Origin: a virus
Taxonomy: Duplodnaviria > Caudoviricetes
IMG/VR virus record: IMGVR_UViG_3300035670_000241
Location: 1 to 58,846 of that record
Length of the DNA stretch: 58,846 bases
Strand: one strand, 5' to 3'
Part shown: positions 1 through 58,846 of the stretch, piece after piece
Layout of the letters: each line of letters begins with the position of its first letter
Numbering within the stretch: position 1 is the stretch's first letter
The notes under the pieces: model-generated
Told to the model about the DNA's origin: nothing
The model's input: the letters and a program-made list of their open reading frames with translations, nothing else
The model's database searches: none
Made by a program: the position numbers and the translations under genes

Positions 1-20
1 TTGTGGTCCGGGAGGCATAG

Positions 21-431
21 ATGAGCGAGCCGTTAGTAAAACCCAATGTGGTTTTTAGCGCTTCGAATAAAGGCGGCGATTATCTACAAAAGCTGCAGGC
101 ATTAGCCGCTGGTGTGGATACCGCGTTTGAAGCATTTAACCAGCAACTGGCTGCTGCAGCGACCGCAGAACAAATCAGGCAGGCAACCGACCAGTTACGC
201 CAACAAACAGCTGCATTAGTTCAACAGGCTGAACAGAACCTACAGGCGGCCTATGCCGCCATCGGCACCGCCGGGAATACCGCGACTTATGCCGTGCAGC
301 TTCAAACAACCCGGACCATTAACGGCAAGCAGTTCAACGGCACGCAAAACGTGTCCATCGGGATTGCGGATATTCCGGGACTGACACAACGCATCGCAGA
401 CGTTGAATTATTAGCATTGGCAGGGATTTAA
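21..431 (+). CDS. Tail fibre adaptor/short fibre protein (cassette B)
   Basis: Coiled-coil, a fibre-like motif (QLQTTRTINGKQFNGT) and a C-terminus (RIADVELLALAGI) resembling that of 51460-52149 (RINYLEAIALAGNKA). Confidence 0.6.
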   Translation: MSEPLVKPNVVFSASNKGGDYLQKLQALAAGVDTAFEAFNQQLAAAATAEQIRQATDQLRQQTAALVQQAEQNLQAAYAAIGTAGNTATYAVQLQTTRTINGKQFNGTQNVSIGIADIPGLTQRIADVELLALAGI

Positions 432-432
432 C

Positions 433-1920
433 ATGACGGTGACCACCAACTTAAGAACTGAACTGCAGGCACGGCTAAATGCCGTGACATCGGCAACGAC
501 CATCATTGACCTCATTCGGCTGCGCCGCGCTGCCCGTGGTCTTTTTCTGGATGAAACGGTCCTGAACAATGAGTTATCGCTGCGCATCGCAAATAATAAT
601 GGCGCTACAACACTCGATGAACTGTTTCAGGAAGCCATTGCGCTGCCGGTGCAGACGCCACTGTCCTACATCAATGAGATCCGGCCATTTTTCTCAGACA
701 AAGATAGTTTTACAGATATTTATGGCGGGATTTGGCTGCGGGCCGGTGTCATCACTTATGACACAGCATCTTACCCGGACGCCAGTAAATTACCGGTCAT
801 CAATAATGATGCCTCAGCGGCACCAACTCCGGTGAGTCAGCCTGCACTTGCTGGCATTACGCCAAAGCGTGTTGCCAGCAATGGTTCCGTGGTTGTGGCC
901 ATCAATACTGCAGGGACATCACTGACACGCTGGTCTGGCGACTTTACCACTGTTGGCACCACAATCAGCGGCGCCAGTGGTGCGCTGTCTGGCTCGGTCT
1001 GGGTCTCCATCACTTGGGATGCGCGCCTTGGTGTGTTTGTCATGATTGGCCGTGGTAGTACCAAAATGGTGAAGTCGACAGACGGCACCAACTGGACGGT
1101 GGTTACACTGCCATCTAGTCCACCGACTTGGTCAGCAGATGCGAACGCCCTGGTCTTTGCCGGCAGCACTAAGTTTCATCTGTTCATTCTGAACAAACAC
1201 TGGACCTCAGACACACTGGCCGGTTGGACAGCACAGGCAGATATCGCAGCACCGAATGCGGATGGGGAAACACTGGCGCAACGGGATTTGCGTGGCGCTG
1301 TGGAAACCAGCAACGGCCAAACGATGCTGTGGGGGAATTATTACTCGACCTCGATGAGCCGTAATGCGCCTTTTATTGCCGTCAGTGAGACCTTCGCAGG
1401 ACTTGGTTGTAACTTCACTCTGACTCTATTCAACCAGTCGTCGGACATGACCCTGCAAGCTGCGGCGGCAAGAAACTCCACCGATTTTGAAGTCTGGGTT
1501 CAATCAAGCACCAGTAACCGGATTGGTGCTGTGATTAGTCGCTCAAGTGCAGGTGTTTTTTTAGTCGCCCAACAAGAGATTGGTGCCAATGGCATGGATA
1601 CCACTTACGTCCCACAGCACGCAGTGAATTATCAGGGACTGATTATCCGTGTCAGTAGCTGGGCCATTACAGCTTTTAACATGACCCGCCAAAAGGTTCT
1701 GCCTTACAACACAACGAACTCATTTGCCAGCCAAGGATTTATCCGCTCTGGCGGTGGAATGGTGTTGATTCGCCTTGGCAATTTCTTCTATCAAGTCGGA
1801 AACGGCAATGGCGTCAGCGCCTTTGATTTTAAATGGATGGTTGGTCTGCCAGCGGCAGCACCACTGGACGGGACATCTTCAGCGGCTTCATACGCCGCCC
1901 ATTTTGTGAGGATTAAATAG
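433..1920 (+). CDS. Tail fibre / receptor-binding protein (cassette B)
   Basis: N-terminal ~70 aa paralogous to 52146-54095; beta-rich body with BNR-like motifs (STDGTNW). Confidence 0.65.
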   Translation: MTVTTNLRTELQARLNAVTSATTIIDLIRLRRAARGLFLDETVLNNELSLRIANNNGATTLDELFQEAIALPVQTPLSYINEIRPFFSDKDSFTDIYGGIWLRAGVITYDTASYPDASKLPVINNDASAAPTPVSQPALAGITPKRVASNGSVVVAINTAGTSLTRWSGDFTTVGTTISGASGALSGSVWVSITWDARLGVFVMIGRGSTKMVKSTDGTNWTVVTLPSSPPTWSADANALVFAGSTKFHLFILNKHWTSDTLAGWTAQADIAAPNADGETLAQRDLRGAVETSNGQTMLWGNYYSTSMSRNAPFIAVSETFAGLGCNFTLTLFNQSSDMTLQAAAARNSTDFEVWVQSSTSNRIGAVISRSSAGVFLVAQQEIGANGMDTTYVPQHAVNYQGLIIRVSSWAITAFNMTRQKVLPYNTTNSFASQGFIRSGGGMVLIRLGNFFYQVGNGNGVSAFDFKWMVGLPAAAPLDGTSSAASYAAHFVRIK

Positions 1921-2279
1921 TGAGTGAATTTATCCGTATTGACCCGCCGAAGGTTTCAGAAGCAAACCTCGGCCGCAAAATTACAGTAAACGCCCTTCGC
2001 AGCCGCTTCACACCCGCTGAATCACTGGCATTTGAAAATGCCCTGGCATCGAGTGCACAGCTGCGAGTGCTTGATAAACGTCTGGCCGCGGTCGTGGCCA
2101 CACACGTTGATTTGGACGACCCGACTTATTCTGCAGTCGCGTTGCCGGCATTAGTTGCTGCCAACATTTTGACTGCAAATCGCCCTGCGGAGATTTTGTC
2201 AGCTCCAGTGCAATGGCATGAGTTACCACCGGCCATCCAGCAGACCTTTGTCGCTGCCGGCTATCAAATCGACGTTTAA
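1920..2279 (+). CDS. Putative tail fibre assembly/chaperone protein
   Basis: Follows the fibre gene directly; ITVNALRSRFTPAE...VDLDDP motif typical of small post-fibre proteins. Confidence 0.55.
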   Translation: MSEFIRIDPPKVSEANLGRKITVNALRSRFTPAESLAFENALASSAQLRVLDKRLAAVVATHVDLDDPTYSAVALPALVAANILTANRPAEILSAPVQWHELPPAIQQTFVAAGYQIDV

Positions 2280-2290
2280 ACAGGGTTTAA

Positions 2291-2752
2291 ATGATGGATG
2301 ACTTACAAAAAGTACAAGTAATTTTTGCGCGGGGTCACTCGGTTGGCAGTTATGCGATCCGCGTACGTTACCAGTCGCGCTGGTCCCACGTCGCCATCAT
2401 CATTGGCGATGTGGTGCACGAGGCTATCTATCCGGATGGTGTGGTGAAAACGCCGCTGCAGGAATTCAAAGACCGCTATGGCGCTGGCAACTGGGAAATC
2501 GCAACTGCATACGCCACGCCTGGCTGGCAAACTCGGGCCAATAGCTTGCTTGGTCTTGAGTACGATTTCTGGGGCGCCGTTGGCATTGGGTTTGGCACTC
2601 GCAAACTGGATAACCCGTATGCGCTGTGGTGTAGCCACCATACAGCAATCATCCTTGGCACTTTGCGCCAGGAACGCCTGAACCGTTTAGCGCCGGAGCA
2701 TTTGTGGATTGTGACACAGCCGGCAAATGACATCGCAGGAGTAGCAGCATGA
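2291..2752 (+). CDS. Permuted papain-like amidase/peptidase (YiiX/YaeF-like NlpC/P60)
   Basis: His-before-Cys order: WSHVAI...EA...GVV...YDF...WCS. Confidence 0.7.
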   Translation: MMDDLQKVQVIFARGHSVGSYAIRVRYQSRWSHVAIIIGDVVHEAIYPDGVVKTPLQEFKDRYGAGNWEIATAYATPGWQTRANSLLGLEYDFWGAVGIGFGTRKLDNPYALWCSHHTAIILGTLRQERLNRLAPEHLWIVTQPANDIAGVAA

Positions 2753-3438
2753 GCTTAAATTCAGCAATGGAGGCCATGCGTGGCCAGTCATATCCTGTGA
2801 TCCTTGAAACGTTGCGCCAGCAATCAGCAACTGCCATTGGCAAAATCCAAGGCAGCCAGCTGAAACTCCTGCAGTCGTTTATTGGTGGGACCGGTTTACG
2901 CAACCGACTGGCCAATGCAACACCTGAACAAGCAGCTGCAGCGGCAGCAGTGACCGAAGCCATTCAACCAGCTTATCTGGCGCGAGAAGACTCTTACAGC
3001 ATCAATCTGGCCGACCCACAAGTCGCGCAGCTACTGACCGATGCGGTCAGCGCTGGCGTCTTGGCATCAGCTGAAAAGGCCTACCTGGTGCAACTGGCTA
3101 CTTACCAGAAACCGCTTTGGCCAAGCGTGACGTTGCGTGATGTAGTGGCATATTTTGAACCTGAACTGGTCGATGTCGGTGACTGGGTCGAAGTAGAGCC
3201 AGGTGAGTCCCGCCAGTTACGCCTGAAGTTGACCACGGCCACGCCAGAACCCACTTATATAGTGGTACAGATGCAGGAAAACGACGGCGAGTGGTCTGAG
3301 TGGTATCACGTCACAGCACTGCACGGTGTCCATCAATTGCGGCCGTATACTTTTGCGGTACCAAATAACGGGCTGCCACGACGGATGCGTTGGCGTGGTG
3401 GTGAATATTGTATTGACGGCAACGTGACGGCGGTCTGA
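2749..3438 (+). CDS. Tail-associated protein, paralogue of 56425-57129
   Basis: Shared C-terminal motif TYIVVQ..WYH.TALHG..P.NG.PR..RW; ATGA overlap with upstream gene. Confidence 0.6.
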   Translation: MSLNSAMEAMRGQSYPVILETLRQQSATAIGKIQGSQLKLLQSFIGGTGLRNRLANATPEQAAAAAAVTEAIQPAYLAREDSYSINLADPQVAQLLTDAVSAGVLASAEKAYLVQLATYQKPLWPSVTLRDVVAYFEPELVDVGDWVEVEPGESRQLRLKLTTATPEPTYIVVQMQENDGEWSEWYHVTALHGVHQLRPYTFAVPNNGLPRRMRWRGGEYCIDGNVTAV

Positions 3439-3439
3439 T

Positions 3440-4195
3440 ATGCCTCATGCAGTGACCACTCAGGGCCAAGGTACCGACGCCTTTATTTCGATACCTTCGT
3501 TCTCAATCAACGCTTTTGCGAACACGGACGTTAGTGGGTTCGAAATTGACATTAAACCATTGGCTGGTAACGCTAGCGGTTTTGTAAATTTACTTGGCAC
3601 GACTACGACTAACGTCACTGCGCTGCGTATAAATGTCTCAACACAAACGCTGCAATGGCGATACAGCAGCACTGTTTATCTGGAAAGTGCTGCCGGAACA
3701 GCTCCACTCAATGAACGCCATAGATACGGTGCTGAGTGGGAAGAGTCTACACAATCGTTGTACTTAACAAAAAACGGTGTTCGTATTGCCGGGCCTTATG
3801 TTGCTCCCGCCGCAAACTCACTAATCACAAACATAACGTGGAATCAGATAGGAAAGGTTGGATCTTCAGCTCCCGGCACTGCGGCATTTGAGCTGTACGG
3901 TATTCGAACCTACGGCAACAACTGCACGTACCAATCTCAATGGGATGACACTGGTGCGCCGGGAGCAGGGACATCATGGGTGAACGATTCTGCTGATAGA
4001 AATTTAACGTTAACCAGCTTCACTGGAGCGGCGGACAGCTGGTGGGTCTTTTATCCTGGCTTATCGCCTGGTACGCAAATCAAACGATTTGACGGTGCTG
4101 CGTTTGTTTCGAAACCTATTAAGCGTTGGGATGGCTCGGCTTTCATAGATGTGACGCTAAAGCGCTGGAACGGTAGTGCGTTTGTTGATGTTTGA
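3440..4195 (+). CDS. Tail protein with LamG/concanavalin-like beta-sandwich and 3 C-terminal KR(W/F)xG repeats
   Basis: First ~205 aa highly similar to 57129-58490; C-terminus IKRFDG/IKRWDG/LKRWNG. Confidence 0.6.
   Translation: MPHAVTTQGQGTDAFISIPSFSINAFANTDVSGFEIDIKPLAGNASGFVNLLGTTTTNVTALRINVSTQTLQWRYSSTVYLESAAGTAPLNERHRYGAEWEESTQSLYLTKNGVRIAGPYVAPAANSLITNITWNQIGKVGSSAPGTAAFELYGIRTYGNNCTYQSQWDDTGAPGAGTSWVNDSADRNLTLTSFTGAADSWWVFYPGLSPGTQIKRFDGAAFVSKPIKRWDGSAFIDVTLKRWNGSAFVDV
3731..3894 (+). repeat. 164-bp perfect direct repeat, copy 1 (copy 2 at 57420-57583)
   Basis: Base-for-base identity from GCTGAGTGGGAAGAG to GCATTTGAGCT. Confidence 0.95.
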
Positions 4196-4198
4196 TGG

Positions 4199-4234
4199 TT
4201 GAACAAACCGATGAATAGCTTATTATTCACCCAT
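4199..4234 (+). promoter_or_regulatory. Putative late-type sigma70 promoter for the ejection operon
   Basis: TTGAAC-16-TATTAT; shares AGCTTATTATT..CCCAT and the same spacing with the promoter at 39460. Confidence 0.5.
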
Positions 4235-4289
4235 ACTGAGCGTACTCCTGCCTAATCAATTTTTCAGCACTCTGCTGAGGTGACAATTC

Positions 4290-5816
4290 ATGCAAACTAC
4301 CAACACCAGCCCGGTGAAAGCCGCGGTTGATATTGCCTATTTGCCGCCGGAAAAGGCGGGTAATAAGCGCATTTTTCCTGTGCCGGCAGAAGGTGCGCCG
4401 GTTCAGCGTACGCAGCCGGTGACTGCGCTGGACCAATCCGGCCAGACTGTTCAGGCTAAAGCGTCAAACACTGCGCCGGAATATTCGCAGGGCGCATCTG
4501 CCTCAGTGCTACCTGGTGATGAAAATCCGGATAAGCCGGGCTTTGGGTTCAATGGTGGCAGCGGTGGCCTGCTGCAAGCTCTGGCGCAACAGCAGCAATC
4601 AGCTGGTGGCGCACAGATAGCGGTACCGAATCCAACTGCGAGCCAGCCGGTACCACCAATCCAGCAGACAACTGCTGCGCCGGCACTGGCGAAAACCACG
4701 ACAAGCGCTGCAACACCGCCAGTGTTTGAGTACAAGCCGGTTGGCGCTGATTTACTGAAGAACGCCCCGACAATGAACGTGCCCGCTGCTGCAACAGTGC
4801 AAGGTACTTTCACCAAGGACGGTTATACCGGTGTTCAGGGCAATACAAATTTCAGCTATACGCCCGGTGCGGAATCGTTGGTTGAAAATCGCGTGGTTGG
4901 ATTACTGGATCCAAACAGCCCTATTATGCGAAAAGCTGCTGCAGAAGCTGCGCAATATTCGGCCAGTCGTGGCCTGCAGTCATCGAGCATTGGCAACGAA
5001 GTGGCGCTGTCGACCATGATAGATAAGGCGCTGCCAATCGCTACGCAGGATGCAAACACCTACAACCAGGCACAGCAGCTTGGTTGGCAGCAGTCATGGC
5101 AATCCGGCGAAAACAATTTGGGCCGCACGCATGATGCGTCGATGGCTGACAAGCAGGGGCAGTACCAGACCAACCTGCAAAACACCCAGATTGCCGCGAG
5201 CGCTGCAGAGAATGCCGCCAATCGCCAGATGCAGGCTGAGCTGCAAAAGCTTCAGTACGCGCAGCAGGCAGGCTTGCTGGATGCTCAGGGCCAGCAGCGG
5301 ATGCAGGAGCTTATTTTCCAAGTCCAGAGCAATGCTTACCAGCAGGAGCGTGGCGCGCAGCTACAAACCGAGCGGGATAAGATTTTGCAGGATATGTCGA
5401 ACCAGACCATGGATAAGCAGTATCTGCAGCAGCTGGAATTAACCCGAGTCCAGTATGACCAGCAAGATAAGCAGTTCATGGCTCAGCTTGAGGCAGGCAA
5501 ACAGGCTGAGTATCGCAACGCGGTATCGACTGCCTACAACAACTATCTGCAGCAGGTTGGCGCTATTCAGGCAGATCCAAACATGACCGCCGAGCAGAAA
5601 GCCGCTGGCGTTGCGTACATGCAGTCTCAGCTGGATGCACAGCGTAAGTCTTTGGAAACGCTGTATCTGGTCACCGGCACAGCCACAGGCTCTGGCTCGG
5701 GTTCAACAACGAACCCACCAACCGGCACCAGCAATCCGAACAACCCGCCCATAACCACGAACCCGGGCAATGGCGGTAGCACTGGCGGCTGGAAAAACGG
5801 GACTCAGGAACCATGA
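4290..5816 (+). CDS. Putative internal virion/ejection protein (Gln-rich)
   Basis: Q/A-rich helical protein with a SRGLQSSSI motif; position after the tail genes of a podovirus. Confidence 0.55.
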   Translation: MQTTNTSPVKAAVDIAYLPPEKAGNKRIFPVPAEGAPVQRTQPVTALDQSGQTVQAKASNTAPEYSQGASASVLPGDENPDKPGFGFNGGSGGLLQALAQQQQSAGGAQIAVPNPTASQPVPPIQQTTAAPALAKTTTSAATPPVFEYKPVGADLLKNAPTMNVPAAATVQGTFTKDGYTGVQGNTNFSYTPGAESLVENRVVGLLDPNSPIMRKAAAEAAQYSASRGLQSSSIGNEVALSTMIDKALPIATQDANTYNQAQQLGWQQSWQSGENNLGRTHDASMADKQGQYQTNLQNTQIAASAAENAANRQMQAELQKLQYAQQAGLLDAQGQQRMQELIFQVQSNAYQQERGAQLQTERDKILQDMSNQTMDKQYLQQLELTRVQYDQQDKQFMAQLEAGKQAEYRNAVSTAYNNYLQQVGAIQADPNMTAEQKAAGVAYMQSQLDAQRKSLETLYLVTGTATGSGSGSTTNPPTGTSNPNNPPITTNPGNGGSTGGWKNGTQEP

Positions 5817-6271
5817 TCCGCTTTGGTACCCATGCCGACATTCCGGCCATGCTGGCCATTGGCCGGCAGGTGATAGCTGATGCGAAAACCCTTAACTGCG
5901 AATTGGACACAGAGCTTGCGGCTAAAACTATCCGGCAAGCACTCAATCACCGAAAGCACGCAGTATTTGTCGCAGAGAAAGCCGGCCACGTTGTCGGCTT
6001 TTTTATTGCCATGCAGGACCAGTTCTGGTTTTCAAAAACTCACTATGCAACGGATCTGGCGTTTTGTGTCTCGCCGGAACACCGTGACCAAGCCGTCTGG
6101 CTTTTACGCCGTTTTATCCGCTGGTGCCAGGCCAATGGCATTGCGCACATTCAGCTCGGCCTGAGTACGGGCCTCGACACTGAAGGCCGCACCGGTCAGC
6201 TCTATGAGGCGCACGGCCTGAAGTTAGCCGGCGGCATCTATTCAACAACATTCGATTCGGAGGCCACATGA
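5813..6271 (+). CDS. GNAT-family acetyltransferase
   Basis: MIR..T.ADIP, VFVAEKAGHVVGF, V.PEHR, LYEAHG motifs. Confidence 0.8.
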   Translation: MIRFGTHADIPAMLAIGRQVIADAKTLNCELDTELAAKTIRQALNHRKHAVFVAEKAGHVVGFFIAMQDQFWFSKTHYATDLAFCVSPEHRDQAVWLLRRFIRWCQANGIAHIQLGLSTGLDTEGRTGQLYEAHGLKLAGGIYSTTFDSEAT

Positions 6272-7047
6272 GCGGTCTGGTCAAAGGCGTGAAAAAAGCC
6301 TTCAAGTCAGTCACTAACGTAGTGAAAAAGGTCGTGAAGTCCAAAGTGTTTAAAGTCGTGGCAGTTGCTGCGCTGGCTTACTTTGGCGGTGCGGCAATCA
6401 TGTCGATGGCCGGTGGAGGCACGGCCTCAGCTGGCATTGGCTCAGCCTGGGGAGGCTTGCAGGGGGCCGGCAGTGCGCTGGCATCCGGCAATGTCGGCGG
6501 GGCATTTTCGGCGCTAAGCTCTGGCTTTACCAGCGGTGCAACAGCAGGCGCGGCAGGCACATTCGCCACAGGTCAGGCAGCGGCACAAGCGGCCATCACC
6601 GGCCAAACTGCTGCTATCGGGGCCACGTCAGGCGCTTATACCGGCAAAGCCATGGAAACATTCGTGGCCAATGGCGGTGGTGCAGTTCAGGCCGCAACGC
6701 CTGTCGCAACCCAAGCAGCCACCGCGGCAACCAGCTCACCCGGCTTACTCGCCAACATTGGTGACGCCACCAAAGCCGCAATGGTAACAAGCGGCGTGAA
6801 CATGGCCGGCCAGATGATCCAAGGATACTCACAGCAGAAGCAGGCTGAAGAGCAGGCAGCAAACCGTGATTACTATGGCGTGAACGGCAAGGGCCAAAAA
6901 ACCACCCTGCCGGGCGTCGGCCTTTTAGATCCTTCCAACATCATGCCGCAAAACCCAGTGCCACAGCTGCAGCCTTTAAAGTCACTCGATGATCTGATTG
7001 CCAAACAGCAGCAAACCGTCAACACCTACCAAAAGTGGAGCGTATAA
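6268..7047 (+). CDS. Putative DNA-transfer/ejection (pilot) protein
   Basis: Basic amphipathic N-terminus followed by a long Gly/Ala hydrophobic region. Confidence 0.55.
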   Translation: MSGLVKGVKKAFKSVTNVVKKVVKSKVFKVVAVAALAYFGGAAIMSMAGGGTASAGIGSAWGGLQGAGSALASGNVGGAFSALSSGFTSGATAGAAGTFATGQAAAQAAITGQTAAIGATSGAYTGKAMETFVANGGGAVQAATPVATQAATAATSSPGLLANIGDATKAAMVTSGVNMAGQMIQGYSQQKQAEEQAANRDYYGVNGKGQKTTLPGVGLLDPSNIMPQNPVPQLQPLKSLDDLIAKQQQTVNTYQKWSV

Positions 7048-7050
7048 GCC

Positions 7051-7554
7051 GTGGATGAAACGATGCAAAAAGATGAAGTGCAGGCGACGCCAGAAGAAGA
7101 GGCGCAACTGGAACAGGCTTTCGATGCTGCCATCAAGGTGATCCACGCACCTGGTAAAGCCGGTGACAATATCGCAAGCATGGTCCTCGATGCTCAGCAG
7201 GTTCAGCAGGGTATCGGTCAGGCCGTGGCCACTGTGGTTATCACTGTCGAAAAGCAAATGAAGCTGACAGAAGATGTAAAGCTGGCGCTGGCCGAGCGCG
7301 TCACTGATGAACTGGTAGCTCTGGCGATTAAGGCCGGTGCATTGGCCGAAGACGAAGTAACCGACCAAATGACCGACGCGCTGGCCAGCCATGCAATGAG
7401 CACTTATCTCACGCTCAAAGAGCAGCTTGGTGAGCTCGACCAAAACGAGCTTTCCGCCAATGTGCAGGAAGCTCAGGCATTCATGGGCCAGCAACAGAAA
7501 CCAGCGGCAGAACCGGCTAAATCTGGTGGCTTGCTGCAGCGTGCGCGGGGGTAA
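7051..7554 (+). CDS. Hypothetical virion protein
   Basis: Acidic helical ORF in the ejection operon. Confidence 0.5.
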   Translation: MDETMQKDEVQATPEEEAQLEQAFDAAIKVIHAPGKAGDNIASMVLDAQQVQQGIGQAVATVVITVEKQMKLTEDVKLALAERVTDELVALAIKAGALAEDEVTDQMTDALASHAMSTYLTLKEQLGELDQNELSANVQEAQAFMGQQQKPAAEPAKSGGLLQRARG

Positions 7555-7556
7555 TC

Positions 7557-8522
7557 ATGGCAAGTTATGGTTTACTGGCTGGCTTTGGCCGCGGCTTGAG
7601 TCAAGGGGCTGAGCTGCTTAGTCGTGGCATGGCCGAGGACCGCGAGGCCGAGCGCCAGCGGTTGCGCGAAGAGTCGATGGCAGCACGCTGGAAGCGGCAG
7701 GAAGAGCGCGAGGATGCCCGGTACAACGACGAGAAGAAGTACCGTGACGAGCGCAGCAAGGTCGAGGATAAACGATACAACGAGCAGAAGGCTGCACAAG
7801 CTGCAGCGGCGACACAGGCTCAGAACAATGCTGACCGCTCTTACAACCTGCAGGAACGTCAGATGACATCGCAGGAAGAAGCCCGCCGCGTTGCCCGCAT
7901 CGAAGAAACACTGAATCGGATCCAGACCAAATTCAGCCGCGAAGGTGAGCAGATTGACCGTAAGTATGACCGGCTGATTGATAAAGCTGAAACGCCTGAA
8001 GAAAAAGAGGAGCTGTATCAGCGCCGGGATGCTGAGCATGAAGCCCTTGGTACAAAGATGGAAGGTGAAATGCTGCCGGCGCTCAAGTCATTCGGTGATG
8101 GCCTGAAAGGTACATCATATGCCTCATACATCGATGTTCTGGCCGAAATGGATAAACCAAAACCAGATCCCAAGCCGGAGAACCCACAGCCGGCACCTGC
8201 AGCATTTGATCGTGGCGCAGCGGTTGGCACTGTAATGCAACAGCCTGGTGGCCAAGCATCGCCGGCTAGTGCAGCTGCGCCGAAACCGGGGCTTTTAAAT
8301 CCAGGATTCTTTAACGGATTTATCGACAGCGCTCATGGCGATATCAACCCGCTGCAGATTGACGAAACTAATATCACTCCAGCGCAGCTTGCAACCACTC
8401 GTACCGGTCAGGCGCTCGGCTATTTCCCCGGTAAATTTGTTGACGCAGTTCAGCAGGTTGGACAGGCCGCACAGCCAGCGTGGAATTATTTGAACAAGCC
8501 AATGCCTCAGAGCCGCAAATAA
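7557..8522 (+). CDS. Putative ejection protein (coiled-coil)
   Basis: GLLAGFGRGL N-terminus then charged coiled-coil, typical of podovirus DNA-transfer proteins. Confidence 0.55.
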   Translation: MASYGLLAGFGRGLSQGAELLSRGMAEDREAERQRLREESMAARWKRQEEREDARYNDEKKYRDERSKVEDKRYNEQKAAQAAAATQAQNNADRSYNLQERQMTSQEEARRVARIEETLNRIQTKFSREGEQIDRKYDRLIDKAETPEEKEELYQRRDAEHEALGTKMEGEMLPALKSFGDGLKGTSYASYIDVLAEMDKPKPDPKPENPQPAPAAFDRGAAVGTVMQQPGGQASPASAAAPKPGLLNPGFFNGFIDSAHGDINPLQIDETNITPAQLATTRTGQALGYFPGKFVDAVQQVGQAAQPAWNYLNKPMPQSRK

Positions 8523-8533
8523 GCGGCTTTTTT
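8511..8533 (+). terminator. Intrinsic terminator ahead of the giant gene
   Basis: AGCCGC-AAATAA-GCGGCT followed by a T-run. Confidence 0.55.
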
Positions 8534-8558
8534 GTTTCTATATCCAAAGGATCCGCCA

Positions 8559-11500
8559 ATGGTTCGCCTTTATAACTACACGCCATCCAGTCAGCTATAC
8601 GGTTCAATTAAACCTGCAGAAACAGTAAAATCATCTGAGCCCGGACTACTCAGCAACATGGGCCGCGCAGCCGGTTCAGGCGCTTTGTCAGGTGTTGGCG
8701 GTATCTTTGATTTTGTCGGTGCAGATGGCATAGCCAAACAGTTCTATGGCTGGTCTGACGATGCACGCCAGAGCATGTCGCAGGAAGCGCAAGCGGATAT
8801 GGCAAAGCCATTTTTCAGCGAGAACGACCAAGGCGATATCCAGCTGGGCGAAGGTCTGACCGATTTAGATACCTGGCTACTGACCATGGCCAATGTGGCT
8901 GGCCAGTTTGCACCAACAGCTATTCCAGGTGCGGGCCTTGCTGGTACCGCAACCAAAGCATTAAAGCTCGGTGAAACCGGCGCCAAAATTGCGACCGCTG
9001 TTGGTATGGGCGCTACAGGTGGTGCATCTGCTACCGGCCAAGGCATGGAGCAGGCGCGCCAAGAGTGGCTGCAAATGCCGGATGAGCTCAAACTGCAATC
9101 AGACCTGTTCAAAAACACTATCCGCGAAATGAAGCAGGCCAAGCCTGAACTCGATGGTGAAGCGCTGTGGACTGAGGCTGAAAACAATGTGGCTGAACGC
9201 CTGGCAGCTGAGGTGCAGACAGATCCGAAAGTGTTACTGGCAAACTTTGCTGGCTCAGCGATTGCGGATCCAATCATCGGCCGGGCATTAACCGGTGCGC
9301 GGCTGGCGAAGTCTGGCGCGTTGCGCTCAGCACTCAAAGGCTTTGCCATCGAGGGCGGCACTGAAGCAGCTCAGGCTGGTGTGCAGGAATACGGCATCAA
9401 TCAGGCGCTGTCTCAGGTCGATGGCCGCGACCCGATGGATGGTGTTGCGGTTGCGGCGCTTAATGAAGGTGTGGCAGGCGGCACGCTCGGCGCTGCAGCT
9501 GGTGGTGTAGGTGGCTTATTAAATCGCAAGCAGGAAGAACCTGTGCGCGATCCGGAAGCTGACGCTATCCGCGATAAGAACCCAGACTTGGCAAGCGCAT
9601 TCGATGGCATGGCGCAGTCAGCCGCGCAGCGCGAAGCTGATTTACAAAGCATCATTGGCGGCATGCCGGCTATCAGCCAGCCAGTGCTTGAAGGTGAGCT
9701 GCTGGATCCGGAGCAGGCACCAGGCCCGAACTATAATCCGAATCAGATTGGCATGCAGCCGCGCATTGGTGGCCCGACAATCCCCCGTATTGAACAGAAA
9801 GACATTATCTTTGCTGCCGATGGCCGCACTGAAGCCGAGCGCAATCCAGCAATGGAAGGTGAGTGGTTAAGCCCAGAGCAGAGAGCCAATGCAGCTGCAG
9901 GCTTTATTGAGAATGCACCTATTGATCTGGAATCTGAGCAGGTCAAACAGGCAAAAGCTGAAATGGAGCGCATGCGCAATCAGCCGCGCCAAATCACTGA
10001 TAAAAATATCATCTTCACCGGTGATGGTCGGCCGCAGCAGGCGGCGCAGGAGTTTACCGATAACCTGCAGCGCCAGGCTAATCAAGCCGCATCAGTTCCG
10101 CGCCTGCCGCAAAAGGACATCATTTTTGCCGGTGATCAATCCGGTGTTCGCGTCAAAGGAAACGGGCAGGTATATCAGTCAGCTCGTGAAGCGATGACCA
10201 GCAAACAGGCCCGCGCAATGAAGCGCAGCGGCACGCCAGTAGAAGCCGTTCCATTTGGTGATGGCTGGGGCTGGCGCGTGAAGGAATCGCAGCCAGAGCA
10301 AATGCAGCAGCCTGATATTCAGCCAGAGCAAACGGTTCAGCCGGTTGAGCCTGCACCTATTCAGTTGATGAAAAGCGGCCGACCATTCAGCACTCAAGCC
10401 ATGATGCTCAAAAGTGCCAGCTACAAAGAAGCTGCCGCCACAGGCGCAGAGCTGGAACCAGTTAAAGTCGAAGGTGGCTATGGTTTCCGGGTGAAAGTAG
10501 CTCCAGCTGCCGACTTGTCTGGTGGTGCGATTAATGATGAGTGGACCGCGTTTGCAGATGATTCCGGTACCTTAAAAATTCCCCGGGCAGAGATGCCACA
10601 AATTAAAGCTGAGCATCGTGGCGCAATGACACAGTTCTTAAAGGCGCGCGGAGTCAGCCATGAACAAGACACCGTTCCGGCCGCAGGACTGAAACCAACG
10701 CAGGCAGAGTTTTCTCCATCGAAGGTTGCCAAGGCAATGGAATTCGACGGCGGCGATCGGTCAATCCTTGTTTCGTCAGACGGCTATGTTCTGGATGGTC
10801 ATCATCAATGGCTGGCTAAGCGTGAGCGAGGGGAAGAAGTTGATATCATCCGTTTTGATGCCCCAATCGCTGAGCTGGTGAAACAGGCTCATGAATTCCC
10901 AAGCTCGACTGTTGCCGATGGTGCTAATATCGAAAGTAACATCGAATCCGGAACCAACAATCCAGATGACACAATCAAAAACCAAGAAGGCAGCGGCGCC
11001 CAGCAAGGCGGATTGTTCACCGCAGGCAATGCAGGCGCTTCTGAAAGTGGGACGCAATCTGGCCAAGAGCGACAAGGATCTAGTGCTGAACGCTCTAATG
11101 GACCAGATCCAGAGCAACCAGAAAAGCCAGCAGTAACAACTGAACCAGCTACCCAGACCCCGGCCGATGCCGGGGTTTCTGTTTCTGAGCCATTGGAACG
11201 TATTGACGACTTTGGCGAGAAGCTTGGTGGTGCTCGCAAAGATGTTTGGGCCGGCTTCTCTGAGGCAGTAAGCGGCGAAGTTGATACAAGAGAGCTGCCG
11301 CTGTCTAAATCATTCCCTGAGCCAGACTATGTGAAGATGGCTGCAGATGGCGTATCAATGGAAACGCTGGCCATCATTGCAGCTATGCGCTCTGAAATTC
11401 CAGCTAAGCCGCGTGTCTCATACAAAGTCAGGCGCTGGGCTGAGAAAGTTGATGTATTGCGTAACTTTGCCCGTGATCTGATTAGCGGCGAACTGACGCC

Positions 11501-14500
11501 GGACCAAGTGATTGCTGCTATGTCCAAAAGTGGCGGCGAACTTCAGGCGATGGCTGATGCTATCCCTGCAATCGCTCAGGCCAATCCTGAAACTATCAAG
11601 CTTGCTGCAAAGTACCGGCTTGGCTCGGGTTCATTCAGCATGTTCCGTGGCAAGCAGTACAGCCCATCTAAAACCTTTTACTACCCACAAAATGGCGGTA
11701 CAGAAATTCTTGATCTGGCCAGTCCAGATAAACAGGGCGCTCTGGATAACCTGGTGAAACTGATCAAGGCTGAAGCTGCAGCAAATCCTGACACTGCAGG
11801 GCAAAAGCAAAGCAAGATCTCAATCTATAGCGACCGCTATACGAAGCAAATCTACCTTGGATGGGCAGGTGGCAGCGGCGTGCTGCGGATCCAAGATTTC
11901 GCTACGGTCAACGAAGCGCGTGAGTATCTAAAATCAAACCGCGCTGATGTCGAAGCCAAACTGAAGCAACTTAAGCAAGTGCCTGAAATGCGCCGGCCAG
12001 AGAATCGTAAGCGGGTTGGACCTCCGCACTATGCAGGCAGCATAACTCCTGCAATTTTTGCAGATACCTTTGGTTTTAGAGGCGTTGAGTTTGGTAATTG
12101 GGTAGAGCAGGGGAAGCGGCAGCGAGATCTTAACGAAGCCTATGATGCGCTCATGGATCTTGCCGATGTACTTGGCGTCCCGCCAAAAGCACTGGCTTTA
12201 AATGGCGAGCTTGGCATGGCATTCGGTGCTCGCGGAAAAGGCGCTGCAACAACTATTAAAGCTGCTGCTCACTACGAGCCGTCTTATGTGGCAATCAATT
12301 TAACCAAAGAGTCAGGGGCCGGTTCGCTGGCACATGAATGGTGGCACGCGGTTGATAACTACTTTGCGCGACTGTCTGGTAATCCAAACAGCTTTGTGAC
12401 CGAAGGCGGCAACATCCGTGGTGGTGACTTGCGGCAAGAAGTACGCGATGCTTTCACAGCACTCATTTTGGCTATTCGAAAAACCAAGATGTTCCAGCGT
12501 GCATCAACGCTTGATTCGCGGCGTAGTAAGCCTTACTGGTCGTCAGAAATCGAAGCATCAGCCAGATCCTTTGAAACATTCATCATTGCAGAACTGGAAG
12601 CTAAAGGGTTTAGCAATGACTACCTGGCAAACGTAGTTGATCCGGAAGTGTGGGGCGCAGTCGAATCAGCAGAGCAGACTTACCCGTACCCAACCAAGGC
12701 TGAGCAGGAGATCATCAATCCAGCTTTCAGGGCATTCTTTGATACGCTGCAGACCAAAGAGACCGACAAAGGTGTGATGCTGTTCAGCAAACAAAACACC
12801 ATCAAAGCTAAGCCGGCGCGCGGCGTGAACGCCAAACTGGCTAAACAGATGGTGTCCAACATCATGCAGCGCCTGAACGGTGCGGCCGGCATTAAAGTTG
12901 TCGTGCTGGAGACTCAGGCCGAAGCCGAAAAACTCTGGCAGATGTCACTGTCTGGCGACCTGGTACGTGGTGCCTACAACCGTGCAACCAATACCGCCTA
13001 TGTGATTGCTGAAAACGTGAAGTCACTGGATGAATTGCGGGAAGTGGTGGCGCACGAAGTCATTGGCCATGGTGGCCTGCAGAATGTGATCAGCAAAGCC
13101 GATTACACCGCATTCATTGACCGCCTGAAACAGACTCGGAACAACCGAGCCTTTGCAAAGCAGTGGGTCCAGATTGATAACGACTATGACGGATTTAGCG
13201 AAAACGACAAAGCCGAGGAACTGTTCGCCTACTTTGTTCAGAATAAGCCAGTCACCGGCCCTGTGAAGTTCTGGTGGAATGCACTCAAACGGTTCCTGCA
13301 CAAAGCATTGGTATCAGTCGGCCTGGCGAAAGCCGGGGATCCGGATGTTGAGGCTATGCAGGATATGCTGGATTCGATTAGTGCCGGATTTATGTTTAGT
13401 CGGAATCAGTCCGATTCAACATCGGAACGCGCAGTTTTATTTAGTAGGGTGCCTGATTCAGCTCCAATCGTTGAACTAGGCAATTCAACAATCAACATTG
13501 GAACACTAAAAGAGATGGTTGTTGCTGCTCGCGAATATGCAAAAGCGCATTTAGCAGGAAAGACATTCATCAATAAAGATACTGGCCATGCCGTAAGTGT
13601 TTCTATGACGGGCGTACGACACACTTTATCAGGTGCGCAAGCAGATCTAATTTCATCAATCGAAGCAATTCCCGAACTCATTGAAAGGTCGATTTATATC
13701 GGCTCGGAACCTGACGCAAAAAGAGCAGAGTCTGGACTAATCTTCCACTACTACGCCGCGAAACTAAGCGTGGATTCTCGAGTTCATGATGTGATTACGG
13801 TTGTGCGGGAGGCTGAGGATGGTAAACGGTACTACGACCATTCGTTTGAAAGAAAAACGGACGCTCAATCTGCCTTGCCGTCAAATGCAGGGAATCAAGC
13901 GTCCGAATCCAACGATGCAAATGCACCGTCGGATGAAAGTATAAATCATGAACAGACCGGCTACAAGTTCAGCAAAGCACGCACCACTGAACAAGCCGAT
14001 GCGCTGGACAAACTGGGCCTTGGTGAAGAAGATGCAGAAACAATAGCCGAGCAAGCCAAGCGCCGGGCCAATGAAACTGTCGAAACGCTGAAAAGCAGCT
14101 CATTCTGGAAGCGACTGAATGAAGGTATCTTCGATGGCCTTGCCGGTATCAAACAGGCTGAGGAAGCCGCTGGCATCACGGATCCGAACAAACAGGGCTA
14201 TGTGTCTGCTCGCCTTGCGTCCGGCCTGTCCGATATTCTGCACGGCGTTTTCCACTACGGCGCACCAGTCTGGAAAGATGGCGTTGTGCAGCGTAAGGCT
14301 GATACCAAAGGCCTCCTGGAAGTTTTCGGCATGCTGGGCGATGACCTGAACGAATGGCTTGCATGGATGGGTGCTAATCGAGCAGAGCGCTTAATGGCTG
14401 AAGGCCGCGAGAACAATCTGAGTCAGGCAGATATCGATGAACTCAAAGCGATGGCTGCTGGCAAAGAAGATCTGTTTGAACAGGTCCGGCAGGAATACAA

Positions 14501-16571
14501 CAAGATCAACAGCGCTATCATCGACCTGGCTGAAGAGGCTGGACTTATCAGTGCAGAGCAGCGCGGCGGCTTTGATGAAGAGTGGTACGTGCCATTTTTC
14601 CGCAACATGGAAAACGAAGTGGATCCGGAAATGTCCGGAATTGCAGCCATGGTGCATGGCCCGCGCAGCCGCAAAGGTATTGCCGGCCAGTCAGCGCAAA
14701 TCAAAGAGCTGAAAGGTGGGCGCCAGTCGACCAAAGACTTGCTTGAAAACATCATCGCCAGACAGTCGACCATGATTGATGCAGCCATCAAGAACAAAGC
14801 GATGGCGGAAGTGGTGAGCAATCTGGAAGGCACGCCGTTTATGCAGGCAGTTGATAGCCCCGACATTGCGGCGCTAAGTCAGACTGAGCTGAACCTGCTG
14901 CAGAAAGTGAAGGTGATGCGCAACGGCAAAGCGGAGGCCTATACAGTCACGGATCCGGCGCTGCTGCGCGGCCTGCTGCAAATCCACACCATCGGCAACC
15001 AGTCTCTGTTTAACCGCATGGCCCGCAGTGCTAAGCGATTCCTGACCGCTGGTATCACATTATCGCCTGACTTCATCATCAAGAACTTTGTGCGCGATGC
15101 GGCACACGCCTGGATGATCAACAAAGACGGTTTCCGCTTTGGCGCTGACTCAGTTGCCGGACTTCGCAAAGCTTTTGCCGAGGATGAGGCGTACCGAGAT
15201 CTGATTTTCTCTGGTGCTGCATTCCAAGGTGGTTATGTGCATGGCGCAGACCCGGAGGCTGCAGCGCAGCAGGTTCGCCGGGCACTTCGCAGTAAAGGTC
15301 TGGGCGAGGCTGATATCCAGTCATACATGGACAGCCTGATCACAAAAGGTGGTCAGCTGCTGGAAGCGTACCGCACTGCGTCAGATAAGGTGGAGAACGC
15401 CAACCGGCTGAGCACGTATGAAGCTGCATTGGCCAGCGGTAAGTCGCGCCGGCAGGCTGCGTATGAGGCGAAAGACCTGATGGACTATTCGCTCAAAGGC
15501 AACTTTGCACTGATTGGCACCATGATTGATATGCTGCCGTTCTTCAATGCCCGGCTGCAGGGCATGAGCAAACTGGTCCGAGCCATGAAAGCCGGTGATG
15601 GTGACCGCGTACTGAAAGTGCTGAGCGCCAATCTGGCAATGAAGGGTTTGAAGGTTGCCGCATTCAGCCTGGCACTGGCTGCAATGAATGACGACGACGA
15701 GCGTTATCAGGAATTGCCGGACTGGGATAAAGACGCAAACTGGCACTTCTTTATTGGTGATGAACACTTCCGGATCCCGAAACCTTTCGAGCTAGGTATT
15801 CTGTTCGGCACCATGCCAGAACGGATGTTCCACTATGCGGCCGGCAGTCAGCCTGGCAGTGACTTAGGCAAAGCCGCGGCGCATGCTGTTTGGAATACGC
15901 TGGCACTAAACCCAATCCCGCAGCTGGCACTGCCAGTAGTTGAAGTGATGACGAACAAGTCATTCTTCAAAGGCAGTCAGATTGAAGGTATGGGCGATGC
16001 ACAGCGTAAGCCAGAGGACCGGTATAACGCCTACACCAGCGAAACGGCCAAACAGATTGGCGCTGCCTTTGGTGTTAGCCCGAAAATGGTCGAGCACTTG
16101 ATCCTCGGTTACACCGGCACCCTGGGTGGTTATATCCTTGGCATGTCCGACATTGCCGCGCGGCAGATGCTGGGCATTGAAGCTGCTGATACACCAATCA
16201 GCCGTTATCCGGTGATTAAAGCGTTCTATCAGGGCGATGCACCGAAAACCGCTACCAAGTTCCAGGATGAATTTTACAAGGCACTGGAGGAAGCCACCGA
16301 AGCGCACGGCAGTTATAAGCGTGCAGTGGAGGAAGGTAATGTGGTGCGGCAGCAAGATCTGAAGGAATCGGAGTCATTGGCACTTGGCGCCCGGGTTGCG
16401 CTGAACCGGATCCAACGTCGATTGAGTGAACTGAATAAGCAGGCAGAGCTGGTGAACAATAACCAAAGCCTGAGCGGTACGCAAAAGCGGCAGAAATTGG
16501 ACGACATTACTAAGCGCAAAAACGAGCTGTATCAAAACGCCTATCTGCGGTACAAGCTGGGTGAGTGGTGA
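8559..16571 (+). CDS. Giant polyvalent ejection protein (~2670 aa): ParB-like, LPD5/LPD1-like, zincin-like, LPD3-like and LPD38-like domains
   Basis: Motifs IPRAEMPQI..DGHHQW; DFGEKLGGARKD; FRGVEFGNW..AHEWWHAVD; HEVIGHGGL; FINKDTG..YYDH; RIPKPFELG. ATG at 8559 has an AAGGA RBS. Confidence 0.8.
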   Translation: MVRLYNYTPSSQLYGSIKPAETVKSSEPGLLSNMGRAAGSGALSGVGGIFDFVGADGIAKQFYGWSDDARQSMSQEAQADMAKPFFSENDQGDIQLGEGLTDLDTWLLTMANVAGQFAPTAIPGAGLAGTATKALKLGETGAKIATAVGMGATGGASATGQGMEQARQEWLQMPDELKLQSDLFKNTIREMKQAKPELDGEALWTEAENNVAERLAAEVQTDPKVLLANFAGSAIADPIIGRALTGARLAKSGALRSALKGFAIEGGTEAAQAGVQEYGINQALSQVDGRDPMDGVAVAALNEGVAGGTLGAAAGGVGGLLNRKQEEPVRDPEADAIRDKNPDLASAFDGMAQSAAQREADLQSIIGGMPAISQPVLEGELLDPEQAPGPNYNPNQIGMQPRIGGPTIPRIEQKDIIFAADGRTEAERNPAMEGEWLSPEQRANAAAGFIENAPIDLESEQVKQAKAEMERMRNQPRQITDKNIIFTGDGRPQQAAQEFTDNLQRQANQAASVPRLPQKDIIFAGDQSGVRVKGNGQVYQSAREAMTSKQARAMKRSGTPVEAVPFGDGWGWRVKESQPEQMQQPDIQPEQTVQPVEPAPIQLMKSGRPFSTQAMMLKSASYKEAAATGAELEPVKVEGGYGFRVKVAPAADLSGGAINDEWTAFADDSGTLKIPRAEMPQIKAEHRGAMTQFLKARGVSHEQDTVPAAGLKPTQAEFSPSKVAKAMEFDGGDRSILVSSDGYVLDGHHQWLAKRERGEEVDIIRFDAPIAELVKQAHEFPSSTVADGANIESNIESGTNNPDDTIKNQEGSGAQQGGLFTAGNAGASESGTQSGQERQGSSAERSNGPDPEQPEKPAVTTEPATQTPADAGVSVSEPLERIDDFGEKLGGARKDVWAGFSEAVSGEVDTRELPLSKSFPEPDYVKMAADGVSMETLAIIAAMRSEIPAKPRVSYKVRRWAEKVDVLRNFARDLISGELTPDQVIAAMSKSGGELQAMADAIPAIAQANPETIKLAAKYRLGSGSFSMFRGKQYSPSKTFYYPQNGGTEILDLASPDKQGALDNLVKLIKAEAAANPDTAGQKQSKISIYSDRYTKQIYLGWAGGSGVLRIQDFATVNEAREYLKSNRADVEAKLKQLKQVPEMRRPENRKRVGPPHYAGSITPAIFADTFGFRGVEFGNWVEQGKRQRDLNEAYDALMDLADVLGVPPKALALNGELGMAFGARGKGAATTIKAAAHYEPSYVAINLTKESGAGSLAHEWWHAVDNYFARLSGNPNSFVTEGGNIRGGDLRQEVRDAFTALILAIRKTKMFQRASTLDSRRSKPYWSSEIEASARSFETFIIAELEAKGFSNDYLANVVDPEVWGAVESAEQTYPYPTKAEQEIINPAFRAFFDTLQTKETDKGVMLFSKQNTIKAKPARGVNAKLAKQMVSNIMQRLNGAAGIKVVVLETQAEAEKLWQMSLSGDLVRGAYNRATNTAYVIAENVKSLDELREVVAHEVIGHGGLQNVISKADYTAFIDRLKQTRNNRAFAKQWVQIDNDYDGFSENDKAEELFAYFVQNKPVTGPVKFWWNALKRFLHKALVSVGLAKAGDPDVEAMQDMLDSISAGFMFSRNQSDSTSERAVLFSRVPDSAPIVELGNSTINIGTLKEMVVAAREYAKAHLAGKTFINKDTGHAVSVSMTGVRHTLSGAQADLISSIEAIPELIERSIYIGSEPDAKRAESGLIFHYYAAKLSVDSRVHDVITVVREAEDGKRYYDHSFERKTDAQSALPSNAGNQASESNDANAPSDESINHEQTGYKFSKARTTEQADALDKLGLGEEDAETIAEQAKRRANETVETLKSSSFWKRLNEGIFDGLAGIKQAEEAAGITDPNKQGYVSARLASGLSDILHGVFHYGAPVWKDGVVQRKADTKGLLEVFGMLGDDLNEWLAWMGANRAERLMAEGRENNLSQADIDELKAMAAGKEDLFEQVRQEYNKINSAIIDLAEEAGLISAEQRGGFDEEWYVPFFRNMENEVDPEMSGIAAMVHGPRSRKGIAGQSAQIKELKGGRQSTKDLLENIIARQSTMIDAAIKNKAMAEVVSNLEGTPFMQAVDSPDIAALSQTELNLLQKVKVMRNGKAEAYTVTDPALLRGLLQIHTIGNQSLFNRMARSAKRFLTAGITLSPDFIIKNFVRDAAHAWMINKDGFRFGADSVAGLRKAFAEDEAYRDLIFSGAAFQGGYVHGADPEAAAQQVRRALRSKGLGEADIQSYMDSLITKGGQLLEAYRTASDKVENANRLSTYEAALASGKSRRQAAYEAKDLMDYSLKGNFALIGTMIDMLPFFNARLQGMSKLVRAMKAGDGDRVLKVLSANLAMKGLKVAAFSLALAAMNDDDERYQELPDWDKDANWHFFIGDEHFRIPKPFELGILFGTMPERMFHYAAGSQPGSDLGKAAAHAVWNTLALNPIPQLALPVVEVMTNKSFFKGSQIEGMGDAQRKPEDRYNAYTSETAKQIGAAFGVSPKMVEHLILGYTGTLGGYILGMSDIAARQMLGIEAADTPISRYPVIKAFYQGDAPKTATKFQDEFYKALEEATEAHGSYKRAVEEGNVVRQQDLKESESLALGARVALNRIQRRLSELNKQAELVNNNQSLSGTQKRQKLDDITKRKNELYQNAYLRYKLGEW

Positions 16572-16622
16572 TTCATCTTGAACTAATTGCCAGTAAATAT
16601 GCACCCGTAGCATATTAAATTT

Positions 16623-16740
16623 CTATCGCAACAAATCGATAGCAGTCTTGAAAGCCTTATAAATCAACGCTGAACGATTTGTAGCGAGAAAAAAAATCTG
16701 CGAAAGAATAGGAGTCCCTTAATTTTAGGAGACTCCTATC
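16623..16740 (+). ncRNA. Structured leader / C4-CI-like antisense RNA candidate with an RBS-occluding hairpin
   Basis: Hairpin CTATCG-CAACAAAT-CGATAG; 12/13 complementary site at 16675-16687; hairpin 16708-16739 covers AGGAG. Confidence 0.4.
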
Positions 16741-16956
16741 ATGCAGCGATTCATTCAATTAGATATCGAAACTTATACTGAGTTGGCCAACAGAATTTTC
16801 GAAGCTGAAATATTTTTAGAAATGCTCTTTGAGCGTGACGAGCTACAAACTGTGGCCTTGTCTAAGTCGCTATTTCTCATTGGAAAAGCATTGGAGTCGC
16901 TTAACAACGCTAGAGAACTGATTGAACCTTCAACTGAAAGTGTTGGAAATAAATAG
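16741..16956 (+). CDS. Small hypothetical protein
   Basis: AGGAG SD upstream; AT-rich 71-aa ORF. Confidence 0.55.
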   Translation: MQRFIQLDIETYTELANRIFEAEIFLEMLFERDELQTVALSKSLFLIGKALESLNNARELIEPSTESVGNK

Positions 16957-17154
16957 TACCACCATGCCGATCAGGCCAGACAATAAGAATAGGTTTTCAG
17001 CTTGTTCGCGCTGCCTGGCTCCCTTCCTTCCGCCCCAATCCCCGAACCCGATATAAAGTCCAATCCCGATCATCGGCAGGCCAATCAACCAGGTCAGGTT
17101 CTGGCCGGCTGCAAATCCGCTAATAACTAAAACAAGCATGATGATAATGTGCAT
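16930..17154 (-). CDS. Small membrane protein (2-3 TM segments)
   Basis: Hydrophobic MHIIIMLVLVISGF.. and LIGLPMIGIGLYIG segments; start could be 17190. Confidence 0.55.
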   Translation of the reverse strand: MHIIIMLVLVISGFAAGQNLTWLIGLPMIGIGLYIGFGDWGGRKGARQREQAENLFLLSGLIGMVVLFISNTFS

Positions 17155-17239
17155 CGTGAACCCACCTGCATAACACTGTTCATTAAACATACCTATGCCA
17201 TGGCTAAGTTCAACACCCTGGGTGAGTGAATTATAAATT

Positions 17240-17570
17240 TTGAGCGAAGGCAGAAAACAGGTATTATGCCGCCCGGGTTACTGAGTCACTTTGAGTAGTG
17301 ACTACAGAAATGTGTACAGAATCCACATTACCCCGGCACTGAAAAGGCCAGAAAGCCAGTAAATACAACAACTTGATATATGACGCCGTTATTTTGGCTC
17401 AGAATAACGGACAGCATTTCAAGAGTTTGCATAACCTTTCACACGTTACCACTACCACTTGCCAAGCCCCTGTTTTTGCTGAATATTGAAATTGCAGTTC
17501 TGTGCAGAACATTTCACAGGATTGCATCTACATTCAATGAAAGTGTGTACATACCTGTGTACATAATTTT
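17240..17570. mobile_element. attP-like region
   Basis: Tandem TGTGTACATA repeats at 17544-17553 and 17556-17565 plus TGTGTACAGA at 17311 (arm-type); IHF-consensus TATCAAGTTGTTG on minus strand at 17366-17378; inverted repeat 17386-17410; directly upstream of int. Confidence 0.6.
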
Positions 17571-17585
17571 GAGGGTGAAACGGAA

Positions 17586-18824
17586 ATGGCGCTATCTGAT
17601 ACCTGGCTGAAGGCAAACCACAGCAAACCGCGCGATAGCGTGCTTGAGAAAAGTGATCGTGATGGTCTATCTGTCCGAGTGTCAGAGAAGGGCAAGATTA
17701 AGTTTCAGATGCGCTTCCGGTTTGCCGGCAAAAACCAGCGCTGTGATATTGGCACCTATCCACTCATGGGCCTGGCTGATGCGCGCAAAGAGTGTCAGCG
17801 GTATCGCGCTGAACTGGAGCAAGGTAAAGATCCGCGGCTGGTGAAAAAGCTGGAGCGTGAAGCGGTCCTATATGCCGGCACCTTTGAAGATATGTTCAAG
17901 CAGTGGCACTCGAGCACAAAAGCAGAGCAGGTATCTGGCGCCGAAATTCTGGCGACTTTTGAGAAGCATGTATTCCCGAGCTTTGGCCGGTTCCCAGCAC
18001 CAGATTTGACCATGCACGTATGGCTCGATTTTCTGGAGAAGCAAACCAAGGCACGGCCTTATATTGCACAGCGCATTCTGACGAACCTGAAAATGGTTTA
18101 TCGCTGGGCAGTAAAACGCCAGCTCACCGAACACAACCCAGTGGCCGACATATTCAGTGGCGAAGATCTGAAGATTGAGAAATCAGAAACCACCCGCGTA
18201 TTAAGTGCGGATGAAATCAAGCTGGTGTATGAGGCGCTTGAGAACAGTACCATTTGGCCGAAGAACAAGATCCTGATCGAGCTGTGTCTGTTCTACGGGT
18301 GCCGGGTCAGTGAACTGCGACTGGCTGAGCGTGATCACTTCGACTTTAAAAAGATGGTTTGGACTGTTCCGGTAGAGAACCACAAAATGGGCGACCAGAT
18401 TAAAAAGGCATTGGTCCGGCCTATCATTCCAGAAGTGGTACCGCTGCTGCAAACATTAATGGATATGACGGCCGGCACATATCTTTTCCCGCACCGGGAT
18501 GAAGATAGGCCAGTCAGTGACAGAGCCCACATTAAAATACCTTCTCAGCTCACTACCTGGCTGCGTGAAAACCGAAAAGTCAAAATCGACAGCTGGAGTG
18601 TCCATGATTTACGCCGCACAGCCCGGACAAACTGGAGTAGCCTGACCGATAGCGATATCGCTGAAATTATGCTGGGCCACAAGTTGCCCGGTGTAAAAGC
18701 TGTGTATGACCATCACGACTATTTGCCAAGGCAGCAAGCTGCTTATAAAGCTTGGTGGGAACGGCTGCAGCGGATCCGGAACGGCGAGCAGAATGATAAC
18801 GTGGTTGAGATGCGACGCAGTTAA
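17586..18824 (+). CDS. int: Tyrosine integrase with N-terminal arm-binding domain
   Basis: DRDGLSVRV arm domain; catalytic R (GCRVSE), HDLRR, LGH and Y (VYDH). Confidence 0.95.
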   Translation: MALSDTWLKANHSKPRDSVLEKSDRDGLSVRVSEKGKIKFQMRFRFAGKNQRCDIGTYPLMGLADARKECQRYRAELEQGKDPRLVKKLEREAVLYAGTFEDMFKQWHSSTKAEQVSGAEILATFEKHVFPSFGRFPAPDLTMHVWLDFLEKQTKARPYIAQRILTNLKMVYRWAVKRQLTEHNPVADIFSGEDLKIEKSETTRVLSADEIKLVYEALENSTIWPKNKILIELCLFYGCRVSELRLAERDHFDFKKMVWTVPVENHKMGDQIKKALVRPIIPEVVPLLQTLMDMTAGTYLFPHRDEDRPVSDRAHIKIPSQLTTWLRENRKVKIDSWSVHDLRRTARTNWSSLTDSDIAEIMLGHKLPGVKAVYDHHDYLPRQQAAYKAWWERLQRIRNGEQNDNVVEMRRS

Positions 18825-18905
18825 TTGCTGCTTAAACGCAGCGCCTGAGCATTGCTGCAATTATTACGCTTTATTCCCTGCTTATTCTGGTTTTCACATG
18901 CAATA

Positions 18906-18964
18906 TTTCCTTTGAACTAAAGGAAAATTGCGTTTATTGTCTTTTTCGACAATAGCTATATAAT
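18906..18964 (+). promoter_or_regulatory. sigma70 promoter with two palindromes
   Basis: TTGTCT-16-TATAAT; inverted repeats TTTCCTTT/AAAGGAAA (18906-18926) and TATTGTC/GACAATA (18935-18954). Confidence 0.55.
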
Positions 18965-18994
18965 CACGCACCAAAAATTAGAGATGCAAAGGAA

Positions 18995-19483
18995 ATGCGT
19001 TTTAGAGCGATTTGGAATTTCTTATCGTCTGCCGTCACCATTGCCATAATTGCGTTTGTATTGATGGGTTTTTTCAGCAACGTGACGCCCATCGATGTTG
19101 ACATGATTAAGCGGGTTTGCGGTGACAATGATAAAAACTGTGTAACGTCTGATGCTTATTGGATCGCTGTACAGATAGGCAGGCTCGATATTATTTCGAT
19201 TTGCTTGGCGATTCTTGGCGTTACAGTAGGCCTATCGGCGGTGTTCGGTTTTCTGTACGTAAAAGAAAAATCTGAAATGCTTGCGGCAGAAGCAGCTGAG
19301 AAAACTATAAATAGTTTGAGCAGTCGAATTGAGGAAAAAATTGAAAGAAACGCTATTAAGTTTATGGAAGAGCAACTTCCCAAGATAGCGCAAGACTACG
19401 TTGAGCTTGCAGCCAGCTCTAAGGATGCTGGTAGATATGCCGATGAAATCGCAGGTGAGATGGATAACGGAGACAGAGCATGA
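18995..19483 (+). CDS. Two-TM membrane protein with C-terminal coiled-coil
   Basis: Two hydrophobic helices flanking a Cys-pair loop; AT-rich. Confidence 0.7.
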   Translation: MRFRAIWNFLSSAVTIAIIAFVLMGFFSNVTPIDVDMIKRVCGDNDKNCVTSDAYWIAVQIGRLDIISICLAILGVTVGLSAVFGFLYVKEKSEMLAAEAAEKTINSLSSRIEEKIERNAIKFMEEQLPKIAQDYVELAASSKDAGRYADEIAGEMDNGDRA

Positions 19484-19965
19484 ACATTTTTGAGTTGATT
19501 ACGCACAGCAAAAAGACTTGCCCAGTCAATCTAGAAGATCTGTTTTGCAAACTGGGTATTGCTTACAAATCAATCGTTTTGCCTAGCGATATTTTCGGCT
19601 GCCTCAAAAAAATCGGTGAAGACCAATTTGAAATTGTAGTTAACTCCAATAATTCAAAGACTAGGCAGCGATTCACGGCCGCTCATGAGCTGGGCCATTA
19701 TGTACTTCATCGGCATCTATTAGGTGATGGGGTAAATGACAATACTGCGTATCGCAGCGTTGCTGGATCTGATTGTTATAATGAAAAAATAACACCTCGG
19801 CATGAAACCGAGGCTAACGGTTTCGCTGCTGAAATTCTCATGCCAAGTGATCTCGTTAGATTTGAGCATGAATTGCATGGAGCTGATGTAGCTCGATTGG
19901 CCTCCCGTTTTCAAGTTTCGAATATGGCCATGGAAATAAGATTACGGTCTCTCGGATACAGATAA
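19480..19965 (+). CDS. ImmA/IrrE-family zinc metallopeptidase
   Basis: RQRFTAAHELGHYVLH and E.EANGFAAEILMP motifs. Confidence 0.9.
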   Translation: MNIFELITHSKKTCPVNLEDLFCKLGIAYKSIVLPSDIFGCLKKIGEDQFEIVVNSNNSKTRQRFTAAHELGHYVLHRHLLGDGVNDNTAYRSVAGSDCYNEKITPRHETEANGFAAEILMPSDLVRFEHELHGADVARLASRFQVSNMAMEIRLRSLGYR

Positions 19966-19966
19966 T

Positions 19967-19995
19967 AAAATAGCCCGCTTAATGCGGGCTTTTTT
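19967..19995. terminator. Bidirectional intrinsic terminator
   Basis: A-run, AGCCCGC-TTAAT-GCGGGCT, T-run between convergent units. Confidence 0.8.
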
Positions 19996-20717
19996 ATGCC
20001 GACCGTTCAGCCTGCTTGTCAGTTTACCAACGCAAAGCGATGTTACCTGCTAGGCGGGATCGGCTTTCACGGTGCCGCCTCATATTTCCGTGAAAACTCA
20101 CTGCGGTTTTAAAGTCCTGCAGCTGACTGTTCCGTGCGGGTGCGTGGCTAACTTATGAGTTAAACCTTTGCCAAGGGTAACTACGCGCTGCCATGCGGCC
20201 TGCTCCGCGCTAAGTCCCATTCGGAGCAATGAACTGGCCTCTGGTGTGTTTGTGAGGCTTTCTTCTCGCTGTTTCGCCTGCTGCTTGCTCGGTACAGTGT
20301 GAGCTGTTGCAGTCCGCCTTCCTCTCACACCGCGCAATCACCACTTGCGCATTCAGCTCATTGGTTTCGGTGCCTGTGTGGGTAATGCGCCACGACCTCT
20401 CGTATTCTTGGTAGATCAATCCAAGCGAGCGCTCTGATACACTGAGCTAACAAACACCAAACCAATAAACTGGGCGACATCTCTACCGCGATAAACCGCC
20501 ATTACAGCGGGAAATGCATAACAACCTCCAGATATCCAACTGCCTCTTTCTTGGCTGGCAATGTGGCCGCTCTGTATGTGTCATAAACTGGCCCCGCAGC
20601 CACCGATTTGAAGTTCGTTATGCTTTCAGCCTGGGCAAACCCTAAAACGTACAACGTGTTTAAAGTTTCGGCTGCGGGGTGTCGTTTATTTTGCCTGTGA
20701 TTTTTCTAAGTTCAATA

Positions 20718-21296
20718 TCAGATGCAGTGCAAAATGCGCTTGCACTGCAGACCAATCGGAGCGAACGGAAGTGCCGGAATGTCGTCGTCAAAGTCGATTG
20801 GCGGCGCCATAGGGCCCCCGGTCGCTAGTGCTGCCGGGCGCTGGTTGTGACCGGTTGATTTCTGGTAACCGCTGTAATACTGCCCCTGGTGTTTAGCCGG
20901 CTGCTGCGCTGTGGCCTGCCGGCTTTGGCCGGCCTGTGGTTGTGGCACGCCGCTGTTACTGACGCCATCCAACATCTGCAGGTCGTTGGCAATAATCTCA
21001 GTGGTGTAACGCTCGACGCCCTGATTGTCCTGCCACTTGCGGGTGCGCAGCCGGCCTTCGATATACACCTTGCTGCCTTTCTTCAGGTATTCGCCGGCGA
21101 TTTCAGCCAGGCGCTGGTATATCACTACGCGATGCCACTCGGTGACTTCCTTCTTCTCGTTGGTCTGTTTATCAGTCCAGCTTTCTGAAGTAGCGATGGT
21201 GATATTGGCAATGGCGCCGCCGGTGGCGTTGTAACGCACCTCCGGATCTGCGCCCAAATTGCCGATTAAAATGACTTTGTTGATGCCTCTGGCCAT
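20718..21296 (-). CDS. ssb: Single-stranded DNA-binding protein
   Basis: [22 protein letters not shown]...DFDDDIP. Confidence 0.95.
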
Positions 21297-21322
21297 TGGT
21301 GTTCCTTATCAGTTAGGTTCAG

Positions 21323-21832
21323 TTACGCAGCTTTCTCATTCGGAATGCCGTCGTATATTTCGTGAAGGTGCCCGCGGATATCCATCCGCCGTAGCGCCGA
21401 ATACATGAGCTGTGTTTCAGCTCGTTTGTTAGCGTTTTTGAATGGCATATTCCAGAGCTGGGTGTTGGTCGGGATGCCGTGAACCCGCTCTATTTTCCGT
21501 GGGTGACACCACAGCAATCCCCAGCCTTCCGGCAAATCTTCAGGCTTTATCATGCCGGGTGGGCAGAGGAAAAACCGCCACTCGCCCATGCCGTCCTCTG
21601 GATTAACCCGAAAGCGTTTTTTGCGGTCGGCCAGAAAGTCAGCTCGGCTTGCCTTGCACTCAATGAGGAATGAAATACTGTCGCGCCAGCCTATTGCATC
21701 AGGCTGCTCGCCAGAGTGAGTAGCCGCTCTGAACGGGTCGCGGAATACCACACCGCAACCCATGTTTTTGAGGAATTTTTCGGCGCGCAGCACCAGTTCG
21801 TTGTGTGTCACGATTAAGCCTCCGTTACTCAT
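21323..21832 (-). CDS. PD-(D/E)XK nuclease-like protein (MmcB-like)
   Basis: PDAIGW...IECKASRADFLAD...LPEGWGLL. Confidence 0.65.
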   Translation of the reverse strand: MSNGGLIVTHNELVLRAEKFLKNMGCGVVFRDPFRAATHSGEQPDAIGWRDSISFLIECKASRADFLADRKKRFRVNPEDGMGEWRFFLCPPGMIKPEDLPEGWGLLWCHPRKIERVHGIPTNTQLWNMPFKNANKRAETQLMYSALRRMDIRGHLHEIYDGIPNEKAA

Positions 21833-22037
21833 TCACCCACATCCAAATCCAGAGCAGGTGCCAACACACCAGCAGGATCCAGCCAAAGTCGCTGTAGGTC
21901 AGCGGATTAAGGTCAGACAGGTCGATGCTGCGGACCAGCAGCCAGTTCATCAGTACAGCGCATAGGTGCAGCGCTACGCCGATGCCGAGCCACACCAGCC
22001 AGCGCAGTGGGCCATATTGGGAGAATAGGGAGGTCAT
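21825..22037 (-). CDS. Small membrane protein
   Basis: Two hydrophobic segments; overlapping start/stop in operon. Confidence 0.5.
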   Translation of the reverse strand: MTSLFSQYGPLRWLVWLGIGVALHLCAVLMNWLLVRSIDLSDLNPLTYSDFGWILLVCWHLLWIWMWVNE

Positions 22038-22222
22038 TTCCGTCCTCGCTTCGCTGACTTGCGCTTTTTGGCTGCACGCTTTATTGCGGCGGCCCCGCTA
22101 TTCCGAGCTTTGGATTTTGGAGCGGTAAACGTCTGGTGATCCGGCATTACAAAGTGCGCTGTTTCGGGACAGACTAATCTGGAAAAAGCACAGCCGACCA
22201 AGGCGATATGATTTCCAATCAT
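22034..22222 (-). CDS. Hypothetical basic protein
   Basis: GAAAIKRAAKKRK tail; coupled overlaps. Confidence 0.5.
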   Translation of the reverse strand: MIGNHIALVGCAFSRLVCPETAHFVMPDHQTFTAPKSKARNSGAAAIKRAAKKRKSAKRGRK

Positions 22223-22389
22223 TCCGCACCGCCTTTCCGGATGATTACGCGATTCATCATTACTTCAATTTGCTCGACAGAAAGGGCAGAAACAATCAAA
22301 GCAATCCCAGTGGAAAACATCTCTTTATCTGCGTGCCAAAACGCATAATTTAGAACGAGAAAACCAAAAAATTTCATGAAAAATAGCAT
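22219..22389 (-). CDS. Small hypothetical protein (56 aa, not in ORF track)
   Basis: MLFFMKFFGFLVLNYAFWH...KGGAE fills the operon gap with coupled overlaps. Confidence 0.45.
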   Translation of the reverse strand: MLFFMKFFGFLVLNYAFWHADKEMFSTGIALIVSALSVEQIEVMMNRVIIRKGGAE

Positions 22390-23096
22390 CACTTCACCTC
22401 CTGTTGGATGCGGTTGGCATGATTCACTAAGTCAGAATGTGCGCAAAAATCGCCGCTGTACTTGTTGCACTCGTTCGCAGCCTTAATTACAGCCTCAGCC
22501 CGCACCCGCGCGAGACAGGCGGCTGGTGTTACTGAGCGCAGGTTTTTTAAATAGCGTGTCAAAAATCCTGCGGTTGACTCTATGTGTCCCTCACCGACAT
22601 CCAAAGTTTGCTCATGCTCAGACAACCAAGCCAGACAACCTTCGATAGCTTCTTCGTCAATGCGCAACGCCTCAACCTGCGCGGCTAGTGCGTCACGCTC
22701 TGCAACAACCCGACGCACTTCATCTGCCGTGCTTTCTTCCGGATTGGCGCTGATGGCCTCACGGATTTCCCGCAGTTCGCACCATGCGGTATCACGCTCA
22801 GCCTTAATTGTCTCAATCGCCTCCACCACAGATTTAGGGCCATCTTCACCAACGGCCTGCATCATGGTTTGTTCCCATGTGATTTCGGCGTTTCGGTGCA
22901 TCGACACTTCACGCTCCAACTCCGAAATCCGATTAGCCAGAGTGATATTTGAAACCGGTTGCAAACCGCCGAGCAGTTCAACCTGCTCCTGCACATCGGC
23001 GACCGGATAACGGTTGGCTGTCGGGATAAATCCGCTGGTTTGCATGTCGCAGTAGTCATCAAGCACCGCTGCGATGTATTCAAAATTCGGTGTCAT
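22389..23096 (-). CDS. Ead/Ea22-like coiled-coil accessory protein
   Basis: AERDALAAQVEAL and TPAACLARVRAEAV motifs; ATGA overlap with the MTase gene. Confidence 0.5.
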   Translation of the reverse strand: MTPNFEYIAAVLDDYCDMQTSGFIPTANRYPVADVQEQVELLGGLQPVSNITLANRISELEREVSMHRNAEITWEQTMMQAVGEDGPKSVVEAIETIKAERDTAWCELREIREAISANPEESTADEVRRVVAERDALAAQVEALRIDEEAIEGCLAWLSEHEQTLDVGEGHIESTAGFLTRYLKNLRSVTPAACLARVRAEAVIKAANECNKYSGDFCAHSDLVNHANRIQQEVK

Positions 23097-24748
23097 GCTG
23101 CCTCCTGTTCGCGTGTGCAAAGTTCTGGCAAGTTCGCTCGCACCAGTGCTTCTGCAACCATTGGCGATACTGAGTTGCCGCACCGGCCAACCTGCGATGC
23201 TTTTGACATAGGTTTGCCTGATGCGTCCCGGTCTATGATGTAGTCATCTGGGAAGCCCTGAGCTTTGAACAGCTCATGTGGCTGCAGCATGCGCATGCCG
23301 ATGTCTACAATCACATGGTCAACGCCATTCACGGTGATTAGGCCAAAGCGGTCGCGGCCAGTGATTGTGTGCAATGGGTCTTTCAGTTCGCAGCCGTCTT
23401 GCTCGTTGCCGTAATACTTCAGCAAAAATGCCCGAACTTCTCCGACATGATTGCCACCGGCAGTAATCGTTGGCATAGGTTCAGTTACTGGCTGACCGTC
23501 TTGACAGGTGCCGCGCAGCTTCACCAAGTGGCTGGTGATCAGAGCTTGTGTATTTGCTGTGCCAAGGCGTTTCTGCTTTCCGCCTGCAGTTATTGTGTGA
23601 ACCGGTGAGTCCAGCTCATAGCCAACTGAGCCGGTCCTGAATTTCGTCATGAAAGCAGCCACCAGCTGAGACTTGCCACCGCCGCCGGCGGTAATTGTGG
23701 CGCTTGGCTCGTCAGCACCATGGCCGATGGATTTGCCGAACTGGCGCGCGATGACCGGTGCCACAATGGCAAAGTGGCCACCTTTCACCTGGGCGCAGAT
23801 AGTGCGCAGCGGTTCATCAGTTGCCATGTTGCGCTGATTGCTGGCGTTGGCATGCTCAGTTATGAACGGGGTGAACTGACCTTCGACAATAAACGGCTTT
23901 TCTGCCTCAATTACATAACGCACCAAGCCTTTGGCGATCCGCTTCATGGTGGCTTCTGCCAACGGCTTTTTCCGGCCGAAAATGCTCGGGCATGGTAACG
24001 ACCAATCGATGCACTCAGCCGCGGTGCGGTATGGTTGCAACAGACCGGCTTTAACCTCTTTGCTGTCTGGTTTTCCGTGCGATGGTTTAGGCCACACAAT
24101 TGGTCGGCCATCACAGCGGGCAACCATAAACAGGCGCTTGCGGATAGTCGGCGCGCCATAGTCGCAGGCCCGCAGTTCCTTCCACTCAACTTTGTAGCCC
24201 AGACCTTTAATCAGCGGTGTTGGATCTGCAATGCCTAACACTTCGCAGCACTCGGCCAGTGCGGGGTGATCTGCAGCAATGCCGGTGCTCAGTATTGCCA
24301 CGAATGCTTTGAAGGTTTCGCCCTTGCGGTCAGGGCATGGGAAGTGATTGCCTTCGTCATCGGCAACCAGCGGCCCCCAGGTCTGATACTCTTCGACGTT
24401 TTCCAGCATCAGCGCTTTTGGCCGGACCTTTAACGCCCAGCGCACAGCAATCCAGCCAAGGCCGCGGATAAACTTGCTGACCGGCTTTGAGCCTTTCGCT
24501 TTGCTGAAGTGAGTGCAGTCTGGTGACAACCAGCACAGGTCAACTGGCCGGCCAGCGGTCGCCTGCAGTGGATCCACATCAAATACTGATTCGCAGTAGT
24601 GAAGGGTGCCTGGGTGATTTGCAGTGTGCATGGCGATAGCGTCTGGATCATGGTTGATTGCGATATCAACTGACCGACCGATAGCCATTTCAATACCAGT
24701 GGATGCACCGCCACCGCCGGCAAAGTTATCAATGATTAAGCCGCGCAT
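23093..24748 (-). CDS. C5 cytosine DNA methyltransferase
   Basis: FAGGGG, SPDCTHFS, ENV, RKRLF and GNSV motifs. Confidence 0.92.
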   Translation of the reverse strand: MRGLIIDNFAGGGGASTGIEMAIGRSVDIAINHDPDAIAMHTANHPGTLHYCESVFDVDPLQATAGRPVDLCWLSPDCTHFSKAKGSKPVSKFIRGLGWIAVRWALKVRPKALMLENVEEYQTWGPLVADDEGNHFPCPDRKGETFKAFVAILSTGIAADHPALAECCEVLGIADPTPLIKGLGYKVEWKELRACDYGAPTIRKRLFMVARCDGRPIVWPKPSHGKPDSKEVKAGLLQPYRTAAECIDWSLPCPSIFGRKKPLAEATMKRIAKGLVRYVIEAEKPFIVEGQFTPFITEHANASNQRNMATDEPLRTICAQVKGGHFAIVAPVIARQFGKSIGHGADEPSATITAGGGGKSQLVAAFMTKFRTGSVGYELDSPVHTITAGGKQKRLGTANTQALITSHLVKLRGTCQDGQPVTEPMPTITAGGNHVGEVRAFLLKYYGNEQDGCELKDPLHTITGRDRFGLITVNGVDHVIVDIGMRMLQPHELFKAQGFPDDYIIDRDASGKPMSKASQVGRCGNSVSPMVAEALVRANLPELCTREQEAA

Positions 24749-25494
24749 GATTGAATGTCCTGTTTAATTACCTGGCAAATATGTTCCCGACTGTTACCAG
24801 CCAGCAGCATCTGGTTGGCTGTATAACAAAGGTGATTGAATTGCGGTGAAGCTGGCTCAACCGGTGCAGAATCAAAGGCAGCTCTAACCGCCTGAACAAC
24901 TTCGGTTGGCCATTTGTGGGCGATTTCTGGTGATGCCTGAATTACCGGCTCAGCTGGTTTTTCTGGTTCTGCTGCAGGCTTTTGCGCCAAAACTTCGCGG
25001 CCCTTAGCCATTAACTCATCGCGCGGCACATGACTCACCAGAGGCGCGGTGCGACCGAACGGATGCCAGATTAAAAACATGCTGCCTTTGTTGTTTCCGG
25101 CAGCTGGTTTGCCGGTAACTGGATCTAAAAAGCTGATGCGGCCACCAACGATAAAGCGCACTTCCTGACAGGTTTTAATTGCCTCGGCATACCAGCCAAC
25201 ACTGGTATCTGACATGACCAACATCACGCAGCCGATGCCGGCTTGCGATTGTTCGGCTGCTTTGCGAACCCAGGGGCCGATATCTGAATAAGGTGGGTTG
25301 CACCAGACATATGCGCCGGCCCAGCTACGGCCATCTTGCGGCACCCAAGCGCGGCTCAGTGCGTTCTCTTGCTCATTGATGAAGATGTCAACCAGCGCAT
25401 TATCCCGGCTGGCTGCGACATCGACCATGAAATGGAATTCAGAATGCAGAGCTGCGAACAGCTCCGGCGGGGTGCGGTAGGCGTCACGGTTCAT
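24736..25494 (-). CDS. Phage N6-adenine DNA methyltransferase (Dam-phage family)
   Basis: TPPELF..DVAAS..WCNPPYS..GRISF..GNNKGS. Confidence 0.9.
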   Translation of the reverse strand: MNRDAYRTPPELFAALHSEFHFMVDVAASRDNALVDIFINEQENALSRAWVPQDGRSWAGAYVWCNPPYSDIGPWVRKAAEQSQAGIGCVMLVMSDTSVGWYAEAIKTCQEVRFIVGGRISFLDPVTGKPAAGNNKGSMFLIWHPFGRTAPLVSHVPRDELMAKGREVLAQKPAAEPEKPAEPVIQASPEIAHKWPTEVVQAVRAAFDSAPVEPASPQFNHLCYTANQMLLAGNSREHICQVIKQDIQSCAA

Positions 25495-25790
25495 GCCGCC
25501 TCCCGCCGCTCTAACCGCACAGCCAGCTGCGGATAGTGTTGAAGGATGTCGTTCATGCGCACTGCAAACTCAAAAGCGATGTCGTAGTGGCGCACATAAC
25601 GGTTTTTCTGGTTTGGGCCTACCGGCAGCAGCCATGCACCTTCAACTTCACAGAAGGGGATAATGGCCATGCCGACTTTGATCGGGCTTCTGAATCGCAG
25701 CGCCAGTTGGCGCCGCTCTTCTTTGCTCAGTTCGAACTCTCTTGGCGCCGGCTTTTTGTTCTGGTGCCAACCGGCTTTCGTGTTGCTCAT
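25491..25790 (-). CDS. Hypothetical protein
   Basis: Coupled overlaps within the early-left operon. Confidence 0.55.
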   Translation of the reverse strand: MSNTKAGWHQNKKPAPREFELSKEERRQLALRFRSPIKVGMAIIPFCEVEGAWLLPVGPNQKNRYVRHYDIAFEFAVRMNDILQHYPQLAVRLERREAA

Positions 25791-25984
25791 GCGGCCTCCT
25801 GAGTCGGTGCATTTACATTGGCCAGACGCTGCAGGTCAGCGACTGCGTATTTTGGTGTTTTGAACTGAGGCAGGGCTTGCACCCGGCCTTCGTTCCGCCA
25901 CCGCCACAGCGTGATGCTGGACACGCCCAACATCTCCGCTGCTTTCTTTTGGTTGACGATCAGTGCCATGGTTAAGCTCTCCAA
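25787..25984 (-). CDS. Excisionase-like HTH protein
   Basis: KKAAEMLGVSSITLWRWRNEG. Confidence 0.7.
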   Translation of the reverse strand: MESLTMALIVNQKKAAEMLGVSSITLWRWRNEGRVQALPQFKTPKYAVADLQRLANVNAPTQEAA

Positions 25985-27099
25985 AACACTCGGCCGGCGT
26001 GGACAATGCCAATCAGGCCATCTTCTTTGGTGCGAATTGCATACTGCTGGCCATCAGCCTGCTGAGCTTCAATTGCGGCCTGAGCTGCCTGCTCAAAACT
26101 TGGGGCGTTCAGCTTCACTACCTTGTCGCTCATTGGTGCGTAGTACACTTTGAGGGCTTGCGATTGCGGGGCTGCAGCTTGCTGAACTGGCGCCGGTTCC
26201 TGATGCTGCGCCACCGGTGCGGCATGCTGTTGAGCTGCTTGCTCGGCTGCACGCTGTGCATTTTCTTCAGCCTGGCGCGCGCGTTCTTCAGCTTCACGAA
26301 CTCGCTGATCTGCAGCTTCCTGCGCCTGGCGGTTGCGCTCATTCTCACGAGCCATCTGCTCACGCAATTGCGCTTCAGCCTGCTCTTGGCGCTGCACTTC
26401 AGACTGCAGCATGGCTTCCAGTCGCTGGCTGTAATCGGCCTCAGGTGCGAATAGGAACACTTCAACATGCGCGCGGGTCAGTGGCGCTTTCAGGCCAGCA
26501 CGGTATGAGCGGTTTTCCAGTTCTGATAAGCGCAGCTTGATGGTGTTTTCGGCACCTTTATCATCTAGAGCGCGGGACTTGATATCGTTGACCACTTTGC
26601 CGGTCAGCTTGCCGGTTGAGGTGATGCTGCCAAGCAGTACCAGATCAGTGATATTGGATTTGCGGAACTCAGCCGACACATTCAGCGCATCCCACTCGCG
26701 GCCCAAAGCTTCGCCCAGCAGGTTGCGGATGTTGTTCAGTGTTTCTGTTTCAAACACGCTGATTTGTGAACCCAGCTTTTCGACACCGCCTTTGCACATG
26801 GCAACCAGCTCTTTCATCTGAGCTTCAAATTCTTTGATTGGCCCGCTCACTTGCTCGACAGCGGCCTTGCGGCGCTTGTCGAACTCAGTGGCGTTTTTGT
26901 TCAGCTCAATCTTCAGCTTTTTGGCATCGGCCAGCGTGTCGGCTGTGACTACAACGTCATACTTCTCCAGAGCTTTGGTCAGCGATTCCTTGAGTTCAAC
27001 AAAGTTCACGCTGATCACTGCCGGCGTAGACTGCACGCACATCAGTTCAGTGGCTGGTACTAGGCTTTCTTCAATTTGAATGGCTTCAACTGCAGACAT
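25972..27099 (-). CDS. DUF1351-like coiled-coil protein
   Basis: ISVNFVELKE...DAKKLKIELNK...PIKEFE; position next to recT. Confidence 0.65.
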   Translation of the reverse strand: MSAVEAIQIEESLVPATELMCVQSTPAVISVNFVELKESLTKALEKYDVVVTADTLADAKKLKIELNKNATEFDKRRKAAVEQVSGPIKEFEAQMKELVAMCKGGVEKLGSQISVFETETLNNIRNLLGEALGREWDALNVSAEFRKSNITDLVLLGSITSTGKLTGKVVNDIKSRALDDKGAENTIKLRLSELENRSYRAGLKAPLTRAHVEVFLFAPEADYSQRLEAMLQSEVQRQEQAEAQLREQMARENERNRQAQEAADQRVREAEERARQAEENAQRAAEQAAQQHAAPVAQHQEPAPVQQAAAPQSQALKVYYAPMSDKVVKLNAPSFEQAAQAAIEAQQADGQQYAIRTKEDGLIGIVHAGRVFWRA

Positions 27100-27110
27100 C
27101 GTGAGTCTCC

Positions 27111-28121
27111 TTAGTTAGTTGCTTGTGTTGATTGCTGAGCCAGATTGGCGCGGCGGGTGTTGTATGCCTTCACCAGCTCGACGTAATCAGCGGAATTTGC
27201 CGGGAACTTGGCTTGCACCTGAGCTTTCCATTCAGCCAAATGCTTGGGTTCAGAGCAGTCCAGCAGCATGGCTTCGTACTTCTGCGCTTCTGCAGACAGT
27301 GCAGGTTCGTCGTCGATGATCAAGGCGTCATCGTCAGCAGTAACCGGTTCGGCGCTGGCTTCGATTGGTGCTGATTGATTGGCGGCTGAGCGGGCTTTGA
27401 GCGAACTGGCCAAGCCGCTGGTGCGCTGCTGTGGCTGTGCTGCAGCAGATGATTCAGGTGCCGGATTGATGTCGCGTGGTTCTGGGTCGCGCTCTTCAAG
27501 TTCGTCACGGGTGTAAACACCAAGAATTACGTCTGGCGCGAACAGCCGTGCCCAGCGTTTTTGTGCCAGATAGGCCAGCTGCTGCTTTGGATCGTCTGCC
27601 CACAACGTACTATTGCGGGTGCGAGCCTGCGCCAACAACAGGGTCAATATACGTGGCTGATCTTCACCTCTTAGCGTCGCCCAGACTTTAACGCCGCAAC
27701 CATCTTCATCGGCAAGCTTCCAGCCTGGCACACGGTATTCGCCTTTATCACCTTGCTTAACATTGAATTTCCCAACGATTCGTTCCCAAGGGCCAAACCA
27801 CTCAAAGTGGAAGCGGTCAACCACAACACCGCTACTGTTGATGACTGCAGCAACCAGCTGAGCTTCGTAGCCAAGAACATTGTTAATTAAGTGAGTTTTC
27901 TGAGCTACAGCAAACGGGAACATACCCCACTGCATAGCCTGCATGGTTACAGCCATGCAATCTGCTACATTCCCCTGTAAATGCCGAGGCACTGTTGCGG
28001 TACCACTCGCCATTACTTCGGCGAACTTGTAAACCTCTTGCATAACCTGCGGGTTCATCAACATCAGGCCCGCATTTGGGCGCTCTTGAAAGGTCATCGG
28101 TGCATTTGCTACTGCGTACAT
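27111..28121 (-). CDS. recT: RecT-family single-strand annealing protein
   Basis: VPRHLQG..DCMAV..FAVAQKTH..GYEAQL..PDVILGVY. Confidence 0.85.
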   Translation of the reverse strand: MYAVANAPMTFQERPNAGLMLMNPQVMQEVYKFAEVMASGTATVPRHLQGNVADCMAVTMQAMQWGMFPFAVAQKTHLINNVLGYEAQLVAAVINSSGVVVDRFHFEWFGPWERIVGKFNVKQGDKGEYRVPGWKLADEDGCGVKVWATLRGEDQPRILTLLLAQARTRNSTLWADDPKQQLAYLAQKRWARLFAPDVILGVYTRDELEERDPEPRDINPAPESSAAAQPQQRTSGLASSLKARSAANQSAPIEASAEPVTADDDALIIDDEPALSAEAQKYEAMLLDCSEPKHLAEWKAQVQAKFPANSADYVELVKAYNTRRANLAQQSTQATN

Positions 28122-28145
28122 AGTGCTTCTCCAGTAATTAAAAAA

Positions 28146-29066
28146 TCAGGCCCAGCGTGGGCGGTTCAGTGTGCGAACGTGCAGCCAGTCATCGGCCTGG
28201 CGGCATGCTGCGTATGCTTGTAAGTCGCGGCGATACAGGTCGTGACCTTCTTGTTTCCAATCTTCCGGCAGGCGAACAACGTCGATGCCATAGCGGCCGG
28301 CGCTGATAGAGCTGCTGACAATCAGGAACAAGAAATCAGGGGTTTCACCGAAGTGGTTCCGGTAGCCATCGGTGTACATGGCGTCCTGTACGTGGTAGCG
28401 GAAATCAGCCACATGGCGGTCAAAGCGGTCTAAGCCATCAACATTTTTCACATCAACAATCACCGGGCCAAGCTCAGGAATGATTGGCATGCGGTCAGGG
28501 CGAATGCGGCACAGCTCGTTGGTTTGCGCGTCGTTCCAGTAGATGCTGGCTTCGTTGTGGCCGTCAGCCTCGAAAATCAGGCGCGCTACCGGATGAGCCA
28601 TCACGCTGTCTTTCATGATCCGCAGTTTTGCTGCATCTTCAGCAGTCAGCGGCGTCATGCCATCGGCATAGGCTTGAGCCAGAAACTCTGCTTCAGCTTC
28701 GCGGCCGGCAGTTGTGCGGCGGTTGAATTCAGGCGCAACCAAAAAGCGCTTTTCAAACTCAGTTGGTTCCAGCAGTGCGCAGTGCAGCGCGCTACCTAAA
28801 TCCAGAGCCTGCAGCGCTAGGTAATCAACCGGTGCTTTCTTGTGCCAGATGTAGGCAGATGGGTTTACCGCGATCAGGTCTAAACCTGATTTGCTCACGC
28901 CTGGGCCTGAGTGGTAGGCCTCGTTGCTCATGGCGTAGTAGATACCGGTGCCGTCAAATTCATCGCTATCAGCTGGCAACGATTGCTCCAGCACATCATC
29001 AACAAAAATCAGTTCTTCTTCGTCTACAAAGGTCACTCCGCCGAATTGATCCAGAGGTGGCGTCAT
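28146..29066 (-). CDS. recE: RecE/exonuclease VIII-like PD-(D/E)XK nuclease (DUF3799)
   Basis: YHSGPGVSKSGLD, GSALHCALLEP, RIRPD, DVK, YHVQDAMY. Confidence 0.85.
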   Translation of the reverse strand: MTPPLDQFGGVTFVDEEELIFVDDVLEQSLPADSDEFDGTGIYYAMSNEAYHSGPGVSKSGLDLIAVNPSAYIWHKKAPVDYLALQALDLGSALHCALLEPTEFEKRFLVAPEFNRRTTAGREAEAEFLAQAYADGMTPLTAEDAAKLRIMKDSVMAHPVARLIFEADGHNEASIYWNDAQTNELCRIRPDRMPIIPELGPVIVDVKNVDGLDRFDRHVADFRYHVQDAMYTDGYRNHFGETPDFLFLIVSSSISAGRYGIDVVRLPEDWKQEGHDLYRRDLQAYAACRQADDWLHVRTLNRPRWA

Positions 29067-29068
29067 GG

Positions 29069-29338
29069 TTATGCGCTCCGGCTTAACAGTTGAACGGCAT
29101 GAGCTACAGAGCTGGCGCGCTTCACGTTGCGCTTTTTCCAGCTGTTTAACTCAGCAATGGTGATGTCGTGCTGGTCGCGGAATTGCAGCGCATCAGCGGT
29201 CAGCGCTGACACTTCTGCATCGCGCTCGGCGTTGCGTTGCATGCGGTTTTGATGCTGCGTGTCCTCGATGGCGTGCAGCAGCTTTTCGTAGTGGGCCAGC
29301 AGCGCCTGGCGCTCTAAGGTGAAAGTGAATTCGCTCAT
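29069..29338 (-). CDS. Hypothetical protein
   Basis: Operon position. Confidence 0.55.
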   Translation of the reverse strand: MSEFTFTLERQALLAHYEKLLHAIEDTQHQNRMQRNAERDAEVSALTADALQFRDQHDITIAELNSWKKRNVKRASSVAHAVQLLSRSA

Positions 29339-29670
29339 TGGGCACCACCAACTACAGTGCTGATGCTGACTTTGTGCAGGCTTACAACGTTATCCGCGGT
29401 AACGCGGCGGATAGTCACGCTGCTCATGTTGTGGTCGACACGCAGTACCAGGCCAAAACCCAACTCACCGGCGCGGTACATGTATTCGGCCTGAAACTCA
29501 GGTGATGGCAGAGCAGTGCATAAGTGTTTCAGCAATTCAGCTGCACGCACCTGTACGCGCTCTGACTCGCTAACTCTTGCGCCGGCCACTAATGCAGCCA
29601 TCCGCAAGTTGGCCAGCAGCCGGAACTCTGGAAGGTGTTTTGCCCGGGTTGGGGTTTTGATATGCAGCAT
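29335..29670 (-). CDS. Hypothetical protein, first gene of the leftward early operon
   Basis: AAGGA RBS; downstream of PL-like promoter. Confidence 0.55.
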   Translation of the reverse strand: MLHIKTPTRAKHLPEFRLLANLRMAALVAGARVSESERVQVRAAELLKHLCTALPSPEFQAEYMYRAGELGFGLVLRVDHNMSSVTIRRVTADNVVSLHKVSISTVVGGAQ

Positions 29671-29704
29671 TTCCTTTCACTCCAGTTCATTTGTGTTTAG
29701 AGTG

Positions 29705-29757
29705 AGTTTAGACAAATGAACTTTGTAGTCAATAGGAAATGTTCAAATAAATGAACT
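29705..29757 (-). promoter_or_regulatory. PL-like promoter with two operators
   Basis: Minus strand TTGACT-16-TAAACT; palindromes AGTTTA-N6-TGAACT (29705-29722) and TGTTCA-N6-TGAACT (29740-29757). Confidence 0.7.
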
Positions 29758-29841
29758 TTTTTTGTTTAGTTGAGTTTAGTCTTTATTTGGATGTTGTGGT
29801 GGTTGCGACGAATGGTCTAAATTTCGGGACGGGCGTGCCTG

Positions 29842-30561
29842 TCACAGATCTCCCCATTCATCCTCTGCTTCCCGCTCAAGTTTGAGCATGGCTGCGCTAA
29901 CTTTTTCATTAATGCTGCGCGCCATTGCATCAAACTTTTTGAACTTATCTGAATTTTCGATCTTGGATTTATGCACTTGCTGGGTGAGGTAGGGGCCGCC
30001 AAATAAAATAATAACAAGAAGTAGATCGCTTGACGCCAACGATGGCAAGCCTGATAAAGCTCCAGTTATAAAAATCCAAGCATAGAAATGGAACAGGTAA
30101 GGGACATCAAGCATCTGCTCTTTCTGTTTCTTTAGTTTGTCCAGTTCGATTTTCTGCCAATCAACTAAAGGCTGAATTTCCCGCTTTATAAAATTTTCTC
30201 GTATGTGTTTGCGCTCTTGCCGATCGCGCTCTTCCTCGATATCTGCGGCGTGATTATGAACAGTGATGGGTTCTGAAATGCTTTCTATTGCTTTAACAGC
30301 ATCCCAGACAGAACATCTGAAGAATTCTCTATTCGGGTTCACCCTTTGCTGTCTCAGTAATTTATGAGCTGCAAATTCTACAGATTGCGGGTTGTTAACT
30401 AACGCCGAGTATTGAACTATAAAAGGAGTTGGCGTACCGGTTTGATACAACTCTGAAGAGCGAATAGCGGGGTCTTTAGTTGAATGTCCGATTTTTACCA
30501 AGCCTGGCATCGAATCATTAGTTAATACGTAAACCCAGCCATCCATGGATTGTGATCTCAA
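29842..30561 (-). CDS. GIY-YIG (T5orf172-like) domain protein with C-terminal TM segments
   Basis: GWVYVLTN..PGLVKIG..R..EL..TG.PTPF..E..H..REFF; overlaps cI stop. Confidence 0.75.
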   Translation of the reverse strand: MRSQSMDGWVYVLTNDSMPGLVKIGHSTKDPAIRSSELYQTGTPTPFIVQYSALVNNPQSVEFAAHKLLRQQRVNPNREFFRCSVWDAVKAIESISEPITVHNHAADIEEERDRQERKHIRENFIKREIQPLVDWQKIELDKLKKQKEQMLDVPYLFHFYAWIFITGALSGLPSLASSDLLLVIILFGGPYLTQQVHKSKIENSDKFKKFDAMARSINEKVSAAMLKLEREAEDEWGDL

Positions 30562-31229
30562 AAGTCTAGTATCACCTGCTTAACGACACCTATAATCGTG
30601 CAGTTTCCATTGATAGGCATCATCGGGTAGTTGTGGTTGAATGGCTTTAAATACTTCTGGCCGCCGTCAATAACCAGCTGCTTTAGTGTGGCTTCTGCAT
30701 TGTCATCCAGGCGAGCGACGACGACTTTGCCATGCTCTGCTGTCAGGTCAGGATCAACAATAACCACTGAGCCTTCTGGGATTGATTTACCGCCAGTGTA
30801 ACTAGTCATGCTGTCGCCCATGACGCGAAGAGCGAAAGCTCGGTCGCCAACATTGGCTGTATGTGAGTAATACTGCGTTGGTTCTGCTAATTGTGATGAG
30901 TCCATCTCTAACCAGTTTCCTGCCTGGATCCATGATATGAGCGGCACACGGCCTCTGATATCTGGACCGAGTTGCAGCTCAACTGCTTTATCCGGATCGC
31001 CCTTCCCTTGCATCAACCACGTGTGATTGCAACGCAGCTGCTGCGCAAGTAATGAGGCGTTCTTCCCTGATGGCATGGCAATTCCGTTCACCCATTGCGA
31101 CACAGTACCTTTGGAGATCCCAAGGCGTGTAGCAATATCCACCGCTTTAATTCCTTGAGCGAGCATACGCTCTTTCAATCTTGTTGAGAATGACATCCGT
31201 TCGGTCTCGGAGTTTAGATTTGTGTACAT
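30558..31229 (-). CDS. cI: CI-like repressor (HTH + S24 peptidase)
   Basis: HTH LGISKGTVSQW; VPLISWIQAG, GDSM, TLKQL; start at 31229 or 31196. Confidence 0.92.
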   Translation of the reverse strand: MYTNLNSETERMSFSTRLKERMLAQGIKAVDIATRLGISKGTVSQWVNGIAMPSGKNASLLAQQLRCNHTWLMQGKGDPDKAVELQLGPDIRGRVPLISWIQAGNWLEMDSSQLAEPTQYYSHTANVGDRAFALRVMGDSMTSYTGGKSIPEGSVVIVDPDLTAEHGKVVVARLDDNAEATLKQLVIDGGQKYLKPFNHNYPMMPINGNCTIIGVVKQVILDF

Positions 31230-31285
31230 AATAAGCGCCAATCGGTTTTGTGTTGTTGACAGCTTGAAGTTCATAAGACTAAACT
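31211..31285 (+). promoter_or_regulatory. PR-like promoter and operators
   Basis: TTGACA-18-TAAACT; operator AGTTCA-N6-TAAACT (31268-31285), weaker copy at 31211-31228. Confidence 0.7.
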
Positions 31286-31310
31286 TTCTGCACTAAAACT
31301 GGAGGAAGTT

Positions 31311-31502
31311 ATGAAAACAAGCGATGTCGTCGCCTTTTACGGCAGCAAAACTGCTGTGGCTGATGCGCTGCACGTGCATAAAAGCGCTGTGAGTAATTGG
31401 GGTGATGTAGTCCCAAGAGGTCGTGCTTTTGAACTTGAGAAGCTAACCAAGGGCAAGCTGAAGGTTGATTTATCACTTTACTCTAAACAAAGGGCTGCAT
31501 AG
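31311..31502 (+). CDS. cro: Cro-like repressor
   Basis: Small HTH divergent from cI; AVSNWGDVVP..RAFELE. Confidence 0.85.
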   Translation: MKTSDVVAFYGSKTAVADALHVHKSAVSNWGDVVPRGRAFELEKLTKGKLKVDLSLYSKQRAA

Positions 31503-31504
31503 TT

Positions 31505-32023
31505 ATGAGCTCTAATCTAATGCAGTTCTCAAAAGCAAACCTGCGAAATCCCGTGGGTGTTCTTACGTGTCCGGTCGCAGCAGCTGCAACGTTCACGAAC
31601 GACTACAACATTACTCAGCTTACTGAGCAGATTGGATGTCGCAGTAACAAAACACTGCTGGCCAAGCTGAACAACGATTCTGACTTCCATCATCTAACTC
31701 TGGAAGAGGCCCGCCGCATCACCGCTGTAACAGGTGATTTGCGCATATTGAAAGCGTGGGCTTGCGGTCTTGATCACCAGCTAATTCCCGCCGTTCCTGT
31801 CGCCCCTTCGGATGAAGAGTTTTCCGACCAGTTGCTTTTGATGGCTCAGCGCATCGGCACATTTTCAGCGTCAATGCTGGAAGCTAGGGCTGATGGAGTG
31901 ATCACAAAAGCCGATTTGGCTGAAATCAAACGCCACGCCGCCAAAGCTATCGAATCAATTATGCAGCTTGAGCTGGAATGCGAAGCCCAGGTCAGGGATT
32001 GGGGGACTGATACGGATGTCTGA
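31505..32023 (+). CDS. CII-like phage regulatory protein
   Basis: KLN..HHLTL.EA..IT and ADGVIT motifs; follows cro. Confidence 0.7.
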   Translation: MSSNLMQFSKANLRNPVGVLTCPVAAAATFTNDYNITQLTEQIGCRSNKTLLAKLNNDSDFHHLTLEEARRITAVTGDLRILKAWACGLDHQLIPAVPVAPSDEEFSDQLLLMAQRIGTFSASMLEARADGVITKADLAEIKRHAAKAIESIMQLELECEAQVRDWGTDTDV

Positions 32024-32216
32024 TTTCTTCGACCAAGCATCAGCACTCGAACAGCACGCGCTGGAAGTCGCGCTGACACACCGAAAGCCAACCCTGAAAG
32101 ACACTGGCCACTGCCATTGGTGCCAAGACCCGGTGCAGCCTGGTGCGCATTTTTGCGACTCGGATTGCAGGGATGACTTTGAGCAATACCGCCGCAAAAC
32201 GAACGGGGGATTCTGA
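32016..32216 (+). CDS. TraR/DksA-like C4 zinc-finger protein
   Basis: D..DQA..E; CHWC..FCDSDC. Confidence 0.65.
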   Translation: MSDFFDQASALEQHALEVALTHRKPTLKDTGHCHWCQDPVQPGAHFCDSDCRDDFEQYRRKTNGGF

Positions 32217-32554
32217 TGAGCCGCTACGTAAGAGTTCCAGGCTACGTGCGCTTCAAGCCAAAGGGGCGACTGCTGATTATCACCGCAGCGAAATTGCCAG
32301 TCAGGTTTCATTATCCAGATCGGAAAACCTATATCCCGCGGGCATATAAAACGACGCACGCTGACATGCGAGCAGGACTGTTTTCATCGACAACTTGGAG
32401 CTTTCACTGGTTCAACAGAGTTTTCTCAGTTGAGTTGCAAACAACAGCTTCATTCTGGGACGGCTCACAGCTTTCCCATCCGTTTAATGGGAAGGAAGCC
32501 TTGTTCGTTTGGTTCGGGCGGTTCCAAGCCATTATCAAGACACGCTTGGAGTAG
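32216..32554 (+). CDS. Hypothetical protein (uncertain)
   Basis: Coupled start, but the 3' end overlaps an antisense ORF. Confidence 0.3.
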   Translation: MSRYVRVPGYVRFKPKGRLLIITAAKLPVRFHYPDRKTYIPRAYKTTHADMRAGLFSSTTWSFHWFNRVFSVELQTTASFWDGSQLSHPFNGKEALFVWFGRFQAIIKTRLE

Positions 32555-32716
32555 CCAATGATGATCACACTTTCTGAACCCATCATGGTTTCCCTCGATA
32601 CAGGTATTGCAAAGCATCACGCCATAAATGGTGGATTTTTGCAGTTCATATCTGTGCGGGCCGAACTGAAACATTTGTTTGCAGCATGCGCACTTTTCCT
32701 TGATGACTTCGCTCAA
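32465..32716 (-). CDS. Small antisense zinc-finger protein
   Basis: CACC..FQFGPHRY..LCNTC..GNHDG; GAGGGA RBS upstream of TTG. Confidence 0.55.
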   Translation of the reverse strand: MSEVIKEKCACCKQMFQFGPHRYELQKSTIYGVMLCNTCIEGNHDGFRKCDHHWLLQACLDNGLEPPEPNEQGFLPIKRMGKL

Positions 32717-32831
32717 TTGAATCCCTCACGGTTAAGCAAACGACTAAATCCGTAGCTTAACGGTGCTTTAACGGTTAAACAACCGTTACCAAAAGTAAGC
32801 ATTATAAATCAATGCTTTAAGGTGTTATGAC

Positions 32832-33704
32832 ATGGCAAGAGCCCGCAACATCAAACCAGCATTCTTTCAAAATGAGGACTTGGCAGAGTTAGATTTTGCC
32901 ACGCGCCTCTGCTTTATCGGTCTTTGGACTGAGGCTGATAAGGATGGGAAGCTGGAAGATCGCCCTAAGCGACTAAAAATGACTTTGTTCCCAGGTGATA
33001 ACGTGGACATGGAGCAAATGCTTTGTGATCTGGCGCGTTATGGTTTTATCCGTCGATACCAAGTTGGTGAGCTGCGCTTAATCCGCATCACAAAATGGCA
33101 TCTTCACCAGTCGCCGCATCATACTGAAAAACAAAGCATTTTGCCTGACGAATCAGAGCAACCGTTATCTAACGGTGACTTAACGGTGAACTCACGCAAT
33201 CAGCACGGTGAAAATCCCCCTGATTCTCTGATTCCTGATTCATATATATCTCTCTCTAAAAACGCGCGGACAGATTTTCCAGATCCGCTCGACTTCGACG
33301 AGCACGACCAACCCGATAACTCCGGGCACCAATCCAGCCAATCCGATGCAGCTGACTCCTGCACTGGCGAACAACTTCGATTTACCGAACAGCACCTGCT
33401 GCTGGCTCGGACCACTGGCCTTGGAAGCGAATACTTAGACTCGGACATCCAAACCCGATTCGATTTGTTCCGTTGCTACAAGGCCAACGCAAACACCCTG
33501 AAAACACAATCCGAATGGCTCAGCAACTGGCGCACCTGGTGCCAGCGGGAGAAGGTCAACCATGCGAAACAACCAAACCGTGCAGCCGGTAACGGCAGAA
33601 GTTCTGCGCAGCCTCGCGGCGAATCCGGAACACAGCGAGCCATGCGACTTGCACAGGAAGCCGCCGAGCGACTTGCAGTTGGTCAGACTGGCGAAGGGCA
33701 CTGA
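32832..33704 (+). CDS. Replication initiator (O-like)
   Basis: MARARNIKPAFF..LWTEADKDG N-terminus; internal iterons. Confidence 0.8.
   Translation: MARARNIKPAFFQNEDLAELDFATRLCFIGLWTEADKDGKLEDRPKRLKMTLFPGDNVDMEQMLCDLARYGFIRRYQVGELRLIRITKWHLHQSPHHTEKQSILPDESEQPLSNGDLTVNSRNQHGENPPDSLIPDSYISLSKNARTDFPDPLDFDEHDQPDNSGHQSSQSDAADSCTGEQLRFTEQHLLLARTTGLGSEYLDSDIQTRFDLFRCYKANANTLKTQSEWLSNWRTWCQREKVNHAKQPNRAAGNGRSSAQPRGESGTQRAMRLAQEAAERLAVGQTGEGH
33160..33260. promoter_or_regulatory. Putative replication origin (TAACGGT iterons + AT-rich tract)
   Basis: AACCGTTA, TAACGGTG x2, CACGGTG, CTGATT x3, ATATATAT; the same motif is clustered at 32726-32788. Confidence 0.6.
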
Positions 33705-33711
33705 AAAACTC

Positions 33712-34314
33712 ATGGCGACTTTGCTGCCGGTGCTCACCACGTACCACCCGGTCTTTGCCAGCCAGTTCTGTCAGACCGACGAGCAAACGCAGGGTGTGAT
33801 TGCACAGTACGCCAAGCGGATGCTGGACGAGGGTATCGACGCGGCCGGATTTGAACGCGGCATCAGAGCGCTGGAAAAGCGTGCGGCCACTGAGCGCTTT
33901 GCACCGAACCCGAGCGAGTTTGCCGTCATGTGCAAAGCGGCACCGGCTGATTTGGGCATTCCGGACTTTTATCAGGTGCTGGCCGAAGTTGCCGCCGGCA
34001 AGCAGGCCGCTCGCTTTGGCGAAGGCTACGTGTTTTCCCATCCACTTTGCCGGGTTATCTGCAGCCGCAAGGGCGATTTGATTTACACGCTGACCAGCAT
34101 CGAGTTCGAAGATGCCATCCGCGGCGAATACGACCACTGGGTGAAGCGCCTGCAAGCCGGCGAGCAACTGCCAGAGCCACAGCTGACCATCGGACATGAC
34201 CAGCGGCCAGACATGCCGGCCGAACTAAGACTGGCGCCAAAGTCTGCAATGGCTCAGCGCGTCGAAGCTATGCGGGCCGAAGCAGCGAAGCGCAAAGGAA
34301 GTGATCTTGGGTAG
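33712..34314 (+). CDS. Replication protein P-like (helicase loader)
   Basis: F.PNPSEF..C..LGIP..F.HP..GEQLPEP motifs; true start may be further upstream. Confidence 0.65.
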   Translation: MATLLPVLTTYHPVFASQFCQTDEQTQGVIAQYAKRMLDEGIDAAGFERGIRALEKRAATERFAPNPSEFAVMCKAAPADLGIPDFYQVLAEVAAGKQAARFGEGYVFSHPLCRVICSRKGDLIYTLTSIEFEDAIRGEYDHWVKRLQAGEQLPEPQLTIGHDQRPDMPAELRLAPKSAMAQRVEAMRAEAAKRKGSDLG

Positions 34315-34558
34315 CAACTTAGCCCAGCTGCCATTGGAGCAGCGTCAGGCCATCGAGCAGGACAAGCGGCGATGGCAGGAGGCGAACCAGCTAACCAACA
34401 CGAAGCGGCCGGATGAAATCAGAGCGATGTTGGCGAAGATGCCAGACGGTGACGAAAAAGAGGATTTACGGCGCAGATTGAACGCCATCAGGTTAAACCA
34501 GCAGGAAAGAATCAAAAATAACGAGGCCAGCGCAAGCCACAGCAAGCGAACGGGGTAG
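34301..34558 (+). CDS. Hypothetical protein
   Basis: Operon position. Confidence 0.5.
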   Translation: MILGSNLAQLPLEQRQAIEQDKRRWQEANQLTNTKRPDEIRAMLAKMPDGDEKEDLRRRLNAIRLNQQERIKNNEASASHSKRTG

Positions 34559-34569
34559 AAGGAAGGGCG

Positions 34570-35613
34570 ATGGTGCGGGTTGGTGGTTTGAAACGATTAC
34601 AGGGCGATTTGGAGAGGGTGATGAATTTAATAAAACGTGTTCGGATTGATCAGATTGATAAGGCGATAAATACTCTTGACGGTAAGTGGCCGGGCTTGGG
34701 TAAGCACGACACATTAGGCCACGCTGCTGGCATTTACTTCTCCTTTGATGGCAGGTCTGCGCCGATCCCGCCTCTCTGCACCCGCGCCGAATTCGAAGCC
34801 CGCAAAGCCGAGCGGCAGAACAAGCCGAGCTGGAAGGATGCGCCTTGCTGGGCTGTAGATATCAGAGACAGATATGGCAAGCTTCATTACACCGACGGCA
34901 AGTACTACTGCCAAGAAGTTGATAATAGTGCGAGATGGTGTGCTTTTTATTCAGTGTCTGAATTCCCTGTTGTTTCTGTTCGTCCAGAGAAGGCTGATGC
35001 AGCGTTTAAGCGCTTAGTTGAAACTTGGCCGCTTACAGTGGCGTTTGGTATGAGCTTCCCGAAGGGTGAGTCGGCTGAATCTGCCGCGAGTGATACAGCT
35101 GTCACAGGCATGACTCGCAAAGAGTTCGCGGAACATGTCAGAAAGAGATTTGATGCCTGGGGTGACCAGGTTTGCGCGAAAATGTTTCCTGAAACCAAGC
35201 TGGGTTCCCCTGCAGATTGGTACGACTACGAAAGGCTAACCGCAACTCAATACCCAAACCGCGGCGTCACGGTTCAGGCTTTTTACGGGCCTAATGACGG
35301 CACTGGTCGGTGGATTAAATGTTTCGTCGTTGGTAACAGCGATAAGGGTGAGTTGGTCCTTCAGCATGTCGGCCTTGAGCAGTCCGTAAGCTACCTGTTT
35401 TGCGAGCATGAGCTGCATAAGATACGCCCACTAGACTGGGACCGTCTTTCATCAAAACCCGAACCAGATCTATCACCAGAACTCAGCTTCCACCTATCCA
35501 ACGCATTCAACGAACTGCAGGCCGGCGCTCGGCTGCTGCCTGAAGATGATGCGCGCAAGCAGGTTCTGGTCAGTCTGGCCAATGGCGTCAGTGTTATGCG
35601 GGAGGGTGTGTGA
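34570..35613 (+). CDS. Hypothetical mosaic protein
   Basis: 347-aa ORF with a PSWKDAP.WA motif. Confidence 0.55.
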   Translation: MVRVGGLKRLQGDLERVMNLIKRVRIDQIDKAINTLDGKWPGLGKHDTLGHAAGIYFSFDGRSAPIPPLCTRAEFEARKAERQNKPSWKDAPCWAVDIRDRYGKLHYTDGKYYCQEVDNSARWCAFYSVSEFPVVSVRPEKADAAFKRLVETWPLTVAFGMSFPKGESAESAASDTAVTGMTRKEFAEHVRKRFDAWGDQVCAKMFPETKLGSPADWYDYERLTATQYPNRGVTVQAFYGPNDGTGRWIKCFVVGNSDKGELVLQHVGLEQSVSYLFCEHELHKIRPLDWDRLSSKPEPDLSPELSFHLSNAFNELQAGARLLPEDDARKQVLVSLANGVSVMREGV

Positions 35614-35990
35614 TGGACCCAAGGATATTCACCTCCAGACCTGTGAACAAAACTGCTGCGTTAGTGGTTTCACAAGCTGGCTGTGAGCGCGAAGATTCAC
35701 CGCAAGCTGAACTTCAAGCGCTTCGCCTTGCCGCCAAAGACTTATTCGAAAAGCTTAATGCCATCAAGGATAAAACTCCTGAGCGCAAGGAAATGGCGCT
35801 CAGATACCACAAAATCCTTGAGCGTGTCAGTGAGCTGAAGAAGTCTATTGGCGTTGGTTATCGCGGCAACAAAGATGTGTCTGGGCATTTCATTGATATC
35901 TGCCGAAGTGAGTTAACCAAATACCAGTTCGACCGGATTATGAAACAGGCCATTGAGGCGGCTCATGGCAAGCAAGGCGGTGCAGCATGA
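35610..35990 (+). CDS. Hypothetical protein
   Basis: Coupled overlaps. Confidence 0.55.
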   Translation: MMDPRIFTSRPVNKTAALVVSQAGCEREDSPQAELQALRLAAKDLFEKLNAIKDKTPERKEMALRYHKILERVSELKKSIGVGYRGNKDVSGHFIDICRSELTKYQFDRIMKQAIEAAHGKQGGAA

Positions 35991-36106
35991 CAACCATCTG
36001 GTGGATTGCGGGCACTCTGGGCGGTTTCGTGCTGCTCTTGGCTCTGATGCTGGTCGTGATGGTTCGCATTGTGAGCAGGATGGCTGATGACGAGGTGCAG
36101 GAATGA
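35987..36106 (+). CDS. Small single-TM protein (39 aa, not in ORF track)
   Basis: MTTIWWIAGTLGGFVLLLALMLVVMVRIV...; ATGA overlaps at both ends. Confidence 0.55.
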   Translation: MTTIWWIAGTLGGFVLLLALMLVVMVRIVSRMADDEVQE

Positions 36107-36513
36107 TTTCACTAACCCTACCACTGCCACCAAGCATGAACAGCTACTGGCGCAGCGCGACAACCAAACCTAAACAGTTCGGACGCGGAATGCGCCTGGC
36201 GCAAAAGGCGATGTCACCAATCACGGTCTACATCAGCGAGAAGGGCCAGCAGTTCCGTACTGAGGTTATTGCTGCGGTGTTGCAAGCTCGGGCAAACAAA
36301 AAGCTCACTGGCCGGCTGCAGGTGGACTTGGTTATTCATCCGGCTGACCGGCGAGTGCAAGACATCGATAATCGCATCAAAGCAACGCTGGACGCACTGA
36401 CGCACGCCGGCGTCTACGCCGATGACTCGCAGATTGACCGGCTGATAGTTTGCCGCGGCGAAATCATCAAAGGTGGCCAGTGCCAGGTATTAATCACAGA
36501 GCTGCAGGGGTAA
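36103..36513 (+). CDS. rusA: RusA Holliday junction resolvase
   Basis: LPLPPSMN.YW; DIDNRIKATLDAL; DDSQI. Confidence 0.9.
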   Translation: MISLTLPLPPSMNSYWRSATTKPKQFGRGMRLAQKAMSPITVYISEKGQQFRTEVIAAVLQARANKKLTGRLQVDLVIHPADRRVQDIDNRIKATLDALTHAGVYADDSQIDRLIVCRGEIIKGGQCQVLITELQG

Positions 36514-36516
36514 CGC

Positions 36517-37092
36517 ATGGTAGCAACAGTTGAACGCCTATACACACGCCAGGTGCCAAAGAGCATTACCGGCAGCGAACTGATGTTTAAGAAATCAGCA
36601 AACCCGATGACTGGCGAAGATGTGCTGGGTTTGCTCGGGCAGGTTCAGCACCGGGAGCCAATCGGCGCTTTGGTTCTCGATGCGCAGATAGCTCAGAATA
36701 AAACGGCTCGGGCCAGATTGGTTGGTGCATTGCAGGCAACGCTGGTTCATTCCGGCAAGGGCGATGATTTGGCCTATACGATGGCTGAGGCTGCTGTTAG
36801 TGAAGTGGTGGACACTCACATCTGCGGCAAGTGTCACGGCACTGGTCAGGTGTTCAGCCGGAAGTTTGCGAAGATGTTTGAGTGCAGCCAGTGTGCCGGC
36901 GTCGGGCGGATCATCCCAAGCGAAGCGGTGTTGCTGCGGTCTATCAATCAGCACCTGGCCCAGCCATTGACCAAGGCGGAGTGGCAGAAGCGCCATTATG
37001 ACCATTACATGGATGCGGTAGATACGCTGCACCGGCATGCGGGGAATGCTGGTCGCTGCGCTCGTGCTTTGCTGGATGGGATGGGGGAGTGA
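36517..37092 (+). CDS. Q-like late antiterminator (zinc finger)
   Basis: CGKCHGTG/CSQCAGVG; position after rusA and before the late promoter. Confidence 0.65.
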   Translation: MVATVERLYTRQVPKSITGSELMFKKSANPMTGEDVLGLLGQVQHREPIGALVLDAQIAQNKTARARLVGALQATLVHSGKGDDLAYTMAEAAVSEVVDTHICGKCHGTGQVFSRKFAKMFECSQCAGVGRIIPSEAVLLRSINQHLAQPLTKAEWQKRHYDHYMDAVDTLHRHAGNAGRCARALLDGMGE

Positions 37093-37349
37093 GTATGCGC
37101 AATCCATATGACACATACCTGTGCAGGGAGCGCCAGTATTTCACTGTGCCTATTTATTTCGGCGACGTTAGGTTGGACATTTGCAAGCAAGCAATGCTTG
37201 AGCGGAAAAGCTTTGACCAGAATTCGGTGCAAGGGAAGCGATGGCAGCTCGATAGCGGGTTTGAGTGCGTTGAGGTTCCGGTGATGCTGCCAAAGCCAAA
37301 AGGCTGGCTTGGTCGGGCTGTGGACTGGGCGCTAAGAGTTGTGAGGTGA
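37089..37349 (+). CDS. Hypothetical protein
   Basis: Coupled overlap. Confidence 0.45.
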   Translation: MSMRNPYDTYLCRERQYFTVPIYFGDVRLDICKQAMLERKSFDQNSVQGKRWQLDSGFECVEVPVMLPKPKGWLGRAVDWALRVVR

Positions 37350-37350
37350 T

Positions 37351-37758
37351 ATGTTTCCAATTGAACCGAATTTTAATGGCTGGGAAGGTGAGGCGTTCTT
37401 TTCTGCGGTCAGGCGCACCAGAGAACGCGCCATGCAGATAGATCCGGCTGGGCATTTCAAATCAAGCTGTGAAAGGATGATGCGCGGTGAGTCTCAGCCG
37501 GTTGAAGTTCGCGGGCTTTACCATAATGGCTTCTGGATTGATGAGTGCAAGGATTTCAATTTGCACCACGTAGAGTTGATGCTTCATGGGGTGACTCCTG
37601 TTACCTACGTGTCAGCTGATGAAGCTCGTCACATTCCGTGGCGTCACCTTATCGGTCCACGCACAAAAAATGTTGTGAGACACTATGTTTGCTCAGCACT
37701 CCAGACTACAGTGCCTGAGTTGGATAAATTCGACAGCGATTACGTGAGGGAAGCGTGA
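37351..37758 (+). CDS. Hypothetical protein
   Basis: GAGGTG RBS. Confidence 0.5.
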   Translation: MFPIEPNFNGWEGEAFFSAVRRTRERAMQIDPAGHFKSSCERMMRGESQPVEVRGLYHNGFWIDECKDFNLHHVELMLHGVTPVTYVSADEARHIPWRHLIGPRTKNVVRHYVCSALQTTVPELDKFDSDYVREA

Positions 37759-38093
37759 AAGATTTAACCGGTACTCCAGACAGTGAAAAGCACAAGCATC
37801 TGAATTGGCATGTGCATGCCGATCCAATAAGCCAGCTTGCACATGACGCATCCATGTCATTAGCAGCAGAGACAGAAGCCGTTCTGAGGTCAGCTATTAA
37901 CACAAGGCTTGGCCGAAGTGATTGGCTGCTGAACGAAATTGCAGGAAGGCTCGAAGTTCATCACCCGCAAAACAAGCCTGGTGTTGATGTGTACCATCTG
38001 GATGGTAAACCGTTAGTTGAGTTTTATCCGCTGAAGAGTGAAGGTTCTGGAACCACGATCCGGATGCATCGCCAGTACAAAATGCACAATTGA
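37755..38093 (+). CDS. Hypothetical protein
   Basis: GTGA overlap, RBS. Confidence 0.5.
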   Translation: MKDLTGTPDSEKHKHLNWHVHADPISQLAHDASMSLAAETEAVLRSAINTRLGRSDWLLNEIAGRLEVHHPQNKPGVDVYHLDGKPLVEFYPLKSEGSGTTIRMHRQYKMHN

Positions 38094-38146
38094 ACTAATT
38101 CACAATTCTGCTACACCTAAAGCCTGACCAATCGCCGGAGCAAGGA

Positions 38147-38359
38147 ATGCTCTTCGACACAATCCCACGCGGCAGTCTGGCCGCAACACTCACCGCCGCT
38201 GACATGCTCAGCCGGCTGGAATCATGCCCCAATAAAACGCCAGAGCTGCGCCACGCTGTTGCTGTGGTCAGCCGGCGCATGCTGGATCCGCATCGGTATG
38301 TCGGGCGGGATGAGTTGGAGCGGTGTTGTGATCTGGTGGCTTGGCTTTATTTGAGGTAA
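38147..38359 (+). CDS. Hypothetical protein
   Basis: GGAG/AAGGA upstream. Confidence 0.45.
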   Translation: MLFDTIPRGSLAATLTAADMLSRLESCPNKTPELRHAVAVVSRRMLDPHRYVGRDELERCCDLVAWLYLR

Positions 38360-38394
38360 ATTCGGGACTGGTTTAGGTTTTTCAGGGATGAGTT

Positions 38395-39453
38395 ATGGGT
38401 GATATTTGGTTGTTGCTTGTAGGTGGCGCGGTAGCCATAGTGCTTGGCTTTGTTGCTCGCTGGGCCTTAAGGCTGGCACACTTTAAATACATAAAGTTTA
38501 ATCGGAGCCGAACGTTTAAAAAGCAGGTCCGCAGATACAGATATTGGGCTCCGGCAATTATTTTAGGGCTTCTGTCATTCCCCGCAATAACCTACCTTTT
38601 GAAGTTCTACAGTCACCCAATATCTTCAACCGCGGCAGAGTGGGGCCAGATGGGCGACTTCTTCGGAGGCATGCTTAACCCGATACTGGCCTTCGCCTCG
38701 TTCATCGCTCTGCTTTATACGATTCGGATACAGTCAAGAGAGCTTGAGCTTACAAGGCAAGAGTTCGAGAAGTCAGTTGAAGCGCAGCGTGAAATGGCCA
38801 CAGAAGCTAGGGGGCAGGTTCAGCTGATGGGTATGCAAAATGTGCTAAATACTTTTAATGCGTATTATGGAGTATTAGAGCGGACTATCGACAAGGATGG
38901 CACGAAAATTGGAGCTTTATCTATCCAGCATTATTTTTCATATAATCAATATGTATCCCCAGACGGCAATTATATTACTGATAATGTATTCATAAAGGAA
39001 ACGCTTCGAGGAAATGTTCTGACAGAATTGATGGTTATAAAGCAGTCAGTTTCTAGCTCATGCGTAAACACAGATTCTGTTAATGCACTATTTGAAACAT
39101 TGTTTTTTCTACATGCTCAGTTGAAGTTTAATGATGAGAGTGGCCTGTTTGATGCATTGGATAGGCATAACTCAGTTATACTAGGATGTGGGCGTTTGTC
39201 AGTGATTCAAATGAATCAACATATTATTTTTAATGTGTGTTTATACTACATTCTAATAAACCCACTCCACGAGCAACGCAAAAAAATAGTCGTTGACTTC
39301 GGTATTCTTGATGTGGTTTTCAGTAGGTTATCCAGCAACAAAGGTTTGAGTGCTGCACTTTATTTCATGCTTGAGTATGGACTTGAACCTAACGATAAAA
39401 AATTGCTATCTGGATATTCTAATCTTGTAGAAAACATCAAGTTTAAGCCTTAG
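38395..39453 (+). CDS. Membrane protein, putative abortive-infection-like cargo
   Basis: WGQMGDFFGG.LNPI..F..LLYT..IQ..EL..TR.E TM/coiled-coil module; very AT-rich C-terminal half. Confidence 0.6.
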   Translation: MGDIWLLLVGGAVAIVLGFVARWALRLAHFKYIKFNRSRTFKKQVRRYRYWAPAIILGLLSFPAITYLLKFYSHPISSTAAEWGQMGDFFGGMLNPILAFASFIALLYTIRIQSRELELTRQEFEKSVEAQREMATEARGQVQLMGMQNVLNTFNAYYGVLERTIDKDGTKIGALSIQHYFSYNQYVSPDGNYITDNVFIKETLRGNVLTELMVIKQSVSSSCVNTDSVNALFETLFFLHAQLKFNDESGLFDALDRHNSVILGCGRLSVIQMNQHIIFNVCLYYILINPLHEQRKKIVVDFGILDVVFSRLSSNKGLSAALYFMLEYGLEPNDKKLLSGYSNLVENIKFKP

Positions 39454-39459
39454 ATCCGC

Positions 39460-39495
39460 TTGACACTTCCAAAAACAAGCTTATTATTTCCCCAT
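39460..39495 (+). promoter_or_regulatory. Late promoter (pR'-like)
   Basis: TTGACA-16-TATTAT followed by two terminators, upstream of lysis and head genes. Confidence 0.65.
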
Positions 39496-39519
39496 CATCG
39501 GAGTTTTCTGCTCGATGAG

Positions 39520-39620
39520 AAAACAACCCCGGCAATCGCTGGGGTTTTTGCTTTTTAACACCCTGTTTTCTACACCCAGAACTTCTCGCCCCGGTCTGTT
39601 CACTCAGCCGGGGGTTTTTC
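39520..39620. terminator. Tandem intrinsic terminators (tR'-like)
   Basis: AACCCCGGC-AATC-GCTGGGGTTTTT and CCCCGG...CCGGGGGTTTTT. Confidence 0.7.
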
Positions 39621-39977
39621 ATTCTGGGCCGGTGGTAATTCGCACCAGGCGATTGGCCACTCGGAATCGAGAACAAGGAACACAGAATTAAGCTGGCTGT
39701 GATAAGCGCCCAGCATGAGCGTTTTGCCGCAGTACGTGGTAAAGCCGGAACCCAGAAAATCTTCGCCAGGGCAATAAGCGCTGATGCCTTCGATTTTCAC
39801 CCGGCGATATGAATCGTCGACCATCGCAATATCAATGAATCCGCCGAAGTGTGTTGGCCTGAAGTCATCGCGCAGCCTGACGTTCACTGTCTGGCCGCAC
39901 GCGAGGCTGTGCCCGGCAACAATGTGCGGAGCGAGTGTGACCACGCCGTAATTGAATCTGCGTCTGATGGTTGGCAT
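39600..39977 (-). CDS. Putative SOS-regulated 125-aa protein (weakly DUF5348-like)
   Basis: MPTIRRRF..HSLACGQTVNV..RVKIEG; LexA box and extended -10 directly upstream. Confidence 0.5.
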   Translation of the reverse strand: MPTIRRRFNYGVVTLAPHIVAGHSLACGQTVNVRLRDDFRPTHFGGFIDIAMVDDSYRRVKIEGISAYCPGEDFLGSGFTTYCGKTLMLGAYHSQLNSVFLVLDSEWPIAWCELPPAQNEKPPAE

Positions 39978-39992
39978 GTGACTAATTATTGA

Positions 39993-40008
39993 CTGTATAA
40001 AAACACAG
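39993..40008. promoter_or_regulatory. LexA (SOS) box
   Basis: CTGT-ATAAAAAC-ACAG matches CTGT-N8-ACAG and overlaps minus-strand TGCTATACT. Confidence 0.75.
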
Positions 40009-40028
40009 TATAGCAAGGTGGGCTTGAA

Positions 40029-40373
40029 ATGGGTGAGCACAAAGACCATGCGATGGAAGCTGACTTCGTAGCCAGCGGTTCTGTCTTTCCAAAAGTTACC
40101 GCGGCTCGCATCGATGAGCTGATGCAGCAAGTGACATTCAGCACTCACGTTGTGCCTGGTACGACAACCACGATTGCCACAGCAATGCTGCAGGTCGGTG
40201 CTGTTAAGTTCACGTTGGCCAATGAGTTCACCGCATGCGTTGATCCGCGCAACTTTAATGCTGAGCTGGGCGCGAAGTACGCCATCGAAAAAGCGGCAGA
40301 GTCGGCACGCAATAAGCTGTGGGAGCTGGAAGGTTATTCGCTGGCGCAGCAGTTTGCTGCAAAGGCGGCGTGA
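40029..40373 (+). CDS. N4 Gp49/Sf6 gp66-family protein (Acb4-like candidate sponge)
   Basis: ACVDPRNFNAELG..A..A.NKLWELEGY.L family signature. Confidence 0.75.
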   Translation: MGEHKDHAMEADFVASGSVFPKVTAARIDELMQQVTFSTHVVPGTTTTIATAMLQVGAVKFTLANEFTACVDPRNFNAELGAKYAIEKAAESARNKLWELEGYSLAQQFAAKAA

Positions 40374-40375
40374 TC

Positions 40376-40855
40376 ATGGATTTATACATTGGCACTAAAT
40401 TAATCAAGGCGGTTCCAATGCCGCTGGGCCAGTACAACAACCTGCAAGGGTGGAAGCTGCCAGAAGGTCAGGAGCCGCACACGCCAGGCTACCTTGTTGA
40501 GTATCAGGACGGCGGCAAACCTAACCACCCAGACTTTGCCGGCTACATCAGCTGGTCACCGAAAGATGTTTTCGAACGGGCATATCAGCCGACATCCGGT
40601 ATGGACTTTGGGATGGCGCTGAATGCCATCAAAGCTGGTAAGTACGTGTCTCGCTCTGGCTGGAATGGTCCTGGTCAATACATCTTTGGCATCGGCATGC
40701 CGGGCAGTGGTGATTATTGGACTTATACCAATGGCAAGAATGATAACTGCAAATTGGTGCCGTTCTTGGCAATCAGAACTGTTCAAAATTCAACTGTCCC
40801 TTGGCTCGCCAGCCAAACCGACATGCTGGCCACTGACTGGTACATCGTAGAGTAA
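40376..40855 (+). CDS. Fusion protein: N-terminal SWSPKDVFE domain + DUF2829/Tad2-like domain
   Basis: C-terminal half MDFGMAL..K.G..V.R.GWNG...W.ASQTDMLA.DW. Confidence 0.8.
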   Translation: MDLYIGTKLIKAVPMPLGQYNNLQGWKLPEGQEPHTPGYLVEYQDGGKPNHPDFAGYISWSPKDVFERAYQPTSGMDFGMALNAIKAGKYVSRSGWNGPGQYIFGIGMPGSGDYWTYTNGKNDNCKLVPFLAIRTVQNSTVPWLASQTDMLATDWYIVE

Positions 40856-40857
40856 CA

Positions 40858-41331
40858 ATGTCCACCCATAACAAACTCGCATCCCGCGGCATCATCGGTG
40901 CCGTGGCGCTTTCTGCTGCCCTATTGGTTATGCCGTGGGAAGGGAAAGAGAACGAAGTTTATCTGGATCCGGCAAACATCTTAACCAGCTGCTACGGCCA
41001 TACCGGCCCCGAATTAAAGCCGGGCATGAAGTTCACTGACGAACAGTGTCTGGATCAACTGGCAGCTGACCTGAGCAAACACAACCGGCAAATGCTGGCT
41101 GTGGTGCAAGTGCCGCTCTCCGAAGGTGAGCACGCGGCTTACCTGTCCTTTGTCTACAACGCCGGCGCTGGCCGGTGGCAGAAATCCACGATGCTGCAGC
41201 TGCTCAATCAGGGTAAGCGCAAAGAGGCGTGCCACCAGTTAATGCGCTGGGTTTACATCGGCAATCAACAATCAAACGGCTTAGTGAATCGGCGCAGGGC
41301 CGAAGCCAAGCTTTGCATGAGGGATTTGTAA
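40858..41331 (+). CDS. SAR-type endolysin (GH24 lysozyme)
   Basis: Hydrophobic N-terminal SAR; E-x8-D-x5-T triad (WEG..YLD..TSCYGHTG); GLVNRR. Confidence 0.9.
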   Translation: MSTHNKLASRGIIGAVALSAALLVMPWEGKENEVYLDPANILTSCYGHTGPELKPGMKFTDEQCLDQLAADLSKHNRQMLAVVQVPLSEGEHAAYLSFVYNAGAGRWQKSTMLQLLNQGKRKEACHQLMRWVYIGNQQSNGLVNRRRAEAKLCMRDL

Positions 41332-41819
41332 TGCGTACCTATCTGAAACATGGCCTGCTGGCCTTGGTCTGTTTATCCGTTCTGGCCCTTGGTGGCTTCT
41401 CCGCCTATCAAACCGTTGAGCTGTCACACGCTCAAGCCGCGATTGAATCCAAAGACATCACCATCAAAACCCAATCCGATTCTCTGACCGAGCTGACTGC
41501 TGCTGTCACTTCAATTTCGAATCAGGTTGGCGACCTGGTAACGCAGGCCGAACTGGTTGCCGCTCTCAACGCAGAGCACGAACAAAACAAACAGGTGATT
41601 GCCGACACAGGCAACGACTGGCTGACCAACTCCAACAAACTGCAGGTATCTGAACATGAACCCACGCGCAATTGGGCTGCTATGCCTTTGCCTGATGATG
41701 CTCGCCGGATGCTCATCGACGCCAGCTACAGTGGTCAAAACAGTCACGGTAAAGCAGCCAGTATACGTCCTGCCGCCTTCAAACATGATGGCTACTGGTT
41801 GCCCGCTACGGCCATTTAA
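41331..41819 (+). CDS. i-spanin (Rz-like)
   Basis: N-terminal TM, coiled-coil, WAAMPLPD motif. Confidence 0.75.
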   Translation: MRTYLKHGLLALVCLSVLALGGFSAYQTVELSHAQAAIESKDITIKTQSDSLTELTAAVTSISNQVGDLVTQAELVAALNAEHEQNKQVIADTGNDWLTNSNKLQVSEHEPTRNWAAMPLPDDARRMLIDASYSGQNSHGKAASIRPAAFKHDGYWLPATAI

Positions 41820-41964
41820 CGGCACCACAAATCTGGACCATCACCGGTACACCCTTCAGCTCATCACGGATATCAAACTATGCAATCTGGAATCCGAGCG
41901 GTATCGCAAGTGGCGGAGCACTCAGGTATGCATGAAGGAACCAGGCTTATGTCTGAAAAAGTAA
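41656..41964 (+). CDS. o-spanin lipoprotein (Rz1-like)
   Basis: Lipobox LAGC; overlaps the i-spanin in another frame. Confidence 0.75.
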   Translation: MNPRAIGLLCLCLMMLAGCSSTPATVVKTVTVKQPVYVLPPSNMMATGCPLRPFNGTTNLDHHRYTLQLITDIKLCNLESERYRKWRSTQVCMKEPGLCLKK

Positions 41965-42164
41965 CAGCCAGTGGCTCTTACATTACAGCTGGGGCAACTA
42001 CCGGCGTCGGCCTGCTCAGTTTGTCTGAGTGGGCTGTCGTCATCGGCATTCTGGCCACAATCGCAACATTCGTTTTGAACTACGTGGTGCAGGTCCGGAA
42101 GTTAAAAATGGATGAGCGGGAGCACGAAGCCCGCATGAAGCAGTACGAGGCTGAGACTGACTGA
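41949..42164 (+). CDS. Holin (HP1-like)
   Basis: SY..G...LSLSEWAVVIGIL..IATFVLN. Confidence 0.7.
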   Translation: MSEKVTASGSYITAGATTGVGLLSLSEWAVVIGILATIATFVLNYVVQVRKLKMDEREHEARMKQYEAETD

Positions 42165-42721
42165 TGACAGGTGCAGTAACAGCCTTTGGAGCGGAAGGAA
42201 ACCTCACCGCTAAAGAGGCTTTGTTTGTTCATCACTACGTGACCAACGGCTATAACGCCGCAGCAGCAGCCAGAGCTGCAGGCTTTGCGGAATCCTCCGC
42301 CAATACGCAAGGCGCGAAGCTGGTCGCTAAGCCCAGAGTGAAAGCGGCCATCGACGCACTGATGGCGCCAACACTCAAAAAACTGGATGTCACCAAAGAG
42401 CGGATCATCGAAGAGCTGGCTCGCCTTGCATTCTTTGACATCCGCAAGTGCTTCAACCCGGACGGCACTCTCAAAGATATCACCGAGCTTGACGACGACA
42501 CTGCTGCAGCGCTTGCCGGCATGGATGTGGTCGAGCTTGGCGAAGCGGGCGACAAAGAAGCTCTGCTCAAGAAATTCAAAGTCAGCGACAAAAAAGGTGC
42601 GCTGGAACTACTCGGCAAACACCTGAAGATGTGGACCGACAAAGTGGAGGTCACCGACGACAGGCCAAGAGTCGTGATCCGCGACTTAACCGGCAAGAAG
42701 AAAACAGCAGGTAGCGAATAG
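42164..42721 (+). CDS. terS: Terminase small subunit
   Basis: LTAKEALFV..YNAAAAARAAG; EELARLAF.D; KKGALELLGKHL. Confidence 0.9.
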   Translation: MTGAVTAFGAEGNLTAKEALFVHHYVTNGYNAAAAARAAGFAESSANTQGAKLVAKPRVKAAIDALMAPTLKKLDVTKERIIEELARLAFFDIRKCFNPDGTLKDITELDDDTAAALAGMDVVELGEAGDKEALLKKFKVSDKKGALELLGKHLKMWTDKVEVTDDRPRVVIRDLTGKKKTAGSE

Positions 42722-42722
42722 T

Positions 42723-44213
42723 GTGCAAACAACCTATGAGTTCGTTACCGCTCCGCAAGGCGATGTTCTAGCGGAGTACATGAGTGCACGCGGTCGCGTG
42801 ACATTCATTATGGGGCCAATCGGCTCTGGCAAAACATACGGCAGCTGCCAGCGCATGTTTGCTCAAATCTGCGAGCAGGAACCCAACAAGTCAGGCGTGC
42901 GCAAGTCCCGCTGGATAGCAGTGCGAAACACCTACCCAGACCTTAAAGGGACCACCATCAAGGACTGGCGAGAACTCTACGACAATGAGGATGTGAAGCT
43001 TGGCAAGTTCAATATGGACTTTCCGCCAACGCATAGCCTCGACTTCGATTTAGAGGACGGTACCAGAGTCGTCGCTGAAGTCGTGTTTCTGGCACTCGAC
43101 CGGCCAGACTCAGTGCGAAAGCTGCGCGGCTTGCAGGTAACCGGCTTTTGGCTCAACGAAGTCAAAGAGCTCAGCAAGGCCGTTGTCGATATGTGTGATG
43201 GCCGGCATGGTCGTTACCCGGACAACTGCAGCTGGCACGGCATGATAGGGGACACCAACGCCCCAGATACCGACCACTGGTACTACGAGCAGGCAGAGGA
43301 TGTGAAGCCTGAAGGCTGGACCTTCTTGCGTCAGCCTGGTGGTGTGATTGAGAAGGTGATCGGCACTGGTGCGAACCGGAAGTCTCAGTGGTTGCCAAAC
43401 CCGAACGCAGAAAACCTGAACAACCTGCCAGAAGGCTATTACATCAGGCAGGTGCAGGGTAAGAAAGACGACTGGATCCGAGTCAACCTCGGAAACCTGT
43501 ACGGCAATGTCAGTACCGGCAAGCCGATTTACGGTGGTACATGGAACGACATCAGGCATGTATCTAAACACCCATTAGCAGCCATTCCACGGCATCAAGT
43601 TCTGATGTTGGGCTTTGACTTTGGGCGCACGCCAGCCTGCATCATCGGCCAGCCGCTACCGAGCGGAAAGCTCAGGGTTATCGAAGAGCTTATTGCCACC
43701 GGTATGGGCATCCGCAAGTTCATGGATGAAATGGTGATGCCGGCACTGAAAACAAAATACAGCCGGTTCCCGCTGTCGCGCATTCAGGCATTCGGTGATC
43801 CAGCCGGGATTGCAAAGAGCGGTAACGACGAGAACAGCCCGCTCGGCATTCTGGTCGATGAATACAAGCTCAACGCTTACCCGACAGCCAGCAACTTACC
43901 AGAGCGACGCTGGGAAGCGGTGAATTACTACCTGACCAACGACATCGACGGTCAGCCAGCTTTTGAACTCAGCCCTGATTGCAGGGTGCTACGCAAAGGC
44001 TTCAACGGCGGTTACGCATTCCGCCGGATCAATTCCAGCGGTGAGCGCTACACCGACACAGCAGATAAAAACAGTTACAGCCATCCGCATGACGGCCTGC
44101 AGTACCTCTGCCAAGGGGCGCAGGGCATGATTGATTACGCATGGCGAGACAATCACGACGCATCCAACCAGATGGGTCAAACAGTCGGCCACGACAAAAA
44201 AACAGGTTACTAA
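42723..44213 (+). CDS. terL: Terminase large subunit
   Basis: Walker A GPIGSGKT, WLNE, GFDFG, HPHDGLQY. Confidence 0.9.
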   Translation: MQTTYEFVTAPQGDVLAEYMSARGRVTFIMGPIGSGKTYGSCQRMFAQICEQEPNKSGVRKSRWIAVRNTYPDLKGTTIKDWRELYDNEDVKLGKFNMDFPPTHSLDFDLEDGTRVVAEVVFLALDRPDSVRKLRGLQVTGFWLNEVKELSKAVVDMCDGRHGRYPDNCSWHGMIGDTNAPDTDHWYYEQAEDVKPEGWTFLRQPGGVIEKVIGTGANRKSQWLPNPNAENLNNLPEGYYIRQVQGKKDDWIRVNLGNLYGNVSTGKPIYGGTWNDIRHVSKHPLAAIPRHQVLMLGFDFGRTPACIIGQPLPSGKLRVIEELIATGMGIRKFMDEMVMPALKTKYSRFPLSRIQAFGDPAGIAKSGNDENSPLGILVDEYKLNAYPTASNLPERRWEAVNYYLTNDIDGQPAFELSPDCRVLRKGFNGGYAFRRINSSGERYTDTADKNSYSHPHDGLQYLCQGAQGMIDYAWRDNHDASNQMGQTVGHDKKTGY

Positions 44214-46415
44214 ATGTCAGACAAAAAGCTGAAGCCAGGTCCGAAGGTTTATGGGCACGAGTACAACCCAAATAATCGGTTGGATGTGCTGGCGCAGGAT
44301 CTGGAGCGAAAGTTATCTGACACCATTTTTGAGCGCGCTACCATTGACCATCGAATGGTTGAAGATTTGCAGGCGTATCACGGCGTTTATCCAAAGAAGG
44401 AATCGGAAGAGCGTGAAAGCTCTGGCCGCGCAAACACCAACATCAAACTGACTCGGGCCAAGTCTAATGCCGGTGAAGCTCAGTTGGTTGATCTGCTATT
44501 TCCGAATGACGACAAAAACTGGGGCATTCGACCAACGCCAGTGCCTGAGCTTTCAAAACTGTTGAAAAGTGATGAACCAGAAATTGTGGATGGTCAGCAG
44601 TACACCGACAAAGAAGGCAACGTCATTACTAAAGGCACGGTTGCCAAGCGCAAGCAGGAGCTGTTGGAAGAACGCTGCCAGGCGATGGAAGAAGAGATTA
44701 ACGATCAACTGGTCGAGTGCACCTACAACGCCAAGGCGCGCCAAGCTATTCACGATGCATGTGTCATTGGTACTGGCATCCTCAAAGGGCCGGTAGTCAT
44801 TGGTAAGCTCGATAAGGTGTATCAGGAAGTCGCGCCTGGTGAATTTGCGCTGGAAATTAAAGAGTCATTCCAGCCAGCGGTTGAAGTCGTGCGGCCTTGG
44901 GACTTTTTTCCGGATATGTCGGCCAGCAGTATCGAAGAAGCAGAGTTCGTATTCGAACGCCGGTACATGAGTCGGCAGCAGCTGCGCGACCTTACCAGAC
45001 GTAAAGGCTTTCCGGCTGAACAAATCAAGCGCGTGCTTGAAATGAACGCACAGCAAACACAGCACTCAAGCGTGTATCAGGACGATGTGCGCCAGTTGGC
45101 TGGTTTATCTGACACGCTTAACGATACGCGCTACGAAACGTGGGAATACCACGGCCCAATCTCTTACCAAGTGCTGGAGCAGCTTGGCGCTGTGGAACCA
45201 TCCGAAGGCGATACCAGCCAGTCAGAAGTGATTGCCACTGTGTTCTATTGTGGCGGCATCGTCCTTGGTGCCAGAACGCACCTGATGGAGTATGAGAACT
45301 ACCTGCCTTACCGGGTATTTAACTGGGAGCCAGACGATAGCTGTATTTTCGGTATTGGCGTCCCTCGCATGGTTCGTGATGAGCAAGCCATTATCAACGC
45401 TGTATGGCGAATGATTTTGGACAATGGCGCAATTACTGCCGGCCCGCAAGTTGGCGTGAACATGGATGCGATGGAGCCAGAGAACGGCGAATGGAAGTTG
45501 AAGCCGTTCAAAGTCTGGAAGATGAAAAAAACATACTCAGACATCCGGCAGGTATTTAGCTCTTTCGAGTTCAAATCAAACCTCAATGAGCTGTCGCCCA
45601 TCTATCAGACTGCCCGCGTGCTGTTTGATGAAGTAAGCGGCATTCCAATGCTCGGGCAAGGTGAGCAAGGCCAAAGCACTCAGACACTGGGCGGCATGTC
45701 CATGCTTATGAATGCGGCCAACACAGTACGCCGGCGCCAGGTGAAAGCGTGGGATGACGATATTACATCTCCGCTCATTAAAGACTTCTACCACTACAAC
45801 ATGGAGAACTCGCCTAAGTCTGAGATTAAAGGCGATTTCCAAGTGGATGCGCGCGGCACCAGCGCTTTACTGGTCAAAGAAACCCAGTCACAGGCCATTG
45901 CCAACTTTATCAACATGGCTGGCAACTCACAGGTATTCGCGCCGGCACTGCAAATCAAGTCGCTTGAGATCCTGCGGCAATGGGCCAGAACGCAAAGCCT
46001 GCCGTCCAATATGGTCCCAACTGATGATGAGTGGTCGGACTACCGCAAGCGCATTGAAGAGCAGCAGCAAGGCCAACCGCAAGATCCAGCATTGGCCGTT
46101 GAGCAGCTTCGCGTGCAGCAACAGCAAGCCAAGTTCCAGCATGAGCAGCAGATAGAACAATTCAAAGCGCAGCAGCGCCAGCAGGAGCTGCAGTTTGAAG
46201 CAGGGCTGAAGCTGCAATTAGCGGCAGCGCAAGAGCGCATCGAAATGGCCAAGCTGGCACAGGAAGATAAGCACAACACCGAAAACCTAATGACTGAACT
46301 GAAGAAGGTGCAGTCAGAGCATGCCGCCAACTGGCAGCAGTTCATGGCTGAAGTTCAGATCAAGAAGCAAGCCGGCCTTACCGCCAACTACGGCCTCGAT
46401 GGTGCAAGCGCATGA
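44214..46415 (+). CDS. Portal protein
   Basis: 733 aa after terL; GTGILKGP, WEYHG, long Q-rich C-terminal barrel. Confidence 0.85.
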   Translation: MSDKKLKPGPKVYGHEYNPNNRLDVLAQDLERKLSDTIFERATIDHRMVEDLQAYHGVYPKKESEERESSGRANTNIKLTRAKSNAGEAQLVDLLFPNDDKNWGIRPTPVPELSKLLKSDEPEIVDGQQYTDKEGNVITKGTVAKRKQELLEERCQAMEEEINDQLVECTYNAKARQAIHDACVIGTGILKGPVVIGKLDKVYQEVAPGEFALEIKESFQPAVEVVRPWDFFPDMSASSIEEAEFVFERRYMSRQQLRDLTRRKGFPAEQIKRVLEMNAQQTQHSSVYQDDVRQLAGLSDTLNDTRYETWEYHGPISYQVLEQLGAVEPSEGDTSQSEVIATVFYCGGIVLGARTHLMEYENYLPYRVFNWEPDDSCIFGIGVPRMVRDEQAIINAVWRMILDNGAITAGPQVGVNMDAMEPENGEWKLKPFKVWKMKKTYSDIRQVFSSFEFKSNLNELSPIYQTARVLFDEVSGIPMLGQGEQGQSTQTLGGMSMLMNAANTVRRRQVKAWDDDITSPLIKDFYHYNMENSPKSEIKGDFQVDARGTSALLVKETQSQAIANFINMAGNSQVFAPALQIKSLEILRQWARTQSLPSNMVPTDDEWSDYRKRIEEQQQGQPQDPALAVEQLRVQQQQAKFQHEQQIEQFKAQQRQQELQFEAGLKLQLAAAQERIEMAKLAQEDKHNTENLMTELKKVQSEHAANWQQFMAEVQIKKQAGLTANYGLDGASA

Positions 46416-46609
46416 CGCACATCGATAACCACATTGCAGGCCGCATTTTCAAAAGCCTGCTAGAGACTCGCGCCGACTTGCTTGAGCGGTTAGTTCACAA
46501 CATGGACCCGATTGATACCGCGTTGCTACGCGGGCGCATCCAGATGCTTGACGAACTGATCTCAGACTACAAGGCGCAAAAAGCCAAAGCAGAATCCGGC
46601 ACTCAGTAA
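46412..46609 (+). CDS. Small hypothetical protein
   Basis: TALLRGRI motif; follows the portal. Confidence 0.6.
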   Translation: MTHIDNHIAGRIFKSLLETRADLLERLVHNMDPIDTALLRGRIQMLDELISDYKAQKAKAESGTQ

Positions 46610-46625
46610 CCACTGACTGCCCAAC

Positions 46626-46653
46626 AAACCCACGCATCGTCGTGGGTTTTTTT
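46626..46653 (+). terminator. Intrinsic terminator
   Basis: AAACCCACG-CATCGT-CGTGGGTTTTTTT. Confidence 0.7.
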
Positions 46654-46693
46654 ATGACTGCGATTTAGGTCGCACTCAACCAAGGGAAAACCC

Positions 46694-47587
46694 ATGAGCG
46701 ATAGCAATACCCCGACCGTCAGTGATGACGAAGCGGTCAGTCTGTTTTTGCAGATGAACAACGGCGACGACTCGAAAGACTCCAAGCCCGAGATCTCTGA
46801 TAGCGGACTGGATCAAGGCGGCGGCACCAAGCCAGCTGAATCAGAAGAAGAGCATCCGCAAGACGTTAACGGCCATGGCCAGGCTGAAGATGATCCTTGG
46901 GCTGCAGTTCCTGAACAGCTGCGCAACGAGTACCTGACTGCCAAACAACGCGCCGATCAATACGAATCTCAGTACCACGCCGTCACAGGCCGCCTGGCTC
47001 CAACACAAAGGGAATTGGAAGCGGCACGCAAGCAGCTGGCTGAAATTGAAAAGCAGAAAGGTGCAAAGGGCGACAGCGATGCAGTACCCACTGCAGACGA
47101 CATTGCCGGCAAAACGCTGGAGCAATTGCGTCAGGAGTGGCCTGACGTCGCTTCCGCCATGCAGACATTGTTGGACGCTCAGCGACAGGAGTTTGAACAA
47201 CGCCTGACACCGTTGCAGCAACTTGAAGCCGAACGGCGCCAGCAACAAGAGCAAGCTCATATCCAAAGCGAGCTATCCCGGCTTAGCCAAGCGCATCCGG
47301 ATTACGCCCAGATCGCATCTAACCCGGCATTTTCGCAATGGGTAGCAACACAGCCCCGCTCAGTTCAGGCCATGTACGGCAGCACCTCAGCCGACGACAA
47401 CATTGTCCTGCTCAACCTCTACAAAGGCGCTACCGGTGCAGCTCAGCCTGCACAAAAACCACGCCAACAGAAACCACTTTCAGACCATGCCGAGATCCCG
47501 CGCAAAGGCGCCGGTCGCGCTGCCGTGGACCCTGAAAGCCTTGATCCAGTCGAGCTGTTTTACCGGCTCAACGCTAACAAATCTTAG
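46694..47587 (+). CDS. Scaffolding protein
   Basis: Acidic N-terminus, coiled-coil, HPDY..F.QW; precedes the capsid gene. Confidence 0.7.
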   Translation: MSDSNTPTVSDDEAVSLFLQMNNGDDSKDSKPEISDSGLDQGGGTKPAESEEEHPQDVNGHGQAEDDPWAAVPEQLRNEYLTAKQRADQYESQYHAVTGRLAPTQRELEAARKQLAEIEKQKGAKGDSDAVPTADDIAGKTLEQLRQEWPDVASAMQTLLDAQRQEFEQRLTPLQQLEAERRQQQEQAHIQSELSRLSQAHPDYAQIASNPAFSQWVATQPRSVQAMYGSTSADDNIVLLNLYKGATGAAQPAQKPRQQKPLSDHAEIPRKGAGRAAVDPESLDPVELFYRLNANKS

Positions 47588-47595
47588 GAGGCCAC

Positions 47596-48615
47596 ATGGC
47601 TAACAATTACGGCGACTTAGGTGTCGCTAATGGCGTTTACGCCGAAACCAAAATGCTGGAACACGCCGGCCCAATCCTGGTGCTGAACAAACTAGGTGAT
47701 CACAAACCGATGCCGAAGAACGCATCACAAGTGATCCGCTTCAAACGTCCGAACGTGCTGCCACTGGCAACTACTGCATTGACTGAAGGTGTTCGCCCGA
47801 GCGGTGTTGACTTCCGTTACACGCGCTTCAACGTGACGCTGCAACAGTACGGTTCATGGGCACCAATCACGGATGTCGTAGCTGACCTGCACGAAGATCC
47901 AGTCGGTGCTGATATGTCCAAAATGATGGGTGAGCAGGCCGCTGAAACCATCGAGAAAGTTGCTTACGGCACCTTAATCGCGGGCTCAAACGTACTGTGG
48001 GCAAACGGTGGCGCCCGCGCCGCTGTGAACACGTTCCTGTCACTGTCGCACATCCGTCAGGCTGTCCGGACGTTGATGGCTGCACGCGCCAAGAAAATCA
48101 CCTCAATTTTGTCCGGCTCAACGATGGTGAACAGTACGCCGGTTGAAGCGGCTTACGTTGCGATCTGCCACACCGACATCATTGCATCTGTTCGCAGCAT
48201 CCCGGGCTTTGTACCGGTCGCAGAATACGGTCAGCGCAAGCTGCTGTGTGATGAAGAAGTGGGCTCAATCGAAGATGTTCGTTTCATCGCATCCCCACTG
48301 TTCAACAGCTGGGCAAGTGCCGGTGGCGCCAAAGGTTCGGGCGCTGCGGAATGTATCAGCACCAACGGTACTGCTGCGGACGTTTACCCGGTCATTTTCC
48401 TCGGCCAAAACGCTTTCGGTCACATTGCTCTGAAAGGCAGCAAAGAAGCCGGCGGCGCAATTAAACCAATGCTGCGCAACCCAGGCAACCCAACCTATGG
48501 CGATGAAATGGGCCAGCAAGGTTCTGTGTCGTGGAAAACATACTACACCTGCGCAATCCTGAACGACCTGTGGATGCTGCGCTATGAAGTAGCCGCTCCA
48601 AAAACCCCAGCTTAA
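47596..48615 (+). CDS. Major capsid protein (N4-gp56 family)
   Basis: PMPKN..IRF.R; LTEGV.P; QYG; DVYP..GQ.AFG; GQ.GSVSWK. Confidence 0.9.
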   Translation: MANNYGDLGVANGVYAETKMLEHAGPILVLNKLGDHKPMPKNASQVIRFKRPNVLPLATTALTEGVRPSGVDFRYTRFNVTLQQYGSWAPITDVVADLHEDPVGADMSKMMGEQAAETIEKVAYGTLIAGSNVLWANGGARAAVNTFLSLSHIRQAVRTLMAARAKKITSILSGSTMVNSTPVEAAYVAICHTDIIASVRSIPGFVPVAEYGQRKLLCDEEVGSIEDVRFIASPLFNSWASAGGAKGSGAAECISTNGTAADVYPVIFLGQNAFGHIALKGSKEAGGAIKPMLRNPGNPTYGDEMGQQGSVSWKTYYTCAILNDLWMLRYEVAAPKTPA

Positions 48616-48635
48616 TCCCTGATTGAGCAAATCTG

Positions 48636-48665
48636 AGCCCGGCCAAGTGCCGGGCTTTTTCTTTT
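48636..48665 (+). terminator. Intrinsic terminator after the capsid gene
   Basis: AGCCCGGC-CAAGT-GCCGGGCT followed by a T-run. Confidence 0.8.
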
Positions 48666-48681
48666 GACCGTGGAGAAAAAC

Positions 48682-49188
48682 ATGGCTTTAAAAATTAATG
48701 CTTCAACCAACAAAACGCACCTGGCTAAATATGCGACGGAAGAGCTGGGTATCACTTTGGATGACTCTCTGACCCGCGACGAAATGATTGCTGCTATTCG
48801 TGAAGAAGAGCAGAAACAAGGTATTTCTGGTGCTTCAGGTGATGAAGAACAAAGCAGAGTCAGCGCCGGTACGCCAAAAGCAGCACCGGCTCAAGCAGAC
48901 GACTACACCAAAATCCGCGCGGTGATCCAAATTACTGACTTGCCTTCACACGATGGCGGTGAAACGCCACCTGATACGCATATCGAAGTCGGCTGTAATG
49001 GCGTGTTCTATCAGCTGCAAACCGGTGTTGAACTGGAAGTGCCTTACGGCGTGTACGACATTCTGAACAACATGCGTCAGACCAAATACTTTACCGAGAA
49101 AGATCCAGCAACCGGCCAGCAGCGCACCAGCTCACGCGAATCACTGCGTTACCCGTTCCAACTGATCCGCCTCATCAAACCTGAATAA
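48682..49188 (+). CDS. Hypothetical virion-associated protein
   Basis: GGAG RBS; VGCNG..G.E.EVP..RYPF motif. Confidence 0.6.
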   Translation: MALKINASTNKTHLAKYATEELGITLDDSLTRDEMIAAIREEEQKQGISGASGDEEQSRVSAGTPKAAPAQADDYTKIRAVIQITDLPSHDGGETPPDTHIEVGCNGVFYQLQTGVELEVPYGVYDILNNMRQTKYFTEKDPATGQQRTSSRESLRYPFQLIRLIKPE

Positions 49189-49203
49189 CTCCCGGTACCG
49201 CGC

Positions 49204-49845
49204 ATGACATTCCTTGAACTGTGCCGGCGCGTCCGGCAGGACTCTGGTATTTCCGGCGATATTGCGTCCGTGGTGAATCAGCAGGGCATTTTGCTCAAGC
49301 TGGTTACGTGGGTGCAGCAGGCGGAATACGACATCGTGACCGGCCGCAAGGACTGGTTATTCATGCGCGCCAAAGCAAGTGCTGTGCTTCAGGCTGGCAA
49401 GGTTGAATACCTGCCGGCCGAGCTTGGCATGCAGCCATTTGCCAGCATCAGCAAAGTCTATGTGGACCGGCAACAGCTGGTGTCATGTGACTTTGACTAT
49501 CTGGATGATCAGCATCTGAAGAACGGCGGCGCACCGGAAGGCACGCCACGCGCATTTGCTATCACGCCAGATGGCACCGTGCTTTTTGATAAAAAGCCGC
49601 CACAGGCTTTGCCGGTGGATATCCGATACAACCGTGCTGCGGTTCGGATGACTACCAACACTGCACAGTCGCCAATTCCTGCTGAGCATGAAGAGGTGAT
49701 CATCCAGGCTGCGCTGATGAACTACGCGCGGCATGAGCAGGATGAGTTTTTGCTGCGCGATTCGACTATTGCCTATGAGCGGCACTATTCGGACCTGTGC
49801 AACAAGCAGCTGCCAGCAATCACAGTTTTAGGCTGGGGGCGCTGA
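49204..49845 (+). CDS. Head-tail adaptor (tail tubular protein A-like)
   Basis: MTFLELC..V; W.FM; GTP; IPAEH. Confidence 0.7.
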   Translation: MTFLELCRRVRQDSGISGDIASVVNQQGILLKLVTWVQQAEYDIVTGRKDWLFMRAKASAVLQAGKVEYLPAELGMQPFASISKVYVDRQQLVSCDFDYLDDQHLKNGGAPEGTPRAFAITPDGTVLFDKKPPQALPVDIRYNRAAVRMTTNTAQSPIPAEHEEVIIQAALMNYARHEQDEFLLRDSTIAYERHYSDLCNKQLPAITVLGWGR

Positions 49846-51455
49846 TGGCCAGCGATACCCGCGTCGGCAAAGTCATTTTAAAAGGCGGCCTCAATCTGGC
49901 TGCATCCGTGCTGGAGTTAGATCCGGGCGAGTGTACACAGCTCAACAACTACGAAGTAAACACGTTGGGTCGGTACCAGCGCTGTCTCGGATTTGAGCGC
50001 TTCGACGGCAAATCAGCACCATCGTCGGTACTGCCAGTCAATTTGCCGGGATACCCGTTTGCTGATGATGAAAGCGAGGTCTTGGCCATCACATCGCAGC
50101 AGGAAGTATTGCGCAGTCTCATTCTGCCGGTGCCCGGCTCTGGCCGCGTATTGGGCGGCTTTGTGTTTGACGGTGTGGTCTATGCGTTTCGCAATAACGC
50201 TGACGGCACTGCAGCCAATTTGTGGCGCTCAAGCACTGGCGGCTGGCAACCGGTATCGACTCCGGCGCTGTTGCCCAATGGCCGATATCAAACCGTCCTG
50301 ACGAATTTCACCGGCTCTGCCGGTACCAAAGAAATCGTTGGCGTGGATGGTGTGAATAAGGCATTCCGGTTTAACGGAACCACGTTTACCCAACTCACCG
50401 GACCCATTGCGCCGGATGCACCGGTTTATGCCGAAGTGCTGCCGAGTCAGGTATTGCTGCTGGCCTATCGCAAAGGCTCACTGGTATTCAGCGCTGTGGG
50501 CGACCCAACCAAGTGGAGTCCAGTCGACGGCGGCGGCGAAATCGCCGTGGCCGACGAAATTACCGGCCTGGCTGTGCAGCCGGATAACAGCTGTGCAGTA
50601 TTTTGTCGAAACCGAACTTACGTTTTGTACGGCAAAACCAAAGCTGATTTTAACCTGACCACTTTGAGCAGCAGCACCGGCGCTATTCCGGGCAGCATTC
50701 AGAGCATCAATGACAGCGTGTATCTGGATGACCGCGGCATGACGCGCCTCAATCGCGTACAGCAGTTCGGTAACTTTGATATGGCAACTATCAGCCAGAA
50801 GATTGAGCCACTGCTCAAGCGCTACGCAGGACGCATTACGGCCAGCTTTGTCATCAAGCAAAAGAATCAGTACCGGCTTTGCTTCGATGACAGCACCGGC
50901 ATTGTGGTGACGTTTTTTGGTGCCGAAGTTGCAGGCTTTAGCACATTCAGCTTTGGCCATGTGATCCGCTGCGCATTCAGCGCTGAGGATGACTCAGGCC
51001 GTGAAGTGGTGTTTTTCGGTGGCGATGACGGTTACTTGTATCAGGCTGAGCGTGGCTACAGCTATGACGGCGCTGAGTATCAATCGACCATGCGGCCGGC
51101 GTTCAACCATGTCGGTAGCCCAGACACCAAAAAACGCTGGCGCAAAGTCGTGGTCGAAGTCGACACGCCGAGCAGCACACCGCTTTCTGTTACGCCGGAC
51201 TTTGATTATTCATCACCGGACACGCCATCAGACCGGACTCAGTTCATCACCGCTACTGGCGGTGGCGGCTACTGGGATGCTGCTGCGTGGGATAGCTTCA
51301 GCTGGTCAGCAGCCAGCACGTTTACCGCAGATATCTACATCGATGGCGTGGCGCGCAATATGTGCCTGGTTGTGAACTGCCGATCTAAATCTGCTCCGCC
51401 ACACGTTCTGAATTCATTCCTCTACCACTACAGCCCGCTGGCTCGCCGGAGATAG
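49845..51455 (+). CDS. Tail nozzle / stabilisation protein (tail tubular B-like)
   Basis: GGLN start, beta-propeller-like body, KRWRK motif. Confidence 0.7.
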   Translation: MASDTRVGKVILKGGLNLAASVLELDPGECTQLNNYEVNTLGRYQRCLGFERFDGKSAPSSVLPVNLPGYPFADDESEVLAITSQQEVLRSLILPVPGSGRVLGGFVFDGVVYAFRNNADGTAANLWRSSTGGWQPVSTPALLPNGRYQTVLTNFTGSAGTKEIVGVDGVNKAFRFNGTTFTQLTGPIAPDAPVYAEVLPSQVLLLAYRKGSLVFSAVGDPTKWSPVDGGGEIAVADEITGLAVQPDNSCAVFCRNRTYVLYGKTKADFNLTTLSSSTGAIPGSIQSINDSVYLDDRGMTRLNRVQQFGNFDMATISQKIEPLLKRYAGRITASFVIKQKNQYRLCFDDSTGIVVTFFGAEVAGFSTFSFGHVIRCAFSAEDDSGREVVFFGGDDGYLYQAERGYSYDGAEYQSTMRPAFNHVGSPDTKKRWRKVVVEVDTPSSTPLSVTPDFDYSSPDTPSDRTQFITATGGGGYWDAAAWDSFSWSAASTFTADIYIDGVARNMCLVVNCRSKSAPPHVLNSFLYHYSPLARRR

Positions 51456-51459
51456 CAGT

Positions 51460-52149
51460 ATGCTTAACCTTTGGGAATTTACGAATCCTCTTGAGCCTGG
51501 CACTACGGCCAGAGCTGATCAGGTCAACAACAAGTTTGAGGGTATTCATGCCAGCTTTGATGAAATTGCGCAGTACCTGAATACGAAGATGTTCAACCTG
51601 CCAGCAACGTTTGCCGGCAATCCTTACCTGCCTGAAAAAGCACTGACCAACACCATCCTTTGGTTCAACCTCTCCGGCGACATCGATGTGTATGCGATGA
51701 CCGCTTTTGAGCAGAAGGTTACGGACACTGCGAACCATGCCGCGTCAGCGCTGGATAGCAAAAACAAGGCAAAGACTTCTGAAGATAACGCCCGCCAATC
51801 GGAATTGAACGCCGCCGCATCCGCAGAGATTGCGCAGGGCGCTGCCGTCACTGTAGCGGGAGCCGCCTTTTTCTCTGGTTTATGGAATGCCGGCACAGGT
51901 GCGTTCCCACCACCACCAGGCTCTGGTGGATCAAGTATGTGGCAAGCCAGCAGCAATGGCACAGGTGCTACTGCTGCTATTAAGGCCGGGGACTTAATCA
52001 TTTGGGACATCATTGCCAGCACCTACCGACACTTTGCTGGCGCTGCCCGGGTGATTGCGCTCGAAACGCAGGTGAACACCATCAACACCACTCTCAATGA
52101 CCGGATCAACTATCTGGAAGCAATTGCACTGGCAGGTAACAAAGCATGA
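51460..52149 (+). CDS. Tail fibre adaptor protein (cassette A)
   Basis: PGTTARADQVN N-terminal anchor, coiled-coil, C-terminus resembling 21-431. Confidence 0.6.
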   Translation: MLNLWEFTNPLEPGTTARADQVNNKFEGIHASFDEIAQYLNTKMFNLPATFAGNPYLPEKALTNTILWFNLSGDIDVYAMTAFEQKVTDTANHAASALDSKNKAKTSEDNARQSELNAAASAEIAQGAAVTVAGAAFFSGLWNAGTGAFPPPPGSGGSSMWQASSNGTGATAAIKAGDLIIWDIIASTYRHFAGAARVIALETQVNTINTTLNDRINYLEAIALAGNKA

Positions 52150-54095
52150 TGAATTCGAACTTAAAGACGCAGGTTCAGGCACGCATTAACGCGATCACCG
52201 GCGCTACCACACTCAGTGAATTGCTGCAGCTACAGACTCAGGCCAGCGGCCTTGGTTGTGATACCACACTGCTTGATGCGCAGATCCAATCGCGGCTCAC
52301 GGCCATGAATGGCGCAACACCTCTCAACGATTTAACTTTGGGAGCGCTGCTGGCGCAAGGCGGTAAAGGGCGCGCTTACTACCAAGTGCCGTTTGCTGTG
52401 TCGAAGGGTGACAAGCTCTATATCGATGCGTTTGGAACGGTGAAGCAGCAAAAGTCTGTTGGTAATGCCCTGATTTCTGCCAGTGCATTTTTAAATGAAT
52501 TTGGACAGCTAAACCATATACCAATCCCAGAGCGCTCAAGTGTTGGTGGTAATGATTCTAATGCATCCGGTTTTGTGTTTCTGCTTAGCACCGGCAACTG
52601 GCTAATTGGTCGCTTCTACCGCGAATCAAGTTCCAGTGGTGGCACTATTCGTCTGATCGTGGTGAATAGCACCTTTACGCAGATTTTGACGGAAACTAAG
52701 TACGACTACACAGTCAGCCTTGGTGTGGCTGCAACGGGCAATAACTTGGTTGGCGTGCGTGAGGTATCTGCAAATACATTCCGAGTTTACTTCCAAGCAA
52801 CTGAGCCATCGAATGGTAACTACATTCATCTTGCCTACTTTAGCCTTGCATACAATCCAACCAGTCACGCAGTTACAGGAGGCGCTGGCGCAATAGTGCA
52901 TAGCCTCAGCGGCGGTGCACAATGGGCTCAGAAGCGTATATACCTGGCTCAAGGCGACCGATATGTTTCACTCGCAGACGGCACCAACCGCATATACGCA
53001 TTGGATTTGCAGACTGGGGCTGTCACAAACTTTGCATCTATCGGAACCGCAGGTAGCGGAGATACGCAGTTTGACCAAGCAAACGGCACTAACGTCTGGG
53101 GGCGTGTAATAAACGCAGGCGTTGCAATTCTGTATCGTGCCGACACTATTGCAACACAGGCTCTGCCAAGCAATCTTCAAGCAGACGGTTGCTTTGGCTC
53201 TTCGTGGTCAGTTCGGCATATTGGTGGTGGGCGCTGGCTGTGTTTAAGCGCTACAGCGATTAAACTGGTAAAGTTCAATGCCGCATACACTACAGCGGCA
53301 ATTTACACGTTGGACACCGCTTTCCAAGCTCCATCTTCGCTGAACATCGCAACAATCGTTGCCGATGGCAATAATTACACAGTTGGTTTGGGATTCGGCG
53401 CATCAACCCTTTCGCAGGTCATTGCATTTACGTGGGACGGTGATACCGCTCCAACAAATTATCGACCTGACGCCGGGTTCCGTGTGACTGACAGAGCAAA
53501 CTTTGTATGGCCAGGCTCAAGTGGTAATCACTCCATGAGCCATCTGATCACCCCGTCACAAAAAATAGTTTGTACCGCGAAGTCAGATGACGCCTCCAAT
53601 ACATCTCGATTGATGATTTTGCGTGTCGACTTATCTGAATACATGCCTCATGAAACTTCAGTTTTCGCGACATGCCTCACCGCTGCAGCGTCTGGTCAGC
53701 TTGCTGAAGTTGAGTTGGCCGCAAATACAGAAGTCGTAGGCTCAGCCGGCATTGCCTCTTACTTTGGCAAGTTGCATCAAGGTTTACTAACCACTTTGCC
53801 GGTTCGGTTAAATCGAGTGAGCGCCGGGCGTTATGCCTATTCGGAAATGGGGCCGGCTGATCAATCCCTGTTTCATCGCCGTGAGTTGTCTGTGCCACTA
53901 ACTCAGGCCTATCTGGTGCTGCCTGCAGATACCAGAACTTTGTTTGCTGCAAGTGGCGATATTGCACTGATTACTCCATTTACGAAATACGAATTTACAG
54001 CGGCCGCGCTGGGTTATGTACCGGTTGCAACCAGAACAATCTGCGCTGTTCGCACAGGATCATCGCCATCCATTCAAGCTCAGGAGTCTTTATGA
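52146..54095 (+). CDS. Tail fibre / receptor-binding protein (cassette A)
   Basis: N-terminus paralogous to 433-1920; no visible similarity in the beta-rich body. Confidence 0.65.
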   Translation: MMNSNLKTQVQARINAITGATTLSELLQLQTQASGLGCDTTLLDAQIQSRLTAMNGATPLNDLTLGALLAQGGKGRAYYQVPFAVSKGDKLYIDAFGTVKQQKSVGNALISASAFLNEFGQLNHIPIPERSSVGGNDSNASGFVFLLSTGNWLIGRFYRESSSSGGTIRLIVVNSTFTQILTETKYDYTVSLGVAATGNNLVGVREVSANTFRVYFQATEPSNGNYIHLAYFSLAYNPTSHAVTGGAGAIVHSLSGGAQWAQKRIYLAQGDRYVSLADGTNRIYALDLQTGAVTNFASIGTAGSGDTQFDQANGTNVWGRVINAGVAILYRADTIATQALPSNLQADGCFGSSWSVRHIGGGRWLCLSATAIKLVKFNAAYTTAAIYTLDTAFQAPSSLNIATIVADGNNYTVGLGFGASTLSQVIAFTWDGDTAPTNYRPDAGFRVTDRANFVWPGSSGNHSMSHLITPSQKIVCTAKSDDASNTSRLMILRVDLSEYMPHETSVFATCLTAAASGQLAEVELAANTEVVGSAGIASYFGKLHQGLLTTLPVRLNRVSAGRYAYSEMGPADQSLFHRRELSVPLTQAYLVLPADTRTLFAASGDIALITPFTKYEFTAAALGYVPVATRTICAVRTGSSPSIQAQESL

Positions 54096-54535
54096 TTGGT
54101 ATTGTTGTTCCACCTGGGGCATTGCCGGCTCCACCACTTGCTCCACCAAACTTCACTTACGCCAATCAGGCGGTGAGTATCAACGAACAGAGCCGGCAAT
54201 TCGCGCCGGCTTTTTTCATTCATGCCGATGAGTTGATCCGGATTGAAACAGACCTGATGGACAAGGATGGGCAAGGCAATTTGTTTGTGACTCCTTTTAG
54301 CGCACCAGGTGAAATCAGCACGCCAGTTGTGCGTCACGGCTCAGGCATACCGACCACTGACGAGCTCTACTTTCGGACCACTATCATCAATGGTCACGTA
54401 GTGATGCAAGGCCGGTTGCCATCTGGTGACTGGAAGCTTTTGCCGGAGCGCATCAATCAGGCACTGAAGTTCATCAACGCACCGTTTGAGGTGTCGATGG
54501 CACCAATCACTTTCATCGTGAGCACCCCAGCATGA
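54092..54535 (+). CDS. Putative fibre-associated protein
   Basis: ATGA-coupled to the fibre gene; same slot as 1920-2279. Confidence 0.5.
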   Translation: MIGIVVPPGALPAPPLAPPNFTYANQAVSINEQSRQFAPAFFIHADELIRIETDLMDKDGQGNLFVTPFSAPGEISTPVVRHGSGIPTTDELYFRTTIINGHVVMQGRLPSGDWKLLPERINQALKFINAPFEVSMAPITFIVSTPA

Positions 54536-55005
54536 GCCACAGCCCAATCATCCAGCAGTACGTGCCGGTGATTTACGCCGGCTCATTAAAACCTATCTCA
54601 CTGGGCATCATGGTCGCAGACCGCATCTGGTTCAGTCATGTGGCTTTTGATTGCGTGGACCATGTGTTGGAAGCGCGCGGCGGTCATGGCGTGGTCGAAA
54701 CACCGATTGAAGAATTCTTGCTGCGCTATGGCTGGGTGAAGCGTGGTCTTTATCCAACCGCCGTGCATCCGGATGACTGCATGGCCAAAGCTCGCAGCCT
54801 GATTGGTTATGACTACGACGAACAGCAGATCTTTCGTATGGCAGTTGGCAGTGAAACTGAGGTGGACTTGGAGCCCAAAAAGCTCATCTGCACTGAGTAC
54901 ATCGCCACCTGCACCCAAACACCCAACCCGGCTTACTGGCATCGCTATCGCATTCGTGATGCCTATCGCCACACCATTTTTGAACCAAGGAATCCGCATG
55001 GCTAA
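54532..55005 (+). CDS. Permuted papain-like amidase/peptidase, paralogue of 2291-2752
   Basis: FSHVAF..EA..GVV.TP..YD..ICTE. Confidence 0.65.
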   Translation: MSHSPIIQQYVPVIYAGSLKPISLGIMVADRIWFSHVAFDCVDHVLEARGGHGVVETPIEEFLLRYGWVKRGLYPTAVHPDDCMAKARSLIGYDYDEQQIFRMAVGSETEVDLEPKKLICTEYIATCTQTPNPAYWHRYRIRDAYRHTIFEPRNPHG

Positions 55006-56416
55006 CTGGCTCAATGTGGAAATAAATCAGTGGACTGATGTTTTTGCTGCGCTCGACATTACGCCCGGCCTTGCACTGATGTTGCAGAACATCGGGCAGT
55101 CCAGACTGGCTTTTGCCATCAGTGATGTTTCGCCACCCGATGGGCAGATAGACCTGATCGCCAAGGTTGACGACATCATTGAGGTCAAGGCCGGTGCCGC
55201 GGGACTCTGGGTTAAACAGTACCAGGGTAACAAGGGCGAAGGCTTGCTGGTTGGACGCACAAAAACAGACTTTAGCAAACTACGGCCATATACCGGGCTT
55301 GATCAAGTCTCAGTATCTGGCGGCACCGGTGGAGGTGGATCCGTGACAAGCCATAGCAGCTTGACCGAATTAGATGCAGATGATCACTTGCAGTATTTCA
55401 ACCAGGTGCGCGGGGATGGTCGTTACCTTCGTAAAGGGAACACCGTGCCGGCCGACATCACCGGCCTGAGTGATCTGCTCACAACGCTGACCAACGCTGT
55501 CGATGCCCGGGTAATTAAGGTTGTCGGCAAAGGTCTATCTGCCAATGATTTTACTGACCTACTGTTAGCCAAGCTCAATAGTTTACCTTCCGGTAGTGCC
55601 GGCAAGGTTAGCTGGGCGGACATCGTGGGTTTCACGCTCCCAGCACATAACCACAATATTGCAGAAGTGTCTGGGCTTCAGGCAGCGTTGGATGGAAAAG
55701 TAAATGTTCAGGCCGGTAAGGGATTATCTACCAACGACTACACCACGGCTGAAAAGAACAAGCTGGCCAGTCTTGAAGGGAGTCATTATCGCGGTGTTTA
55801 TGCATCATTGAGCGCATTACAAAGTGCTGTCACCACGCCAGTCGCTGGCGATTATGCTGATGTTGATGCTGGCGCCGGCTCTGCTGTATCCCGTTTTATC
55901 TGGGATGCATCGGATAGCAACTGGGTGCAGCAAGTAGCCAGTGGCGGCGCAATGACTGGTGCGCAGATTAAGACCGCGCTGTTTGCCGAGGCCGACACTA
56001 ATAATTTCAGCAATAGCTACAAAGCCAAGGTTGATGGTATTGCCACTGGCGCGACCGCTAACGCATCTGATGCCCAGCTCAGGGATAGAAGCACGCATAC
56101 TGGGACGCAGGCGATTAGCACAGTATCTGGATTGCAGACTGCACTTGATAACAAAGCCGGCACATCTACCGCTACCACATCAGCGGCGGGTCTGATGTCT
56201 GGCGCAGACAAGACCAAGCTGGACGGTATAGCGTCCGGTGCCACAGCAAACGCCACAGATGCGCAACTGCGCGACCGTTCAACACATACCGGCACCCAAG
56301 CAATCTCGACTGTTACAGGGCTGCAGACAGCGCTGGATGGCAAGCAAAAAACAATCACACAAAGTGCTACTCAGCCCGCATCACCGCAGGTTGGTGATTT
56401 GTGGATCCAGACTTAG
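54998..56416 (+). CDS. Repetitive tail fibre protein
   Basis: GKGLS.ND repeats, two DGIA.GATANA.DAQLRDRSTHTGTQAISTV.GLQTALD repeats, C-terminal GDLWIQT; AAGGA RBS. Confidence 0.75.
   Translation: MANWLNVEINQWTDVFAALDITPGLALMLQNIGQSRLAFAISDVSPPDGQIDLIAKVDDIIEVKAGAAGLWVKQYQGNKGEGLLVGRTKTDFSKLRPYTGLDQVSVSGGTGGGGSVTSHSSLTELDADDHLQYFNQVRGDGRYLRKGNTVPADITGLSDLLTTLTNAVDARVIKVVGKGLSANDFTDLLLAKLNSLPSGSAGKVSWADIVGFTLPAHNHNIAEVSGLQAALDGKVNVQAGKGLSTNDYTTAEKNKLASLEGSHYRGVYASLSALQSAVTTPVAGDYADVDAGAGSAVSRFIWDASDSNWVQQVASGGAMTGAQIKTALFAEADTNNFSNSYKAKVDGIATGATANASDAQLRDRSTHTGTQAISTVSGLQTALDNKAGTSTATTSAAGLMSGADKTKLDGIASGATANATDAQLRDRSTHTGTQAISTVTGLQTALDGKQKTITQSATQPASPQVGDLWIQT
56033..56338 (+). repeat. Intragenic repeat pair (189-bp offset)
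   Basis: Near-identical ~39-aa units with diverged codons. Confidence 0.8.
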
Positions 56417-56424
56417 GAGTGGTG

Positions 56425-57129
56425 ATGACGATTATTGAATTAGCCCGTGAGATTGCCAAGCCAGAGCATTTGGCGTTGGATAACAACCAATTGCTAGCGA
56501 CGCTGCAGGCAAAGACTATCGCGGAAGGCTCTTTAATTCCGGCCACAACCGTCAACCAGCTGTTTGCAAAGCTGGGTTTGAGCGGGGCAATTAAAGACAT
56601 TGCAGAGACGGTGGGGCACCAGTTCCGTGACGAAATGCTGTCTGTGATGTGGTCAATTGGTGGCAACCACCCGTTTAACTTCATTGAAGGCTCAACAGCG
56701 GGCGACGGCAATCTAGCGATGCTGGACAGCATGATTGCAAACTTGCCGGACTTAGCAGTGAAGCTGCAGCAGTTTCGCGCTGTAGTGTATGACATGGCCA
56801 ACAAAAAGCGGCCATTCGCTGCTGTAACACTGCCGGATCTTGTCGCTGCTCGGACTGCGCAGCTCGATGGTGAATGGCATGAAATAGACGAATCCAGCGA
56901 TCGTCAGTTTGTGGTTAGGCTGTCAGCTGCACCGGTAGAGACAACCTACATTGTGGTCCAAGCACAAGATCAGTATGGCGATGGTGTGTCTGCCTGGTAT
57001 CACGCGACGGCTTTACACGGTATAGCTACTGTTCGTGAATACCAAGCTGCGCTGCCATATAACGGCTATCCACGAAAACTGCGTTGGAAGTGTGATTATT
57101 TGCTTAGCAGCGTAGTGAGCGTCCGATAA
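56425..57129 (+). CDS. Tail-associated protein, paralogue of 2749-3438
   Basis: Shared C-terminal domain; AGGAG RBS. Confidence 0.6.
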   Translation: MTIIELAREIAKPEHLALDNNQLLATLQAKTIAEGSLIPATTVNQLFAKLGLSGAIKDIAETVGHQFRDEMLSVMWSIGGNHPFNFIEGSTAGDGNLAMLDSMIANLPDLAVKLQQFRAVVYDMANKKRPFAAVTLPDLVAARTAQLDGEWHEIDESSDRQFVVRLSAAPVETTYIVVQAQDQYGDGVSAWYHATALHGIATVREYQAALPYNGYPRKLRWKCDYLLSSVVSVR

Positions 57130-58490
57130 TGCCTCATGCTGTAAGCACATCCGGGCAGGGTGCCGACGCTTTTATTTCGATGCCATCTTGCTCAATTAAC
57201 GCCGGTACCAATACCGATATTAGCGGCATTGAAATCGATGTAAAACCACTGACCGGTAGTGCGGCGGGTTTTGTGAACTTACTCGGGTCCAGCAGCAACA
57301 ATACTCACGCGCTAAGGATCAACACAATCACAGGTACGCTGCAATGGCGGAATAGCAGTACCGTCTATCTTGAGTCTGCCGCGGGATCTGTGTCGTTAAA
57401 CGAGCGCCATAAATACGGCGCTGAGTGGGAAGAGTCTACACAATCGTTGTACTTAACAAAAAACGGTGTTCGTATTGCCGGGCCTTATGTTGCTCCCGCC
57501 GCAAACTCACTAATCACAAACATAACGTGGAATCAGATAGGAAAGGTTGGATCTTCAGCTCCCGGCACTGCGGCATTTGAGCTATACGGCGTCCGCACTT
57601 ATGGGACTAACTGTACTTATCAATCACAATGGGATGATAGCGGTTCGAGTGGTTCAGGCACTGCTTGGGTCAATGACGCATCTGATAGAAATCTTACCCT
57701 GATCAGCTTTGCTGGTACAACCAACAGCTGGTGGGTGTTTTACAGCAACCTTTACATCGGTGAAGGCACAATCAGTGTCAGCGCGACAGCATCAGCAGCT
57801 TTGGCCAGTTCCAAAGTTGGTAATGCATCTGTGTCGGCTGTTGCTGCTGCAGTGGCGGCCACTCAGGGAAGTAAAATTGGCTCTGCAGTACTGAGTCTGC
57901 CCACAACTGCCGGCATCCTTTTGTCGGCGAGTAAAAACACCTCAGCCAGTATCACGGTACCAATTAATGCGGTGCTGGGCATAGCAGCAAACAAAGTCGG
58001 CGTTGCTCCACTTTATGTAGAGGCTGTCGCAGATATCAGTCTTTATGCAGGCAATATCGTTGTCGGCGAAGGGACGTTCTCTGTCACTGCAACGGCGCTT
58101 GCTTCAGTCCAGGGCGAGAAGGTTGGCCAAAGCCAGGTGCATTTTGCTGCAGCCGCTGCTGTTTACAGCTCAGTTGTTAAACAAGGCGCTTCTGGTGTCA
58201 CTGCCAGTGCGAATGCTGCAATCGTAGCGCAGGCCAGCAAGACCGGTCATGCGACAACACAACTTGCAGGCGCTGTCTCATTATCTGCCGATGGCTACAA
58301 AGTAGGCCTCGGCTCAGTCGCCGTTTTAGCGTCAGCAACCATATCCCTTTCTGGCAGCAACCCTGCTGCATTGCCGGCTCCAGTTGCCTTGCTGTTTGTA
58401 CGCAGCAGCAGCCGTTACACCCACAGCATGCGGACCTCTGGCCGCTACAGCTACCACTTAAAGACATCCAGCGGAGGTGCACGTGTCTGA
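57129..58490 (+). CDS. Tail protein: LamG-like domain + Ala/Ser-rich repeat stalk
   Basis: N-terminal domain nearly identical to 3440-4195; C-terminal ~19-aa periodic K(V/I)G..A repeats. Confidence 0.65.
   Translation: MPHAVSTSGQGADAFISMPSCSINAGTNTDISGIEIDVKPLTGSAAGFVNLLGSSSNNTHALRINTITGTLQWRNSSTVYLESAAGSVSLNERHKYGAEWEESTQSLYLTKNGVRIAGPYVAPAANSLITNITWNQIGKVGSSAPGTAAFELYGVRTYGTNCTYQSQWDDSGSSGSGTAWVNDASDRNLTLISFAGTTNSWWVFYSNLYIGEGTISVSATASAALASSKVGNASVSAVAAAVAATQGSKIGSAVLSLPTTAGILLSASKNTSASITVPINAVLGIAANKVGVAPLYVEAVADISLYAGNIVVGEGTFSVTATALASVQGEKVGQSQVHFAAAAAVYSSVVKQGASGVTASANAAIVAQASKTGHATTQLAGAVSLSADGYKVGLGSVAVLASATISLSGSNPAALPAPVALLFVRSSSRYTHSMRTSGRYSYHLKTSSGGARV
57420..57583 (+). repeat. 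164-bp perfect direct repeat, copy 2
   Basis: Identical to 3731-3894. Confidence 0.95.
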
Positions 58491-58803
58491 GTTATTAACC
58501 CTCCGTCAGGGCACTGGCGGCGTTATCAACGTAGCGCATGACGTCGATGGCGTGCCCATTAGCGGCATTCAGGCTGCGAAGTATCAATTGTTCGACAGGG
58601 ACGGCGCAGTACTGCTGACTTTGTCACTTGGCAATGGCATCAGCTGGAATGGTGGTGTCATCGCCATCACAATCACTGCAGCGATGGCTGACCCATTGAA
58701 TACATTTTATACCCACGAATGCGCGGTTATCGACACCGATGGCCGCGACCTTATCGTCCTAGACGGACCACTTCAGTTCAAACCAAGAAAAGTAAGGAAT
58801 TAG
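58483..58803 (+). CDS. Small tail/baseplate-like beta protein
   Basis: GGAGG RBS before GTG; beta-sandwich-like pattern. Confidence 0.55.
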   Translation: MSELLTLRQGTGGVINVAHDVDGVPISGIQAAKYQLFDRDGAVLLTLSLGNGISWNGGVIAITITAAMADPLNTFYTHECAVIDTDGRDLIVLDGPLQFKPRKVRN

Positions 58804-58805
58804 CC

Positions 58806-58846
58806 ATGTTAACCGCAGCAGCTAAAAATCAGGCAGCGAATGCCAT
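58806..58846 (+). CDS. Partial tail gene (truncated by the window end)
   Basis: AAGGA RBS; MLTAAAKNQAANA... Confidence 0.4.
   Translation, partial: MLTAAAKNQAANA

What the first reader, a model, noticed from the sequence alone, without database searches (positions are those of the whole stretch)
40029..40855. Anti-defence sponge cluster heading the late operon, with an extra domain fused to Tad2
Seen: a Gp49/gp66-family gene followed by a two-domain protein whose C-terminal half has the DUF2829 signature. Established: DUF2829 proteins include Tad2, which sequesters Thoeris gcADPR signals. From recollection (to be verified), the cGAMP sponge Acb4 belongs to the Gp49/66 family. Inference: the N-terminal YIGTK..GYLVEY.DG..YISWSPKDVFERAY domain is a third immune-signal-binding or degrading module, and late expression matches systems triggered by virion proteins.
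Basis: partly seen in the sequence, partly recalled or inferred. Interest (0 to 1): 0.75.

Follow-up and report, generated by a model that had tools for sequence, protein, structure and literature searches.

The report
Phage sponge cassette with dimerising add-on domain
Two adjacent phage genes encode relatives of proteins that soak up bacterial alarm molecules, and one carries a small, very conserved extra domain of unknown function that turns up almost only on such sponge proteins.

Summary
Window 40029-40373 encodes a PF13876 (Acb4) protein. Window 40376-40855 encodes a 159-aa protein whose residues 76-158 are a Tad2 domain and whose residues 1-72 match no Pfam or NCBIfam family and no solved fold.

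The arrangement is not unusual. Phage N4 has the same gene pair (gp48, gp49), as does the nearest cultured relative found, Pseudoalteromonas phage vB_Pun_Y3. The two-domain form covers at least 80% of the query in 94 of 307 matching phage records.

The new point concerns the N-terminal domain. It is found in 1491 clusters. Of the 149 best hits, 97 carry Tad2, Sequestin or Acb4, and 3 more carry an Acb2/Tad1 hairpin. It is also homologous to the N-terminal domain of RyR Tad (Pectobacterium phage CB1 gp68). A 2026 preprint reports that domain as a fold of unknown function, a strand-swapped dimer in the crystal, with no anti-Thoeris I activity on its own. My two-copy prediction gives the same beta1 swap (score 0.67, best control 0.00).

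Best reading: two sponges at the head of the late/lysis operon, plus a dimerising module that accompanies sponges. A third ligand-binding role is possible but unshown. The locus itself is ordinary. The domain is an open, testable question.

The parts
36517..37092 (+). Q-like antiterminator gene (context)
   Evidence: phrog_127 'anti-termination protein Q-like', E 2e-13. It follows a RusA-like gene at 36103-36513 (phrog_34, E 1.1e-35).
39460..39487 (+). Sigma-70-type promoter-like site, TTGACA-16-TATTAT. Read as a lambdoid PR'-like late promoter (inference).
   Evidence: 11 of 12 consensus matches; sequence read. The scan as a whole found 3 sites against a mean of 4.6 in shuffles, so only the quality of this site and its pairing with the terminator carry weight.
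39525..39556 (+). Intrinsic-terminator-like hairpin plus T run, about 40 bases after the promoter-like site. Read as tR'-like (inference).
   Evidence: 9-pair stem with 6 GC pairs, 4-base loop, tail TTTGCTTTTT. It could also simply terminate the gene that ends at 39453.
39600..39977 (-). 125-aa ORF of unknown function on the opposite strand, between the terminator and the cassette
   Evidence: No Pfam or NCBIfam match. Weak phrog_15882 match, E 3.3e-4.
40029..40373 (+). Acb4-family gene (PF13876), 114 aa
   Evidence: Pfam E 6.1e-15. phrog_322 E 3e-27. 35% identity, E 1e-17, to N4 gp48. N4 Acb4 binds c-di-AMP at 111 nM according to passages read.
40376..40591 (+). N-terminal domain of the second gene (residues 1-72): a sponge-associated domain predicted to form a strand-swapped dimer; function unknown
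   Evidence: No Pfam match at E<=10 and no NCBIfam match. Model pLDDT 96.4. No clear solved fold. 1491 clusters in the representative library. Fusion partners are sponges. hhalign probability 97.5% to CB1 gp68 residues 2-71. Two-copy prediction score 0.67 against best control 0.00.
40601..40855 (+). Tad2 domain (residues 76-159) plus stop codon
   Evidence: PF11195 E 9.1e-24. phmmer hits to solved ModTad2, HgmTad2/AcrIIA7, SptTad2 and SPO1 Tad2. Foldseek gave 24 PDB matches at E<=0.001; all 15 of them listed are Tad2/AcrIIA7 chains (9 further chains of the same entries are left out of the list), TM by target 0.59-0.87.
40858..41331 (+). Endolysin (context)
   Evidence: PF00959 Phage_lysozyme, E 6.1e-38.
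41331..41819 (+). Rz-like i-spanin (context)
   Evidence: phrog_89 Rz-like spanin, E 8.3e-9.
41656..41964 (+). Rz1/LysC-like o-spanin, overlapping the i-spanin gene (context)
   Evidence: PF23793 LysC, E 5.5e-13.
41880..42164 (+). Holin (context)
   Evidence: PF16080 Phage_holin_2_3, E 2e-13.
42164..44213 (+). Small and large terminase subunits (context)
   Evidence: PF03592, E 1.5e-28, and PF03237, E 1.1e-4.

Best explanation
The locus is a two-gene counter-defence cassette of a temperate, lambdoid-style phage. The record is an IMG/VR virus record that CheckV rates complete.

Gene 1 is an Acb4-family protein. It is expected to form a tetramer that sequesters cyclic dinucleotide signals of CBASS-type systems.

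Gene 2 is a Tad2-family sponge. It is expected to form a tetramer that sequesters TIR-made ADP-ribose-derived signals of Thoeris (gcADPR, His-ADPR). It is preceded by a 72-residue domain.

That domain is an autonomous, obligate homodimerisation module. Its first beta strand inserts into the sheet of the partner copy. It travels with sponge domains of at least five unrelated families. Its most likely job is to hold sponge protomers together, so that the pockets formed between protomers are pre-assembled and more stable. It probably does not act on Thoeris I signals itself.

The cassette sits after a promoter-plus-terminator pair of the Q-dependent late type and directly upstream of lysis and packaging genes, so it is probably transcribed with the late genes.

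Shown here: family membership, the Tad2 fold, domain autonomy, the fusion partners and homology to the RyR Tad N-domain. Inferred: oligomeric states, ligands, the clamp role and the timing of expression.
For: Identities:
- Pfam matches clear their cut-offs for both genes.
- The Tad2 fold matches solved Tad2 structures.
- The GWNG and W..S.TD motifs are kept (W96, N97, W143, S146, T148, D149). These correspond by spacing to the SPO1 contact residues W25, N26, W73, S76, T78, D79 named in the passage read.
- Gene 1 is 35% identical to N4 gp48. Gene 2 is 45% identical over both domains to N4 gp49.

Domain autonomy:
- The domain folds alone with pLDDT 96.4.
- It occurs N-terminal, internal or C-terminal in other proteins.
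- It occurs alone as a 69-aa ORF in Aeromonas phage JELG-KS1 and in ESM Atlas clusters of 78, 75 and 67 aa.

Partners, among the 149 best of 1491 clusters (Pfam tallies):
- 48 N-domain-Tad2
- 31 N-domain-Sequestin
- 6 Acb4-N-domain-Sequestin
- 3 N-domain-Acb4
- 9 other combinations of these domains
- 52 with no partner recognised by my own HMMs. I scanned the 39 longer ones of these; 3 have an Acb2/Tad1 hairpin.

Dimer:
- Two-copy prediction score 0.67, best of 3 controls 0.00. The three runs agree in at least 96% of contacts, and the partner's pLDDT is at least 87.
- That mark was reached by 20 of 30 proteins solved as pairs and by 1 of 23 solved as single chains.
- The lowest-error contacts pair residues 2-6 of one copy with residues 7-12 of the other.
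- The CB1 gp68 N-domain is homologous (hhalign probability 97.5%, E 6.1e-12). The preprint reports it as a domain-swapped dimer with beta1 inserted into the other protomer, says both domains contribute to dimerisation, and found that the N fragment alone lacks anti-Thoeris I activity.

Context. The same gene order is seen in phage vB_Pun_Y3.
Against: - The clamp role has not been tested on any member. In CB1 gp68 the C-terminal domain alone still inhibited Thoeris I, so the N-domain is not required for activity when the protein is over-expressed.
- The domain is more conserved than Tad2 itself. Mean pairwise identity is 0.658 against 0.506, and it is higher in 91% of 1953 pairs.
- Its invariant polar residues (K8, E42, D45, N50, S59, S61) lie in the predicted two-fold interface. 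That also fits a ligand pocket between protomers.
- Stand-alone forms are hard to explain with a pure helper role.
- CB1 gp68 lacks the near-invariant DGGKPNHP loop, so its negative result may not transfer to this protein.
- This copy departs from the >=90% consensus at R24Q, E32Q, K99P and M101Q. The last two lie next to the GWNG motif, and their effect is unknown.
- Late timing is inferred from consensus scans only. The scan found no more promoter-like sites than in shuffled sequence.
Confidence: 0.5

Rival explanations
1. The N-terminal domain is itself a further signal-binding sponge, or a small signal-degrading enzyme. Its pocket would lie at the strand-swapped dimer interface and target a signal its partners do not cover. 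The gene pair would then neutralise three signal classes.
For: - It is fused almost only to sponge domains, which is the logic that led Tal et al. to Sequestin (passages read; my tallies).
- It is short and predicted to be a homo-oligomer, as all known sponges are (passage).
- Conservation is very high, with invariant aromatic and polar residues. 19 of the 28 positions that are >=90% conserved fall in the predicted interface, which takes 40 of 74 residues.
- Stand-alone genes and clusters exist.
Against: - The CB1 gp68 N fragment showed no anti-Thoeris I activity, and gcADPR binding mapped to the C-terminal domain.
- Conserved charges are mixed and partly acidic (E42, D45), not the positive pocket described for sponges (passages).
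- An intertwined dimer buries much of its surface, which alone could explain the conservation.
Confidence: 0.27
2. The N-terminal domain binds a host protein, for example a defence sensor or effector, and brings the attached sponge to the site of signal production.
For: - Weak fold resemblance to small beta-barrel protein- or peptide-binding modules. Best Z is 4.0 to DUF1653 (3be3_B; rmsd 1.9 A, 50 residues aligned); Tudor, chromo and CarD-like domains score about Z 3 (for example 6m6a_M Z 3.4, rmsd 2.1 A, 45 aligned).
- High conservation across phages of many hosts would fit a conserved target.
Against: - A Z of 4 is below the level the tool calls meaningful.
- The domain occurs in phages of very different hosts: Escherichia, Vibrio, Pseudomonas, Clostridium, Bacteroides. 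No conserved defence protein is an obvious common target.
- Nothing in the searches points to a partner.
Confidence: 0.1
3. The domain shields sponges from bacterial guard systems that detect sponge activity (Panoptes, PanDA).
For: The common denominator of its partners is that they are sponges, not that they bind one particular ligand.
Against: Phages N4 and Bas69 (MZ501049.1) carry the N-domain-Tad2 gene. PanDA nevertheless restricts them through their Acb4 (passages read).
Confidence: 0.04

Closest known systems
Escherichia phage N4 gp48-gp49 (RefSeq NC_008720 numbering)
   Same: Same two genes in the same order, with abutting coding sequences. gp48 is Acb4-like (35% identity). gp49 is N-domain plus Tad2 (45% identity over 156 residues).
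   Different: In N4 the pair lies next to the virion RNA polymerase gene. A preprint calls that region an anti-signalling hotspot of N4-like phages. Here the pair lies between a late-promoter-like site and the lysis genes of a lambdoid-style genome.
Pseudoalteromonas phage vB_Pun_Y3, genes at 2854-3180 and 3177-3677
   Same: Closest large terminase found (69.6% identity). Same order: Holliday junction resolvase, other genes, opposite-strand genes, Phage_gp49_66 gene, a 166-aa gene that carries the N-domain, lysozyme, spanin, holin, terminase.
   Different: It is a cultured phage of 48.9 kb. I did not check its second gene for the Tad2 domain residue by residue.
RyR Tad (Pectobacterium phage CB1 gp68), bioRxiv 10.64898/2026.06.04.730250
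   Same: Its N-terminal domain is homologous to this one (hhalign probability 97.5%). The strand swap reported for its crystal matches the swap predicted here.
   Different: Its partner is a ryanodine-receptor-like helical gcADPR sponge, not Tad2. It lacks the near-invariant DGGKPNHP loop.
Solved single-domain Tad2 proteins (SPO1 Tad2 8SME/8SMF, ModTad2 9EIB, HgmTad2/AcrIIA7 8KBI, SptTad2 8WJD)
   Same: Same fold and motifs in residues 76-159. The best match is ModTad2 in complex with His-ADPR, at 41% identity.
   Different: The listed Tad2 chains are 73-104 residues long and match only the C-terminal half of the model. Neither the N-domain sequence nor its profile matched any solved chain. 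This copy has GWNGPGQ where the consensus is GWNGKGM.
Sequestin (PF21825) as the recurrent fusion partner of Tad2 and Acb4 (Tal et al., bioRxiv 10.1101/2025.07.12.664507)
   Same: It is also a short domain found fused to Tad2 and Acb4, and that is how it was recognised as a sponge.
   Different: It is a different family. The N-domain has no PF21825 match at E<=10. Sequestin is described as alpha-helical, whereas this domain is mixed beta/alpha. The two often occur in the same protein, with the N-domain directly before Sequestin.

Membership tests
Acb4 (Pfam PF13876 Phage_gp49_66), gene 40029-40373 | Match to the family profile above the curated cut-off | tested here: met
   55.9 bits against a cut-off of 27, E 6.1e-15, profile positions 1-81 of 82.
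Acb4 (Pfam PF13876 Phage_gp49_66), gene 40029-40373 | Similarity to a member with measured ligand binding | tested here: met
   35% identity, E 1e-17, to N4 gp48. N4 Acb4 binds c-di-AMP at 111 nM (passage read). That gp48 is the N4 Acb4 is my inference from its similarity to this Acb4-family protein; I did not scan gp48 itself against Pfam.
Acb4 (Pfam PF13876 Phage_gp49_66), gene 40029-40373 | Match to the solved SPO1 Acb4 structure and its contact residues | tested here: inconclusive
   Neither phmmer nor a 45-sequence profile found an Acb4 chain in the PDB copy.
Acb4 (Pfam PF13876 Phage_gp49_66), gene 40029-40373 | Homotetramer that sequesters cyclic dinucleotides | not testable with these tools
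   Needs SEC-MALS and binding assays.
Tad2 (Pfam PF11195, formerly DUF2829), residues 76-159 of gene 40376-40855 | Match to the family profile above the curated cut-off | tested here: met
   84.2 bits against a cut-off of 25, E 9.1e-24, profile positions 1-73 of 73.
Tad2 (Pfam PF11195, formerly DUF2829), residues 76-159 of gene 40376-40855 | Tad2 fold | tested here: met
   24 Foldseek PDB matches at E<=0.001; all 15 listed are Tad2/AcrIIA7 chains. Best is 9eib_B, E 6.8e-7. TM by target is up to 0.87.
Tad2 (Pfam PF11195, formerly DUF2829), residues 76-159 of gene 40376-40855 | Ligand-contact residues of SPO1 Tad2 (W25, N26, W73, S76, T78, D79; passage read) | tested here: met
   W96, N97, W143, S146, T148 and D149 are present. 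W96, N97, W143, S146 and D149 are invariant in 63 homologues. They align with the same motifs in ModTad2, HgmTad2 and SptTad2. The correspondence to SPO1 numbering is inferred from motif spacing; I did not see a printed alignment to the SPO1 chain.
Tad2 (Pfam PF11195, formerly DUF2829), residues 76-159 of gene 40376-40855 | Homotetramer that sequesters gcADPR or His-ADPR | not testable with these tools
Sequestin (PF21825), considered for residues 1-72 | Match to the family profile; alpha-helical fold | tested here: not met
   No Pfam match at E<=10 for residues 1-74. The model has three strands and two helices, whereas Sequestin is described as alpha-helical.
Lockin, considered for residues 1-72 | Curved beta-rich protomer forming a hexamer | not testable with these tools
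   I had no Lockin sequence or profile. As a descriptive mismatch only: Tal et al. found no Lockin in INPHARED genomes, while this domain is in 135 records of the INPHARED-derived collection.
N-terminal domain of RyR Tad (unnamed fold; CB1 gp68 residues 1-86) | Sequence homology | tested here: met
   hhalign probability 97.5%, E 6.1e-12, 70 columns, 30% identity. BLASTP E 2e-5.
N-terminal domain of RyR Tad (unnamed fold; CB1 gp68 residues 1-86) | Dimer with beta1 swapped into the partner's sheet | tested here: met
   This is a prediction only. Score 0.67 against best control 0.00; 20 of 30 solved pairs and 1 of 23 single chains reached the mark; at least 96% contact agreement between runs; partner pLDDT at least 87. 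Residues 2-6 pair with residues 7-12 of the other copy. No chain with this domain is in the PDB copy by sequence, so recall of a solved complex is unlikely.

The most novel reading that the evidence does not exclude
The 72-residue domain is a further, unrecognised family of immune-signal sponges, or a minimal signal-cleaving enzyme. Its pocket would be formed at the strand-swapped dimer interface by the invariant E42, Y43, D45, N50, Y57, S59 and S61. It would be present in well over a thousand protein clusters, including model phage N4. The roughly 31 unidentified domains fused to it would include more new sponge families.
Probability: 0.25. Interest if true: 0.75.

Novelty: new member of a known kind. 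Interest (0 to 1): 0.45.

Why it matters
Sponges against nucleotide immune signals are a fast-growing class, and several were found through their fusion partners. This domain has no Pfam entry, so Pfam-based fusion screens cannot see it. Among the best 149 clusters that hold it, it is found with Tad2, Sequestin, Acb4 and Acb2/Tad1, and its RyR Tad homologue adds a fifth sponge family. If it is a clamp, it explains how unrelated sponges stabilise pockets that form between protomers. If it binds a ligand, it is a widespread missing sponge family. Either way it marks neighbouring unknown domains as sponge candidates, and phage N4 offers a tractable test system.

Tried and rejected
- Known fold for the N-domain: Foldseek against PDB gave nothing at E<=0.001. 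VIA-align against 48,161 chains gave a best Z of 4.0 (DUF1653 3be3_B, rmsd 1.9 A, 50 residues aligned), then Tudor, chromo and CarD-like domains at about Z 3, for example 6m6a_M at Z 3.4, rmsd 2.1 A, 45 aligned. This is below the level the tool treats as meaningful, so I claim no fold.
- Sequence and profile searches of the PDB with the N-domain gave only a spurious leucine-rich-repeat hit and Tad2 chains matched by the alignment's C-terminal columns.
- Pfam and NCBIfam have no family for the N-domain.
- BFVD gave 8 matches at E<=0.001: six without a functional name, one named for its Tad2-like domain and one named NodB-like. The lead to RyR Tad came from rank 10, E 7.8e-3.
- Megablast of 2 kb around the locus against the phage collection found no match, so there is no close DNA relative.
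- I dropped the anti-guard (Panoptes/PanDA) idea because N4 and Bas69 carry the domain and are still restricted.
- TadIV-1 is helical and unrelated.
- I looked for mention of this domain in the papers listed by my searches. I read passages or sections of eight of them. Only the RyR Tad preprint mentions it. Supplementary tables were closed. The tested Tad2, Sequestin or Acb4 homologues listed there may include proteins that carry this domain.
- No tRNA genes were found in the window.
Full report
WHAT IS THERE

The stated interval holds two same-strand genes separated by 2 bases.

- Gene 1 (40029-40373, 114 aa) matches Pfam PF13876 Phage_gp49_66 at 55.9 bits against a cut-off of 27.
- Gene 2 (ATG at 40376 to 40855, 159 aa) matches PF11195 Tad2-like over residues 76-158 at 84.2 bits against a cut-off of 25.
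They match no Pfam family even at E<=10, no NCBIfam model and no solved chain by sequence.
- PHROGs places the whole second protein in phrog_872 (E 7.4e-56). The N-terminal part alone also matches the first 62 positions of phrog_9467, and gene 1 matches the later part of that same profile. This was the first sign that the N-domain also occurs fused to Acb4.

CHECKING THE RECALLED FACTS

- Chang et al. (bioRxiv 10.1101/2024.12.30.630793; passages and sections 7 and 8 read) state that SPO1 Acb4 belongs to PF13876. They describe it as a tetrameric sponge for 3'3'-cGAMP, and all eight homologues they tested bound cGAMP.
- Tal et al. (bioRxiv 10.1101/2025.07.12.664507; passages and section 7 read) equate Tad2 with PF11195. 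They report that Tad2 and Acb4 are often fused, and that the commonest Pfam family fused to either is PF21825, which they show to be a sponge and name Sequestin.

THE TAD2 HALF IS A REGULAR TAD2

- A model built from 63 homologues (pLDDT 91.1) gives 24 Foldseek matches in the PDB at E<=0.001. All 15 that are listed are Tad2 or AcrIIA7 chains. The best is ModTad2 bound to His-ADPR, at 41% identity.
- The GWNG and W..S.TD motifs are present. W96, N97, W143, S146 and D149 are invariant in the alignment.
- By spacing these answer to the SPO1 contact residues named by Yirmiya et al. (passage read).
- This copy has P and Q where more than 90% of homologues have K99 and M101. I cannot judge the effect of that.

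THE ARRANGEMENT IS COMMON

- tblastn of the whole protein finds 307 phage records. In 94 of them one place covers at least 80% of the query.
- The N-domain alone finds 135 records, all with at least 80% coverage.
- Among them is phage N4. Its gp48 is 35% identical to gene 1 and its gp49 is 45% identical to gene 2 across both domains, and the two genes abut. N4 Acb4 binds c-di-AMP at 111 nM (passage read).
- The phage with the closest large terminase, Pseudoalteromonas phage vB_Pun_Y3 (69.6% identity), has the same local order as this window: Phage_gp49_66 gene, a 166-aa gene with the N-domain, lysozyme, spanin, holin, terminase.
- In the P22-like phage Kapi1 the two-domain gene lies between the spanins and the terminase.

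THE N-TERMINAL DOMAIN

Folded alone with a 150-row alignment, it gives pLDDT 96.4 and pTM 0.83, with three strands and two helices.

No solved fold stands out:
- Foldseek against PDB gave nothing at E<=0.001.
- The wide VIA-align search gave a best Z of 4.0 to DUF1653 (rmsd 1.9 A, 50 residues aligned), and Tudor, chromo and CarD-like domains near Z 3.

A full HMMER scan of 1.84 billion representatives with residues 1-74 finds 1491 clusters at E<=0.001 and 726 at E<=1e-10. The domain lies at the start, in the middle or at the end of proteins of 88 to 658 aa.

Pfam on the query plus the best 149 hits found five families:
- Tad2-like: 52 members
- PF21825 Sequestin: 44
- Phage_gp49_66: 9
- Acb2/Tad1 hairpin: 3
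- WDGH: 1

My own iterated HMMs on the same 149 hits gave these architectures:
- N-domain-Tad2: 48
- N-domain-Sequestin: 31
- Acb4-N-domain-Sequestin: 6
- N-domain-Acb4: 3
- other orders of these domains: 9
- no recognised partner: 52

Of those 52, 10 are at most 113 aa. I left out the 13 shortest (88-128 aa) and scanned the 39 others. These gave 3 Acb2/Tad1 hairpins, 1 WDGH, 2 weak Sequestin matches, 1 weak Tad2 match and three near-threshold matches that I take as chance. About 31 therefore have unidentified partners.

The ESM Atlas search agrees and adds stand-alone clusters of 78 aa (114 members), 75 aa (58 members) and 67 aa (75 members). A 69-aa stand-alone ORF lies between the spanins and the large terminase of the T7-like Aeromonas phage JELG-KS1.

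Within the two-domain family the N-domain is better conserved than Tad2. Mean pairwise identity is 0.658 against 0.506, and 28 of 72 columns are at least 90% conserved against 20 of 84.

LINK TO A DESCRIBED PROTEIN

- The BFVD search listed a ryanodine-receptor-domain protein of Yersinia phage TG1 at rank 10.
- A 2026 preprint (bioRxiv 10.64898/2026.06.04.730250; passages and section 9 read) describes gp68 of Pectobacterium phage CB1, which it names RyR Tad.
- Its C-terminal RyR-like domain binds 1''-3' gcADPR with a KD of 43 nM.
- The fragment 1-86 had no apparent anti-Thoeris I activity.
- In the crystal the N-domain is domain-swapped, with beta1 inserted into the other protomer to complete a five-stranded sheet.
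- I fetched gp68. Residues 2-71 align to my N-domain profile with hhalign probability 97.5% and E 6.1e-12, but without the near-invariant DGGKPNHP loop.

PREDICTED DIMER

- Two copies of residues 1-74 score 0.67 against a best control of 0.00.
- That mark was reached by 20 of 30 proteins solved as pairs and by 1 of 23 solved as single chains.
- The three runs share at least 96% of contacts, and the partner's pLDDT is at least 87.
- The lowest-error contacts pair residues 2-6 of one copy with residues 7-12 of the other. This is the swap reported for RyR Tad.
- No chain with this domain is in the PDB copy by sequence, so recall of a solved complex is unlikely.
- The predicted interface takes 40 of 74 residues and includes 19 of the 28 most conserved positions, among them K8, E42, Y43, D45, N50, Y57, S59 and S61.
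- This supports dimerisation. It does not show it.

HOW IT MOST LIKELY WORKS

Gene 1 and the Tad2 half are sponges for cyclic dinucleotide signals and for ADP-ribose-derived signals. This is family-level inference. No ligand was tested.

For the N-domain I rank an obligate strand-swapped dimerisation module that accompanies sponges first (about 0.5). The reasons:
- It is the only role backed by a structure of a homologue.
- All known sponges form their pockets between protomers.
- An intertwined interface can explain the conservation.

A separate ligand-binding or catalytic role comes second (about 0.27). It is favoured by the stand-alone genes, by the invariant polar residues at the two-fold interface, and by conservation above that of the attached sponge. 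The CB1 negative result weakens it only partly, because that member lacks the conserved loop and was tested against one system only.

A host-protein-binding role is possible but has no specific support.

A role against sponge-sensing guard systems is unlikely, because N4 and Bas69 carry the domain and are still restricted by PanDA through Acb4.

CONTEXT AND TIMING

- The record is a virus record of 58,846 bases that CheckV rates complete.
- Upstream lie a RusA-like gene and a Q-like antiterminator gene (36517-37092), followed by three ORFs without function.
- Next comes TTGACA-16-TATTAT at 39460-39487, followed about 40 bases later by a strong hairpin plus T run at 39525-39556.
- That pairing resembles lambdoid Q-dependent late promoters. 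This reading rests on established knowledge of those phages and is inference. The scan found no excess of promoter-like sites over shuffles.
- A 125-aa ORF on the opposite strand lies between the terminator and the cassette.
- Downstream, without gaps, are endolysin, spanins, holin and terminase.
- So 'heading the late operon' is a fair description.
- The link to defence systems triggered by virion proteins is untested.

VERDICT

The locus is a regular member of a widespread Acb4 plus Tad2 cassette that is already present in phage N4. What remains open, and worth a bench test, is the function of the N-terminal domain. It has been noted once in print as a fold of unknown function. The searches listed under Tried and rejected found no paper that recognises it as a shared companion of several sponge families. 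Supplementary tables of the cited papers were closed and may list tested proteins that contain it.

Noticed in passing
window 39460-39556: A near-consensus promoter (11 of 12) is followed about 40 bases later by a strong intrinsic terminator. This resembles the PR'/tR' pair of lambdoid late operons, but it lies 2.4 kb downstream of the Q-like gene rather than right after it.
   Followed up: partly
window 39600-39977 (-): A 125-aa ORF on the opposite strand sits inside what would be the late-transcript leader. It has no Pfam or NCBIfam match and only a weak phrog_15882 match. vB_Pun_Y3 also has opposite-strand genes at this position.
   Followed up: partly
window 38395-39453 (+): A 352-aa protein with a hydrophobic N-terminus lies between the Q-like gene and the late-promoter-like site. 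It matches phrog_8999 (unknown function) and no Pfam family. It may be an accessory (moron) gene.
   Followed up: no
window 40858-42164: The lysis genes are in the order endolysin, i-spanin with overlapping o-spanin, then holin last, immediately before the small terminase subunit. vB_Pun_Y3 has the same order.
   Followed up: partly
proteins of alignment A3 (for example P0188, P0189, P0179, P0234, P0132, P0140): About 31 of 39 N-domain proteins with long flanks have partner domains with no credible Pfam match. Given the company this domain keeps, these are candidate new sponge families.
   Followed up: partly
P0128 (658 aa) and P0131 (373 aa): These long proteins carry N-domain plus Tad2 at the C-terminal end. 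The first 200-487 residues have no Pfam match. I cannot tell whether they are real fusions or miscalled ORFs.
   Followed up: no
L004 (phage N4, NC_008720 33632-34485): Pfam names PF13876 after 'N4 Gp49'. In the RefSeq record, however, the Acb4-like gene is gp48, and gp49 is the N-domain plus Tad2 protein.
   Followed up: yes
window 8532-16571 (+): A single 2679-aa ORF lies in the tail region of the genome. I did not examine it.
   Followed up: no
phage records (for example PQ850616.1, PQ310662.1, PP889499.1): Several records annotate the two-domain gene as 'anti-CRISPR protein'. This presumably comes from the AcrIIA7 link of DUF2829. Yirmiya et al. argue that these proteins are anti-Thoeris rather than anti-CRISPR (passage read).
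   Followed up: partly
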